Shown: one piece after another, positions 1 to 64,000 of the stretch
Position numbering within the stretch: the stretch's first letter is position 1
Layout: the number at the start of each line of letters is the position of its first letter
NCBI GenBank assembly: GCA_002269645.1
Contig: NIVC01000815.1
Span: forward strand, 1 to 64,000
DNA length: 64,000 bases
Reading direction: 5' to 3'
From: Macrostomum lignano
Lineage: Eukaryota
The notes under the pieces: generated by a model
What the model was told of the DNA's origin: nothing
The model's database searches: none
Seen by the model: only the letters and a program-made list of their open reading frames with translations
Made by a program: the position numbers and the translations under genes

Positions 1-3000
1 TTTAGTGCTTCAATCATTTCTTGGCACTTAATCCAGCATACTTGTTGTCGTGTACAAACACGCGACCAACTTCCAGCGCCCTCCAACGCATCACCATATT
101 TTCAATGTAAAATTTAAACCGCAAATCGGTACGAAATCTTGGACACCGGAATTGCATCAAATGCTTTGCATAGTCGCCCAAACTTAGTCCAAAATTACGT
201 GGCGTACTATAATCTCCTGCTCCATCCGGAAAGAGATGAGGATAAGCCAATGTAAAATATCCTTCATCCTGAAATTCGTTTACCGGCTCGTTGCTTCTTG
301 CTGGCCATTTCAATTTTTCACTCAAAAATTTGTCTCGTACTGCCGATTCCAATCGACGCAAAGGAGTCTCCAACAGCGAACTAATTGTTTCCTCGAGCTC
401 GTTCGTCTCGTCCGCATTTTTTTCTACTTGTTGCTGCAATCGCTCAGCTCTGGCTGAGCCGCCTTCTTGCTGTGCCGCCTCGAAATTCACTTCATTGTCA
501 GACTGCATTTCGACAATCATACCTTCTACTTGATGAGCATAACCATCTTCAGGCAGATGTAGCAACGCATCATTATTCATTGAAACCTGATACTGTCTAA
601 AGTACTTGTTGTTTGCCATTAAATAGCGCATCGCATTAGTCACTTTGTCGCGTCGAACTCGCAAATTGTTCATTGTGCCGCTTTGCGCTTCTCCAGGCTG
701 AACACGGGCTCTTTCGTCGTACATTAAAACAACTGGCAGAGATCGTCTTGGCAGCTCTCGCAAAACGTGCGACTGATCTTGAGGCAACATGATTCCGTGT
801 CCTCTCGATTTTGTTTGCTTTTGGGGAAAAATTTGTACCACAACAATAACCGACAAAACTGGCGAAATCAACATTTGCTCTGCTACACTCAAATCTTGCA
901 AATCTTCTGGCTGCTCCAACATCGGAATCGCATTGTTTTCTTGGCTAAACGATTTCGGCTCATTGTCATCTCTGAAACAACGATCGCACATGTCTTCAGA
1001 ATCGATGCTAAAATATTTTCAGGAAACTTTTCCCTACACACGTAGCACTGTTTCAAATGTGATACTTTTGTTATGTTTTCATTGAAAAAGTCTTGCCTCA
1101 TCTTTTTGAACTGGTCTGTGAACGGATTGCGAAGGCACTTTGGCAGATTAGGATCTCCGATTTCATCTTCAACAATTGGAGCATCTTGAGCGCTCTCTTC
1201 TGAAGTGCTGCTCTGCGGAACATTTTCTTTAGCTGGCTGCTGCTCCATTGTAGGCCGCTTTCTGGGTGACGAACGGATCGCTTCATCAGGCTTCTCCTGA
1301 GTAGCACGTGTCTTTCGTGGTGATGAATACGTAGAAGTAGCTGGAATATTATCAGACTGACGTTTATCTTGCTGCTCCTGCTGCAAAGGTGCCGTCTTCC
1401 TAGGCGACGATCGAACGGGTTCGCAGATATGATTTTCTGCGTTTGTCAATCTCTGTTTCCGTGGTAAAGAATTTGCATAGTTGACCACTTGCTGCTGGTT
1501 TTTCAAACGCTCGCTGCGACGAGTAGGAGCACTTGGTACAACGTCGCTCTTCTTTTCTCGACCTCTTCCTTTTTCCAAATGGCAAGAAACGCTTGAAACC
1601 GCCGAAACTGAGTCGCCACAACCGATGCAACTGCAACATGGTGCTCTCCGAGTGCGACTGCTTCTTCTCAATAAGCTCTGACCAGATACACTAGAGGCTG
1701 CAACAGACACAGACTCTAATGTGTTTGCTTTAGCGCTCAGTCGACTACTCCGACGCGTAGCGCAACTTGCCTTCCCAACATCCTTTTTACGCCGACTGCG
1801 CCGCGGAACATTTGATGGCACGGACTCTGACACACGATCACTTTTAACTGACTCTGACACATGCTCAATTTCAACTGACTCTGCGCTATCCTCCGCGTCA
1901 AGATCGACATTCCAATTCCAGACAGAGTTGTTCCGATCCCGAAGCACTTCATATGAATTCGGATGCGCAAACAAACTCGTATTATTTTCCAAGGACTTTG
2001 CTTGATTTCTACAACGTCCCTTCCAATGCCTACTTTGAACTCGGGTCCAGTCTGCAACCTTTTCAAAAGGCGTCATTGGTGGAGCTGGAGGTGGCATCAT
2101 TACAACAGGATCTTCGACAACATGAACATTCTCGTTGAGAGGGGGCATTTCCACATTCTTGGCGCTCAAATCTCCTTGGCCAGTCGGCCGAACTGAGCTT
2201 GCTTCATTAACTTCCAAATCATTGACACGAACGATTTCGTAGTGTTGACTACCAGGATTAAACAACAATCGAATAGTAGCCAAACGTTCTCCAATATTCG
2301 GTCGGGAATAATGGCCAGGCCGCGCTAGATTAAGCATGTTTGACTGATAAATAAACACTTCTAGCCGCAACAGTTCACCAATTAGTTCTGGAACTCCGCA
2401 TGGCACGTACATACGGGGACGCCTTGTATCGTCGCGCACTTTTTCCCAATTCAGTCCTGTTTGCATAATTCTTTCCTGATTATTGACATCGCGATGCACC
2501 CATTGCTCGAATTCTGCAGCAACCGCATCTCGAAAATCTTCTACGCTTAGCGATTGATAGGCGGAAAAACCTGGCAGTTCTTGTAATTGTCTCAATATGG
2601 CCGTGAAAAAACAGTTGCCGTCACCTCGTACATTCTCAACGCGACACGAAGAAAAAGGAACCCATACAGGTTGGACTTGTACAGCAGCAGTTACATGACC
2701 TTCGGCAAAATCCATTGCAGTAGCACCTGTTTCATCTGTAAAAGAATACAACTCTTAAACAGTGAGGTATGATAATTTTAAGGAATTGAGCATTAATTGT
2801 ATTTTGCACAAGTCGTAAACACTAAAATCTAATTTTCAATATTCGCAAGCAAAGTCAGATGTAAGAAAGAAAATTAACTTGTACTATGCATAGAAATTCA
2901 ATAAAAAATAAAACTCTCACCAGCACTCAAGTAGCCTATAAGTTGCTCATTGTAAGCAGCACCAGAATTGGGCACTTCAGCATCACCTTCGACCACGGGG

Positions 3001-3292
3001 TATTCCGAAGCAGCCAGAGCGTCGGCCAGAGCAGCATCATGTTCAGCTAGCAGGGCAGCCAGACCAGCCTCGTCCAGCTTAATCACAGACTCAGTTTTAG
3101 CAGCAGCATCAGCAGAAGCACCAGCTTTAGTCCCAGCAGCGGCAATAGAAGAGGCAGCAGCAGCTTCCGGTTGTACATCTGGCTCTTGAATCTGTTCTTC
3201 GCCAGCAGTTAAATCACCGACAGCAGCAACTTTAATATTATTCTTGGAGCGGCTCCAGTTTTTCTTCTTCGGCCGTCCGCACTTTTTCGCAC
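1..3292 (-). mobile_element. Helitron/Helentron Rep-helicase gene, 5' portion (AT-hook-like motif, OTU cysteine protease, Cys-rich motif, pre-Rep region); continues beyond left edge
   Basis: Exon 3292-2921 (GRPKKK AT-hook-like motif; acceptor ttaaacag, donor GTGAGA) splices in phase 1 to acceptor ttttacag at 2735, joining YLSA-D-ETG in frame. OTU motif VRGDGNCFFTAI...NPGSQHYE in ORF 889-2751. After a 1-nt frameshift at 1010-1013, ORF 14-991 has CYVC..CDRC, EQMLISPV..SRGHGIMLPQD and PVNEFQDEGYFTLAYPHLFPDGAGD..DLRFKFYIEN, motifs typical of the region preceding the Helitron Rep domain. Rep catalytic and helicase motifs are not in the window. Confidence 0.8.
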
Positions 3293-3333
3293 CTGTTTAA
3301 AGTCACAGTAAAAAAGAAATTTATAAATCTACC

Positions 3334-3356
3334 TATATATATATATATATATATAT
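3334..3356. repeat. (TA)n microsatellite
   Basis: Run of TA dinucleotides. Confidence 0.95.
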
Positions 3357-3574
3357 GTCTGTCCATCTATTTCGCTCTAGAGCGTGCCATTCTTGATCAA
3401 TTTTGATAGCGTTTTTTCTAAACTATTGCAGATTTTGCACTGATTATACAGTGGTCAAAATTTCTTAAATCTGCTCAAATTCTAAGGGTGTTAAACATTC
3501 GAAAATAGAGTTTCTATAATTATTTTAATGATCTGTCAAACAAGGTCAGATTCCAATTGAATTTATTCCCTTTG

Positions 3575-3860
3575 TCAAAACTATTCAGTCGAAACTACTC
3601 AGTCGAAACTATTGAGTTCACACTATTCAGTCAAAACTACTCAGTCAAGATTATTAAGTCTAAACTATTCAGTTGTAACTATTCAGTTGAAATTATTCTG
3701 TCTGTCAAAACTATTCAGGCGAAACTATTCAATCTAAACTATTGAGTGTGAACTATTGATTTGAGCTGCGTCAGTTAAGAGTTTGAAAAATTCACATTTT
3801 TAGACATCTGAAAAACACTTTTTTACAGAATTACCTGTGAACTATTCAGTGTGAGTTATA
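3575..3860. repeat. Degenerate ~13-bp tandem repeat (AAACTATTCAGTC-like)
   Basis: Recurrent aaactattcagt/aaactactcagt units, interrupted at about 3760-3836 by a diverged copy of sequence also found at about 7292-7368. Confidence 0.75.
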
Positions 3861-4400
3861 GTGTGAACAATTGAGATTTATTGTTTGGTAAATAAATTGT
3901 GTAGTGCAGGAACTTTTTAGTTTGTCTGTTGCCCAAATGGGCAGCCAAGAATGCTAGTAAAAGCTGGTTTCCTAAGGTGTGAATATTAATAATAAAGGTA
4001 GGATTGCTTTGAAACTATTCCTGAAAGTAGCACCTATCACCTGCAAGTTGCAACAAATGTACAAAACTTACTATTGGCAGCAACAGAAGAAGCACTTGTA
4101 TCCTTGTTAATGCTAGTGTTGTCCTTGATGCTGTTTTTGTCGTTGCCCATCCTGTCTAAATAAACATGTTAGTAAATATTTCAGAATGATAAAGAAACTA
4201 ATTAGCTAAACACAGAAAACATGCTACTCTTTACCAAGTTAACTCAACTCTTTTCTGGTGGCAAATTTAGTTAAACTACGAACACTAGCACTGCTACTGG
4301 ATTGTGGATTAATATGCTGCAGCATAATATACTGGCATATAGGCGGTGTGTGCCATGTAGTTTTTGTGCTTTCAACATTTTTTCTTGGATTTAGTGCATA

Positions 4401-7400
4401 TTTTCTAGAGTTTTTTCAGGCATATTCCATGTTTTTGTACATGCTTCTAGGAATTCTATATCAGCAAAAAAACATCCCTTGGTAAAAATTCACCATAAAC
4501 TAAGTGTCTAGCACTTTCAAGCATTGCTTGATATAAGGAGCATTGGCATGTATATATTGTCTAGCAAAAATGCTAAATTTATAATAAATTGAGCAGAATT
4601 TATAAAAAGTGTCCACAAACTTCTACCATTAAGCAGAGTACTACAGATATTTGTACTATGCTAAACATATGAAGAAATAAAAAGAATACTTACTTCAAAA
4701 CTAAAGTCTTAAGTCAAAATTATGCAAACAAAAGGAAAATTCAAGTTAAATTTGACTGATAACTACAAAATAAAATGTGAAAGGATGAGTACTTTTAAAA
4801 GATATATGTAAATATGACTATAATTTATAAAAATATGGAGCAAAAAGCAAAGCAGAGAAAAAAAACGTAAATATTTGGCAGAATACAATTAATTAGCTAT
4901 AAAATAATATTAAAGTACTATACTTCAGTTATATTTCAAATAAAATTTGAAGCTTACACTTACAGTGTAAAACTGATAACAATTGAATATATTACAATTA
5001 AAACTTGTACTTGTAGAATATAATATATTGTACAATAATTATATATAATGTAGTAGGATACGAATAAATAGCGTAACAAAACCGAATATTATAGCTACAG
5101 ATTGAAGCTTGAAAATATTTCAGATTTAGATAGCGTTTGCTTAGATAAGTTGCTTTGAAAATTTGGGGTCAAATTTGTCCTACAGCAATAAACTACTGTT
5201 AACATAACCGATTTAAATTTAAATTTTTGTAGAAATTATAAGGAACAGAACGACTGAAATGTACAGTTTAATTATTTCAAAATTAAATAATTTCGAATTC
5301 TATTTTACCTTATTGCTTTCTTCAATTAAATTTTGTTATACAATTTATAAAATGCCTATTTTCAAAATATACCTCAAAAAGTAAGTTCAACAGCTTTAAA
5401 AATGCGCACGTTTTTACACTTCACGGCTCCAAAAAGTCACCATAGAAGATTTTTGCAGGACGCAAGACTTTTTACGTTACAAAATAGCACTTTTATGTGC
5501 ATTTTTTATTCAGTTTCAAAAGGCTTTTTAGTTACCTATTTGGTATTTTTTGTTTTAAAGATTTTTGCGAAATCAGGTCATTTTAACTTGTTACGAAACT
5601 GTGGACCCACACTTTTACGCAACGCAATGCGCATGATGTCATCTTAAAGCACTTGCTAAATGCTATTTATTGACACTACACTGAAGGCCTGGCGTAGGAT
5701 AGTTAATAAATGGCAGCGTGAAATATAGCAAAAAAACGCATAGTACCGGAACCTCGTAATTCGGTAAAATGTTAATAGCGTCAAAATACGAATTTTCGCA
5801 CACTAACGAAGATGGCAGTCATCTGTACGTGTTTACTGGGCACAATAGTGCTCTTGGAAGCTAAGAACCTCATAGCGAAAATTAATATATTTTCCGCCCT
5901 ATGTAGTGCTCAAATGGGTTGTTTTTGCACAAAATCACGTTTTTCGATTTTGAGAGTCAATTAAAAATTTTTTTTGCAACTGACAGACGTGAATGTCACT
6001 TTTTCTGAGAGTATTCATCTAGATGTTTCTAATAAGTACTAATATGGGTCATTCTTATGCTTCACCTATCCTTAGTATAGGTACAAAGTCATTATTTCAT
6101 TTCCAGCAAGTCACGTGACCTGGCCTGAGGTGTACAACGCATCGTGCAATGCCAGCGAACATACACTCAAATTAAAGCACTTTTTAAATGCTAACTATTG
6201 ACACCACACTGAAGGCCTGGCGTAGCATCGTTAATAAATGGCAGCGTGAAATATAGCAAAAAAACGCATAACACCGGAACCTCGTAATTCGGTAAATGTT
6301 ATTAGCGTAAAAATACGAATTTTCGCACACTAACGAAGATAGCAGTCATCTGTACGTGTTTACTGGGCACAATAGTGCTCTTGGAAGCTAAGAACCTCAT
6401 AGCGAAAATCAATAAATTTTTCACCCTATGTGTGCTCATATAGGTTGTTTTTGCACAAAATCACGTTTTTCGATTTTAAAAGTCAATTATAACAAAATTT
6501 TGCAACTGACAGACGTGAATATCATTTTTTCTGACAGTAGTCATCTAGGTGTTTCTAATAAGTACAAATTTTGGTTCATTCTTACGCTTCACCTATCCTT
6601 AGTATAGGTACAAAGTCATTATTTCATTTCCAGCAAGTCACGTGACCTGACCTGAGGTGTACAACGCATCGTGCAATGACAGCGAACATACATTCAAATT
6701 AAAGTACATCTAAAATGTAGTTCAATGACACCAAGCGCGTCGCGCTCCGGTAATCCGCTCAAAAGTTACAGGCTAAAAAGTATGTTCGATATGCAAGCCC
6801 CCCGTACCGTCGTTAAAGTACATTTCTGTACCGGCAGCGACTTCAATAAACTAAGACGAAATTTCAAAATATACATATTGTGCGCAATTTAGTTGTGCAC
6901 CTTGCCTAAAAAGTCTGATTTTCCTAGCATGTCGTCGTTTCTTATTTTTTGTACATTTGTATCATGAAAAATACATAAAAATAGCCTAAATCACGTTTAT
7001 CGACTTTAGCAGTGTATGGCTCAGAGTCAGTGCAACGAAACGGCTCAAAATGTATTATAAACATGTAGATCTTACCTAAATGACCGCATTCATGTACTTT
7101 TTAGAGTCTCGCAACAAGGTTGAATTTCCTTTATTTCGGTTCGAATACCTACCCGTCGAATATTCGAATGTAATTAACAGGTGCGAATGTACAGTTAAAG
7201 TGAGTATCTTGGTTAAAGTCGTGCGTCATGTAAGAGTCCCAGGTGCCATTGTTAGAATGACGCAGCTCAAAGGTCGCGCTGACGCGCGACCTTTGAGCTG
7301 CGTCAGTTGAAAGTTGATAAAAATGCGCATTTTTTGACACTTAAAAAACACACTTTTACAGAATTACCTATCAAGGTAAGCATTTAGCGGAAAATAACCA

Positions 7401-10400
7401 ATCAGTGTCTTGAAGGTCTGAAAATTCGCCAAAAGTTGGGTTCAATCAATTTTTGACTCCATATTGTGAATCCTTATTTTTTGAGATTCAAGATTTGGAC
7501 GGGTCTAAAAAAAGTCACTTTTTTGTTGCCATGGCAACCAAGACGCGTTGCTATGGAACTTTCACGTCACACATCTTGTAGCCCTAAATGTTTTACGTCC
7601 ATAGAGGGGTCACACATGGTTTCATCTCAAGTGGTTTTAACTCTGCATCAATTTTATTTTCTAAAACGTTGATTTTACGTTGGGGGAGTCTCCGGGACAT
7701 CTTATCTCGGTCTCGTTTGTTAGAAAAAAAAATTTTCTAGAGTTTTTTCAGGCATATTCCATGTTTTTGTACATGCTTCTAGGAATTCTATATCAGCAAA
7801 AAAACATCCCTTGGTAAAAATTCACCATAAACTAAGTGTCTAGCACTTTCAAGCATTGCTTGATATAAGGAGCATTGGCATGTATATATTGTCTAGCAAA
7901 AATGCTAAATTTATAATAAATTGAGCAGAATTTATAAAAAGTGTCCACAAACTTCTACCATTAAGCAGAGTACTACAGATATTTGTACTATGCTAAACAT
8001 ATGAAGAAATAAAAAGAATACTTACTTCAAAACTAAAGTCTTAAGTCAAAATTATGCAAACAAAAGGAAAATTCAAGTTAAATTTGACTGATAACTACAA
8101 AATAAAATGTGAAAGGATGAGTACTTTTAAAAGATATATGTAAATATGACTATAATTTATAAAAATATGGAGCAAAAAGCAAAGCAGAGAAAAAAAACGT
8201 AAATATTTGGCAGAATACAATTAATTAGCTATAAAATAATATTAAAGTACTATACTTCAGTTATATTTCAAATAAAATTTGAAGCTTACACTTACAGTGT
8301 AAAACTGATAACAATTGAATATATTACAATTAAAACTTGTACTTGTAGAATATAATATATTGTACAATAATTATATATAATGTAGTAGGATACGAATAAA
8401 TAGCGTAACAAAACCGAATATTATAGCTACAGATTGAAGCTTGAAAATATTTCAGATTTAGATAGCGTTTGCTTAGATAAGTTGCTTTGAAAATTTGGGG
8501 TCAAATTTGTCCTACAGCAATAAACTACTGTTAACATAACCGATTTAAATTTAAATTTTTGTAGAAATTATAAGGAACAGAACGACTGAAATGTACAGTT
8601 TAATTATTTCAAAATTAAATAATTTCGAATTCTATTTTACCTTATTGCTTTCTTCAATTAAATTTTGTTATACAATTTATAAAATGCCTATTTTCAAAAT
8701 ATACCTCAAAAAGTAAGTTCAACAGCTTTAAAAATGCGCACGTTTTTACACTTCACGGCTCCAAAAAGTCACCATAGAAGATTTTTGCAGGACGCAAGAC
8801 TTTTTACGTTACAAAATAGCACTTTTATGTGCATTTTTTATTCAGTTTCAAAAGGCTTTTTAGTTACCTATTTGGTATTTTTTGTTTTAAAGATTTTTGC
8901 GAAATCAGGTCATTTTAACTTGTTACGAAACTGTGGACCCACACTTTTACGCAACGCAATGCGCATGATGTCATCTTAAAGCACTTGCTAAATGCTATTT
9001 ATTGACACTACACTGAAGGCCTGGCGTAGGATAGTTAATAAATGGCAGCGTGAAATATAGCAAAAAAACGCATAGTACCGGAACCTCGTAATTCGGTAAA
9101 ATGTTAATAGCGTCAAAATACGAATTTTCGCACACTAACGAAGATGGCAGTCATCTGTACGTGTTTACTGGGCACAATAGTGCTCTTGGAAGCTAAGAAC
9201 CTCATAGCGAAAATTAATATATTTTCCGCCCTATGTAGTGCTCAAATGGGTTGTTTTTGCACAAAATCACGTTTTTCGATTTTGAGAGTCAATTAAAAAT
9301 TTTTTTTGCAACTGACAGACGTGAATGTCACTTTTTCTGAGAGTATTCATCTAGATGTTTCTAATAAGTACTAATATGGGTCATTCTTATGCTTCACCTA
9401 TCCTTAGTATAGGTACAAAGTCATTATTTCATTTCCAGCAAGTCACGTGACCTGGCCTGAGGTGTACAACGCATCGTGCAATGCCAGCGAACATACACTC
9501 AAATTAAAGCACTTTTTAAATGCTAACTATTGACACCACACTGAAGGCCTGGCGTAGCATCGTTAATAAATGGCAGCGTGAAATATAGCAAAAAAACGCA
9601 TAACACCGGAACCTCGTAATTCGGTAAATGTTATTAGCGTAAAAATACGAATTTTCGCACACTAACGAAGATAGCAGTCATCTGTACGTGTTTACTGGGC
9701 ACAATAGTGCTCTTGGAAGCTAAGAACCTCATAGCGAAAATCAATAAATTTTTCACCCTATGTGTGCTCATATAGGTTGTTTTTGCACAAAATCACGTTT
9801 TTCGATTTTAAAAGTCAATTATAACAAAATTTTGCAACTGACAGACGTGAATATCATTTTTTCTGACAGTAGTCATCTAGGTGTTTCTAATAAGTACAAA
9901 TTTTGGTTCATTCTTACGCTTCACCTATCCTTAGTATAGGTACAAAGTCATTATTTCATTTCCAGCAAGTCACGTGACCTGACCTGAGGTGTACAACGCA
10001 TCGTGCAATGACAGCGAACATACATTCAAATTAAAGTACATCTAAAATGTAGTTCAATGACACCAAGCGCGTCGCGCTCCGGTAATCCGCTCAAAAGTTA
10101 CAGGCTAAAAAGTATGTTCGATATGCAAGCCCCCCGTACCGTCGTTAAAGTACATTTCTGTACCGGCAGCGACTTCAATAAACTAAGACGAAATTTCAAA
10201 ATATACATATTGTGCGCAATTTAGTTGTGCACCTTGCCTAAAAAGTCTGATTTTCCTAGCATGTCGTCGTTTCTTATTTTTTGTACATTTGTATCATGAA
10301 AAATACATAAAAATAGCCTAAATCACGTTTATCGACTTTAGCAGTGTATGGCTCAGAGTCAGTGCAACGAAACGGCTCAAAATGTATTATAAACATGTAG

Positions 10401-11052
10401 ATCTTACCTAAATGACCGCATTCATGTACTTTTTAGAGTCTCGCAACAAGGTTGAATTTCCTTTATTTCGGTTCGAATACCTACCCGTCGAATATTCGAA
10501 TGTAATTAACAGGTGCGAATGTACAGTTAAAGTGAGTATCTTGGTTAAAGTCGTGCGTCATGTAAGAGTCCCAGGTGCCATTGTTAGAATGACGCAGCTC
10601 AAAGGTCGCGCTGACGCGCGACCTTTGAGCTGCGTCAGTTGAAAGTTGATAAAAATGCGCATTTTTTGACACTTAAAAAACACACTTTTACAGAATTACC
10701 TATCAAGGTAAGCATTTAGCGGAAAATAACCAATCAGTGTCTTGAAGGTCTGAAAATTCGCCAAAAGTTGGGTTCAATCAATTTTTGACTCCATATTGTG
10801 AATCCTTATTTTTTGAGATTCAAGATTTGGACGGGTCTAAAAAAAGTCACTTTTTTGTTGCCATGGCAACCAAGACGCGTTGCTATGGAACTTTCACGTC
10901 ACACATCTTGTAGCCCTAAATGTTTTACGTCCATAGAGGGGTCACACATGGTTTCATCTCAAGTGGTTTTAACTCTGCATCAATTTTATTTTCTAAAACG
11001 TTGATTTTACGTTGGGGGAGTCTCCGGGACATCTTATCTCGGTCTCGTTTGT
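4401..11052. repeat. Tandem duplication of a 3,332-bp AT-rich unit (4401-7720 and 7733-11052), each with an internal ~530-bp imperfect duplication and a 22-bp perfect hairpin
   Basis: Four small ORFs recur with identical translation at an exact offset of 3332 (5402/8734, 7080/10412, 7149/10481, 7466/10798). 12-nt spacer TAGAAAAAAAAA at the junction. Internal repeat ctgaaggcctggcgtag at 5681 and 6209. Hairpin at 7258-7305 and 10590-10637. Confidence 0.95.
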
Positions 11053-11123
11053 CCGAAAAAATTGCCAACGAGGAGCTACGCTCGCTTCGCTCGCTTCGCT
11101 CCTCGTTGGCAATTTTTCCGGAC
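11051..11123. other. Inverted repeat/hairpin (20-bp perfect stem, extendable) with GCTCGCTTC repeats in the loop; possible rolling-circle element terminus
   Basis: aaaaattgccaacgaggagc (11057-11076) is the exact reverse complement of gctcctcgttggcaattttt (11098-11117). It lies exactly between the 3.3-kb duplication and the LINE 5' end. Confidence 0.7.
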
Positions 11124-11334
11124 TGCACTTCGACCTAACTAGCCTAGCTTAGCTCTTAAAAGTACTTTAGTTAGCCTTCCATTCCACTGTACATTTGTTT
11201 TTATCTCTACCCCACCCCTAGTCTTATCTTGCAGTCGCCCCACCCCTCTCAGCGAGCGCACTTTGTGTGCCTCCTGACTCATTAGTAGTTGTCTAGTTTA
11301 GTTTAGTGTGAGTGCACCCAAATAATCACGCCAT

Positions 11335-14058
11335 ATGGCTGCGAATCGCGCCAGCGCTAAAAAGATGGACTGCCGGCCCTCTCTCGAGCACCGGTATCGT
11401 CCGAACGAAGCCTACGGTCGCCAGCTTCTTGGACTGACGCCGACAGCTGAGCCATCGACTGCGAGCCCGCCGCCAGCAGGCCAGATGCGAGCTCGACGCA
11501 GTCTGGACGGCCGCCACTCGATCAGCCCGCCGGCCGGCGAGCTCTTGCGCAACGCAGAGGAGATCCTGCGAGAGAATGAGCAGCTGCCGGAGGCTGCAGG
11601 CGCAGAGGCAGAGCAGCGCATGTCTCTCGACTGCGACGAGCCAGGCCAGACAAGCGCCCTGCCATCCAACGAGGCCGCAGCAACCACCGAGCCACCAACT
11701 GTCGAGTCCAGCGAGCTCGGTGCGGCAGCGGCAGCGCCGACGTCTGAGGAGCGCCAGCAATCGGCTGCAGACCAGGCCTCGACGCTGCCAAAGCCCCCTG
11801 CCGAGCAACTGGACGCTGACATCAGTCAAATCATCTTCCCTGATGAGCCTGACTTGACTGACTGTCAGCAGACGATCTACGCCAGCGACAGCACCATCAT
11901 CTATGCGCCCAAGTTCCTGAGCGAGGTCGCGGACCAAGTCTACGAGCGCCTGATCACCGACCTGCTGCCTCTGGCCTTTCAGCATCGTCCGAGTGAGCAG
12001 CGCCGTGTCTACTGGATCGGCCCGTCGTACACCCACAGCGGGGTTGAGCTGAAGGAAAATCTAGACTGGCATCAGGTAATTGAAGACATTCGTGACTTCA
12101 TTTACCATGATACCCAGTTCGATGTCCCGAAGTTCAACTCCGTGTTGGTGAACTTCTACACCGAGCCGGGAGACCGGATTCCCTGGCACTCGGACGATGA
12201 GGATGAGCTCGGCGACAGGCCGACGATCGCGACCGTGTCCTTCGGCGCTGAGCGGCTGTTCATGCTGCGCCGTCGGGACGGCAACGTGACGCACCGCTTT
12301 CCAACGCTGCCAGGCTCGCTGATTCTGATGGCAGGAAACTGCCAGAAACGCCTGCAGCACCAGGTGCCCGCCGCCCACTCTCAGAATGGCGTCCGCATCT
12401 CGCTAACATTCCGTGTCACCAAGCCGGAGCTGCGGCGCAAGCGAGCTCTGCCGGATGACCCGACCTACAGCCAGCCGCTCAACGGCGGCCCATTCGGCGA
12501 CGACCAAGGCGGTCGGGACGACGACCAAGGCGGCCACGACGACGACCAGGGCGGCCGGGGCGACGACAGGCCCCAGGAGCGGCAGGCGACGGCGACGCGA
12601 GACCGCGAAGGCGATCGGGGTCGGCGCGGCCGTGGCGGCCACCAGCGAGGCAGGCGAGGAGGTCCCGGCGCGGCGTCCGGTGCGGCGGCGGCTTCGGCGG
12701 CTTCCTGGCCGGCCGGTGCGGCAGCGGCTTCGACGACAAGCGCGCAGGCGGCTGCGGCAGCGCGGCCCTACGCGCAGGTTGCGGCGCGCCCTGCGCCGCC
12801 CAGAAGGCCCCAGGCTGCCATCCCGCCGATCGTTTTTGAGGTGCACCGGGACGCGGCCAACAAGCTGATGCAGTTCGTTGCCTGGCTGCAGACCAACTTT
12901 GCCGGCGAAGCTCGAGCCGTCAACACTGCGCCGATGGCGAATCAGCCGGCCTATCTCGTGTTCCCAGCGTCGGAGCGGGACTACAACGTCTTCCTGGGCG
13001 GCGCGCTGCGCGAGGAGAAGCTGCTCGAGCATCCCGTAAAGCGCCGTCCAGCCCGAGCCCGACCGCTGGACAACAGAACAGGGCCCGACAGAGTGCAGCA
13101 GCAGCCGGTACGCACCTTCGTCGCTACTGAGGTGCCCCTCGCATTCTCGGAGGCTGACTTCGCGACCCTGTTGCGCGACACGCTCAAGCTGGACATTGTC
13201 AGCGTCCACAGAATCCGAGCCAGAGCGACTGGGAAGGCAACCCAGTTCGTGCGCATCTTCACAAAGTCGGCGATGACCTACGAGAAGTGCCTCCGCGATG
13301 GCATCTGCACCGACTTCTTGAAGTTCAACTGCGAGGACAGCCGCACAGACGAGCCGGTCCGCGCTCTGCAATGCCAGCGCTGCCAGGAGTTCGGCCACCG
13401 CGCTGCCCAGTGTCGGGGGCAGCAGCGTTGCCGGATTTGCGGCGGCCAGCATTCCTGGAAGGAGTGCCAGCACGAGGGCCCAGCGGTCTGCGCCAACTGC
13501 GGCGGCTCGCACCGAACCACCAGTCGAGCCTGCACCGTCGCCAAGGCGGAGCACGACAAGGCGACCAGAGCGGCTGCTGAGGCCAAAGCCGCGGCGCGAG
13601 CTGCGGAAGCTGCGGCCGCTGCTGCCCCAGTGTCAAGTGAGACCGACGACGCCGCCGTCGACGACGACTCCGACAGCGGCTGGCTGATCCGCCGAGGCAG
13701 GCGCACGGTGCCGGTACCCGCCGCGATCCGGCCGCTTGTCATCGTGACCGATGATGCCAGGAGCGCTCCGGCGGCAGAGACCGAGTCTGCAGCAGCTGCC
13801 AGCGCTGATGTCAATGCGACTGCTCCGTCAGCTGATGCCGGCCAGGCGGTGCAGCTGCAGCTTAGTGACTTTATGTCGGTGGTGAGCATGCTGTTGCCCC
13901 TGATCACCCGCTCTCTGACTCAAGTGGTTGTGCAGGCCCTGTCCCGACCGCCTGGGGAGGTCCTCACTGTGGAATCAACCAGTAAAATGGTTGAGGACAT
14001 TGTGCGGGCTGCACTCCAGGAAGTGCCGGGCATGGCCGGCGCGACCACTGAGTCCTAG
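11335..14058 (+). CDS. LINE ORF1 (907 aa): N-terminal low-complexity region, AlkB/ALKBH2-3-like 2OG-Fe(II) dioxygenase (about aa 186-362), Gly/Arg/Ala linker, RRM-like region, three CCHC zinc knuckles
   Basis: Uninterrupted ORF. AlkB motifs: FNSVLVNFY, WHSDDE (HxD, H285/D287), IATVSFGAERLF, GSLILMAG, QHQVP (H342), RISLTFR (R354/R360). Knuckles CQRCQEFGHRAAQC, CRICGGQHSWKEC, CANCGGSHRTTSRAC at 13372-13533. Confidence 0.93.
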   Translation: MAANRASAKKMDCRPSLEHRYRPNEAYGRQLLGLTPTAEPSTASPPPAGQMRARRSLDGRHSISPPAGELLRNAEEILRENEQLPEAAGAEAEQRMSLDCDEPGQTSALPSNEAAATTEPPTVESSELGAAAAAPTSEERQQSAADQASTLPKPPAEQLDADISQIIFPDEPDLTDCQQTIYASDSTIIYAPKFLSEVADQVYERLITDLLPLAFQHRPSEQRRVYWIGPSYTHSGVELKENLDWHQVIEDIRDFIYHDTQFDVPKFNSVLVNFYTEPGDRIPWHSDDEDELGDRPTIATVSFGAERLFMLRRRDGNVTHRFPTLPGSLILMAGNCQKRLQHQVPAAHSQNGVRISLTFRVTKPELRRKRALPDDPTYSQPLNGGPFGDDQGGRDDDQGGHDDDQGGRGDDRPQERQATATRDREGDRGRRGRGGHQRGRRGGPGAASGAAAASAASWPAGAAAASTTSAQAAAAARPYAQVAARPAPPRRPQAAIPPIVFEVHRDAANKLMQFVAWLQTNFAGEARAVNTAPMANQPAYLVFPASERDYNVFLGGALREEKLLEHPVKRRPARARPLDNRTGPDRVQQQPVRTFVATEVPLAFSEADFATLLRDTLKLDIVSVHRIRARATGKATQFVRIFTKSAMTYEKCLRDGICTDFLKFNCEDSRTDEPVRALQCQRCQEFGHRAAQCRGQQRCRICGGQHSWKECQHEGPAVCANCGGSHRTTSRACTVAKAEHDKATRAAAEAKAAARAAEAAAAAAPVSSETDDAAVDDDSDSGWLIRRGRRTVPVPAAIRPLVIVTDDARSAPAAETESAAAASADVNATAPSADAGQAVQLQLSDFMSVVSMLLPLITRSLTQVVVQALSRPPGEVLTVESTSKMVEDIVRAALQEVPGMAGATTES

Positions 14059-14144
14059 TCTCAGGCAGCTAAACTCAAGACTTGAATTGAAACTTCAGTG
14101 CGTTAACTGTAGACTCAAACAATCAAACCACAGCCCTGAAGATT

Positions 14145-16921
14145 ATGCACCTAAACTGCAGGGGATTCAACCCGAAAATCAGAGAGCTGACACAGTGGGT
14201 CGTCAGTCAGGAGCTAGACATTGCCCTCTTCTCTGAGACCATTCTCAAAAGCTGTCACACTGTCCAGATTCCCGGGTACTCCATCATTCGGTATGATACC
14301 CCGCATGTAAAACGCGGGCTGCTCCTTGCTCACTCTCCTCGCGTCAAACTCACAAATGTGCGCTTGCAGTATGACAATGTCAACCATGAAGCCATCTCCT
14401 GCACCGTGAGCTTGTCTGACAACTCTGGTCCTGACTTCAATCTCGCTCTGGTGTACAGGTCTCCAGCACCGTACCACCTGAACCTGAACCTACTCAAAAA
14501 TCTTCTCTCCCGTAGGCGCAGTGTGCTCATGGGTGACCTCAATGCTAGACACCGCTTCCTCGGGGTGACAGCAGCAACAACATGGCTGGCTACCAGCTGC
14601 ACGACTGGCTGTCTGAGGGTCCCACTCGCCCACCATACTCAATCAGGCCGGTCAGTTCACCAGACTGGCCACCAAAAACGGGCTGATTTCTAGGAATGTC
14701 TTGGACCTCGCCCTGGCCACTGAGGACTTTCTCCCATTTGTGCAGGACTTTGAGGTGGGTCCTGACCTGGGCAGTGACCACTTACCTATAATCCTCACGC
14801 TCAATATTCAGTCGAAGAAATGGGCTGGTCCCCCAGACCCAAAAACTTCTCAAAAACAAACTGGGACGAGTTCAGACTCAAAATCAGTGAAGCTTTGAGC
14901 TCAGATCAGAATATTAAATTATCAAATGCTGACCAAATCAATGCCGAAGTGGATCACATCACAAAGGCCATTCACACCGTGATTGACTCCACAGTACCAG
15001 ACTGTGGTGCCAAAAACGCCCTACCCAAGTACATCCTCGACCTGATCAAAGAGCGCAGACGACTCAGACGCCTCTTCTTCAGCACACGGGATCAAAATTT
15101 CAAAACCCAAGCAAACCAGCTCGCAAATCGCATAAAGAGAGAAATTAGCGCCTTCCAGAATGGAAAGCTCACCAAAGTCTGTGAGAGTATTGTTGAAAAC
15201 AGCAAGAACAAGAAAGTGAAGAATTTCTGGCACGACACTAAAAAGCTGATGGGCAAATTTAAGCCAACCTCCATCCCCAGCCTCACCCTGGGTCAAACAA
15301 CTGCGCACACAGATCTGGAGAAGGCTAACCTTCTAGCCGAGACTCTGGACTCAAAGATGCGCCCAGTCCCTTCCACATGCGAACAGCTCAAACGTGAGGT
15401 GGCCGATGTGGCACAGCTCACCTCATTCTACCCCGTTCCTGAGGGAATCGAACCCATCGAGACCCACCCACTTGATGCTGCATTCTCTGTGGCAGACACA
15501 GTGTGGGAACTGGAGCACCTCAGGCCTGATGGAGCACCCGGGCTAGACAAGATTCCCAACTGCGTCCTCAAGCTGGGCTTAGAGGGGGTGGCAATCACGA
15601 GACTCACTAACCTCTTCAACGCCTGCTACGGTCGAGGGATTTTCCCCAGCGCCTGGAAGAAAGCTGTGGTGACAATGATCCCCAAGCCGGACAAACCGCC
15701 CGAACACCCCAACTCCTACAGACCAATCAGCCTGACCTCATGTCTGGGCAAAGTGTTTGAGAAGCTTATAGCAAAAAGACTCACCAAGCACCTTGAGGAT
15801 AATAAGACCCTAGGAGATGACCAATGCGCCTACCGCAAAATTCACTCCACGTATGACAACCTGTGCCGTCTGGCACAAGATGTCATGGTAGCAAAGTGCA
15901 AAGCTAAAAAGTCCGCTGCAGTCTTCCTGGATGCAGAGGCAGCTTTTGACTCCACCTGGCACGACAAGATCAGGCATAGCATGCTCACTGATGGTTTTCC
16001 ACCTATGCTCATGCGAATCCTGTCTGACTACCTGCGAGACAGACAGATCCAGGTTCGAATCGAGGGGGCCCTAAGCGATCCCCACACCATCCAGGCTGGC
16101 GTCCCTCAGGGAGGCATTCTGAGCCCTCTCCTGTACCTCCTCTTCGTCAGCTCAATGCCGACTCCCACCATCTCAAGCGTCAAACGCAGTCAATTCGCAG
16201 ACGACATGGCCGTCTGGGCCTCAGCAGACACCTTTGCGGGGCTCCGAACATCCCTTCAAAGCTACCTCAGACGAGTCTTTGACTGGTGCGGTAAACAGGG
16301 CATTAGACTGAATGCCGGGAAAAGCAAAGCAATCGCTTTCAACTACAAACCCACTAGGCGCATGGACTTGCGACCCAAACTGTATCTGGGGGACACTGAG
16401 GTTCCGTACTGTCAGGAGGTGAAATTCCTGGGTGTCCTCCTTGACCAGAGCCTCTGCCTGAACAAACATGTGGACAACATGGCAGATACCAGCAGAGCCA
16501 TTGTAATGTCACTGTGCAGAATTGCAAAAATGACTAAGCTGAGTAGCACCACCCTCAGAATGCTGTACAGGGCATACGGAGAAAGCGCTCTCACCTATGG
16601 AGCGCCAATCCTGAGCCAAATTTGTGCGACTAACCAAATCAAATTGCAAAAATTCAAAACCTGGCTCTCCGTATCTGCTATGGTGTGCCATCCTACATCA
16701 GCATTGAATACCTGCACAAGCTGGCAGGTATGCCGATGCTCGCAGACAGAGTCAAGCAGCTGGGGGTGGCTTGGCTGCTCAAGATGAGGGCAGCCAAGCT
16801 CCACAGCTTCCACATTGAGCCGGAAGCCCCTCGGGCTCCGGGCCGAACCCCCGTCCTCAATGTCCTCTGGGATGCCATGAGGCGTCGGGAAAGAAACAGG
16901 GGAATCCCACCCCAGGGTTAG
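14145..16921 (+). CDS. LINE ORF2: APE endonuclease plus reverse transcriptase, no RNase H; four 1-nt frameshifts in this assembly
   Basis: APE motifs HLNCRG, FSET, MGDLNARH, DLAL, SDHLPI. RT motifs APGLDKIP, YRPISLTS, FLDAEAAFD, GVPQGGILSPLLY, QFADD, VKFLGV. Frames rejoin by adding one base at G-run 14562-14565, C-run 14621-14623, C-run 14830-14834 and A-run 16648-16652. Confidence 0.92.
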
Positions 16922-17599
16922 GCTGGCTACCAGCCTTCCAACCGAAGTGACCACGCTCTGAAACGCAACTAATAAAACTAAACTTGCTGCCTGAGACAGA
17001 GATCGGTTGATCAGTCATTAGGACTGATTTTGTGACCTCTGGTCTCCTCGCGCTTCTTTTTACAATTTTTTCCAACTGTGTTTTTTACCCAACTGTCTTA
17101 CAAATATTCCTAATAGCTTTTTACGCCTTTACTATATTCATTCTATTTTTACAACTTAATTCAAATATGCGCTATTGCATTTTTAATCTCTATTTTTTAC
17201 TCATATGCCTCTTTTTTTAATAGGCCTTCAAATATTCTAGAACATATTTTTAGATCTCCTGTATTTATTAGATCCCTTCTTTGTGCGGGATTTCCCTCCC
17301 CTCTTTTTTATCCCCAAATGCGTGCAAAATTCTGCAAAATATTGAAAAATAGTTTTTATATATGTATATTTTTAATTTCAATATTCGTATAAATTTTCAA
17401 ATCGAAATCTGTAAATATTTTTAATTCTTTCGATCAAATACAAAATATAACTGCGGCAGAGTTCTTCGGAACTGACCCGCGCCGGTTTCGACGGCACCTC
17501 GTTTTAACAACAACAAAGATTTCCGTGGAGGGATACTCTTAGGAGAATTCTCTAGTTTTTGCAGGCCTTTCCTAGAAAGGCTTATTGGTTATGGAATAG

Positions 17600-19215
17600 T
17601 AATAGCCTTAGCCTTAGCTCTTTCTTTAAGTACTTAGTTAGCCACGGCTCACTCCCACTGTACATTTGTTTTTATCTCTACCCCACCCCTAGTCTTATCT
17701 TGCAGTCGCCCCACCCCCTCAGCGAGTGCACTTTGTGTGCCTACTGACTCATTAGTTAGTTGTAGTTTAGTTTTAGTTCGTGTGAACCAGAAGTCACGCC
17801 ATATGTCTGCGAATCGCACCAGCGCTAAAAAGATGGACTGCCGGCCCTCTCTCGAGCACCGGTATCGTCCGAACTCGAGACGGAGTCCGAACTCGGCTAC
17901 GGTCGCCAGCTTCTTAGACTGACGCCGACAGCAGAGCCATCGTCTGCGAGCCCGCCGCCAGCAGGCCAGATGCGAGCTCGACGCAGTCTGGAAGGCCGCC
18001 ACTCGATCAGCCCGCCGGCCGGCGAGCTCTTGCGCAACGCAGAAGAAGTTCTGCGAGAGAATGAGCAGCTGCCGGAAGCTGCAGGCGCAGAGGCAGAGCA
18101 GCGCATGTCTCTCGACTGCGACGAGCCAAGCCAGACAAGCGCCCTGCCATCCAACGAGGCCGCAGCAACCACCGAGCCACCAACTGCCGAGACCAGCCAG
18201 CTCAGTGCGGCAACGGCAGCGCCGACGTCTGAGGAGCGCCAGCAATCGGTTGCAGACCAGGCCTCGACGCTGCCAAAGCCGCCTGCCGAGCAACTGGACG
18301 CTGACATCAGTCAAATCATCTTCCCTGATGAGCCTGACTTGACTGACTGTCAGCAGACGATCTACGCCAGCGACAGCACCATCATCTATGCGCCCAAGTT
18401 TCTGAGCGAGGTCGCGGACCAAGTCTACGAGCGCCTGATCACCGACCTGCTGCCTCTGGCCTTTCAGCATCGTCCGAGTGAGCAGCGCCGTGTCTACTGG
18501 ATCGGCCCGTCGTACACCCACAGCGGGGTTGAGCTGAAGGAAAATCTAGACTGGCATCAGGTAATTGAAGACATTCGTGACTTCATTTACCATGATACCC
18601 AGTTCGATGTCCCGAAGTTCAACTCCGTGTTGGTGAACTTCTACACCGAGCCGGGAGACCGGATTCCCTGGCACTCGGATGATGAGGACGAGCTCGGCGA
18701 CAGGCCGACGATCGCGACCGTGTCCTTCGGCGCTGAGCGGCTGTTCATGCTGCGCCGTCGGGACGGCAACGTGACGCACCGCTTTCCAACGCTGCCAGGC
18801 TCGCTGATTCTGATGGCAGGAAACTGCCAGAAACGCCTGCAGCACCAGGTGCCCGCCGCCCACTCTCAGAATGGCGTCCGCATCTCGCTAACATTCCGTG
18901 TCACCAAGCCGGAGCTGCGGCGCAAGCGAGCTCTGCCGGATGACCCGACCTACAGCCAGCCGCTCAACGGCGGCCCATTCGGCGACGACCAAGGCGGCAA
19001 GGACGATGACTGGCCTCGGGGGCAGCAGGCGACGCGAGACTCATACAATTGTATCCAGCACGTATTTGTTTAGATTTCCTCATTTTTATCAGACCCCTTC
19101 TGTGTGCAGTATTTGTCCACTTTTTCAAACTCCAAATGTATGCAAAGAAATTCCAAATATTGAAAAATAGTTTTATTTATTTAAACTTTTATTTCAATAT
19201 TCTTTCAATATCTAA
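17600..19215 (+). mobile_element. Internally deleted second copy of the AlkB-LINE: 5'UTR, ORF1 N-terminus plus complete AlkB domain, then 3'UTR-like sequence
   Basis: 5'UTR homologous to 11140-11334. ATG at 17803, an insertion/frameshift near 17870-17890, ORF 17970-19073 with AlkB identical in protein to copy 1. Homology to ORF1 stops near 19041 and switches to sequence resembling 17270-17400. Confidence 0.9.
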
Positions 19216-19224
19216 ATCGAATGC

Positions 19225-20330
19225 AGGCCTCAGGCTGCCATCCCGCCGGTGGTTTTCAAAGTGTAACAGGTCGCGGCCAACAAGCTGGTGCCCTATATTG
19301 TCTGGCTGCTAGTACAGGCAAATTTTTTGCTGGTGAAGCCGCGGCGTCAACACTGCGCAGATGGCGAATCAGCCGGCCTACCTCGTATTGCCGGCGTCGG
19401 GGCAAGACTACAATGTCTTCCTGGGCGGCGCGCTGCGTGAGGAAAAGCTGCTTGAACATCCGTCCAGAGCCCGACCGCTGGATAACCCATACAGGGCCCG
19501 ACAGAGTCCAGCAGCAGCCAGTCATCACATTTGTCACACCTGACGTGCCTTTCGAGATCTCAGAGGCGACCCTCTGCTCTGTAGGATGCCATAAGGCTTC
19601 GGGAAAGAAACAGGGGATTCCTAATCCAAGGTTAGGCTGGTCGACAGTCTCCCAGACCCGAAGTGAGCACGCGCTGAAATGCATTAAAAAGACTATTTAT
19701 GCTGCCTGAGCCAGAGAGATCGGATGATAGGACCCTTGTATGATCTGCAATCTCCCTGTGAAAATTTACTTTATTCAAACTATTTGTATTCTTTGACAGC
19801 TTTTACAAATACCCCTGGCTGTTTTTATACCAATGATATACTACCTATAAAATTTTATCTGAACATGCGCTCTGGCGTTTGATTTCATTTTTTACTCAAT
19901 AGCCTCTTTTTGCCTTTAACAGGCTCTTAAAAATCCAGCACGCATTTTTTAGATTTCCTTATTTTTATCACCTGTAAATATTTAAATTCTTTCGATTAAA
20001 TAAAACAATAATACAGCGGCAGAGTTCTTCCGAACAGATATGTACCCGTTTTTACGGCACCTCGTTTTAACAACGATTTCCGTGAAGAGGAACATTCAAA
20101 TTCAAAGAGTGTTCCCTGATTTGTGAAACCCCTTCCAAGAAATTGTACTAATGAAGCAAAAACATTGCTTGTCAATTCCCTCTAGAGCGTGATCGCAAGC
20201 CCATAGGACGCACGCAACACCAATTTCAAGTGTTTAAGTGTGCGGCGGAGTTTTTCGGAACTGATCTACGCTAAGTTTTTACGGCACCTCGTTTTAACAA
20301 AGATTTCCGTGATGAGGTACTCTCAACGAG
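19225..20330 (+). mobile_element. Diverged, internally deleted AlkB-LINE fragment: mid-ORF1 piece fused to ORF2 tail and 3'UTR, plus a second 3'-end repeat
   Basis: 19225-19545 aligns to about 12805-13140 (MANQPAYLV..YNVFLGGALREEKLLEHP). 19585 onward aligns to 16870 onward. The terminal motif acggcacctcgttttaacaa..gatttccgtg occurs at about 17492, 20034 and 20281. Confidence 0.85.
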
Positions 20331-20389
20331 AATTACATGTACTCTGATTTGTGCAACCCTTACAAAGGGTACAATAGACTTTGAATAGT

Positions 20390-21500
20390 TTAGCTCTATC
20401 TCAAAGTACATACGCTAGCCCCTCCGTCCATTCCACTGTACATTTATTTCCCCACTCTTCTAGTTTTATCTTGTAGTCGCCCCACTTCTTAGTGAGCGGA
20501 TTTTGTGTGCCTCCTGACCCTTAGAGTTAGTGTTTTAGTTCGAGTGTACCAAAAAGAAATCACGCCATATGGCTGCGAAGCGGATCGCAGAAGCCGAGGT
20601 CCAGGCTGGCCTCGACGCCGTGACCGAGTGGTGCGCCTCCCGCAAGCTCGCCCTTAATCCTACCAAGAGCGAGGCTGCCTTTTTCTCCATCTACCCGGTG
20701 AAGGCAAAATGGTCCCCGCGTCTTAGCCTCGGCCAAGCCCCACTCAAGCGCAATCTCACGCCGCGGCTGCTCGGCCTTACTTACGATCGGATCCTCACCT
20801 TCAGCACGCACACGGAAGGAGTTTGCAGGAAGGTGCATTCGCGCAATCGCATGCTGGTCTGCCTCGCCGCGCGCGATTGGGAATGGCAGAAAGACGCCCT
20901 CAAGCGCACTTTTATCGCCATGCAACGGAGTATCATGCTGTACGCCGACCCCGCCTGTCACCCTTGGCTAGACGGCACCACTTTTGAGAAGCTCCAACGT
21001 TCGCAAAACGCCGCTCCCCGAATCATCGCTCAACGCCGATTGAAGCGCTGCGCATCGAGGCCAGTTTTTGCTTTGCTCTTTCTGTACCACAAGCGACATG
21101 GCGACTGGTCAGGTCAACCACCGCTCGGCCAGAGGCGGCACGCTTCCAACCTGCTCGCCACTTTGCCACCGGAGCGATAGTTGCGCGAACCACTTGACAC
21201 CCGCTCTGCCTCCTCCCGCCCCGCCATCGTCAGCATCTATTGCGACGGCTCCGCCACTGAGGGCACCACCAACGGCGGTTTCTCTGTGGTCATCTGCACG
21301 GGTGACCCCCCCCCCCAAGTGGTGTGGCACATCTCTGCCCCCGGGCGCGCTCTCACCAGCTCCTTCAATGAGAAGCTCGCCGCTCCCCGTTGCGCTCTCC
21401 ATTGGCTCGCTTCTGGTGCCCACTCTCAGTCGCTGCTCCGCGCGCTCCAGAGCCCTACCTGTCGTATTTGGCCTACTCTCCTTCTGCCGCAATGCCAGTC
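20390..21500 (+). mobile_element. Chimera: third AlkB-LINE 5'UTR and start codons joined to a 5'-truncated, degenerate RT C-terminus plus RNase H of an unrelated I/Ingi-like LINE
   Basis: The 5'UTR and tcacgccatATGGCTGCGAA match copy 1 up to about 20579. Then EWCASRKLALNPTKSE, LLGLTYDRILTFSTH and RNase H IYCDGSATEGTTNGG follow, with an in-frame TAG at 21178-21180 and frameshifts. Confidence 0.75.
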
Positions 21501-21559
21501 AAAATCCGACGCGATGACGCAGACAGCGTACACGTTACACAGAAGAAAACGGCAGCTCG

Positions 21560-22319
21560 AAGGGCTTGCATGTTAAACGCATTTACATCTGCGACCTTCT
21601 CGATGTATAAGAATTTGCCTCTGACGGGTCAACAATTCAAGAGCTCTGGGATCGTCATGGATTACATCAGACAGCACGTCCTAAAACAAGTTAACATCAT
21701 CGTGGAGAGAAACCGATTTTAGAAACGTCAAAAAAACAATGGAGGAAATTTCAGCTACAATTTCAATTTTAAGAGTAATGGGTTGACTAAAGAGTAGTTT
21801 GATGACTTGGCTGGGCTAATTGTTGTTAGTGTTGTTTGCATGTACTTTATTCAGTGTTTTGGAGGTGGCGTTTTTACCCTGTTCAGTACGTGCGCCCTTC
21901 TACAATATTTCGATGTACGTTCTTATGTACGCTTTTCATTCTGACCGCTCTTGTACAATACGATGGACGCATTCCCTCCAGCATGCTGTATGGACACCCG
22001 ACAAGGGATCCCCCCTGCTCATTGACGAAGCTTTAACCCCGAGTGGTACAGCAAAATTCAACAGATGGAGCAGACTGCATCTGAAACCCACAAGACAGTG
22101 ATGCAGCAGTACAACAAGTCCAAGAAAAGTCTGGACCGAATCAAAATTGGCTCGACTGTGGTTCTACAAGACCCGACAACCAAGCTGTGGCAACGGAGGG
22201 GCGTGGTGGTGGAGGTAGGCAAACACCGCGACTACATATACCTGATCAAGCTAACTAGTGGCCGAATACTACGGAGAACTCGTATCTGCATCCGGCCGGC
22301 ACTAATGGAACGCCGATGA
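21560..22319 (+). mobile_element. Degenerate Gypsy/Ty3 LTR-retrotransposon integrase fragment
   Basis: FASDG..QQFKSSG-like core remnant, PSSMLYGHPTR, and C-terminal YNKSKKSLDRIKIGSTVVLQDPTTKLWQRRGVVVEVG..GRILRRTR typical of Gypsy integrases. Reading frame broken. Confidence 0.7.
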
Positions 22320-22665
22320 TCTGCACCAGGCGACTAGCAAGCTGGTGGATCGAGAATGTACCAAGACGGACAATGACGGAGACTTGAGGATCAAAGGCCA
22401 CAGGAGAGACCTCGCGTTAGTGCCAGAACCTCGCGTTAAAGACCTTCGCGTAAAAAATATCCCACCAGTTCGGTTTCAGTGCAGCCGACTGGGGCAGCCG
22501 AAAGTTCTGTTCGTCGAGTAAATAAGGAACAATGACTTTAAAGGGCAGATGGTATAGATGATGAGATACCGTATTTATATCTATGGCCCTGACCCAAAGC
22601 CTACGTGCTTGGCCCGCTATCAGAGCAGCCCAAGATGCAATAGGTATAACACTGTACACAATTAC

Positions 22666-25600
22666 CTTGGCCAGGTGTTTAGAGATGAGCCGCCAGCGCG
22701 GTAGCAGCAGGTGGCGCTGCAAGGCGAAGGCCAGAATGACCAGTGGGAAGGCGAGGGCTGCGTAGGCCAGCTGCAGAAACTGGGCCAGGCAGTTCAGCGT
22801 GAGCAGCATCAGCACGTGGGCCAGCTGCAGAGCCGTGAACGCCAGCAGCACAGCGCTCGGCACGTCCAAGTAGGGCTTCGGCTGGCGATTCTTCTTCAGT
22901 TTCAGCAGGTTGAACAGCCGGTCGGCCAGCTGCAGGTCGGCCAGGGCGGCCAGGCCCATGCAGAGGAACATGCCGTCCATGGCGGCCAGCGGGATGAGGC
23001 GCAGCAGCCGGGCCGCCAGCACCGAGGCCACCAGCAGGGCCCCCACGGCCAGGCCGCTGACCCGCTGCTCGGCCACGCCAAGGACGCGCCTCGGACAGCC
23101 GGGAATCGGGTTAGCCGGATCCGCCAGCGTCAGCACCCGGACGTGCGTGTGCGATCGGATGGTGGCCCCTGTCAGCAGCGGCCAGCCCAGCAGGCCGTGC
23201 AGCGGCGGCGCCAGCGACGCGATGAGAGCCAGGCTGAGGTGACGGCCAGCCGGCTTGGCCAGGCGCTGCTCCAGGCCGCTGTCGCACAGGCCGGTCTCGG
23301 TGAACAGCACCACGGCGGTGCAGCAGCCGATCAGCAGGGCGATGAGGTGGCCGAAGGCGCCAACGGTGGCCAGGTCGGCTGCGCTGGGCAGGCGTGGCGA
23401 CAGGCCCGACAGCAGCTGGGTGAGATTGCCGCTGAGCTGCGGGAGTGCCATGCCGGTGCCTTTCTTTAGGTTTGATCAGTTCGGCAAAACTGAGGGCGAT
23501 CTCGGAAATTGGAATGGCGATTTACGCGGGATTTCATTTGTGCTGGAATGAGTTAGCTGAGAAAGGGAAAATTCCCCTGCATGGTGGTTAGTCATCCATT
23601 CTCCCTTCTCTCCTTTCATCTCACTCTTCTCCTTTCCTTTCCTCTCCTCTCCTCTGCTCTCCTCTCCTCTCCTCTCCTCTCCTCTCCTCTCCTCTCCTCT
23701 CCTCTCTCCTCTCATTTACTCTCCTCTCCTCTCCTCTCCTCTCCTCTCCTCTCCTCTCCTCTCCTCTCTCCTCTCGTCTACTCTCCTCTCCTCTCTTCTC
23801 TCCTCTCCTCTCTCCTCTCCTTTCTTTCCTCTCTTCTCTTCTCCTCTCTCCTCTCCTCTCCTCTTCTCTCTTCTCTCCTCTCCTCTCTTCTCTCCTCTCC
23901 TCTCTTCTCTTCTCCTCTCCTCTCCTCTCCTCTCCTTTCTTCTCTCTCCCCTCTCCTCTCCTCTTACCCATAATTTGGAAATCCCATGTGAGTGAAATAG
24001 TCCCAATTAACCTCTCAGCGCTAAAGCTAAATACCCCGCACAATGGAGCATCTCAATAAAACACCCCCATACCTGCAGCGTGGCCAGTTCGTGATGCCGC
24101 ATTGCAGTATTCGACAGCAGGGTGACCGCTGCGATGGCCAGCGGCACGTTCAATCCGGCTATGAGGTCCCGGGTTCGACGCCCTAAATAATTGCCCCGTT
24201 TAAAGCGCATAATTCGCAGCGCCAGCAGCGCTGTGGCCAGCGTCAGGAAGGCGGCGGCGGCGGAGGCGGCGCAGGACTCGCCGGCCAGCTGGGCGAACAT
24301 GCGCACAGTCGGGCGCAGCAGGAAGAAGATGGCCACGAACAGGTTGAAGATTTCCTCGGTGGCGCGGGTGATTCTGCCTGCCAGGCCGGCTCCGTTCAGC
24401 AGCAGGATGGCCAGGCCGCACAGGCCCGTGTAGGCGCAGCAGACTGGGCGGAAGGCCCGCCAGGGCAGGCCTAGTGAGGCCGACAGCGAGCTGATGGCCT
24501 GGGTTTGGAGGAATTGGGAGGGTTGATTGACATTGCTGACTATAGAGTGACATTGATACCGATAGAGTGACATTGATACCAATAGAGTGACATTGATACC
24601 GATAGAGTGACATTGATACCGATAGAGTGACATTGATACCAATAGAGTGACATTGATACCGATAGAGTGACATTGATACCGATAGAGTGACATTGATACC
24701 GATAGAGTGACATTGATACCGATAGAGTGACATTGATGTCGATAGAGTGACGATGATACCAATAGAGTGACAATGATACCAATAGAGTGACACTGATGTC
24801 GATAGAGTGACATCGATGTCGATAGAGTGACATCGATGTCGATAGAGTGACATTGATACAAATAGAGTGACATTGATACCAATAGAGTGACATTGATACC
24901 AATAGAGTGACATTGATACCGATAGAGTGACATTGATGTAGATAGAGTGACAATGATACCAATAGAGTGACAATGATACCAATAGAGTGACACTGATGTC
25001 GATAGAGTGACATCGATGTCGATAGAGTGACATCGATGTCGATAGAGTGACATTGATACCAATAGAGTGACATTGATACCAATAGAGTGACATTGATACC
25101 AATAGAGTGACATTGATACCGATAGAGTGACATTGATGTAGATAGAGTGACATTGATACCGATAGAGTGACATTGATGTCGATAGAGTGACACTGATGTC
25201 GATAGAGTGACATCGATGTCGATAGAGTGACATTGATACCGATAGAGTGACATTGATACCAATAGAGTGACATTGATACCGATAGAGTGACATTGATACC
25301 GATAGAGTGACATTGATACCGATGGAGTGACATTGATACCGATAGAGTGACATTGATACCGATAGAGTGACATTGATACCGATAGAGTGACATTGATACC
25401 GATAGAGTGACATTGATACCGATAGAGTGACATTGATGTCGATAGAGTGACATCGATGTCGATAGAGTGACATCGATGTCGATAGAGTGACATCGATGTC
25501 GATAGAGTGACATTGATACCAATAGAGTGACATTGATACCGATAGAGTGACATTGATGAAAATAGAGTGACGCTGCAAGGAATATTGGACTGAAATTCTA

Positions 25601-28600
25601 AAGAAATACTGCTGGAGGCATCTGAATTAGAAAATTGTAAGACATGAGAACTACCTGCTCCATGATGAAGATCGGGCCAGTCACGCCCACCAGCATCATG
25701 GGCTGGCCGCCGGCGGCAGCAAAGGCCAGCTGTCCGAGGCCGCTGGCCACCAGAGTCCGGCCGACGGTCAGCTCGCCCGCAGTCTCGTTGTGCAGCATAG
25801 CGCCGAACGACACGGCCGGGGCCAGGCATGTGAAAAACACGAACAGCAGGCCGGTTGCTATTGGCAACGCGTGACGCCTGGCGTCGGCCAGGTCGCCCGG
25901 GTAGCGGCGCCGCAGGTTGCTCAAGTCGCTGAGCAGTCCAGACGCGGCCAGCCAGACCGGGCAGCGCCGATTACCCGGCGAAGCCGTCGCTGCTGCCGCA
26001 ACCGGCGCCGCCAGCCCGACGTCGGCCGACGAAAATCCAACATCGTCGATTCCATCGACATCGGCATCGCGATGCTCACTGCCGCTGTCGTCCTCAACCT
26101 CGGCGGCGGCTGCGGCCTCCTCGAACCGGACGAGCTCCTCGATGGTGTCCATAGTCCAGGCGGCTGGGGAGGGCAGCACCACGGTGCCGTCCAGGCTGCT
26201 GTGCAGGGCGGCGACGAGGTCCCACCGGCAGCTGGCCGAGTAGAGGCGGGCGCGGAACACCGGGTCCATCGCCAGGCAGGCAAACACGCGGCCAAGCTCG
26301 AAGGCCAGCACCGGGTCCGCGTCCGCCGGGGCCGGCGGCGGCGCCATGCAGAGCAGCACGAATCGGACGCCGCGGCAGCAATCCGACAGGTCGGCGCAGG
26401 CCAGCGGCCGAGCCAGCCGGCAGAGGAGCAGGCGCGGCCTCACCAGGCCCGGGTGGTGCCCGACCAGCACCAGGGCCACTTCGGCGGCGTCGGGCAGATA
26501 GAAATCGATCCGGTTGTGCTTGCTGCTGCGGAGACAGGCGCCCGCCGGCTGGGCGCGGGGCTGGGAATTCAGATTGTTGGGAATTGGGATTTGAGGGGCT
26601 GGGATTTGAATCTGAGGAATTGGGATTTGAGGGGCTGGGATTTGAATCTGAGGAATTGGGAATCTGAGGGATTTGGATCTGGGGGATTTGGATCTGAGGG
26701 ATTGGAATCTGAGGAATTGGGATCTGAGGGATTGGGATCTGAAGGATTGGCATCCGAGGGATTGGAATCTGAGGAATGGGGATCTGGGGGATTGGGATCT
26801 GAGCGTTTGGGATCTAAGGGGTTGGAATCTAAGGGATTGGGAGCTGAGGGGTTAGGATCTGAGGGATTGGGAGTTGAGGGATTGGGATCTGAGGGATTGG
26901 AACTCAAGCAATTGGGATCTGAGGGATTGGGATCTGAGCGATTAGAATCAATTACACTAGCACACATAGCTACTAAATGAATTGGGTGACCGCACCCGTC
27001 TCTTGTAGCCGAACACCAGCTCCCGGTCGCCTACGTGATGTACCCCGCACTTCAACGCCTCGGCGATCACTGCCGAGTCCGCCTCGCCGCTGTCGTCTTC
27101 CTCGCTGGCCAGCCACTCGGTGGCCGCGTCGACAAACTCATTGAAGGTGTCGACACCGCCGGCGTCCAGGCGGATGATGCCGAGCTCCAGCTGCCGGCGG
27201 AAATGGATGATGGAGTGGAAGGAGAGGGCGGACACGTGCGGCCTCGACCAGCGCTCGCCGCAGGCTTCCGAGCACTGCTCGTACCGGATCCACCTGGTCG
27301 TCTCCTCCCAGATCCGGACGCAGCTGCGGTACTCAAACAGCTCGACGAATGCCTGTGGGAGCCCGGGGAATTGGGATTTGAAGTAGCATCTAGCATAAAG
27401 TGACTCCTCACTTTACTGACTACTACTAGTAGACCATCGTTTCAATGACTTGTAACCAAATTAAACGATCTTCATGACTCATCACTTCAATGATCCCTTT
27501 GACTCATAGCCGCAGATGACTCATCACTTCAATGACCCATGACTCAACACTTAAATGATCCCTTTGACTCATAACTGCACTGACCTCCATGGCTCATACA
27601 TATAACTTCACCCTAATGATCCTAATGACTGCTCACTCCAATGACTTCAACAACATGCTGTGACTCATTACCTCGGCGACTCCGTTTTCCTCGTCTCCAC
27701 GGCGACAGCATCCGCCGTGTTCACCACCAGGCCGCTGAACATCTCGACGACAATCCAGTTTCTCGGCCTCCGTGAGCTCCGCCGCTGCCGCAGCCGTCTC
27801 GGCAGTCATGTCGGGCCGCTGTGAGCAGTTGTTCTTGTCGGTCAGGCAGATCGGCCTTCTTCTTTGTTTGTTCGGCCTGCTTTTTGCTGCTTCCGTTGGA
27901 TGGCCTCTCGATACCGAAATCGCGGATGACGGCGCTTAAAGCTGGCGGTGATTCCAAATATGGGACAGAAATGAGAGGCGGTTAAAAGTGCTCCGCATTT
28001 GAAAGCTCCACTACCAGCTCCCCATAAAGTTACCCCAACAGCTCCCCATAAAGTTACCCCAACAGCTCCCCATAAAGTTACCCCAACAGCTCCCCATAAA
28101 GTTACCCCAACGGCTCCCCATAAAGTTACCCCAACGGCTCCCCTTAAAGCTACCCCAACAGCTCCCCATAAAGTTACCCCAACAGCTCCCCATAAAGTTA
28201 CCCCAACGGCTCCCCTTAAAGCTACCCCAACAGCTCCCCTTAAAGTTACCCCAACAGCTCCCCTTAAAGCTACCCCAACAGCTCCCCTAAAAGTTACCCC
28301 AACGGCTCCCCATAAAGTTACCCCAACGGCTCCCCATAAAGCTACCCCAACGGCTCCCCATAAAGCTACCCCAACGGCTCCCCTTAAAGCTACCCCAACG
28401 GCTCCCCTTTAAGCTACCCCAGCAACTCCCCTTTAAGCTACCCCAGCAACTCCCCTTTAAGCTACCCCAGCAACTCCCCTTTAAGCTACCCCAGCAACTC
28501 CCCTTTAAGCTACCCCAGCAACTCCCCTTTAAGCTACCCCAGCAACTCCCCTTTAAGCTACCCCAGCAACTCCCCTTTAAGCTACCCCAGCAACTCCCCT

Positions 28601-31600
28601 TTAAGCTACCCCAGCAACTCCCCTTTAAGCTACCCCAACGGCTCCCCTTAGGGGCCGGCAAAAATTTTTACCTCAAGGGACTGATAGAGAACCTGACTAC
28701 ATGAATGCAGGCCAGAGGAGGGGAGAGAAGAGAGGAAAGAAGACAGAAGAGAGAAAGGAGAAAGGAGAAAGAAGAGGTGAGGAAATTAAGGAAATGAGAA
28801 GAGACGAGGAGAGGGGAGATGAAATAGGAGAGGAGAGAGGAGAGAAGAGAAAAGCGAGGAGGAGAAGGGAGCTGAGAAGAGACTTAAACATTGAGCGGGC
28901 CGGATTGCTATTGTGGAGTTTCAAAGGACCCGAGGGCCGGATAGAGAGGCTTTGCGGGCCGCATGTGGCCTGGGGCCCGAGGCATAGAATTCTATATAAT
29001 TATTATCTAGAATTCTATAGCCGAAGTTTGCCTACCCCTACCTAAAAGCTACCCCAACAGCTCCCCTAACACTGCCCTGTAACTAACCGACTGTTCTAGT
29101 CCATATCAATTTTTCTAACTCACAGGCAGTCAAACGTCTGTTGATGCAGACTTCAGCCGCAGGCGAAGCAGCAGGAGTAGCTCGGTTATCGTCCTTAGTT
29201 GCTGTCTCCAAATCCAGCGGTTCAGTGGGCGCAGCTCTGCGATATTAATTAGACAGAAGAGATTAGAACTGGCTACATGCACTCGCTCAAGTAAACACAA
29301 TAAGCAGCATACACCAATCCAAAGTGTACAGACAGCAGCGTTGGAGTTCATATGAAATTCCTGTGCCTTACATGTACCGGTATATTAATAGAAAATGGAT
29401 AACTATAGATACATGTATATACTTAGTATGAAGTAAATATGTGCTGACAATGTAGCTGCTCTAGTTTGTTCTAGGCAAATTCCAAACCCCAATGCATCAG
29501 GGCATCAACAAATTGATCATGCACTCTCCAGATGGTACTGTTCACAGTTGCCATTGCTCTTAATCGATGCTTTCCACTCTAAGTGGTTTTAATCTAGCTC
29601 GTTTAATAAATACTGCTTGCCGAGCCCTGCCACCTCAATTAGCTGGGACCCACCCCAATTGACTGAGCCCCAACACCCCATTTGACTGAGCCCCAACACC
29701 CTAATTGACTGAGCCTCAACACCCTAATTGACTGAGCCTCAACACCCCAATTGACTGAGCCTCAACACCCCATTTGACTGAGCCCCAACACCCTAATTGA
29801 CTGAGCCCCAACACCCCATTTGACTGAGCCCCAACACCCTAATTGACTGAGCCCCAACACCCCATTTGACTGAGCCCCAACACCCCAATTGACTGAGCCT
29901 CAACACCCCAATTGACTGAGCCTCAACACCCCATTTGACTGAGCCCCAACACCCTAATTGACTGAGCCCCAACACCCCATTTGACTGAGCCCCAACACCC
30001 TAATTGACTGAGCCCCAACACCCCAATTGACTGAGCCCCAACACCCCAATTGACTGAGCCCCAACACCCCAATTGACTGGCAAATGTGCATACAATGCCC
30101 CATAATCTTTAACAAAATGGCAATTTCTACTAAGATTTTAATTCCTATTGTTGCATAGAAATATTTTGTTACAGAATATAAATTTTTAGTACAAATTTAT
30201 TTAGACTTAGAGTCATCTAGAGTTAGTAGTAGAATACTAAAAAAGGTCTTAATTTGTTAGTATATTTATGTTAAACTATAAGAGCAATGAGTAAATTTTC
30301 TTTAAAAAGTAATTTGATTTTTATAACTAAAAAAGTTGTGGATACTGGACAGTGTAAACCCAGTCTGCTACTTTATCAAATCAAAAATATCGATTGCGTA
30401 TTTGCAGACCAATATTCTTTCTTAGGTGTAAACAAACAAAGGTTTGTTGGTAAAATTAAAAAAACAGGTTATATTCAAAAAAAAATTAATCTTTATCAGT
30501 GTAATCTGTTGTTGCTGTAATCTGTCACGTGTAGTTCAACTCGGACCCACTGCACCTTTTCTTCGAAATCACGGATTACAAAAATGTGCAAAGACGAAAG
30601 TAAGTTACGAACTATCAAAATCATGCAACTCGGAAAATTATTCTACATTGAAGTACTCTAGAGAATCATAAAAATTGGATACGTATCAAGGACATTCCTG
30701 CAACCAAAAAAGGTACGTATCGGAGACGTCCAACTTTCTATTGGATACGTAATTTTGCTGCTCAGGATTGAGACTTGCAACGATACTTAGAAAACTGGCG
30801 CGGATCCAGAAAATTTTTGAGGGGGGGGGGCAAGCTTTACCAATCACTATCAACCCAATATTGGAAAATACACCTGGCATAGTTGCAGGCCAAAAAAGTA
30901 TGGCCAAATTTTTTATGGCCAAGCTATCTGAGTGTTCGATCATCTCAACGACCAAACTTATAGCTTGTCAGTTCAAAAAACACAGGAAAAACAAGCTTTA
31001 TTCTGAAGTTAGGGAAATTTTATTAATTCTGTACAGATAAACTTCTGCAAGCCTCTGGCTCCGATGCGAAAGCGATTCGATTGAACATTGAAAGAAATTT
31101 TCTCAGTCTGTGGCGTGTCTGTCGAGGGAGTCACTGACTTGAGTGTCAGGGGGAGTCACTGATTTGGGTGTCAGGGGGAGTCACTGATTTGGGTGTCAGA
31201 GGGAGTCACTGATTTGGGTGTCAGGGGGAGTCACTGATTTGGGTGTCAGGGGGAGTCACTGATTTGGGTGTCAGGGGGAGTCACTGATTTGGGTGTCAGG
31301 GGGAGTCACTGATTTGGGTGTCAGGGGAGTCACTGAGTTGGGTGTCAGGGGGAGTCACTGATTTGGGTGTCAGAGGGAGTCACTGATTTGGGCGTCAGGG
31401 GGGGGAGTCACTGAGTTGGGTGTCAGGGGGGAGTCACTGATTTGGGTGTCAGGGGGGAGTCACTGATTTGGGTGTCACGGGGGAGTCACTCAGTTGGGTG
31501 TCAGGGGGGAGTCACTGATTTGGGTGTCAGGGGGGAGTCACTGATTTGGGTGTCAGGGGGGGGAGTCACTGAGTTGGGTGTCAGGGGGGAGTCACTGATT

Positions 31601-34237
31601 TGGGTGTCAGGGGGGAGTCACTGAGTTGGGTGTCAGGGGGGAGTCACTGATTTGGGTGTCAGGGGGGAGTCACTGATTTGGGTGTCACGGGGGAGTCACT
31701 GATTTGGGTGCCACGGGGGAGTCACTGATTTGGGTGTCACGGGGAGTCACTGATTTGGGTGACAGGGGGGAGTCACTGATTTGGGTGTCACGGGGGAGTC
31801 ACTCAGTTGGGTGTCAGGGGGGAGTCACTGATTTGGGTGTCAGGGGGAGTCACTGAGTTGGGTGTCAGGGGGAGTCACTGATTTGGGTGTCAGGGGGGAG
31901 TCACTGAGTTGGGTGTCAGGGGGAGTCACTGATTTGGGTGTCAGGGGGGAGTCACTGAGTTGGGTGTCAGGGGGAGTCACTGATTTGGGTGTCAGGGGGA
32001 GTCACTGATTTGGGTGTCAGGGGGGAGTCACTGATTTGGGTGTCAGTCGCATCGAATATTCGTAAATGACTCATTAGTTAATCTCCGAGTCCAGGTCAAC
32101 AAATGCGCGGAAGCAAAGCTCCGATCTTCTGCCAGTCACCACCTGGTGAACTCGTCACCGTGCAGCAGCTCGTGGCTTCTTCTGTAGGTCAGCATCCTCT
32201 CCTCCATCGGCGCGGATCGACCGCCGCCTCCGCCATTAGAAACGACTGGTCTGCCCCCGCTGCCGCCGCCGCTGCCGCCGCCGCTGCCGCCTCCGCCAGC
32301 CAGCAGGCGACTCCGAGCGTAGCTGTCGAACAGGCTGGCCGGCACCAGGCGTGTCTCCGAGTCGCCGGCGCCGCCGACTTTCACCATCCGGGACACCAGC
32401 TGGAGCCAGCGGCGCCGGATCCGGTGTGCCCGGTAGGACCGCTGAATCTTCACGGCAGCGGCCTCCAGCTCGTGAGTTCGGCGGCGGCCGGCCTTCTGCG
32501 GTGGTCAGAGGGCGGGAGGGTGTCTTTATGGGGGTGTCTTTATGGGGGTGTCTTTTTGGGGGTGTCTTTTTGGGGGTGTCTTTATAGGGCTGTCTTTATG
32601 AGGTGTCTTTATGGGGGTGTCTTCATCGGGGTGTCTTTATGGGGGCGTCTTCATGGGGTGTCTTTATCGGGGGTGTCTGGGGGTGTCTTTATGGGGGTGT
32701 CTTTTTGGGGGTGTCTTTTTGGGGGTGTCTTTATGGGGATGTCTTTATGGGGCTGTCTTTATGGGGTGTCTTTATGGGGGTGTCTTCATCGGGGTGTCTT
32801 TATGGGGGTGTCTTTATGGGGTGTCTTTATGGGGGTGTCTTCATCGGGGTGTCTTTATGGGGGTGTCTTTATCGGGGGTGTCTGGGGGTGTCTTTATGGG
32901 GGTGTCTTTATGGGGGTGTCTTTATGGGGTGTCTTTATGGGGGTGTCTTTATGGGGGTGTCTTTATGGGGGTGTCTTTATGGGGGTGTCTTTATGGGGGT
33001 GTCTTTATGGGGGTGTCTATATGGGGGTGTCTTTATAGGGTGTCTTTATGGGGTGTCTTTTTGGGGGTGTCTTTATGGGGGTGTCTCTATGGGGGTGTCT
33101 CTTTGGGGGTGTCTTTTTGGTGGTGTCTTTATGGGGCTGTCTTTATGGGGTGTCTTTATGAGGGTGTCTTCATCGGGGTGTCTTTATGGGGGTGTCTTTA
33201 TCGGGGGTGTCTGGGGGTGTCTTTATGGGGGTGTCTTTATGGGGGTGTCTTTATGGGGGTGTCTTTATGGGGGTGTCTTTATGGGGTGTCTTTATGGGGG
33301 TGTCTTTATGGGGGTGTCTTTATGGGGGTGTCTATATGGGGGTGTCTTTATAGGGTGTCTTTATGGGGTGTCTTTTTGGGGGTGTCTTTATGGGGGTGTC
33401 TCTATGGGGGTGTCTCTTTGGGGGTGTCTTTTTGGGGGTGTCTTTATAGGGCTGTCTTTATGGGGTGTCTTTATGGGGTGTCTTCATCGGGGTGTCTTTA
33501 TGGGGGCGTCTTCATGGGGGTGTCTTTATCGGGGGTGTCTGGGGGTGTCTTTATGGGGGTGTCTTTATGGGGGTGTCTTTATGGGAGTGTCTTTTTTGTT
33601 ATGTCCTGATGGGGTTTCTTTATTTGGGTATTTCTATGAAAAAAAGTCGCTTGGCTGGAGGGCACTCTGGCGCAACGCCTTCGGCGGCATCGTCCCACAA
33701 CCAGCGCTGACGGCGGTTCTGCCCGTTCCGCTGACCCCTGAGCACACTGCACAAGCGCGCAAATACTGTACGCAGGCACAGCACTCACACACGCTCACAC
33801 AGGGTGTACAGCAGCCCTGACTTTCTAAGCGTCAGGCACGTACTCTCTCTGTGCCTTGGGGGTTGCTCGTGGCTGTAAATCGCACGACAACCCCTCCCCC
33901 AGCCAATTTTCGAGCCGGGGGTTGCGGCGCCTGCGACAGTCAGCCGCGTTCACCGCTTTATGCAGAGGCATCGAGAGAAGTCCCTCACCCTCAGGTCGTT
34001 GCCAACCAGGTAGGCCCGCACGGTGCCAGTTTCAACCGCGGCCGCGGAGGCAGTGGGCGCCGTCTCCTGGTAGATCTCCTGCAGCCGGTCCTCGCTGTTG
34101 ACCGTGTCGGCCACCTGCAGCTTGAAGCCGTCCAGATACTCCGCGTACTCGCGCAGCCCGGCAGCCTCCGACTCGCACATGCCGGCCAGGCGGTCCCGGT
34201 CGAACTGACCAGTTCGACCAGTTCGACCAGTTGCCAT
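22666..34237 (-). CDS. SLC4 family bicarbonate transporter / band-3-like anion exchanger with N-terminal IQ motif; terminal exon unresolved
   Basis: Phase-consistent exons: 34237-33989, 32495-32143 (or 32140), 27941-27672 (needs +1 base at T-run 27881-27885), 27352-26996, 26560-25655, 24498-24073, 23463-22666. Band-3 cytoplasmic motifs FVELFEY..WEETTRWIRYE..ERWSRPHVSALSFHS and AEVALVLVG. TM motifs FTCLAPAVSFG, GGQPMMLVGVTGP, TRATEEIF, LFTETG, GATIRSHTH, GMFLCMG. Confidence 0.88.
23600..23965. repeat. (CTCTC/CTCCT)n polypyrimidine microsatellite in SLC4 intron
   Basis: Visible pentamer run. Confidence 0.95.
24541..25571. repeat. 20-bp minisatellite (GATAGAGTGACATTGATACC), about 50 copies, SLC4 intron
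   Basis: Regular 20-nt period with variants gtc/acc. Confidence 0.97.
26570..26945. repeat. Degenerate ~15-bp minisatellite (GGGATTGGGATCTGA-like), SLC4 intron, abutting the acceptor
   Basis: Recurrent ggatctgagggatt units. Confidence 0.9.
28015..28648. repeat. ~21-bp minisatellite (AGCTCCCCATAAAGTTACCCCAAC-like, two sub-variants), SLC4 intron 2
   Basis: 7-aa periodic ORFs (HKVTPTA / WGSLKGS). The unit resumes at 29041-29068. Confidence 0.95.
28649..29040. mobile_element. Putative hAT-type MITE inserted in the minisatellite
   Basis: Imperfect TIRs TAGGGGCCGGCAAA and the reverse complement of TTTGCCTACCCCTA, internal GCGGGCCGCATGTGGCC motif resembling hAT/Charlie derivatives. No clean 8-bp TSD found. 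Confidence 0.5.
29652..30078. repeat. 23-bp minisatellite (GACTGAGCCCCAACACCCCAATT)
   Basis: Period 23 nt (29661 to 29684). Confidence 0.95.
31124..32046. repeat. ~25-bp minisatellite (GGGAGTCACTGATTTGGGTGTCAGG), variable G-run
   Basis: Period 24-27 nt. Confidence 0.95.
32518..33595. repeat. ~14-bp minisatellite (GTCTTTATGGGGGT), SLC4 intron 1
   Basis: Regular G-rich repeat starting about 20 nt from the exon 2 acceptor. Confidence 0.95.
33657..33965 (-). mobile_element. Dispersed ~300-bp repeat, putative tRNA-derived SINE, copy 1
   Basis: Shares gcgcaaatactgtacgcaggcacagcactcacac..cagggtgtacagcagccctgac..gtcaggca with 49683-49975 and 60725-60925. Confidence 0.6.
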
Positions 34238-34796
34238 GGTGATTCGATAGCAAGCTGCTCACTTGATGCTTAGCGGACGGTACAGTTTTGCTCAAAGTTT
34301 TCACCTTTCCACTGCCGATCTCTGTCCAACAGTCCGCTTCTGTATAAAAAATGAGGCGAGAAAGAGAGAGAGAGAGAGAAGGTCTTTAACTCTCCGCCCA
34401 TGACGGTCCATTGTGAGCAAAGCGCTAGCTTCTCTAGCATCTTAAATTTTGATGAAGACGGCATTGTACTCAAAACGTAGTTCGTCCCCGCTTCATTTCC
34501 AGTCTCTCTCTGAGCCGTCCAGTCTTATTTAAGAACAGTGGAAATTAAATTTTGTACAGCTATACTAATAAATTAATTTATTCATAGGCAAACTACACTA
34601 CTGACGCAAACAAAAGAGTAGAAGTGAGCGTATTTTATTTATTTAATCTGCTGCGACTAGCTAGCCAATCAGAGCCGAGGGCGAATTATTTCGCAGGAAT
34701 GCAGGTAAAAATCGGTAAAAAAGCGGCGAATCTCCGGATCAGCCAGCAGTTTGACGAAAATCTCTGGCACTGTTTACAGAAAGATTGGAGTAAGCA
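34238..34796. promoter_or_regulatory. Probable bidirectional promoter/5'UTR region between SLC4-like gene and TH, with (AG)n tract at about 34361-34378
   Basis: Divergent ATGs at 34237 (minus) and 34797 (plus), 559 nt apart. No specific promoter elements identified. Confidence 0.55.
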
Positions 34797-37700
34797 ATGG
34801 ACAAGCCGAGTTCCAGTACCGCCGGCCCTGGCGACAAGCACGACAGCAACAACAGCCTGGAGTCCAAGCGGCGACTTCGCTATCAAAAGAGCTACAGTGT
34901 TGAGATTCAGGTTCGACATCGATGCCTTCGATTGCTGAAGTGCTTAGTGGGCTTAAGAGAATCGGTTTCCACTCCAGGTATCCAATTAACTACTCCTGCA
35001 GGTATCCCATAAACTACTCCAGGTATCCCATATACTACTCCAGGTATCCCATAAACTACTCCAGGTATCCCATAGACTACTCCAGGTATCCTATATACTA
35101 CTCCAGGTATCCCATATACTACTCCAGGTATCCCATATACTACTCCAGGTATCCCATATACTACTCCAGGTATCCCATATACTACTCCAGGTATCCAATA
35201 AACTACTCCAGGTATCCAATAAACTACTCCTGCAGGTATCCCATAAACTACTCCAGGTATCCCATATACTACTCCAGGTATCCCATAAACTACTCCAGGT
35301 ATCCCATATACTACTCCAGGTATCCCATAAACTACTCCAGGTATCCCAAATACTACTCCAGGTATCCAATAAACTGCTCCAGGTATCCAATAAACTGCTC
35401 CAGTATCCTATAAGCTACTCCAGGTATCCCATAAACTACTCCAGGGATCCCATATACTACTCCAGGTATCTCATAAACGACTCCAGGTTATCCTATAAAC
35501 TACTACTCCAGGTATCCCATAAACTACTCCAGGTATCCCATAAACTACTCCAGGTATCCCATATACTACTCCAGGTATCCAATAAACTACTCCAGCATCC
35601 TATAAGCTACTCCAGGTATTTCATAAACTGCTCCAGGTATCTCATAAACGACTCCAGGTTATCCAATAAACTACACATCGCAATGCCATAATGAAGCAAA
35701 ACTTAGTCACTAATAATGAATAACAATTCTAGAAGCACGACGAACGCCGAGACAGTCTGATCGCTGACGCTTACAAGGAGGCTCGCATCAACGAGGAGGT
35801 GGCCCGCAGCCTCGAGCAGGACGAGCAGGAGGCCTCGATGCTGCTCAGAATGAAGCGATACGCCACTGTTGTCAAGATTGCCAGACAGACCGGCTACAGC
35901 GTCTCCATGACGGTGCGGGAGCTGCTGAGGCAGACTGAGGTGAGTTCGAGGATCGGTGAGATATGAAAATGCATTGGATCCAATGTCATGGATCTCATAG
36001 TTCTCATAGCCAAATCTCACGGATCTCATGACCAAATCTCACAGATCTCATGGCTATAATCTGACGGATCTCACGATCAAATATCATGGCTTTCATGGAC
36101 CAAATCTCATAGATCAGATCTCAAAAATATCTCACGAACCAGATCTCATGGATAAGATCTCATAGATAAGATCTAGTGTATAAGATCTCATAGACCAGAT
36201 CTCATAGACCAGATCTCATAGACCAGATCTCATAGACCAGATCTCATAGACCAGATCTCATAGACCAGATCTCATAGACCAGATCTCATAGACCAGATCT
36301 CATAGACCAGATCTCATAGACCAGATCTCATAGACCAGATCTCATAAACCAGATATCATGGACCAACCGCTGTCGTGACGAGCAGCATCTATTTTTAGTC
36401 GACTGCATTATCCGCCAGCTTCTATTCTTCCAGCAACATCACCTTCTGACGGCTCAATCAATATCTCAATTCTTTGGTCTGGTGAAAAAGCAGCATTGAA
36501 ATTGAGAGTTCGGCATTGAAGCCGCGGCCGGTTTGAGCAGAAAAGGAAGGCCCAACAGCAAGGGGAAACACGGGTCTCAAGAAATCCTGATTTGAAGCGG
36601 ATGAAGTCCGCGGTTGCTGGGGGGACAATGCGGGGCTCTGATAGCGGCAGTATAAATAACTGCAGTCACTGGGACAGCAGGAAGTTTGCACACGGGTCTG
36701 GGGGTCGGCGCGGGAGAAGGCAGAAGCCCAAGAGTTAGAGTTGTGGGAGGCGGGAATGAGTAGGCAGGGGGGAGGGTCCTCAGCCCGTCTCTGGTGGCCC
36801 GGAAACCGGCCGGGCTGCTGTAGAATGGCCGTCCAGAGTGGGGGGCTGTTTCTTAGAAAATCGATGCACGCAATCAGAGAACAACCCCTCCCCCCTGCCT
36901 GCCCGCGAACACCTGACCCCAGCTGCAATCAGTGGAGCTGGTGCACCTGGAGTGTCGCAGCGCCGGTTCCACTGTGGACATCCTGCTGGTCACCAAGTGC
37001 GCCGAGGCCAGCTACGATGCACTGGTGCGGGAGCTGTCAGGCCTGCCTCAGGTTGCCTCCGTGCTGCAGGAGAATAAGGACTCGGCCAAACCCGGTGAGC
37101 TGATTGCCGTCCTGCTCAGTTCCCTGAGTGCCACTTGCCTCCCATTGTCTCAGTTGCCTGAGTGCCACTTGCCTCCCATTGTCTCAGTTGCCTGAGTGCC
37201 ACCTCCCTCCCATTGTCTCAGTTGCCTGAGTGCCACCTCCCTCCCATTGTCTCAGTTCCCTGAGTGCCACTTCCCTCCCATTGTCTCAGTTCCCTAAGTG
37301 CCACTTCCCTCCCATTGTCTCAGTTCCCTGAGTGCCACTTGCCTCCCATTGTCTCAGTTGCCTGAGTGCCACCTCCCTCCCATTGTCTCAGTTGCCTGAG
37401 TGCCACTTGCCTCCCATTGTCTCAGTGCCTGAGTGCCACCTCCCTCCCATTGTCTCAGTTGCCTGAGTGCCACCTCCCTCCCATTGTCTCAGTTCCCTGA
37501 GTGCCACCTCCCTCCCATTGTCTCAGTTCCCTGAGTGCCACCTCCCTCCCATTGTCTCAGTTCCCTGAGTGCCACTTGCCTCCCATTGTCTCAGTTGCCT
37601 GAGTGCCACTTGCCTCCCATTGTCTCAGTTCCCTGAGTGCCACTTCCCTCCCATTGTCTCAGTTGCCTGAGTGCCACTTGCCTCTCATTGTCTCAGTTGC

Positions 37701-40700
37701 CTGAGTGCCACTTGCCTCTCATTGTCTCAGTTCCCTGAGTGCCACCTCCCTCCAATTATCTCAGTTCCCCAGAATCCTGCATCCTCAGAGACTTCATCAT
37801 AGCAATGTTTCACCTAAAATTTTTCCATTGAAAACTCCTTCAGACCTGTGGTTCCCGAGGCACATCTCCGAGTTAGATGAGTGCACGCACCTGCTGCTCA
37901 AGTTCCAACCGGAACTGGCCACCGACCATCCGGTAAGTAAAATGAGTCATTTTTTCTATTGATTTGCATAGTGCCAACTGTTTAAACAATGTCCCAAAAT
38001 ATGCAAACAGGGATTCCACGACCAGGAGTACAGGAGGAGACGCTCGGAAGTTGTTGAAATCGCCTTTAACTACCGATAGTAAGCACCTCTGCCGTGCTCA
38101 ATAGGGGTTCTTGAATGTTGCTGCTTTATTGAGTATCGTAAAATTAAAATTTTCACTTTGCTACTATATATATTGATTTCAGCGGCGACCCAATTCCGAG
38201 GGTTCAGTACACTGACATCGAGGTGGAAACGTGGTATGATTGAGGCAGTTTGCTAGTGGGTTCGATAGTCATCATTTTCCTCACTGGTCACTCTCCTCAG
38301 ATGCAAGCACTAGCTGTAATCATTAAAAAGCCAACCCTAACGCAGGCGGGCCGCCTACACCACGCTGAAGGCTCTCTACGCAACCCACGCGTGCAAAGAG
38401 CACCTGGATGGAATCGCTCGATTAGAGGCCGAATGCGGCTACGGCCCGGATGCCATCCCGCAGCTGGAGGACATCTCCAGGTACCTGAAGAGTAAGTACT
38501 CACTAGTGATAATGCGCGCAACCCTTTGGTCTTTATCCTACTCGTATATACTAAAAATGATGCTTTTCAAATGCTTTGCAAATCACACAGAGCAGACCGG
38601 CTTCTCATTGAGGCCAGTGGCTGGGCTTCTATCCGCGCGAGACTTTTTAGCCAGCCTGGCTTTTCGCGTGTTCCAGTGTACGCAGTACATTCGGCACCAT
38701 TCAAAGCCGCTGCACACACCGGAGCCGTGAGTTTATGTACATTTGTTGGAAGAGAGGCGAGGAAGGAGGGTTAAAAGTGTACATTTGGAGGGAGAGTCGA
38801 GGAAGGAGGGTTAGTGTACATTTGGGGAAGAGGTGAGGAAGGAAGGTTAGTGTACATTTGGGGGGAGAGGCGAGGAAGGAGGGTTAGTTTACATTTGGGG
38901 AAGAGGTGAGGAAGGAAGGTTGTGTACATTTGGGGGGAGAGGTGAGGAAGGAGGGTTAGTGTACATTTGGGGAAGAATGAGAAGGAAAGTTAGTGTGCAT
39001 TTGGGGGGAGAGGCGAGGAAGGAAGGTTAGTGTACATTTGGGGGGAGAGGCGAGGAAGGAAGGTTAGTGTACATTTGGGGGGAGAGGCGAGGAAGGAGGG
39101 TTAGTGTACATTTGGGGAAGAGGTGAGGAAGGAAGGTTGTGTACATTTGGGGGGAGAGGTGAGGAAGGAGGGTTAGTGTACATTTGGGGAAGAATGAGAA
39201 GGAAAGTTAGTGTGCATTTGGGGGAGAGGCGAGGAAGGAAGGTTAGTGTACATTTTGGGGGGAGAGGCGAGGAAGGAGGGTTAGTGTACATTTGGGGAAG
39301 AATGAGAAGGAAGGTTAGTGTACATTTGGGGGGAGAGGCGAGGAAGGAAGGTTAGTGTACATTTGGGGGGAGAGGCGAGGAAGGAAGGTTAGTGTACATT
39401 TGGGGGGAGAGGCGAGGAAGGAGGGTTAGTGTACATTTGGGGAAGAGGTGAGGAAGGAAGGTTGTGTACATTTGGGGGGAGAGGTGAGGAAGGAGGGTTA
39501 GTGTACATTTGGGGAAGAATGAGAAGGAAAGTTAGTGTGCATTTGGGGGAGAGGCGAGGAAGGAAGGTTAGTGTACATTTTGGGGGGAGAGGCGAGGAAG
39601 GAGGGTTAGTGTACATTTGGGGAAGAATGAGAAGGAAGGTTAGTGTACATTTGGGGGAGGTGAGGAAGGAGGGTTAGTGTGCAGTGTACATTGATGCTCA
39701 GACATTACAGACTGCAGTTTGTTTTTAATCTGATAGAAACTCATTATTTCTAGGGACTGCATCCACGAGATCATTGGGCACATGCCGATGCTCACCAACA
39801 TGGGATTCGCCGATTTCTCCCAGGAAATTGGGCTGGCCTCGCTCGGGGCCACGGACCAGGAGATTGAGCGGCTTGCCACGGTAAGCTGGGGATAAAGCTT
39901 GAATAACTGACTGGTTTAGCAAGGGACCACGAAAGAATGGCCTCGCAAACACGTTGAGTTAAAGAAAATTGGGAGCCCAATGCCCCAAACTTCCCAAGCA
40001 CCCTAAGTCCCCAAACTCCCGACCCGAAACTACAAAAACCCGCAGCCCCAAACCCCACAACCTCAAACCCCACAACCTCAAACCCACACTGAACCCCAGC
40101 AATACGCTCGTAGATAAGCAGTGGGCACAGCACTCCAAGCCAAACTCTCACCCGTCCCCGCCGCCCAGCTGTACTGGTTCACGGTTGAGTTCGGACTCTG
40201 CAAAGAGGCCGGCCAGGTGAAAGCCTACGGCGCAGGGCTGCTGTCCGCCTACGGCGAGTTGCGTCACGCGCTGTCTCAGACGCCGGAGCACAGGCGGTTC
40301 GAGCCCAACTCCACCTCCGTGACGCCGTACACCGACGAGGACTATCAGCCCGTGTACTTCGTCACTGAGTCCTTCGACAGCATGAAGGCTGAGTTTCGGT
40401 GAGATTCGAAGTATGAGATTAAAGACAGAATCAAAGGATGAGATTAGAGACACAGAATCAAAGTATGAGATTAGAGACACAGAATCGAAGTATGAGATTA
40501 GAGACAGAATCAAAGGATGAAATTAGAGATAGAGAATCAAAGGATGGGATTAGAGATAGAGAATCAAAGGATGAGATTAGAGATAGAGAATCAAAGTATG
40601 AGATTAGAGATAGAGAATCAAAGTATGAGATTAGAGATAGAGAATCAAAGTATGAGATTAGAGATAGAGAATCAAAGGATGGGATTAGAGATAGAGAATC

Positions 40701-41753
40701 AAAGGATGAGATTAGAGATAGATAATCAAAGTATGAGATTAGAGATAGAGAATCAAAGTATGAGATTAGAGATAGATAATCAAAGTATGAGATTAGAGAT
40801 AGAGAATCAAAGTATGAGATTAGAGATAGATAATCAAAGTATGAGATTAGAGACACAGAATCGAAGTATGAGATTAGAGACAGAATCAAAGGATGAAATT
40901 AGAGATAGAGAATCAAAGGATGGGATTAGAGATAGAGAATCAAAGGATGAGATTAGAGATAGAGAATCAAAGTATGAGATTAGAGATAGAGAATCAAAGT
41001 ATGAGATTAGAGATAGAGAATCAAAGTATGAGATTAGAGATAGAGAATCAAAGGATGGGATTAGAGATAGAGAATCAAAGGATGGGATTAGAGATAGAGA
41101 ATCAAAGGATGGGATTAGAGATAGAGAATCAAAGGATGGGATTAGAGATAGAGAATCAAAGGATGAGATTAGAGATAGATAATCAAAGTATGAGATTAGA
41201 GATAGAGAATCAAAGGATGAGATTAGAGATAGATAATCAAAGTATGAGATTAGAGATAGAGAATCAAAGTATGAGATTAGAGATAGATAATCAAAGTATG
41301 AGATTAGAGATAGAGAATCAAAGTATGAGATTAGAGATAGAGACTCAAAGGATGGGATTAGAGATAGAGAATCAAAGGATGAGATTAGAGACAGAGAATC
41401 AAAGGATGAGATTAGAAATAGAGAATCAAAGGATGAGATTAGAGATAGAGAATCAAAATATGAGATTAGAGACAGAGAATCAAAGGATGAGATTAGAGAT
41501 AGAGAATCAAAAGATGCGATTAGAGATAAAGAATCAAAGGATGAGATTAGATATAGAGAATCAAAGGCTAGAGCTCAAACCGAATTCCCGCAGTAACTAC
41601 GTCAAAGCTATGAAGAAGAGTTTCGTGGCCCGCTTCGATCCGTACACTCAGCGCATCCAGACTCTGGACAACAAGGAGGCCCTGACGGCCACCTGCAGCA
41701 GTCTGCAGCGGGATCTGGACCGGCTACAGCTGGCGCTGAACGAGTTCCTTTGA
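34797..41753 (+). CDS. TH: Tyrosine hydroxylase (aromatic amino acid hydroxylase), 11 coding exons
   Basis: Phase-consistent exons: 34797-34910, 35733-35939, 36923-37094, 37844-37932, 38011-38078, 38181-38233, 38346-38491, 38591-38726, 39754-39880, 40169-40398, 41594-41753. TH-type motifs: [16 protein letters not shown] (cf. insect KKSYSIE..RRRSLVDDA), [38 protein letters not shown]. Iron ligands HEIIGH and VEFGL present. Confidence 0.93.
34975..35672. repeat. 20-bp minisatellite (ACTACTCCAGGTATCCCATA), TH intron 1
   Basis: Regular period. Confidence 0.95.
35985..36360. repeat. 14-bp minisatellite (CATAGACCAGATCT), degenerate at left, TH intron 2
   Basis: Perfect units at about 36187-36345. 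Confidence 0.93.
37122..37770. repeat. 34-bp minisatellite (GAGTGCCACTTGCCTCCCATTGTCTCAGTTGCCT), TH intron 3
   Basis: Period 34 nt. Confidence 0.95.
38735..39680. repeat. ~36-bp purine-rich minisatellite with a 325-bp higher-order duplication, TH intron 8
   Basis: Unit TTAGTGTACATTTGGGGGAGAGGCGAGGAAGGAAGG. Identical ORFs at 39064 and 39389. Confidence 0.95.
40400..41570. repeat. 27-bp minisatellite (GAGATTAGAGATAGAGAATCAAAGGAT), TH intron 10, starting at the donor
   Basis: 9-aa periodic [12 protein letters not shown]. Confidence 0.97.
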
Positions 41754-42861
41754 GCTCTGATTTTGGCCATTGATGAACTCTAGTAGTACAGCTAAGTAGT
41801 ATAGCTTACTCAAGCTAAAGAGGATTAATCAAGGACTACTCCAGTACAAGGATGAAAAACTTTTTGTTTCTTAGAAAGGTTTCGAAGGCCGAATTCGAGC
41901 GGAAAGTACGCTAACCGAGATACGAAGCAATTGAGTGAAAAAATAACCTATTATATTTAATAAATAATATTTCATTAGACAAGTGAAAACAATGTATAGT
42001 ACAGCTCGTAGTTTTGTTTTCTTAGATTAGTATAGTATAGCCTTTTATTTTTTTCTAAGAAACCAATAAGTGTCCTCATTCTTTAAGTTGTCCTTGTGAT
42101 TCATAAAGATAATTGCAACGACAATAAGTATTGTAGACCCTAAATTTTTACTCAAAATAGACTACTCTATCCTACTTTTAGTAGCTTAGTAGCATAATTT
42201 AGGATGAATTGGAATTCGTCAAGAAAAATGGATATTATTGTACAATTATCGAGTGCAGGTGTTAGATATGCAATGCATCCTGCAATGCATGATAAATTGT
42301 CATTTAAATTTAGACACCGCATCGATAACCTACTTACACGCAGAGCCATTACGAGTAGAGTATTAAGTGTTTTTTCTCTTTATCAACTAGCAAGCCTCAC
42401 TGTTCTAAAACGTACCGTTTTCCTCAAATTGCTTTAGCAACTCGCAGCTACATTTAGCCAATGCTAATTACTGAAATATTTATTACCCCTAGCAGCAACT
42501 GTTGCACATGCGATATTCAATTTAGCTACATGTACAATCTTCAATATATATTTTAACGATCGAGTGCATTAGGAGACCCAGCATTCGCACTCAGCACTCA
42601 GCCTCAATCACTACATATATATTATTTTATCGTGCAGATATTTATTGATACTATATATAACAAGTTAGCTAGTTCGATCTACAATAATAAATAATTTAGA
42701 ATATTTATCTCTTTGATGTAGTTTTTGCTATGTAGCACATCCTTAAAAACATGACTCATCGTATTCGTTTGAATTTTACACTGGATGTGTGAGGGCCTAT
42801 GCTATATATACTGCTGTTAGTAGGGCTCATCAAATCGCGATCCTCTTGGTGCCTGTGACAA

Positions 42862-44252
42862 TTGGTGTGTGACAGTGCTTGAGCACTCAATACTGATACC
42901 TGTGAGAACTGGTGTGTGACAGTGCTTGAGCACTCAATACTGATAGCTGCTGTGAGAACTGGTGTGTGACAGTGCTTGAGCACTCAATACTGATAGCTGC
43001 TGTGAGAACTGGTGTGTGACAGTGCTTGAGCACTCAATACTGATAGCTGCTGTGAGAACTGGTGTGTGACAGTGCTTGAGCACTCAATACTGATAGCTGC
43101 TGTGAGAACTGGTGTGTGACAGTGCTTGAGCACTCAATACTGATAGCTGCTGTGAGAACTGGTGTGTGACAGTGCTTGAGCACTCAATACTGATAGCTGC
43201 TGTGAGAACTGGTGTGTGACATGCTTGAGCACTCAATACTGATAGCTGCTGTGAGAACTGGTGTGTGACAGTGCTTGAGCACTCAATACTGAGAGCTGCT
43301 GTGAGAACTGGTGTGTGACAGTGCTTGAGCACTCAATACTGATAGCTGCTGTGAGAACTGGTGTGTGACAGTGCTTGAGCACTCAATACTGATAGCTGCT
43401 GTGAGAACTGGTGTGTGACAGTGCTTGAGCACTCAATACTGATAGCTGCTGTGAGAACTGGTGTGTGACAGTGCTTGAGCACTCAATACTGATAGCTGCT
43501 GTTAGAACTGGTGTGTGACAGTGCTTGAGCACTCAATACTGATAGCTGCTGTGAGAACTGGTGTGTGACATGCTTGAGCACTCAATACTGAGAGCTGCTG
43601 TGAGAACTGGTGTGTGACAGTGCTTGAGCACTCAATACTGAGAGCTGCTGTGAGAACTGGTGTGTGACAGTGCTTGAGCACTCAATACTGATAGCTGCTG
43701 TGAGAACTGGTGTGTGACATGCTTGAGCACTCAATACTGAGAGCTGCTGTGAGAACTGGTGTGTGACAGTGCTTGAGCACTCAATACTGATAGCTGCTGT
43801 GAGAACTGGTGTGTGACAGTGCTTGAGCACTCAATACTGATAGCTGCTGTGAGAACTGGTGTGTGACAGTGCTTGAGCACTCAATACTGATAGCTGCTGT
43901 GAGAACTGGTGTGTGACAGTGCTTGAGCACTCAATACTGATAGCTGCTGTTAGAACTGGTGTGTGACAGTGCTTGAGCACTCAATACTGATAGCTGCTGT
44001 GAGAACTGGTGTGTGACATGCTTGAGTACTCAATACTGATAGCTGCTGTGAGAACTGGTGTGTGACAGTGCTTGAGCACTCAATACTGATAGCTGCTGTG
44101 AGAACTGGCGTGTGACAGTGCTTGAGCACTCAATACTGATAGCTGCTGTGAGAACTGGTGTGTGACAGTGCTTGAGCACTCAATACTGATAGCTGCTGTG
44201 AGAACTGGTGTGTGACAGTGCTTGAGCACTCAATACTGAGAGCTGCTGTGAG
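42862..44252. repeat. 50-bp minisatellite, about 28 copies, intergenic between convergent TH and IBTK
   Basis: Unit GTGTGTGACAGTGCTTGAGCACTCAATACTGATAGCTGCTGTGAGAACTG, no spacers. Confidence 0.97.
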
Positions 44253-44789
44253 AGCATCTTGTCATTAAAAAAGAAATAGAAGCGATGCCAACCGGTCTGC
44301 AAGAGTGGTAATGATTGACTGAGCAGAGTGGCTGCTCCGTGAAACTCCCAAAACCAAAACTGAAGTGTGCAGCTCATGTACGCAACCTCAATTCCATAAT
44401 TTATTGTACTAGCAAACGTATTCAATTAAAAGCGCAAACAAAGTCAAGCATATCTCGAGCTAATTGTACTTTTTATTGATAAAACAAACGCCAAAGTAAA
44501 ATCATAGATCATTTGGATGAAAAATTGCAACATTGCAGAGAGGAATCTAGACTAATAAATCAATGTACGACTTCATCTATCAGAGTACAATACGACAAAT
44601 ATCACCTCATGGCGAAGTTAAGACGCAACCCAACTAGCCTATTGATTTACAAGGAGATTTGGAGAAAAATATGATTCTAAATACAAGAAATTATATGATT
44701 GACAAGCCGAACTCTTTTTATTAATTTTTGATAAATCAGGAAACCTTCTATGTAACTTTTGTTGCTAGAATAGTGCTTAAAGGGGGCTC

Positions 44790-44955
44790 GGGGGTATGTA
44801 GTTGCTGAGATGCCATGGCTCACAATGGGGGAGTTGCTGAGATGCCATGGCTCACAATGGGGGAGTTGCTGAGATGCCATGGCTCACAATGGGGGAGTTG
44901 CTGAGATGCCATGGCTAACAATGGGGGAGTTGCTGAGATGCCATGGCTCACAATG
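44790..44955. repeat. 33-bp minisatellite (GGGGAGTTGCTGAGATGCCATGGCTCACAATGG-like), about 5 copies
   Basis: Tandem copies visible. Confidence 0.9.
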
Positions 44956-45119
44956 GGAGTTGCATCCCTTTATCCTGTTGTTAAGATGGCTAGTTCAGCT
45001 ACAAACCAAAAGATTCTGAAAGATAAGGGGCTGCAGCAGCATAGGAAAAAACAACCCGACAACCTACACAGCATTGAAGGTTCCGCTGCTCTCAAAACAC
45101 ACAGAAAAAATGAATAATT

Positions 45120-48100
45120 TCAGCAAGCATTTTTATTATTCTGCACAACTGGCCACAGGGGCTGGGCGCAGGCCTCTGTGCAATAGTCCACCGTGATTCT
45201 GCATTCATAGCGGCTGGCCGAGTCCTCGCTTAGGTAGAGCTGCTTCAGCTGGAGCATCGCCGCCTCCTCGATCTGACACAGGTGACAACTGGTTAATCTG
45301 TACGGTCTGACTGAGCTGATAAGGGCACTGACTGACAGAGTGACTAGAATGTGGACAATGACCAGCCCGAGTGACTAATGGGAACAATGACAAAAACGAG
45401 TGACTAGAATGGACTAGAATGTGGACAATGACCAGCCCGAGTGACTAATGGGAACAATGACAAAAACGAGTGACTAGAATGGGAACAATGACCAACCCGA
45501 GTGACTAGAATGGGGCCAATGACCAACCCGAGTGACAAGAATGGGAACAATGACCAACCCGAGTGACTAGAATGGGGCCAATGACCAACCGAGTGACTAG
45601 AAGGGGCCAATGACCAACCCGAGTGACAAGAATGGGAACAATGACCAACCCGAGTGACTAGAATGGGGCCAATGACCAACCCGAGTGACAAGAATGGGAA
45701 CAATGACCAACCCGAGTGACTAGAAGGGGCCAATGACCAACCCGAGTGACAAGAATGGGAACAATGACCAACCCGAGTGACTAGAATGGGGCCAATGACC
45801 AACCCGAGTGACTAGAATGGGGCCAATGACCAACCGAGTGACTAGAATGGGAACAATGACCAACCCGAGTGACTAGAATGGGAACAATGACCAACCCGAG
45901 TGACTAGAATGGGAACAATGACCAACCCGAGTGACTAGAATGGGGCCAATGACCAACCCGAGCGACTAGAGTAGGAACAATGACCAACCCGAGTGACAAG
46001 AATGGGGCCAAGTACCAACCCGAGTGACTAGAATGGGGCCAATGACCAACCCGAGTGACTAGAATGGGAACAATGACCAACCCGAGTGACTAGAATGGGG
46101 CCAAGTACCAACCCGAGTGACTAGAATGGGGCCAATGACCAACCCGAGTGACTAGAATGGGAACAATGACCAACCCGAGTGACTAGAATGGGGCCAATGA
46201 CCAACCCGAGTGACTAGAATGGGGCCAATGACCAACCGAGTGACTAGAATGGGGCCAATGACCAACCGAGTGACTAGAATGGGCGCCAGTCCATGCCGAC
46301 TCACCTGAATAAGATGTAGCGGCTTCGTTAGCCGCCGTTTCAGCACCGCCTGCTCAGCCTCGGCAGACGCCACGATGACTTTGAAATTGGAGGAATTGAA
46401 GGACGAATCGCCAGAAATCAACGGCGAAAAGTCTGTTGGCGTCGGCGGAGAAGCTGTCGTCGGCGTCGGTGGTGTCGGCAGCGGCTTCCAGGCTTTGCGC
46501 GGCGGCGTCGAAGCGGTGGCTGGCTGCCGCTGCTCGTCCTCGGCCGTCGGCGGAGCGGCGGATGACATCGACAGAGATTTGCGCTGGCGCTGCGACTGAC
46601 GCTTGAACGCCGGCATGCGGGCGGCTGCCGACGGCGCCGGGTTCGAGCTCGAATCTGAGTTCGACTGAGTCTGTTCGGCCATGATTTCCGACAGCGACGG
46701 CCGGTCAGTGATAACTCGGTCGGCCGCTGATTCCTCGGTTGGCAATTCCGACAAGTTAGCGTCGCTAATGCTGGATTGCTGCTGCTGCTGACTGGACTGG
46801 GACTGTGACTGGGACTGGGACTGTGACTGTGACTGGGACTGGGACTTGCGTTGTCGCTGCGACTGTCGCTTAAATGTCGGCAGACGGACGGCCTGTTGCG
46901 GCTCTGGCGGCGTCGGTGGCGGCGACGTGGCCGACAGCAGCTTGGCTGCGTAGCTGCCGACCGCACTGGCAGGTGCTGTCAACCGTTGCCGCTCGGCGCC
47001 GTCCTCTTCTTCGACCTCCTTCACCGACTCGCTGGCTACTGGCAGCAGCAGGTTCAGCTCGGGACATTTCTCAAGCGACACCGAGGCGCTGCTGCTGCTG
47101 CCCCGACTTCGACGCCGCTTTGTCGATGCTGCCGCCGTTGCAGGCGAATTTTCCGACGCGGCTTCTCCAACAATTCCAGCAGCAGCAATGGACGGCGCTG
47201 GCGGAATCGGCAGCGGCAGCTCGTCCGACGATATTCCGGCCAGCCAGCCGGGCAGCAGCTCGACGATACTGCGGCCGCAGTCGATCGGTTGGAACCGCCG
47301 GCCGGCTGGGCGGAGGCGACCGCGCAGATCCTGGCCAAGCCGGCCAAGCAGACCGGCCGGCAGTCCGGCCAGGCAGTGTCCGGCCGATTCCAGCATGGCC
47401 GGCAGATTGTTGGCCGCGAATTGGACGCAGGCGGCCAGCAGTCTGTCCGCATTGCGGCTGTCGGCCAGGACAGCGAGGCCGGCGAAGCTGCGCAGGTGAA
47501 GCCGCTGGGCGAGTTCGGCCTCGCAGGCCAGCCGAAGGCCGGGCAGTTGAAGATAGTCGGCGGCGTCCAGCAGGTCGGGCGCGAGATCCTGGTTCGGGCT
47601 GAGCACCAGGCGGACATCGGCGGTGTACAAGTAGGCCAAGATGGCGAACAGGAGGCTGGACGGGTAGGGCAGGCTCAGACAGGCCGTAGTCGCCTCCCGC
47701 CAGCCGCCGTAGTGCCGGGCCATCAGCATGGCCGTGAAGTAGTCGGACCGGGCCGACAGCAGAGCGGAGTGGCAGGCCCAGCTGCTGTTGCTGCTGCTGA
47801 CGTCCGGCCGGTCTGACAGCGGCGCCGACTCGATGGTGAGGTCGACAAAGTGACCGGCGCCGTCGGGATTGCAGCGGTCCACGGCTAGGGTCTGGGAGGG
47901 TGAGTGGGGATGCAGTGAAGATTTGAGTGGGAGGCTGGCCCAGCAACTGAGGATCTGGGAGGCTGGCCCAGCAACTAAGGATCTGGGAGACTGGCCCAGC
48001 AACTGAAGATCTGGGAGGCTGGCTCAGCAACTGAGGATCTGGGAGGCTGGCCCAGCAACTAAGGATCTGGGAGGCTGGCCCAGCAACTAAGGATCTGGGA

Positions 48101-51100
48101 GACTGGCCCAGCAACTGAGGATCTGGGAGGCTGGCTCAGCAACTGAGGATCTGGGAGGCTGGCCCAGCAACTAAGGATCTGGGAGGCTGGCCCAGCAACT
48201 GAGGATCTGGGAGGCTGGCCCAGCAGCTGAAGATCTGGGAGGCTGGCCCAGCAACTGAGGATCTGGGAGGCTGGCCCAGCAACTGAGGATCTGGGAGGCT
48301 GGCCCAGCAACTGAGGATCTGGGAGGCTGGCTCAGCAACTAAGGATCTGGGAGGCTGGCCCAGCAACTGACACTCTGGGAGGCTGGCCCAGCAACTGAGG
48401 ATCTGGGAGGCTGGCCCAGCAACTGAGGATCCTGGAGGCTGGCCCAGCAGCTGAAGATCTGGGAGGCTGGCCCAGCAACTGAGGATCCTGGAGGCTGGCG
48501 CAACAACTGAGGATCTGGGAGGCTGGCCCAGCAACTGAGGATCCTGGAGGCTGGCGCAACAACTGAGGATCTGGAGGCGAACAGAAGCATGCCATCCAAT
48601 CGCTCACGGATTAGCTTCGAAGCGCCGCATGCGCCCAGACTTCAATCGGAGAGCTTTGCACACCTCGGCCAATGGGCCGCCTTTGGCGCCGCCGCCGCCC
48701 GGCCGCAGTACAGATAGGCAAGCAGATCGTAGATCTGGCCGCCAGTGAGGCAGTCGCTAGCGATGACTGCCAGTTCCGCGCTAGACTGAACCAATCGAAG
48801 CCAAGGACCGATGGTCCGGACCTCCTTGCTGCTGTCATCGCCGTGGTGACAGCAGTTGATCAGCCAATCGGCCAGGGCGGCAGACCGGTCGGCCAGCAGG
48901 AATCGATGCGCGCCGATTCGGACGCCGTCGGAGCCGACAAGCTCGGCATCGGCGCCGGTTTCATGCGCCCGATCGAGCAGCTCGGCGAGACAGTCGGCCA
49001 TGTCGGCGTAGACTAGCGGGGCCGGAGGCTCGGGCAAGTCGGTGAGGAAATGCCTGGGCGACACCTGCAGAGAGGCGAAGGCTCGGCCGCGTGGATCGGC
49101 AAACAGTCGGGCCGTCCGGTGCAGTCCCGGGATCGAATCCGACGGGGCGGACAGGGACACGGAGGAGACGGCAGCGGTTGTCGACAGTGTCGAGCGCGGA
49201 GAAAGGCGAGTCGGCGAGGACAAGTCTACGCGGTAGCCGCGGCCTCGGCCGGTGCCGATCAGCAGGGCGCGGTGGGTCAGACAGGCGCTGGTGACGGTGC
49301 CGAGCGGCGAGGGCCGCGGACGGAGTCGGAACGGCTGCGAGGGGGAGCGGTGGTTGAGAAAGAGAGCGAATCTGTAGGGAGTGGAGGCGGATGTGTAGGG
49401 AGTGGGGACGGATGTGTACGGAGTGAGGACGGAAGTGTACGGAGTGAGGACGGATGTGTACGGAGTGGGGGCGGATGTGTACGGAGTGGGGACGGATGTG
49501 TAGGCCGAGGATGGGCGCTCACCTGTTGCCAGCCCGGTTGCCATAGGAACAGTTCGCCGGCCAAAGTTAACAGGCAGGCGGTGAGGCAGCGGCCAAAATG
49601 GCTCGGGTCCTCAGCCAGCATGACGCTGCGCAGGCCGCTCCACTTAGGCGCTATGTTGGTCACCTGGAGTTAAAAGCGCGAAGGCGGCTCTGCCAATTCC
49701 GCTAACTCCTGAGCACAATGCAAGCGCGCAAATACTGTACGCAGGCACAGCACTCACACACGCGCTCACACAGGGTGTACAGCAGCCCTGACTGTCTAAT
49801 CGTCAGGCATGTACACTCTCTGTGGCTTGGAGGTTGGTCCTCAAAGGTGTGAATCGCACACAACCCCCTAAGTCAATTTTCATGCACACGAGCCCCGAAA
49901 ACCTGACCTCGAACGGAATCAAACCAGGGGTCGTGGGCGCGAGTCAGACGCGTTCACCACTGAACTGCTCTGTCGCTAATCAAACCCCTCAGGCTGTAGC
50001 TAATATTGCGTATAATAAATTCCAACAAGTTGATAATATCCTTTTTAATCCCAACCGTAAAAATAGCAGCCTCCCAGATCCCCAGTTGTTAAGCCAGCCT
50101 CCCAGATCCCCAATTGCTGGGGCAGCCTCCCAGATCCTTAGTTGCTGGGCCACAGCCTCCCAGATCCCCAATTGCTGGGCCAGCCTCCCAGATCCCCAGT
50201 TGCTGGGCCAGCCTCCCAGATCCCCAATTGCTGGGTCAGCCTCCCAGATCCCCAATTGCTGGGCCAGTCTCTTAGATCCTCAGTTACTGGGCCACAGCCT
50301 CCCAGATCCTCAGATACTGGGCCACAGCCTCCCAGATCCTCAGTTGCTAGGCCAGCTTCCCAGATCCTCAGTTGCTGGGCCAGCCTCCCAGATCCTCAGT
50401 TGCTGGGCCAGCCTCCCAGATCCTCAGTTGCTGGGCCAGCCTCCCAGATCCTCAGTTGCTGGGCCAGCCTCCCAGAGTGTCAGTTGCTGGGCCAGTCTCC
50501 CAGAGTGTCAGTTGCTGGGCCAGCCTACCAGAGTGTCAGTTGCTGGGCCAGCCTCCCAGATCCTCAGTTGCTGGGCCAGCCTCCCAGATCCTCAGTTGCT
50601 GGGCCAGCTTCCCAGATCCCCATTGCTGGGCCAGCCTCCCAGAGTGTCAGTTGCTGGGCCAGCCTCCCAGAGTGTCAGTTGCTGGGCCAGCCTCCCAGAG
50701 TGTCAGTTGCTGGGCCAGCCTCCCAGAGTGTCAGTTGCTGGGCCAGCCTCCCAGAGTGTCAGTTGCTGGGCCAGCCTCCCAGAGTGTCAGTTGCTGGGCC
50801 AGCCTCCCAGAGTGTCAGTTGCTGGGCCAGCCTCCCAGAGTGTCAGTTGTTGGGCCAGCCTCCCAGAGTGTCAGTTGCTGGGCCAGCCTCCCAGAGTGTC
50901 AGTTGCTGGGCCAGCCTCCCAGAGTGTCAGTTGCTGGGTCAGCCTCCCAGATCCCCAATTGCTGGGCCACCCTCCCAGATCCCCAATTGCTGGGCCAGCC
51001 TCCCAGATCCTTAGTTGCTGGGCCACAGCCTCCCAGATCCTCAGTTGCTGGGCCACAGCCTCCCAGATCCCCAATTGCTGGGCACAAGCAAATGAAACAC

Positions 51101-54100
51101 ACCTGCCCAGAGTGCAGCAGCAGCAGGCAGTGATCTCGCTGTTGCTGCCTGTGCTGACTATGCCGACGCTCAATGTGCACCAATAGGGCGGAATCGCAGC
51201 TGGCCCAGGCCAGAATGCCGATGCCGCCGCTACCGCTTTTGCCACCAGCGGCAGGATCCCACACTGTAGCGGAGCCCTGGTCCAGCTGCTGCCGCTGCTG
51301 CTGCTGCTGCTGATGCATGTGCGCCAAGCAAGCCAGCGGGGTCGGTCGAGCTACCACTCGAGGCTGCTGCTGATTCGACGGCAGAAGCGGCTGACCGAAC
51401 TGACCCCGGTCCTGGCCCCAGACGAATACCTGCGATGGAAAGCATTGCGGCAGACAAACTGACGGTACTTCAAATGGCTTTTTTGTTATAGTTTATAATA
51501 GTTTCCATTTCTCCTACTTTCCGGAACCTCCTCATTACCCATCTGTCCCCCATTTCCCATCTCTCCCCTGTTTCCCATCTCTCCCCTATTTCTCATCTCT
51601 CCCCATTTCCCATCTCTCCCCCATTTCCCATCTCTCCCCATTTCCCATCTCTCCCCCATTTCCCATCTCTCCCCTGTTTCCCATCTCTCCTCCATTTCCC
51701 ATCTCTCCTCCATTTCCCATCTCTCCCCCATTTCCCATCTCTCCCCTATTTCTCATCTCTCCTCCATTTCCCATCTCTCCTCCATTTCCCATCTCTCCTC
51801 CATTTCCCATCTCTCCTCCATTTCCCATCTCTCCTCCATTTCCCATCTCTCCTCTATTTCTCATCTCTCACCATTTCCCATCTCTCCCTATTTCCTCTCT
51901 CTCCTCCATTTCCCATCTGTCCCCCATTTCCCATCTCTCCCTATTTCCTCTCTCTCCTCCATTTTCCATCTCTCCCTATTTCCTCTCTCTCCTCCATTTC
52001 CCATCTGTCCCCCATTTCCCATCTCTCCCTATTTCCTCTCTCTCCTCCATTTCCCAATCCCATCTCTCCCTATTTCCTCTCTCTCCTCCATTTCCCATCT
52101 CTCCCTATTTCCTCTCTCTCCTCCATTTCCCAATCCCATCTTTCCCTATTTCCTCTCTCTCCTCCATTTCCCAATCCCATCTCTCCCTATTTCCTCTCTC
52201 TCCTCCATTTCCCATCTCTCCCTATTTCCTCTCTCTCCTCCATTTCCCAATCCCATCTCTCCTCTATTTCTCATCTCTCACCATTTCCCATCTCTCCCTA
52301 TTTCCTCTCTCTCCTCCATTTCCCAATCCCATCTCTCCCTATTTCCTCTCTCTCCTCCATTTCCCATCTCTCCCTATTTCCTCTCTCTCCTCCATTTCCC
52401 ATCTGTCCCCCATTTCCCATCTCTCCCTATTTCCTCTCTCTCCTCCATTTCCCATCTCTCCCTATTTCCTCTCTCTCCTCCATTTCCCATCTCTCCCTAT
52501 TTCCTCTCTCTCCTCCATTTCCCATCTGTCCCCCATTTCCCATCTCTCCCTATTTCCTCTCTCTTCTCCATTTCCCATCTCTCCTCCATTTCCCATCTCC
52601 CCCCATTTCTCATCTCTCCCCATTTTCTCTCTCTCTCCCCCATTTCTCATCTCCCCTCCGTTTCTCATCTCTCCCCCATTTCTCATCTCTCCCCATTTCC
52701 CATCTCTACCCCATTTCCCATCTCTCCCCCATTTCTTTTCTCTCCCCATTTCCCATCTCTACCCCATTTCCTCTGTCTACCCATTTCCCATCTCTACCCC
52801 ATTTCTTCTCTCTCCCCATTTCCCATCTCTCCCCCATTTCTCATCTCCCCCATTTCTTCTCTCTCCCCATTTCCCATCTCTCCCCCATTTCTCATCTCTA
52901 CCCCATTTCCCATCTCTACCCCATTTCCCATCTCTCCCCCATTTCTTCTCTCTCCCCATTTCCCATCTCTACCCCATTTCCCATCTCCCCCCATTTCTCA
53001 CCTCTCCCCATTTCCTCTCTCTCTCTCCCCCATTTCCCATCTCTCCCCCATTTCCCATCTCTACCCCATTTTTCATCTCCCCCATTTCTTTTCTCTCCCC
53101 ATTTCCTATCTCTACCCCTTTCCAGTTTCAGATTTCCCGCCAACCTGAGACTCGGTGACGACAGCAGAGTGGTAGCGAGCCGCCGCTATGCCCAGAACTC
53201 GTCGGCCGGTTTCCGGCCGCCAGCCGGCCACTGGCCGAGGCAGATGCGATTCCGCTGTGGCCGCAGCCGCTGTCGCATTGGGCAACAGCTGGGCGGAAGC
53301 CGCCCCGAGATCCTGGCCAGCTACGATCAGCCGGCCAGACCTGGTGAGCATCAGCGTGTGCTCCCGGCCGACCGCCACCGACCGGACCGGATCCGGCAGC
53401 GCTGCGGCAGGCGCCGACGACGCTAGCCGGGGCAGCGGAGTGGGCTCGGCCGAGAGCACGGCGGCAGCGGCGGCCAGGCCCAGCCGGTGCTGGCCGAATC
53501 CGCAGACAAGCACCCGGCCGTCCGCAGTAACGAATGCGCTGTGATAGATGCCCATGGAGATGTCGATAACGGCGGCGTCGGGCAGGCCGGGGACTAAATC
53601 TGCCGGCTGGTCCCGACAGTCGGAGTGGCACAGCCGGCCGAGGGTGTGGTTGGCCGAGTCGCCCCAGGTGTAGGCGTCGTAGCCCGGACAGGTCTCGGCC
53701 GGGGAGCCGGGAAAAGCGGCCGACTGGGGTATGTCGAGCAGATCGGCCAAGTCTAACGGCGTAAGGCCGTTGTGGTCCGGTGCGGATAGACTGGCGCCGA
53801 AGGACTGGCGAGTTGGAGGGGGGCGAGCGATCAGACTATGCTGACTCAAATTCAGCTATCGAAGGCTTCTGAGACAAACGAAACGACTCGGCCTAGCCTT
53901 CACTCCGTAATCCAATAGATTGCGCAATCAATTCGTCGCTCGAACGCAAATTTGCATTAGTTTCATAATGGGGATCAGAGTGCCATAATGGGGATCAGAG
54001 TGCCATAATGGGGATCAGAGTATCATAATGGGGATCAGAGTGCCATAATGGGGATCAGAGCATCATAATGGGGATCAGAGTGTCATAATGGGGATCAGAG

Positions 54101-55012
54101 TATCATAATGGGGATCAGAGTGCCATAATGGGGATCAGAGCATCATAATGGGGATCAGAGTGCCACAATGGGGATCAGAGTGCCATAATGGGGATCAGAG
54201 TGCCATAATGGGGATCAGAGCATCATAATGGGGATCAGAGTATCATAATGGGGATCAGAGTGCCATAATGGGGATCAGAGCATCATAATGGGGATCAGAG
54301 TGCCACAGTGGGGATCAGAGTGCCATAATGGGGATCAGAGTATCATAATGGGGATCAGAGTGTCATGATGAGGATCTCAGTATCCTGATGGGGATCAGAG
54401 TATCGAAATGGGGATTAGAATGTCATAATGGGGATCAGAGTGTCATAGTGAGGATCAGAGTGTCATAATGGGGATCAGAGTGTCATGATGGGGATCAGAG
54501 TATCGTAATGGGGATTAGAGTGTCATAATGGGGATCAGAGTGTCATGATGGAGATCAGAGTGTCATGATGAGGATCTCAGTATCCTGATGGGGATCTAAG
54601 CATCAATCAGCATCCTACTCACGGAAATGAGCCGCACCGCAGTTTCCAGCTGTCCGTGGTACACGCACCGGTGCAGCGGTGTCCAGCCGTTCTCCCAGTC
54701 TCGAGCTTCAACGCTCATTCGATGCAGGCGAATCAGGCGGTCCAACAAGCGAGAGCCGGCACCGGAGGCGGCAGCCACGTGAAGCGGAGTCCGGCCAAGA
54801 TGATCGACCGCCTGACCGATGTTGGAGCACAGCTTCAACAGCTTCATCGCCGACTCTTCGTTATCATCATCAGACTCCATATTCAAAAGAAGCTGGCTCA
54901 GGCAGGCGTTGATCTCAAGGCAGTGACGCCTGGAGCGACATCTGGCTGAGCAGTGGGCCTCGGGCGAGACGCCGCCAGCTGATTCAGTTGTTGAATTAGT
55001 TGACGACGACAT
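45120..55012 (-). CDS. IBTK: Inhibitor of Bruton tyrosine kinase homolog (ankyrin, RCC1-like, BTB domains), 7 coding exons
   Basis: Exons: 55012-54623, 53804-53144, 51429-51103, 49663-49523, 49334-about 48608, 47891-46305, 45272-45120. N-terminal HCSARCRSRRH, ankyrin GRTPLHVAA and DWENGWTPLHRCVYHG, RCC1 YTWGDSANHTLG and VAVGREHTL, BTB GAHRFLLADRS and CHSALLSARSDYF, C-terminal LHLIQ/IEEAAM..PLW. The exon 5/6 junction needs at least one 1-nt correction (C-run 48698-48700) and is ambiguous. Confidence 0.9.
45335..46285. repeat. 31-bp minisatellite (TGACCAACCCGAGTGACTAGAATGGGGCCAA), IBTK last intron
   Basis: Period 31 nt. Confidence 0.95.
47925..48575 (+). repeat. 28-bp minisatellite (GGAGGCTGGCCCAGCAACTGAGGATCTG), IBTK intron 5
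   Basis: Period 28 nt. Reverse complement of the 50067-51082 array unit. Confidence 0.96.
49375..49510. repeat. 21-bp minisatellite (ACGGAGTGAGGACGGATGTGT), IBTK intron 4
   Basis: About 6 copies. Confidence 0.85.
49683..49975 (-). mobile_element. Dispersed repeat copy 2, putative tRNA-derived SINE with A/B-box-like head
   Basis: Minus strand reads CAGTTCAGTGG (A-box-like, 49967-49957) and GGTTTGATTCC (B-box-like, 49925-49915). Body shared with the other two copies. Confidence 0.6.
50067..51082 (-). repeat. 28-bp minisatellite (CCTCCCAGATCCTCAGTTGCTGGGCCAG), IBTK intron 3, inverted relative to the intron 5 array
   Basis: Unit is the exact reverse complement of the 47925-48575 unit. A variant gagtgtc block lies at about 50640-50930. 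Confidence 0.96.
51540..53115. repeat. CT-rich ~18-bp degenerate minisatellite (CCATTTCCCATCTCTCC), IBTK intron 2
   Basis: Nearly G-free plus strand with periodic ccatttccc. Confidence 0.95.
53962..54595. repeat. 20-bp minisatellite (ATAATGGGGATCAGAGTGCC), IBTK intron 1
   Basis: Period 20 nt. Confidence 0.96.
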
Positions 55013-55211
55013 TGTGCCTTAAGGAGGATCGGCGCGGCGATGGCCCGCAAGGCCGGCAAGGCTACTTGGGAATTAATGGATTTTAGGCAGCCAGAAAGTT
55101 TTAGTTTAAAAAAATTAGGCGTTTGCTGTTGGAAGTAAGGACAGAAACAATCAAATATTCTACAGTTTCTTCAGATCAGAGATGGCATCAATGTTTCTGT
55201 AATGACTAGCT

Positions 55212-55790
55212 CAGAGGCAACTGACCAATCGGAGTTGCAAGCCATTCTCTTCACTGACTCATCAGAGTTGCAAGCCATTCTCTTCACTGACCCATCAGAG
55301 TTGCAAGCCATTTTCTTCACTGACCAATCAGAGTTGCAAGCCATTCTCTTCACTGACCAATCGGAGTTGCAAGCCATTTTCTTCACTGACCCATCAGAGT
55401 TGCAAGCCATTTTCTTCACTGACCAATCAGAGTTGCAAGCCATTCTCTTCACTGACCAATCGGAGTTGCAAGCCATTCTCTTCACTGACCAATCGGAGTT
55501 GCAAGCCATTTTCTTCACTGACCAATCGGAGTTGCAAGCCATTCTCTTCACTGACCAATCGGAGTTGCAAGCCATTCTCTTCACTGACCAATCGGAGTTG
55601 CAAGCCATTTTCTTCACTGACCAATCGGAGTTGCAAGCCATTCTCTTCACTGACCAATCGGAGTTGCAAGCCATTCTCTTCACTGACTCATCAGAGTTGC
55701 AAGCCATTCTCTTCACTGACTCATCAGAGTTGCAAGCCATTCTCTTCACTGACTCATCAGAGTTGCAAGCCATTCTCTTCACTGACCAAT
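55212..55790. repeat. 33-bp minisatellite (GAGTTGCAAGCCATTCTCTTCACTGACCAATCG) upstream of IBTK
   Basis: 11-aa periodic ORF SELQAILFTDQ. Confidence 0.96.
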
Positions 55791-56689
55791 CAAAAATGAC
55801 AGATTGTTCATAGATCAAAAGCAATCCTTCAGTGGACCCTATTGATGCATAAGGATTCGAAATAAAGTCTACAGCAGCCAATTAGAACTTTCTGAAGAAC
55901 CAAATATAATTAAGTTCCATAGTTCTAGAAGTCTTAATGCAGAGAATTTTTATTTTTAGTCGGGATATAATGGCAACAGTATACCATGTTGACAACACAT
56001 ACTGTTAACAGTAGTAAGCACACGCTGGCCAAACAGCAGATGTGTATTAGTCAATGACAATTCAGTGTATTATCACAATCAGAAGCTAAAAAGCTATTGT
56101 GCTAAGCGGTTCATAAACAAACAAAACAGACGAGACAAAAATTAATCAAAACATCATGTAGCATAAGAGTTTAAAACCCGTTGGCAACAAAATAGCATGA
56201 GCAGCAATGGATGATAACGGAGGGGGGCTTTTAGGAGGGGCAGGGTAGAACGGCGCAGAATACGTTGGAACTGGTCTATAAGTTATAAACAGATACAAGT
56301 ACAACAAAGAACCGTTTGAGGAATTATTATGGTTTACTTCATTATCGCACAGCTACTCTTTGCACTAATTGATTGCAATAGCGACAAATCGAAATTTCAT
56401 TTGAAGATGTCATAAATATAAAACGCATCTATAATAGTTGACTGAAAAATTAAATTAAATAGATAAAGCCCGCGATAAAGCGGAGATCAATAGGCAGAAA
56501 TAGATATTTTATTATGTAAAATCAAAATCAAATATAATACGAATTGTGTGACGCAACCTGGAGTTTTTTAATTATTGTTTTCTGTTCACACTGCAACCTT
56601 TGAGTTATACATACCGCTTTGTTGCCTTTTACCAACGTTGGGATCCTTAGAGGACAGGAATTTCCCGCCTAAACACAAACTAGCAACAG

Positions 56690-57245
56690 CTCCTCTGTAG
56701 CTGGCGCCCCCTTTGTAGTTTGCGCACACTCTGTACTGGCGCCCCTTTGCAGTTGGCGCCCCCTCTGTAGCTGGCGCCCCCTTTGTAGTTTGCGCACACT
56801 CTGTACTGGCGCCCCTTTGTAGTTGGCGCCCCCTCTGTAGCTGGCGCCCCCTTTGTAGTTTGCGCACACTCTGTACTGGCGCCCCTTTGTAGTTGGCGCC
56901 CCCTCTGTAGCTGGCGCCCCCTTTGTAGTTTGCGCACACTCTGTACTGGCGCCCCTTTGTAGTTGGCGCCCCCTCTGTAGCTGGCGCCCCCTCTGTAGCT
57001 GGCGCCCCCTCTGTAGCTGGCGCACACTCTGTAGTTGGCGCCCCCTTTGTAGCTGGCGCCCCTCCTGTATCTGGCGCCCTCTCTGTAGCCGGCGCCCCTT
57101 CTGTATCTGGCGCCCCGCCGCGCCCCCTGTATCTGGCTCCCCCTCTGTAGCTGGCGCACACTCTGTAGCTGGCGCCCCCTTTGTAGCTGGCGCACCCCTC
57201 TGTAGCTGGCGCCCCCCTCTTTAGCTGGCGCCTCCCTGTTGCTGG
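56690..57245. repeat. ~18-bp minisatellite with 70-bp higher-order unit (GCTGGCGCCCCCTCTGTA-based)
   Basis: 70-aa periodicity in the overlapping ORFs (three 70-nt units). Confidence 0.9.
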
Positions 57246-57469
57246 CGCTTTTCAATAAATATTCAAGACAGACAGGAAAACCTACCGCAGGCAAAATGCA
57301 CAGACACGGACAATTCCCAAAGTCGCAGTTGAATCATTGCAAGAACAGACCAATTCAAGGCAAATAATTTTTAAGAAACACAACTAACTAATAAATTGAA
57401 GTCAAAGATGAAAAAATCACAGGTAGAAATTATGATATTACTCGTATTTGTAACTGGTCATCCAAACAA

Positions 57470-60400
57470 TTATTGCTGTGGACTCACGCCGCCTAGCAGT
57501 TTAATAATCTGCATTTTCACATCTTTAGTAGCCTCTCCAGCCTTGGGAATGACCACTCGATCCATATCGGTGAGGTGGGTCACTCCGTCCTTGTCCGTGT
57601 CGCCATATTTAAACGTGATAAACTCCGGCAGTCGCTTTTTCGATGTGATTTTCACCACCTTGACTAGCGGCCTGCGAACGGCAATGGCGGCCATACCGGG
57701 CTGCTTTGGGCAGAGCCGCAACAGGTACATGTGCTGTTCACGAATTATTAAATGGCCAGGCGTTTGCTGGTTATCGTCTCCTAGTAGTAACGAGCACGGA
57801 TAGCTGCTCAACGCGTCCCGCTGCCAGGTGGATACGCTTACCTGGTAGGGGAGGCGACGGGATTGATAGCTTTATTACATTACTGGCACTGGCTGGCAGT
57901 CCTGACTCATGTAGCCCAGTCACCCACAGGTGTGACAGGTAGCCCAGTCACCCATAGGTAGCTCAATCAGCCATAGACAGCCCAGTCCCCCACAGACTGC
58001 TTAGTCACCTACAGACAGCCCAGTCACCCATAAACAGCAGCCACAGACAACCCAGTCGCCTATAGACAGCAGCCACAGACAACCCAGTCGCCCATAGACA
58101 GCAGCCACAGACAGCCCAGTCGCCCATAGACAGCAGCCACAGACAGCCCAGTCGCCCATAGACAGCAGCCACAGACAGCCCAGTCGCCCATAGACAGCAG
58201 CCACAGACAGCCCAGTCGCCCATAGACAGCAGCCACAGACAGCCCAGTCGCCCATAGACTGCAGCCACAGACAGCCCAGTGGCCCATAGACAGCATGCAA
58301 AGACAATCCAGTCGCCCAGACACCACCCAGTGAAAGACAGAAATAAGATCTCAGCTCACCAGCTCCTCAGTCTCATCCTCTTCATCATCCTCGCCTTCCA
58401 GGCTAAATACGTCGCCAGTGTTGCGATAAGAATTCTTTCCACTGCCGCCTCCGCCACCAACGGAGTCAACGCCGCTAATAGCGATTCCAGCCTGAGCTAG
58501 CTGGCTCATCTTTGTCACTAAGCTGTCCGCTTTGTGACGCAACCGTTTAAACAGCTGCTGCTCACCTTGAGCTGCTAACTGCCGTTGCTGCTGCTGCTGC
58601 TGCTGTTTAGACTGCGGCTGGTCCTGCTGCTGATTGCTAGCACGCTGGGTACTTGGCAACTGTTGCTGTTGCTGCTGCTGCTTTGACTGTCCACCAGACG
58701 AGGCTGCCGCAGACCTGGCACATTCCGGACAAGTTTTCTGGCAGTGCTCAGCTAATCTGTTAGGGCCTAATTCTTTGTGCAGAGCGGCGTAGCCACCCGG
58801 AAATATGCTGACACCGGGGCACAGGCGACGGAGCAGCTGGGCGGCCACCAGCACGGTGGTGGTGTCCTCCTCTTTGCGGCCGTGCCCGCTAACGCACAGC
58901 GGACCGTTGGCTGTTCGGACAACTGCGGCCAGAGCCGAATCGAATTCGGTTGGCCGGCTGAGCAACAGGCCGCTGTCCAGGTTGTAAGCCCCGGCCAAAT
59001 GGCCGCGATTATACATATCGGGCGAGCGGACGTCCACCTGTGGGAGTAAATGTATACAGTTAATTGTTAGGTAAACAGGGAGAGAAACTATGACTGTATC
59101 TTGAATGGGAAAAGCTTCGCCATCTAACTAGCGCATTTCCTATAAGGGTTCACGCTAAGCTCTGAGGTACACGGTACACACTAGAGGCGGATCTCGGGTA
59201 CACGGTACACACTAGGGGCGGATCTCGGGTGCACGGTACGCACTAGAGGCGGATCTCGGGTACACGGTACACACTAGGGGCGGGTCTCGGGTGCACGGTA
59301 CACACTAGGGGGCGGATCTCGGGTGCACGGTACACACTAGGGGCGGATCCCGGTGGGTACACGGTACACACTAGGGGGCGGATCTCGGGTACACACTAGG
59401 GGGCGGATCTCGGGTGCACGGTACACACTAGAGGCGGATCTCGGGTACACGGTACACACTAGAGGCGAATCTCGGGTACACGGTATACACTAGGGGCGGA
59501 TCTCGGGTGCACGGTACACATTAGGGGCGGATCTCGGGTGCACGGTACACACTAGGAGCGGATCTCGGGTACACGGTACACACTAGGAGCGGATCTCGGG
59601 TGCACGGTACACACTAGAGGCGAATCTCGGGTACACGGTACACACTAGGGGCGGATCCCGGTGGGTACACAGTACACACTAGGGGCGGATCTCGGGTGCA
59701 CGGTACACATTAGGGGCGGATCTCGGGTGCACGGTACACACTAGGAGCGGATCTCGGGTACACGGTACACACTAGGAGCGGATCTCGGGTGCACGGTACA
59801 CACTAGGGGCGGATCTCGGGTACACGGTACACACTAGGGGCGGATCCCGGTGGGTACACGGTACACACTAGGGGGCGGATCTCGGGTACACACTAGGGGG
59901 CGGATCTCGGGTGCACGGTACACACTAGAGGCGGATCTCGGGTACACGGTACACACTAGAGGCGAATCTCGGGTACACGGTACACACTAGGGGCGGATCT
60001 CGGGTGCACGGTACACATTAGGGGCGGATCTCGGGTGCACGGTACACACTAGGAGCGGATCTCGGGTACACGGTACACACTAGGAGCGGATCTCGGGTGC
60101 ACGGTACACACTAGAGGCGAATCTCGGGTACACGGTACACACTAGGAGCGGATCTCGGGTGCACGGTACACACTAGGGGCGGATCTCGGGTGCACGGTAC
60201 ACACTAGGAGCGGATCTCGGGTACATGGTAAACTCAGTTGCGACTACTTTAGAATACCCCATGACCTGTTTAGTCGGTAATACAAAATCAGCTCTAACCA
60301 GCGTGAACGGCGGATCCCTGGTGACCTCGGCAACGGTGACTGGCAGGCAAAGCGCCATCAGCAGGTCCGCATCGGGCTCGGCGTCGCCAAACAGAGCGGC

Positions 60401-62746
60401 GGTGAACAGAGTGCGCAGGCTGGCAGGCGTACGGCAGGCGTAGTGCTGCGCCAAGGTGCACAAATCGGCCACGTCGGCTACGCCTAGAGCGCTTGGCGTT
60501 GTGCTCAGCATTCGGCGAACTGATTCGGCGTCAACGTCCGGTGCTAGTAGGGACTCCTTGCAGTTGACAACAAATACTAGACCTGCAGGGTGCCGGATGA
60601 GCTAGTGTGAGTTCAAGACCATGCTTAACATGGGAGTATGGGGTATAGGAGGATGGGGAAGGTGGGATAACTGAATTAAAGTAAGGTAAAACACGGAAGG
60701 TGGTTTGGATAAATAATTATTTGCAGGGCTGCGGCCTCCTCCGTCGCAACGCCTTTGGCGACATTGTCGCGAAACCAGCCCTGACGGCAATTCTGCACAT
60801 TCCGCTGACTCATGAGCACAATACAAGCTCCCCAATACTGTACACAGGCACGCACTCACACACACACATGCTCACACAGGGTGTACAGCGGCCCTGGCTT
60901 TCTAATCGTCAGGCATGTAGACAGGCAGATTTCTCTACAAGACATTAGAAAAAAGCAACAGATAACTCACCGATGAACAATAGCAGAAATGGATCAGCCA
61001 GCAGGAAGTACATATCCCATAGCGGATGCAGCACTTCCGTCGCCAAGTCTCGAGCCAGTAGGCCGGCCATCCAGTCGGAGGCAAAGTCAGCCACGGGCAG
61101 TCGCAGACTATCGAGCAGGGAGCTGAGCGCAGGCTCGTGATACTGCAACAGCAGGCGGAACACGTGACAGGCCGGCTCGGGTCTCGGCGTGTACTTTGTG
61201 AGCAGAGCCGAGAACATTGGGAATAGGGCTCGGGTAGATGGTTGTTGCTGCTGTGGCGGCTGCTGCGGCAGCTGAAGTAGAGCTCGAACCACCTTGGCGT
61301 AGAGATACAGATTAGTGGATAATCTCAGATCAGATACGGATTAGCGGATAATCTCAGATCAGATACGGATTAGCGGATAATCTCAGATCAGATCAGATAC
61401 GCATTAGCGGATAATCTCAGATCAGATCAGATACGCATTAGCGGATAATCTCAGGTGAGCTACGGATTAGCGGATAATCTCAGATCAGATCAGATACGCA
61501 TTAGCGGATAATCTCAGATCAGATCAGATACGCATTAGCGGATAATCTCAGATCAGATCAGATACGGATTAGCGGATAATCTCAGATCAGATACGGATTA
61601 GCGGATAATCTCAGATCAGATATGGGTTAGCGGATAATCTCAGATCAGATCAGATATGGATTAGCGGATAATCTCAGATCAGATACGGATTAGTGGATAA
61701 TCTCAGATCAGATACGGATTAGCGGATAATCTCAGATCAGATACGGATTAGCGGATAATCTCAGATCAGATCAGATATGGATTAGCGGATTATCTCAGAT
61801 CAGATACGGATTAGCGGATAATCTCAGGTGAGCTACGGATTAGCGGATAATCTCAGATCAGATCAGATACGCATTAGCGGATAATCTCAGATCAGATCAG
61901 ATATGGATTAGCGGATTATCTCAGATCAGATACGGATTAGGGGATAATCTCAGATCAGATACGGATTAGCGGATAATTTCAGGTCAGATACGGATTAGCG
62001 GATAATCTCAGGTGAGCTACGGATTAGCGGATAATCTCAGGTCAGATCAGATACGGATTAGCGGATAATCTCAGGTCAGATCAGATACGGATTAGCGGAT
62101 AATCTCCGGTCGGTGAGCTACGGATTAGCGGATAATCTCAGGTCAGATCAGATACGGATTAGCGGATAATCTCAGGTCAGATCAGATACGGATTAGCGGA
62201 TAATCTCCGGTCGGTGAGCTACGGATTAGCGGATAATCTCAGGTCAGATCAGATACGGATTAGCGGATAATCTCAGGTCAGATCAGATACGGATTAGCGG
62301 ATAATCTCCGGTCGGTGAGCTACGGATTAGCGGATAATCTCAGGTCAGATCAGATACGGATTAGCGGATAATCTCAGGTCAGATCAGATACGGATTAGCG
62401 GATAATCTCAGGTCAGATCAGATACGGATTAGCGGATAATCTCCGGTCAGGTGAGCTACGGATTAGTGGATAATCCCAAGTCAGCTCAGATATGGGTTGA
62501 TACCTGAAGCCACACAGGCAGAAACTTCCGACCAGTCAGTTTGCAGTAGTGCGTCAGCATCGACTCCAAATCCGACTGCATTGCTACGCCGCCTTCGCCG
62601 CCTCCGGCGTCCCAGTCGCGTACGAAATCCCGGCAGGCAGCGCGGAGCTCAGCCTGTTCGGGCAAGTCGAACAGGCCGTCGAATTCGTCTAGAAGGCTGG
62701 CAGCCCGAGCACCGCCAGACGCCGCGCCCAGACAGATGGACCACAC
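57470..62746 (-). CDS. TBC1D23: TBC1 domain family member 23 homolog (TBC, rhodanese-like, C-terminal PH-like); first exon(s) outside the window
   Basis: Phase-consistent exons: 62746-62504, 61292-60971, 60582-60299, 59037-58360, 57841-57470. Motifs FDLPEQ..DLESMLTHYCK, HVFRLLLQYHEP, LWDMYFLLADPFL, VDVRSPDMYNRGHL, and VVKITSKKRLPEFITFKYG. Confidence 0.92.
57905..58315. repeat. 32-bp minisatellite (GACAGCAGCCACAGACAGCCCAGTCGCCCATA), TBC1D23 last intron
   Basis: Period 32 nt. Confidence 0.93.
59166..60226. repeat. 31-bp minisatellite (CTAGGGGCGGATCTCGGGTGCACGGTACACA), TBC1D23 intron
   Basis: Period about 31 nt with variants. Confidence 0.96.
60725..60925 (-). mobile_element. Dispersed repeat copy 3 (truncated at the head end), putative SINE
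   Basis: cgcaacgcctttggcgacat..ccagccctgacggc..aatactgtacacaggcac..cagggtgtacagcggccctggctttctaatcgtcaggcatgta aligns with copy 1. Confidence 0.6.
61305..62482. repeat. 29/34-bp minisatellite (GGATTAGCGGATAATCTCAGATCAGATAC, variable AGATC pentamers), TBC1D23 intron
   Basis: Periodic ggattagcggataatctc. Confidence 0.96.
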
Positions 62747-62871
62747 CTGGAGGGCGGAGAAGGTGAAAGCAGTTAAATTAAAAAAAAATGCTTTTCACAA
62801 AATCAGTAGATGCGACTTAGAACTCGGAGAGTACAGTTGCTATGAAGGATCAGGGGTTAGAGATACTGACA

Positions 62872-64000
62872 CACTGAAGGATCAGGGGACAGAGCGGCTG
62901 TCTCACTGAAGGATCAGGGGACAGAGCGGCTGTCTCACTGAAGAATCTGGGGACAGAGCGGCTGTCTCACTGAAGGATCAGGGGACAGAGCGGCTGTTCA
63001 CTGAAGAATCCGGGGACAGAGCGGCTGTCTCACTGAAGGATCAGGGGACAGCGGCTGTCTCACTGAAGAATCCGGGGACAGAGCGGCTGTCTCACTGAAG
63101 AATCCGGGGACAGAGCGGCTGTCTCACTGAAGGATCAGGGGACAGAGCGGCTGTCTCACTGAAGAATCCGGGGACAGCGCGGCTGTCTCACTGAAGGATC
63201 AGGGGACAGAGCGGCTGTCTCACTGAAGAATCAGGGGACAGAGCGGCTGTCTCACTGAAGGATCAGGGGACAGAGCGGCTGTCTCACTGAAGGATCAGGG
63301 GACAGCGCGGCTGTCTCACTGAAGGATCAGGGGACAGAGCGGCTGTCTCACTGAAGGATCAGGGGACAGAGCGGCTGTCTCACTGAAGGATCAGGGGACA
63401 GAGCGGCTGTCTCACTGAAGGATCAGGGGACAGCGGCTGTCTCACTGAAGGATCAGGGGACAGAGCGGCTGTCTCACTGAAGGATCAGGGGACAGAGCGG
63501 CTGTCTCACTGAAGGATCAGGGGACAGAGCGGCTGTCTCACTGAAGGATCAGGGGACAGAGCGGCTGTCTCACTGAAGGATCAGGGGACAGAGCGGCTGT
63601 CTCACTGAAGGATCAGGGGACAGAGCGGCTGTCTCACTGAAGGATCTGGGGACAGAGCGGCTGTCTCACTGAAGGATCAGGGGACAGAGCGGCTGTCTCA
63701 CTGAAGGATCAGGGGACAGAGCGGCTGTCTCACTGAAGGATCAGGGGACAGAGCGGCTGTCTCACTGAAGGATCAGGGGACAGAGCGGCTGTCTCACTGA
63801 AGGATCAGGGGACAGAGCGGCTGTCTCACTGAAGAATCCGGGGACAGCGCGGCTGTCTCACTGAAGGATCAGGGGACAGAGCGGCTGTCTCACTGAAGGA
63901 TCAGGGGACAGAGCGGCTGTCTCACTGAAGGATCAGGGGACAGAGCGGCTGTCTCACTGAAGGATCAGGGGACAGAGCGGCTGTCTCACTGAAGAATCCG
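62872..64000. repeat. 32-bp minisatellite (GAAGGATCAGGGGACAGAGCGGCTGTCTCACT), runs off the right edge
   Basis: Period 32 nt. Internal GACAG/CTGTC mini-stem. Confidence 0.97.

What the first reader, a model, noticed from the sequence alone, without database searches (positions are those of the whole stretch)
11335..16921. LINE retrotransposon whose ORF1 carries an intact AlkB-family oxidative demethylase
Seen: one 907-aa ORF fuses an ALKBH2/3-like domain (11890-12420; HxD at H285/D287, distal H342, 2OG-binding R354/R360, NFY motif) to a gag-like RRM plus triple-CCHC region. It sits directly upstream of an APE-RT ORF2 and between element UTRs that recur in neighbouring copies. The domain is intronless, unlike host genes here. 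Established: AlkB enzymes reverse m1A/m3C (and, in some clades, m6A) on ssDNA/RNA. Several plant RNA viruses (e.g. Betaflexiviridae, Closteroviridae) carry AlkB in their replicase. LINE ORF1p coats its own RNA in cis. Inference: this element may tether a demethylase to its RNP to erase RT-blocking or host-imposed RNA methylation, or to repair the ssDNA intermediate of target-primed reverse transcription, as a counter-defence. I cannot establish novelty without a search.
Basis: partly seen in the sequence, partly recalled or inferred. Interest (0 to 1): 0.92.

Follow-up and report, generated by a model that had tools for sequence, protein, structure and literature searches.

The report
Flatworm LINE carrying an AlkB demethylase
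A family of jumping genes (LINE retrotransposons) in the flatworm Macrostomum lignano has built a complete, conserved AlkB-type nucleic-acid demethylase/repair enzyme into its RNA-binding coat protein. No such fusion turned up in the literature I could search, and it suggests that base methylation of the template is a real obstacle to retrotransposition.

Summary
Window 11335-14058 (+) is one intact 907-aa ORF. It contains a complete ALKBH3/ALKBH2-type AlkB domain (aa 166-372) with all iron and 2-oxoglutarate ligands. After a low-complexity linker come two RRM folds, three CCHC knuckles and a helical tail. An APE+RT ORF2 follows 86 nt downstream, broken in this copy by 3-4 single-base frameshifts.

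The host is Macrostomum lignano. The fusion is not a one-locus accident:
- About 98%-identical copies lie at two other M. lignano loci.
- At least three other lineages share the architecture at 25-31% ORF1 identity. One is a naturally intact full element whose ORF2 is 39% identical.
- All keep the catalytic residues.
- Within the family, pN/pS in the AlkB segment is 0.18.

80 environmental relatives of the RRM-CCHC module lack AlkB, so this is a restricted, old lineage. The likely donor is a host intron-containing ALKBH2/3-like gene, though this is unresolved.

The fold points to repair of m1A/m3C-type lesions on single strands, not ALKBH5/FTO-type m6A erasure. The function itself is inferred.

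No prior description was found. I rate it a new variant of a known kind, of high interest.

The parts
11138..17518 (+). LINE copy A: 5' UTR, ORF1, ORF2, 3' UTR and tail. It is 5'-truncated by about 85 nt relative to array-internal units.
   Evidence: Self- and cross-locus blastn: 97-98% identical full-length copies at L004:5751-12130 and L005:9799-16250. Junction alignment.
11138..11334 (+). 5' UTR
   Evidence: Recurs at 17603-17800 and 20386-20582, and in L004 and L005.
11335..14058 (+). ORF1, 907 aa, intact
11335..11829 (+). ORF1 N-terminal region (aa 1-165): A/E/P/S-rich, no recognisable domain, evolving nearly neutrally
   Evidence: No Pfam hit at E<=10. Composition. pN/pS 0.64.
11830..12450 (+). 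AlkB (Fe(II)/2OG dioxygenase) domain, aa 166-372. Iron ligands: H285 (12187-12189), D287 (12193-12195), H342 (12358-12360). 2OG ligands: R354 (12394-12396), R360 (12412-12414). N273-x-Y275 is also present.
   Evidence: Pfam E 1.6e-20. PDB ALKBH3 E 1e-21. AlphaFold model pLDDT 87.6. Foldseek TM 0.81-0.86 to ALKBH3 over about 200 columns. Residues conserved in all fused lineages.
12451..12819 (+). Low-complexity D/G/R/A-rich linker. It includes a 21-nt tandem repeat (12498-12567, 3.3 copies) that encodes DDQGG repeats.
12829..13338 (+). Two RRM-fold domains (aa 499-572 and 593-668) separated by a disordered spacer
   Evidence: Model pLDDT 83 with beta-alpha-beta-beta-alpha-beta topology twice. 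Foldseek top hits are all tandem-RRM proteins, E 4.5e-7 and weaker.
13372..13533 (+). Three CCHC zinc knuckles (aa 680-693, 699-711, 719-733)
   Evidence: Pattern search. All Cys/His invariant across lineages. Pfam zf-CCHC sub-threshold, E 0.0015.
13540..14055 (+). ORF1 C-terminal tail: an A-rich segment followed by a terminal helical segment that aligns across lineages
   Evidence: Alignment A2, columns about 1190-1290. No Pfam hit.
14145..16911 (+). ORF2 (APE endonuclease + reverse transcriptase, no RNase H). In this copy it is interrupted by single-base frameshifts near 14561, 14624, 14829 and 16648.
   Evidence: Exo_endo_phos E 6e-6 and RVT_1 E 6.5e-37 (RT core 15678-16436). Three-frame translation. 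Each break is unbroken in at least one other copy. 39% identical over 619 aa to the intact ORF2 of L001.
16912..17518 (+). AT-rich 3' UTR ending in a variable (AAC)n-AAAG tail (17506-17518). Small stem-loops are predicted just upstream of the tail but have no covariation support.
   Evidence: Tail length varies between copies. Fold.
17519..19728 (+). Copy B, head-to-tail with copy A. Order of parts: conserved 12-mer ATTTCCGTGGAG, 5' leader, 5' UTR, an AlkB-containing ORF (17970-19073, 367 aa), then internally deleted and mosaic remains of the RRM region and 3' UTR.
   Evidence: 94.6% identity to 11140-12525, then 77-78% fragments. AlkB segment 100% identical at the protein level, with 3 synonymous differences.
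20241..20582 (+). 5' leader/UTR fragment of a third, more diverged unit in the same array
   Evidence: 69-75% identity to 17452-17816 and 11145-11348.

Best explanation
What it is (shown): a member of a multi-copy family of APE-type non-LTR (LINE) retrotransposons of Macrostomum lignano. Its ORF1 protein is a Type-I ORF1p (two RRMs plus three CCHC knuckles) that acquired an N-terminal, complete AlkB-family Fe(II)/2-oxoglutarate dioxygenase domain of the ALKBH2/ALKBH3 kind.

The acquisition is old and has been kept by selection. At least four lineages share the same domain order and every catalytic residue, at only 25-31% ORF1 identity and 39% ORF2 identity.

How it most likely works (inferred):
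1. ORF1p coats the element's own single-stranded RNA in cis.
2. This places many copies of the dioxygenase on the template.
3. The enzyme oxidatively removes methyl groups from the Watson-Crick face (1-methyladenine, 3-methylcytosine). These lesions arise on single-stranded nucleic acid and stop or derail reverse transcriptase.
4. Because one such lesion on a 6.4-kb template would abort target-primed reverse transcription, in-cis repair of the RNA raises the yield of full-length, competent copies. Repair may also extend to the exposed ssDNA at the integration site or the nascent cDNA.

The likely source of the domain is a processed copy of a host ALKBH2/3-like mRNA.

My probabilities:
- Real, selected AlkB-ORF1p LINE family: about 0.95.
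- Domain catalytically active: about 0.8.
- Main substrate is m1A/m3C-type lesions on the element's own RNA or ssDNA: about 0.5.

The single confidence figure given for this explanation (0.6) is for identity and mechanism taken together.
For: Architecture and residues.

Multi-copy in M. lignano.

Same architecture in divergent lineages, with ORF2 downstream:
- P0041-P0047.
- L001, a full element with intact ORF1 and intact APE+RT ORF2.
- L003.
- Alignment showing HxD, H and R..R conserved in all.
- ORF2 co-divergence, 39% over 619 aa.

Purifying selection within the family: pN/pS is 0.18 for AlkB (7 synonymous, 4 non-synonymous), 0.11 for the RRMs and 0 for the knuckles. It is 0.64 for the N-terminus and 1.1 for the tail. 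Copy A versus copy B in the AlkB segment shows 3 synonymous and 0 non-synonymous changes.

Single origin: in domain-only phmmer, the other TE lineages always rank first, ahead of 139 free-standing AlkBs drawn from 1.84 billion proteins. The NJ point estimate gives an exclusive clade.

Substrate class:
- Foldseek best matches are ALKBH3 bound to ssDNA/3mC (TM 0.81-0.86) and ALKBH2. FTO is only rank 50 and ALKBH5 is absent from the top 50.
- The hairpin that carries the duplex-intercalating finger in ALKBH2-type enzymes is shortened in all TE forms.

Precedent for the logic: AlkB domains of plant RNA viruses repair m1A/m3C and prefer RNA (PMC2553587).

Established knowledge (not tested here): m1A and m3C block or derail reverse transcriptases, and ORF1p binds its own RNA in cis.
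Against: - No enzymatic, expression or retrotransposition data exist. Substrate and benefit are inferred from fold similarity only.
- The copy in the window has a frame-broken ORF2, and the two other full-length copies have single-base breaks in both ORFs. Current activity of this family is therefore unproven. Some breaks may be long-read homopolymer errors.
- Bootstrap support for monophyly of TE-borne AlkBs is weak in a crude NJ analysis, 4-12 of 100.
- The pN/pS figures rest on few substitutions.
- ALKBH3-type enzymes have also been reported to act on other marks, so m6A or tRNA-type substrates are not excluded.
Confidence: 0.6

Rival explanations
1. The domain is an RNA m6A eraser. It would strip a host-deposited regulatory or restrictive mark from the element's transcript as an epitranscriptomic counter-defence, as proposed for the ALKBH5-like ORF of orchid Ty3/Gypsy elements.
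For: An AlkB-family domain in a retrotransposon has been shown to demethylate m6A in vitro in orchids (PMC9289625). AlkB-family substrate range cannot be read reliably from sequence.
Against: - The fold and sequence are ALKBH3/ALKBH2-type. FTO is only a distant structural match (TM 0.63) and ALKBH5 is not in the top 50.
- The abstract of PMC7873242 reports that m6A promotes human L1 retrotransposition and that ALKBH5 suppresses it. An eraser is therefore not obviously beneficial to a LINE.
Confidence: 0.15
2. The enzyme acts mainly on DNA rather than on the element's RNA. It would repair alkylated bases in the single-stranded target DNA or nascent cDNA during target-primed reverse transcription, or more generally at the integration site.
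For: The closest structures are ALKBH3 cross-linked to ssDNA and ALKBH2 on DNA. ORF1p of LINEs is a nucleic-acid chaperone present at integration (established knowledge).
Against: - The ALKBH2-type duplex-intercalating hairpin is shortened, which argues against dsDNA.
- The domain is fused to an RNA-coating protein, not to ORF2p, which sits at the DNA.
- Viral AlkBs in an analogous position prefer RNA (PMC2553587).
This rival overlaps with the best explanation and is not exclusive of it.
Confidence: 0.2
3. The AlkB fold is retained as a non-catalytic nucleic-acid-binding or scaffolding module of ORF1p, or it acts on a non-nucleic-acid substrate.
For: No activity data exist. Some AlkB homologues have non-canonical roles.
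Against: The complete iron triad, both 2OG-binding arginines and the N-x-Y motif are conserved in every full-length lineage despite 32-43% domain identity. That pattern is expected for catalysis, not for mere binding.
Confidence: 0.08
4. The fusion is an artefact: an assembly chimera, or a dead LINE that landed next to or captured a host exon at this one locus.
For: The ORF2 of this copy is frame-broken. M. lignano assemblies are repeat-rich.
Against: - The same junctions recur at about 98% identity in two other contigs of an independent assembly.
- The same architecture recurs in independent SRA assemblies at 25-31% identity, with ORF2 downstream.
- The host AlkB genes are distinct, intron-containing loci.
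Confidence: 0.01

Closest known systems
Type I LINE ORF1p (RRM + CCHC; Khazina & Weichenrieder classification, as summarised in PMC4120745), Jockey/CR1/L2-group elements
   Same: - Bicistronic APE-type LINE.
- ORF1p has RRM fold(s) immediately upstream of CCHC knuckles with the spacing series X4/X4, X3/X4, X3/X6.
- No RNase H in ORF2.
- The closest AlkB-less ORF1 relatives carry PRE_C2HC and Exo_endo_phos_2/RVT_1, in a pseudoscorpion and in environmental contigs.
   Different: - ORF1p is about twice the usual length because of a 495-aa N-terminal extension that contains a complete AlkB dioxygenase.
- None of 80 environmental relatives of the RRM-CCHC module has AlkB.
- As far as I read the 448-element Jockey-superfamily survey, its domain list covers only CCHC, RRM, PHD, esterase, coiled coil, CTD and a zinc-finger/leucine-zipper domain.
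Esterase- or PHD-containing ORF1p of CR1/L2 LINEs (Type III/IV ORF1p)
   Same: It is a precedent that LINE ORF1 is modular and can carry an accessory, even enzymatic, domain acquired by domain shuffling (PMC4120745; PMC3905857 title and abstract).
   Different: The enzyme class and presumed substrate differ: lipids or chromatin there, methylated nucleobases here.
AlkB domains in replicase polyproteins of plant RNA viruses (Flexiviridae and relatives)
   Same: A selfish genetic element with a single-stranded RNA genome or template carries its own AlkB. That AlkB has been shown to repair m1A/m3C with a preference for RNA (PMC2553587). The functional logic is the closest to the one proposed here.
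   Different: - Those are RNA viruses of plants, not a retrotransposon of an animal.
- The AlkB is embedded in the replicase, not in the coat or chaperone protein.
- The acquisition is independent.
ALKBH5-like ORF of giant Ty3/Gypsy (Ogre/Tat-like) LTR retrotransposons of Phalaenopsis orchids
   Same: It is a retrotransposon-encoded AlkB-family dioxygenase, experimentally an RNA-binding demethylase (PMC9289625).
   Different: - It is an LTR element in plants.
- The AlkB lies in a separate extra ORF, not fused to the RNA-binding gag-like protein.
- It belongs to the ALKBH5-like m6A-eraser subgroup, whereas this one is ALKBH2/3-like.
- That acquisition is recent; this one is old and diversified.
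Human ALKBH3 / ALKBH2 and the M. lignano host AlkB genes (P0205/P0061, P0068)
   Same: - Same fold over the whole catalytic domain (TM 0.81-0.86).
- Identical iron and 2OG ligands.
- The host gene P0205 is about 40% identical to the TE domains and shares the short W.GP-Y.Y loop.
   Different: - The TE domain is intronless and fused to ORF1p.
- It lacks the conserved W.Q...FGK hairpin signature.
- The host genes have an intron inside the domain and different N-terminal partners: an RS-rich region in one and C2H2 fingers in the other.

Membership tests
AlkB family Fe(II)/2OG dioxygenases | Match to the family profile above the curated threshold | tested here: met
   PF13532: 74.6 bits against a cut-off of 31.2, E 1.6e-20.
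AlkB family Fe(II)/2OG dioxygenases | HxD...H iron-binding triad | tested here: met
   H285, D287 and H342. Aligned with ALKBH3 WHSDDE and QHRVP. Conserved in all fused lineages.
AlkB family Fe(II)/2OG dioxygenases | 2-oxoglutarate ligands (Rx5R and N-x-Y) | tested here: met
   R354, R360 and N273/Y275. R354 and R360 are invariant in alignment A2.
AlkB family Fe(II)/2OG dioxygenases | Complete double-stranded beta-helix fold with the N-terminal nucleotide-recognition extension | tested here: met
   Model pLDDT 87.6. About 200 aligned columns, TM 0.81-0.86 to ALKBH3 and 0.80 to ALKBH2.
AlkB family Fe(II)/2OG dioxygenases | Fe(II)/2OG-dependent oxidative demethylation activity | not testable with these tools
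   Needs biochemistry.
ALKBH2-type dsDNA repair enzymes | Long beta-hairpin with a hydrophobic finger (the ...FGK... signature in the alignment) that intercalates into duplex DNA | tested here: not met
   The segment is shortened (29-34 residues against a median of 37) and the W.Q...FGK signature is absent in all TE forms.
ALKBH5/FTO-type m6A erasers | Closest structural or sequence similarity to ALKBH5 or FTO | tested here: not met
   FTO ranks 50 with TM 0.63. ALKBH5 is not in the top 50. The PDB sequence search returns only ALKBH3 and ALKBH2.
APE-type non-LTR (LINE) retrotransposon | ORF2 with an N-terminal APE-like endonuclease followed by a non-LTR-type reverse transcriptase | tested here: met
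   - Exo_endo_phos scores 26.6 bits (cut-off 24.5) and RVT_1 scores E 6.5e-37.
- The best PDB matches are LINE-1 ORF2p and R2 proteins.
- In this copy the frame is broken at 3-4 places.
APE-type non-LTR (LINE) retrotransposon | Multiple genomic copies with variable 5' truncation or internal deletion, no LTRs, and a simple-repeat or A-rich 3' tail | tested here: met
   - Copies in the window, L004 and L005.
- One copy retains only the 3'-terminal ~590 nt (L005:9126-9720, matching window 16942-17530).
- Copy A lacks about 85 nt at its 5' end.
- The (AAC)n-AAAG tail varies in length.
APE-type non-LTR (LINE) retrotransposon | Target-site duplications flanking individual insertions | tested here: inconclusive
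   Copies lie head-to-tail. The 12-mer ATTTCCGTGGAG occurs at every junction and at both ends of the L004 array. It could be a TSD or reused target, or the conserved 5' end of the element.
Type I ORF1p | At least one RRM immediately upstream of CCHC zinc knuckle(s) | tested here: met
   Two RRM folds followed by three CCHC knuckles.
Jockey superfamily/group (Jockey, CR1, L2, Rex1 ...) | Placement by RT (or APE+RT) phylogeny with reference elements | not tested
- Indirect hints only: no RNase H, Exo_endo_phos_2 in relatives, and PRE_C2HC in the nearest AlkB-less ORF1 relatives.
- The non-poly(A) tail is unlike Jockey proper.

The most novel reading that the evidence does not exclude
Retroelements of two unrelated classes in flatworm-type hosts carry the same clade of captured AlkB and use it in cis to strip RT-blocking base methylation from their RNA templates. 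The two classes are this LINE lineage and a Penelope-like element (L086). This would mean that methylation of RNA bases, whether chemical damage or a host-imposed mark, is a quantitatively important natural barrier to retrotransposition that elements can evolve to overcome.
Probability: 0.3. Interest if true: 0.88.

Novelty: new variant of a known kind. Interest (0 to 1): 0.76.

Why it matters
LINE ORF1 proteins are regarded as RNA-binding chaperones with few accessory activities (esterase, PHD). A nucleic-acid repair/demethylase domain conserved across deeply diverged lineages of a LINE would be the first case I could find of a non-LTR retrotransposon carrying its own template-maintenance enzyme.

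It parallels the AlkB of plant RNA viruses and the m6A eraser of orchid Gypsy elements. The three cases would be independent solutions by selfish RNA-based replicators. Together they argue that the methylation state of the template matters for their fitness.

It also gives a directly testable system:
- M. lignano is a transgenic-capable laboratory model.
- The domain is small and can be expressed.
- Catalytic-dead mutants are obvious (H285A/D287A).

Practically, a compact ALKBH3-like enzyme naturally fused to an RNA-coating module might interest people who use AlkB treatment to improve reverse transcription through modified RNA.

Tried and rejected
The AlkB domain alone found only free-standing AlkBs and missed the M. 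lignano copies. The RRM-CCHC profile found only 11 proteins. The exhaustive HMMER search was what revealed the fused relatives.
- Exact look-ups of the window's own ORFs found no record.
- An Rfam scan of the window found nothing.
- I tried to prove a single capture by NJ bootstrap. Support was only 4-12 of 100 on about 195 columns (one search timed out). I rely instead on reciprocal domain-only ranking and shared architecture, and I say so.
- RT clade placement failed. PDB hits do not discriminate, since L1 and R2 score equally. The Jockey-superfamily paper's supplements hold no sequences.
- I could not identify the organisms behind the Logan samples (SRR31628392/403/434, SRR19430222). The literature search on the accession prefix was uninformative.
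- The 3' UTR stem-loops are predicted but have no covariation support.
- I considered a bacterial donor, because the best word-indexed hits were Pseudoalteromonas and Psychrosphaera AlkBs. I downgraded it because the host P0205 is as close as or closer than these and shares a loop deletion with the TE forms.
- I did not build a full-length consensus or mended element. Breaks are reported gene by gene.


Full report
**1. The observation**

Window 11335-14058 (+) is a single 907-aa ORF starting at ATG.
- Pfam places a 2OG-FeII_Oxy_2 (AlkB-type) domain at aa 223-360: E 1.6e-20, 74.6 bits against a 31.2-bit cut-off.
- The best solved relatives are human ALKBH3 (E 1e-21) and ALKBH2 (E 1e-13).
Three CCHC knuckles lie at aa 680-693, 699-711 and 719-733.
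- An AlphaFold model of aa 165-372 is confident (pLDDT 87.6, pTM 0.86). It superposes on the whole catalytic domain of ALKBH3 (TM 0.81-0.86, about 200 columns) and ALKBH2 (0.80). E. coli AlkB (0.68) and FTO (0.63, rank 50) are much further away, and ALKBH5 is not in the top 50.

The domain is therefore complete, not a fragment, and belongs to the ALKBH2/3 structural group.

**2. The rest of ORF1**

- The N-terminal 165 aa and the linker at aa 373-495 are low-complexity and hit no family. The linker contains a 21-nt tandem repeat at 12498-12567.
- A model of aa 496-741, built on an alignment of six lineages, has pLDDT 83. It shows two consecutive beta-alpha-beta-beta-alpha-beta domains (aa 499-572 and 593-668) followed by the knuckles.
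- Every top Foldseek hit is a tandem-RRM protein aligned over both domains: Pub1, HuR, nucleolin, hnRNP A1.

This is the 'Type I' ORF1p organisation, RRM immediately upstream of CCHC, as summarised in PMC4120745.

**3. ORF2 and element boundaries**

- ORF2 begins at 14145, 86 nt after the ORF1 stop. It has an APE endonuclease (Exo_endo_phos, above threshold) and a reverse transcriptase (RVT_1, E 6.5e-37). No RNase H is present.
- Its best PDB matches are LINE-1 ORF2p and R2 proteins.
- In this copy the frame shifts near 14561, 14624, 14829 and 16648. All are single-base indels, mostly in C/G runs. Each is unbroken in at least one other copy of about 98% identity. They may be real lesions or long-read assembly errors; I cannot tell which.
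- The element does not stop at 16921. A 3' UTR of about 600 nt, AT-rich, runs to a tail (AAC)3AAAG at 17506-17518. The tail's repeat number varies between copies.
- The unit starts at 11138 in this copy, about 85 nt short of the 5' end seen in array-internal units.

**4. Host and copies**

Near-identical proteins are annotated in Macrostomum lignano only as 'hypothetical' or 'Fe2OG dioxygenase domain-containing'.
- Two contigs of assembly GCA_002269645.1 carry full-length copies 97-98% identical to the window's, plus truncated and internally deleted ones.
- The window itself has a second, internally deleted copy at 17519-19728. Its AlkB segment is 100% identical in protein, with three synonymous differences. 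Its N-terminal 165 codons differ at 16 non-synonymous and 7 synonymous sites.
- Pooling all copies, pN/pS by segment is:

| Segment | pN/pS |
|---|---|
| AlkB | 0.18 |
| RRMs | 0.11 |
| Knuckles | 0 |
| Linker | 0.25 |
| N-terminus | 0.64 |
| C-tail | 1.1 |

Counts are small (7 synonymous and 4 non-synonymous in AlkB). The pattern is nonetheless that of a domain selected during the family's spread.

**5. The fusion is a lineage, not a locus**

An exhaustive HMMER search of 1.84 billion representatives with the whole ORF1 returned divergent long proteins that match both halves. These are P0041 to P0047, of 436-962 aa.
P0041-P0044 come from SRA (Logan) assemblies of unidentified organisms.
- L001 (9 kb) is a naturally intact full element. 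It has an AlkB-ORF1 of 843 aa, a small unexplained 123-aa ORF, then a 948-aa APE+RT ORF2.
- L003 shows the same with another lineage.
- The window's RT is 39% identical to L001's over 619 aa (E 9e-158). ORF1 and ORF2 have therefore co-diverged.
- In the alignment of nine proteins the order is conserved: AlkB, linker, RRM-RRM, three knuckles, terminal helix. Every full-length member keeps HxD, the distal His, both Arg and N-x-Y, at 24-31% overall identity.

This is the strongest evidence that the enzyme is functional for the element.

**6. How restricted is it?**

- A scan of JGI metagenome contigs with the RRM-CCHC profile gave 80 LINE-ORF1-like loci. None encodes an AlkB domain.
- In 63 of them the ORF is closed upstream within the contig, with at most 264 residues ahead of the module. 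The window has 495.
- The closest named AlkB-less relatives are PRE_C2HC-bearing elements of a pseudoscorpion.

The AlkB extension is thus a derived feature of one lineage.

**7. Origin of the domain**

- In an NJ tree of 153 AlkB domains the TE-borne ones form an exclusive clade, but bootstrap support is weak, 4-12 of 100.
- A more robust indicator is domain-only phmmer. For each TE lineage, the other TE lineages are the top hits, ahead of all 139 free-standing AlkBs.
- Among the nearest non-TE proteins are two M. lignano host genes. P0205/P0061 has an RS-rich N-terminus plus AlkB. P0068 has C2H2 fingers plus AlkB. Both have an intron inside the AlkB domain.
- P0205 is about 40% identical to the TE domains. 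That is as close as the TE lineages are to each other (32-43%) and closer than the bacterial AlkBs (28-36%).
- Both host genes share with the TE forms a 3-4-residue deletion in the W.G...Y.Y loop relative to bacterial enzymes.

I therefore favour capture of a processed host ALKBH2/3-like mRNA, once, before the lineages split. This is not proven.

**8. Mechanism**

Shown:
- A complete ALKBH2/3-type catalytic domain is covalently joined to the element's RNA-coating protein.
- It has been conserved over deep divergence.

Inferred:
- ORF1p binds the element's RNA in cis (established for LINEs).
- AlkB enzymes of this group remove 1-methyladenine and 3-methylcytosine from single-stranded DNA and RNA (established).
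- These lesions block or derail reverse transcriptases (established; it is why AlkB treatment is used in tRNA sequencing).
- Coating a 6.4-kb template with the repair enzyme should therefore raise the proportion of full-length cDNA.
- The hairpin that carries the duplex-intercalating finger in ALKBH2-type enzymes is shortened in all TE forms. This fits single-stranded substrates.
- The nearest functional precedent is the AlkB of plant RNA viruses, which repairs m1A/m3C and prefers RNA (PMC2553587).

The m6A-eraser reading has a precedent in orchid Gypsy elements (PMC9289625). It is less likely here because the fold is not ALKBH5/FTO-like. In addition, m6A is reported to favour human L1 (PMC7873242 abstract). 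It is not excluded.

**9. Comparison with the known, and novelty**

LINE ORF1 modularity and accessory domains are known: PHD and esterase. AlkB capture by RNA viruses and by one plant LTR-retrotransposon lineage is also known.
- Five full-text searches found no description of an AlkB domain in a non-LTR retrotransposon or a Penelope-like element.
- As far as I read the 2014 survey of 448 Jockey-superfamily ORF1s, its domain list has no dioxygenase.
- Repbase and Dfam could not be searched.

I classify this as a new variant of a known kind.

**10. Limits**

- There are no activity or expression data.
- The RT clade was not placed by phylogeny.
- The organisms of the SRA-derived lineages are unknown.
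- Single capture and the host donor rest on modest evidence.
- Current mobility of the family is unproven, since every full-length copy examined has at least one frame break somewhere. ORF1 is intact in the window copy, and both ORFs are intact in L001.

Noticed in passing
L086:2120-7398 (Logan SRR19430222): A 1012-aa ORF carries an AlkB domain of the same clade as the LINE-borne ones (it ranks with them in domain-only phmmer). It is followed by an ORF with RVT_1 (E 0.0026), then GIY-YIG (E 0.0029), plus precomputed DUF8422 and HTH_animal hits. That is a Penelope-like-element layout. If real, the same AlkB clade serves two unrelated retroelement classes.
   Followed up: partly
window 11138-20582; L004:1171-12130; L005:9126-16547: The AlkB-LINE copies always lie head-to-tail. 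They include independently truncated, deleted or diverged units. The junction is conserved: variable (AAC)n-AAAG tail, then ATTTCCGTGGAG, then the 5' leader. The 12-mer also flanks both ends of the L004 array. This suggests repeated insertion at the same sequence (site-specific, or targeting its own ends) rather than simple tandem duplication.
   Followed up: partly
L001:4346-4717 and L002:3167-3538: A conserved 123-aa ORF with no Pfam match sits between ORF1 and ORF2 in the P0042 lineage and overlaps the ORF2 start by 8 nt. The window's family has no such ORF; its spacer is 86 nt.
   Followed up: no
window 6669-7729 and 10001-11061; 11051-11123: A 1061-bp direct repeat, 99.8% identical, whose second copy abuts the LINE array. 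Immediately after it lies a 73-nt near-perfect palindrome (ccgaaaaaattgccaacgaggagc...gctcctcgttggcaatttttccgg), just upstream of the LINE's truncated 5' end.
   Followed up: no
window 17970-19073: The internally deleted copy B retains an open 367-aa frame that is essentially N-terminal region plus intact AlkB domain, with no RRM or CCHC. Its deletion breakpoint lies in the 21-nt DDQGG repeat of the linker (about 12525). It could encode a free-standing TE-derived AlkB.
   Followed up: partly
window 22417-25575 (-): Exons of a host SLC4-type bicarbonate transporter gene (HCO3_cotransp, E 1.7e-34 and 1e-9), split by introns. This confirms that host genes here are intron-containing.
   Followed up: no
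window 14-2751 (-): Two overlapping long ORFs. The first has DUF6570 (E 2.4e-19), a domain usually found with Helitron-type helicases, so this is probably a Helitron remnant.
   Followed up: no
window 46152-48002 (-) and 40893-41753 (+): A 616-aa ORF with a BTB/POZ domain (E 2e-8). Separately, a 286-aa ORF with repeated DUF6470-like matches and odd weak hits that look compositional. The window also has stretches of extreme GC and AT skew at 28-34 kb and 50-54 kb.
   Followed up: no
L087:6001-9148 and L088:5001-8068 (M. lignano): The host has at least two AlkB2/3-like genes with unusual N-terminal partners: C2H2 zinc fingers in P0068 and an RS-rich, proline-rich region in P0205. Each has an intron within the AlkB domain. 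P0068 has N in place of the second D of the HSDDE motif and I in place of N in the N-x-Y motif.
   Followed up: partly
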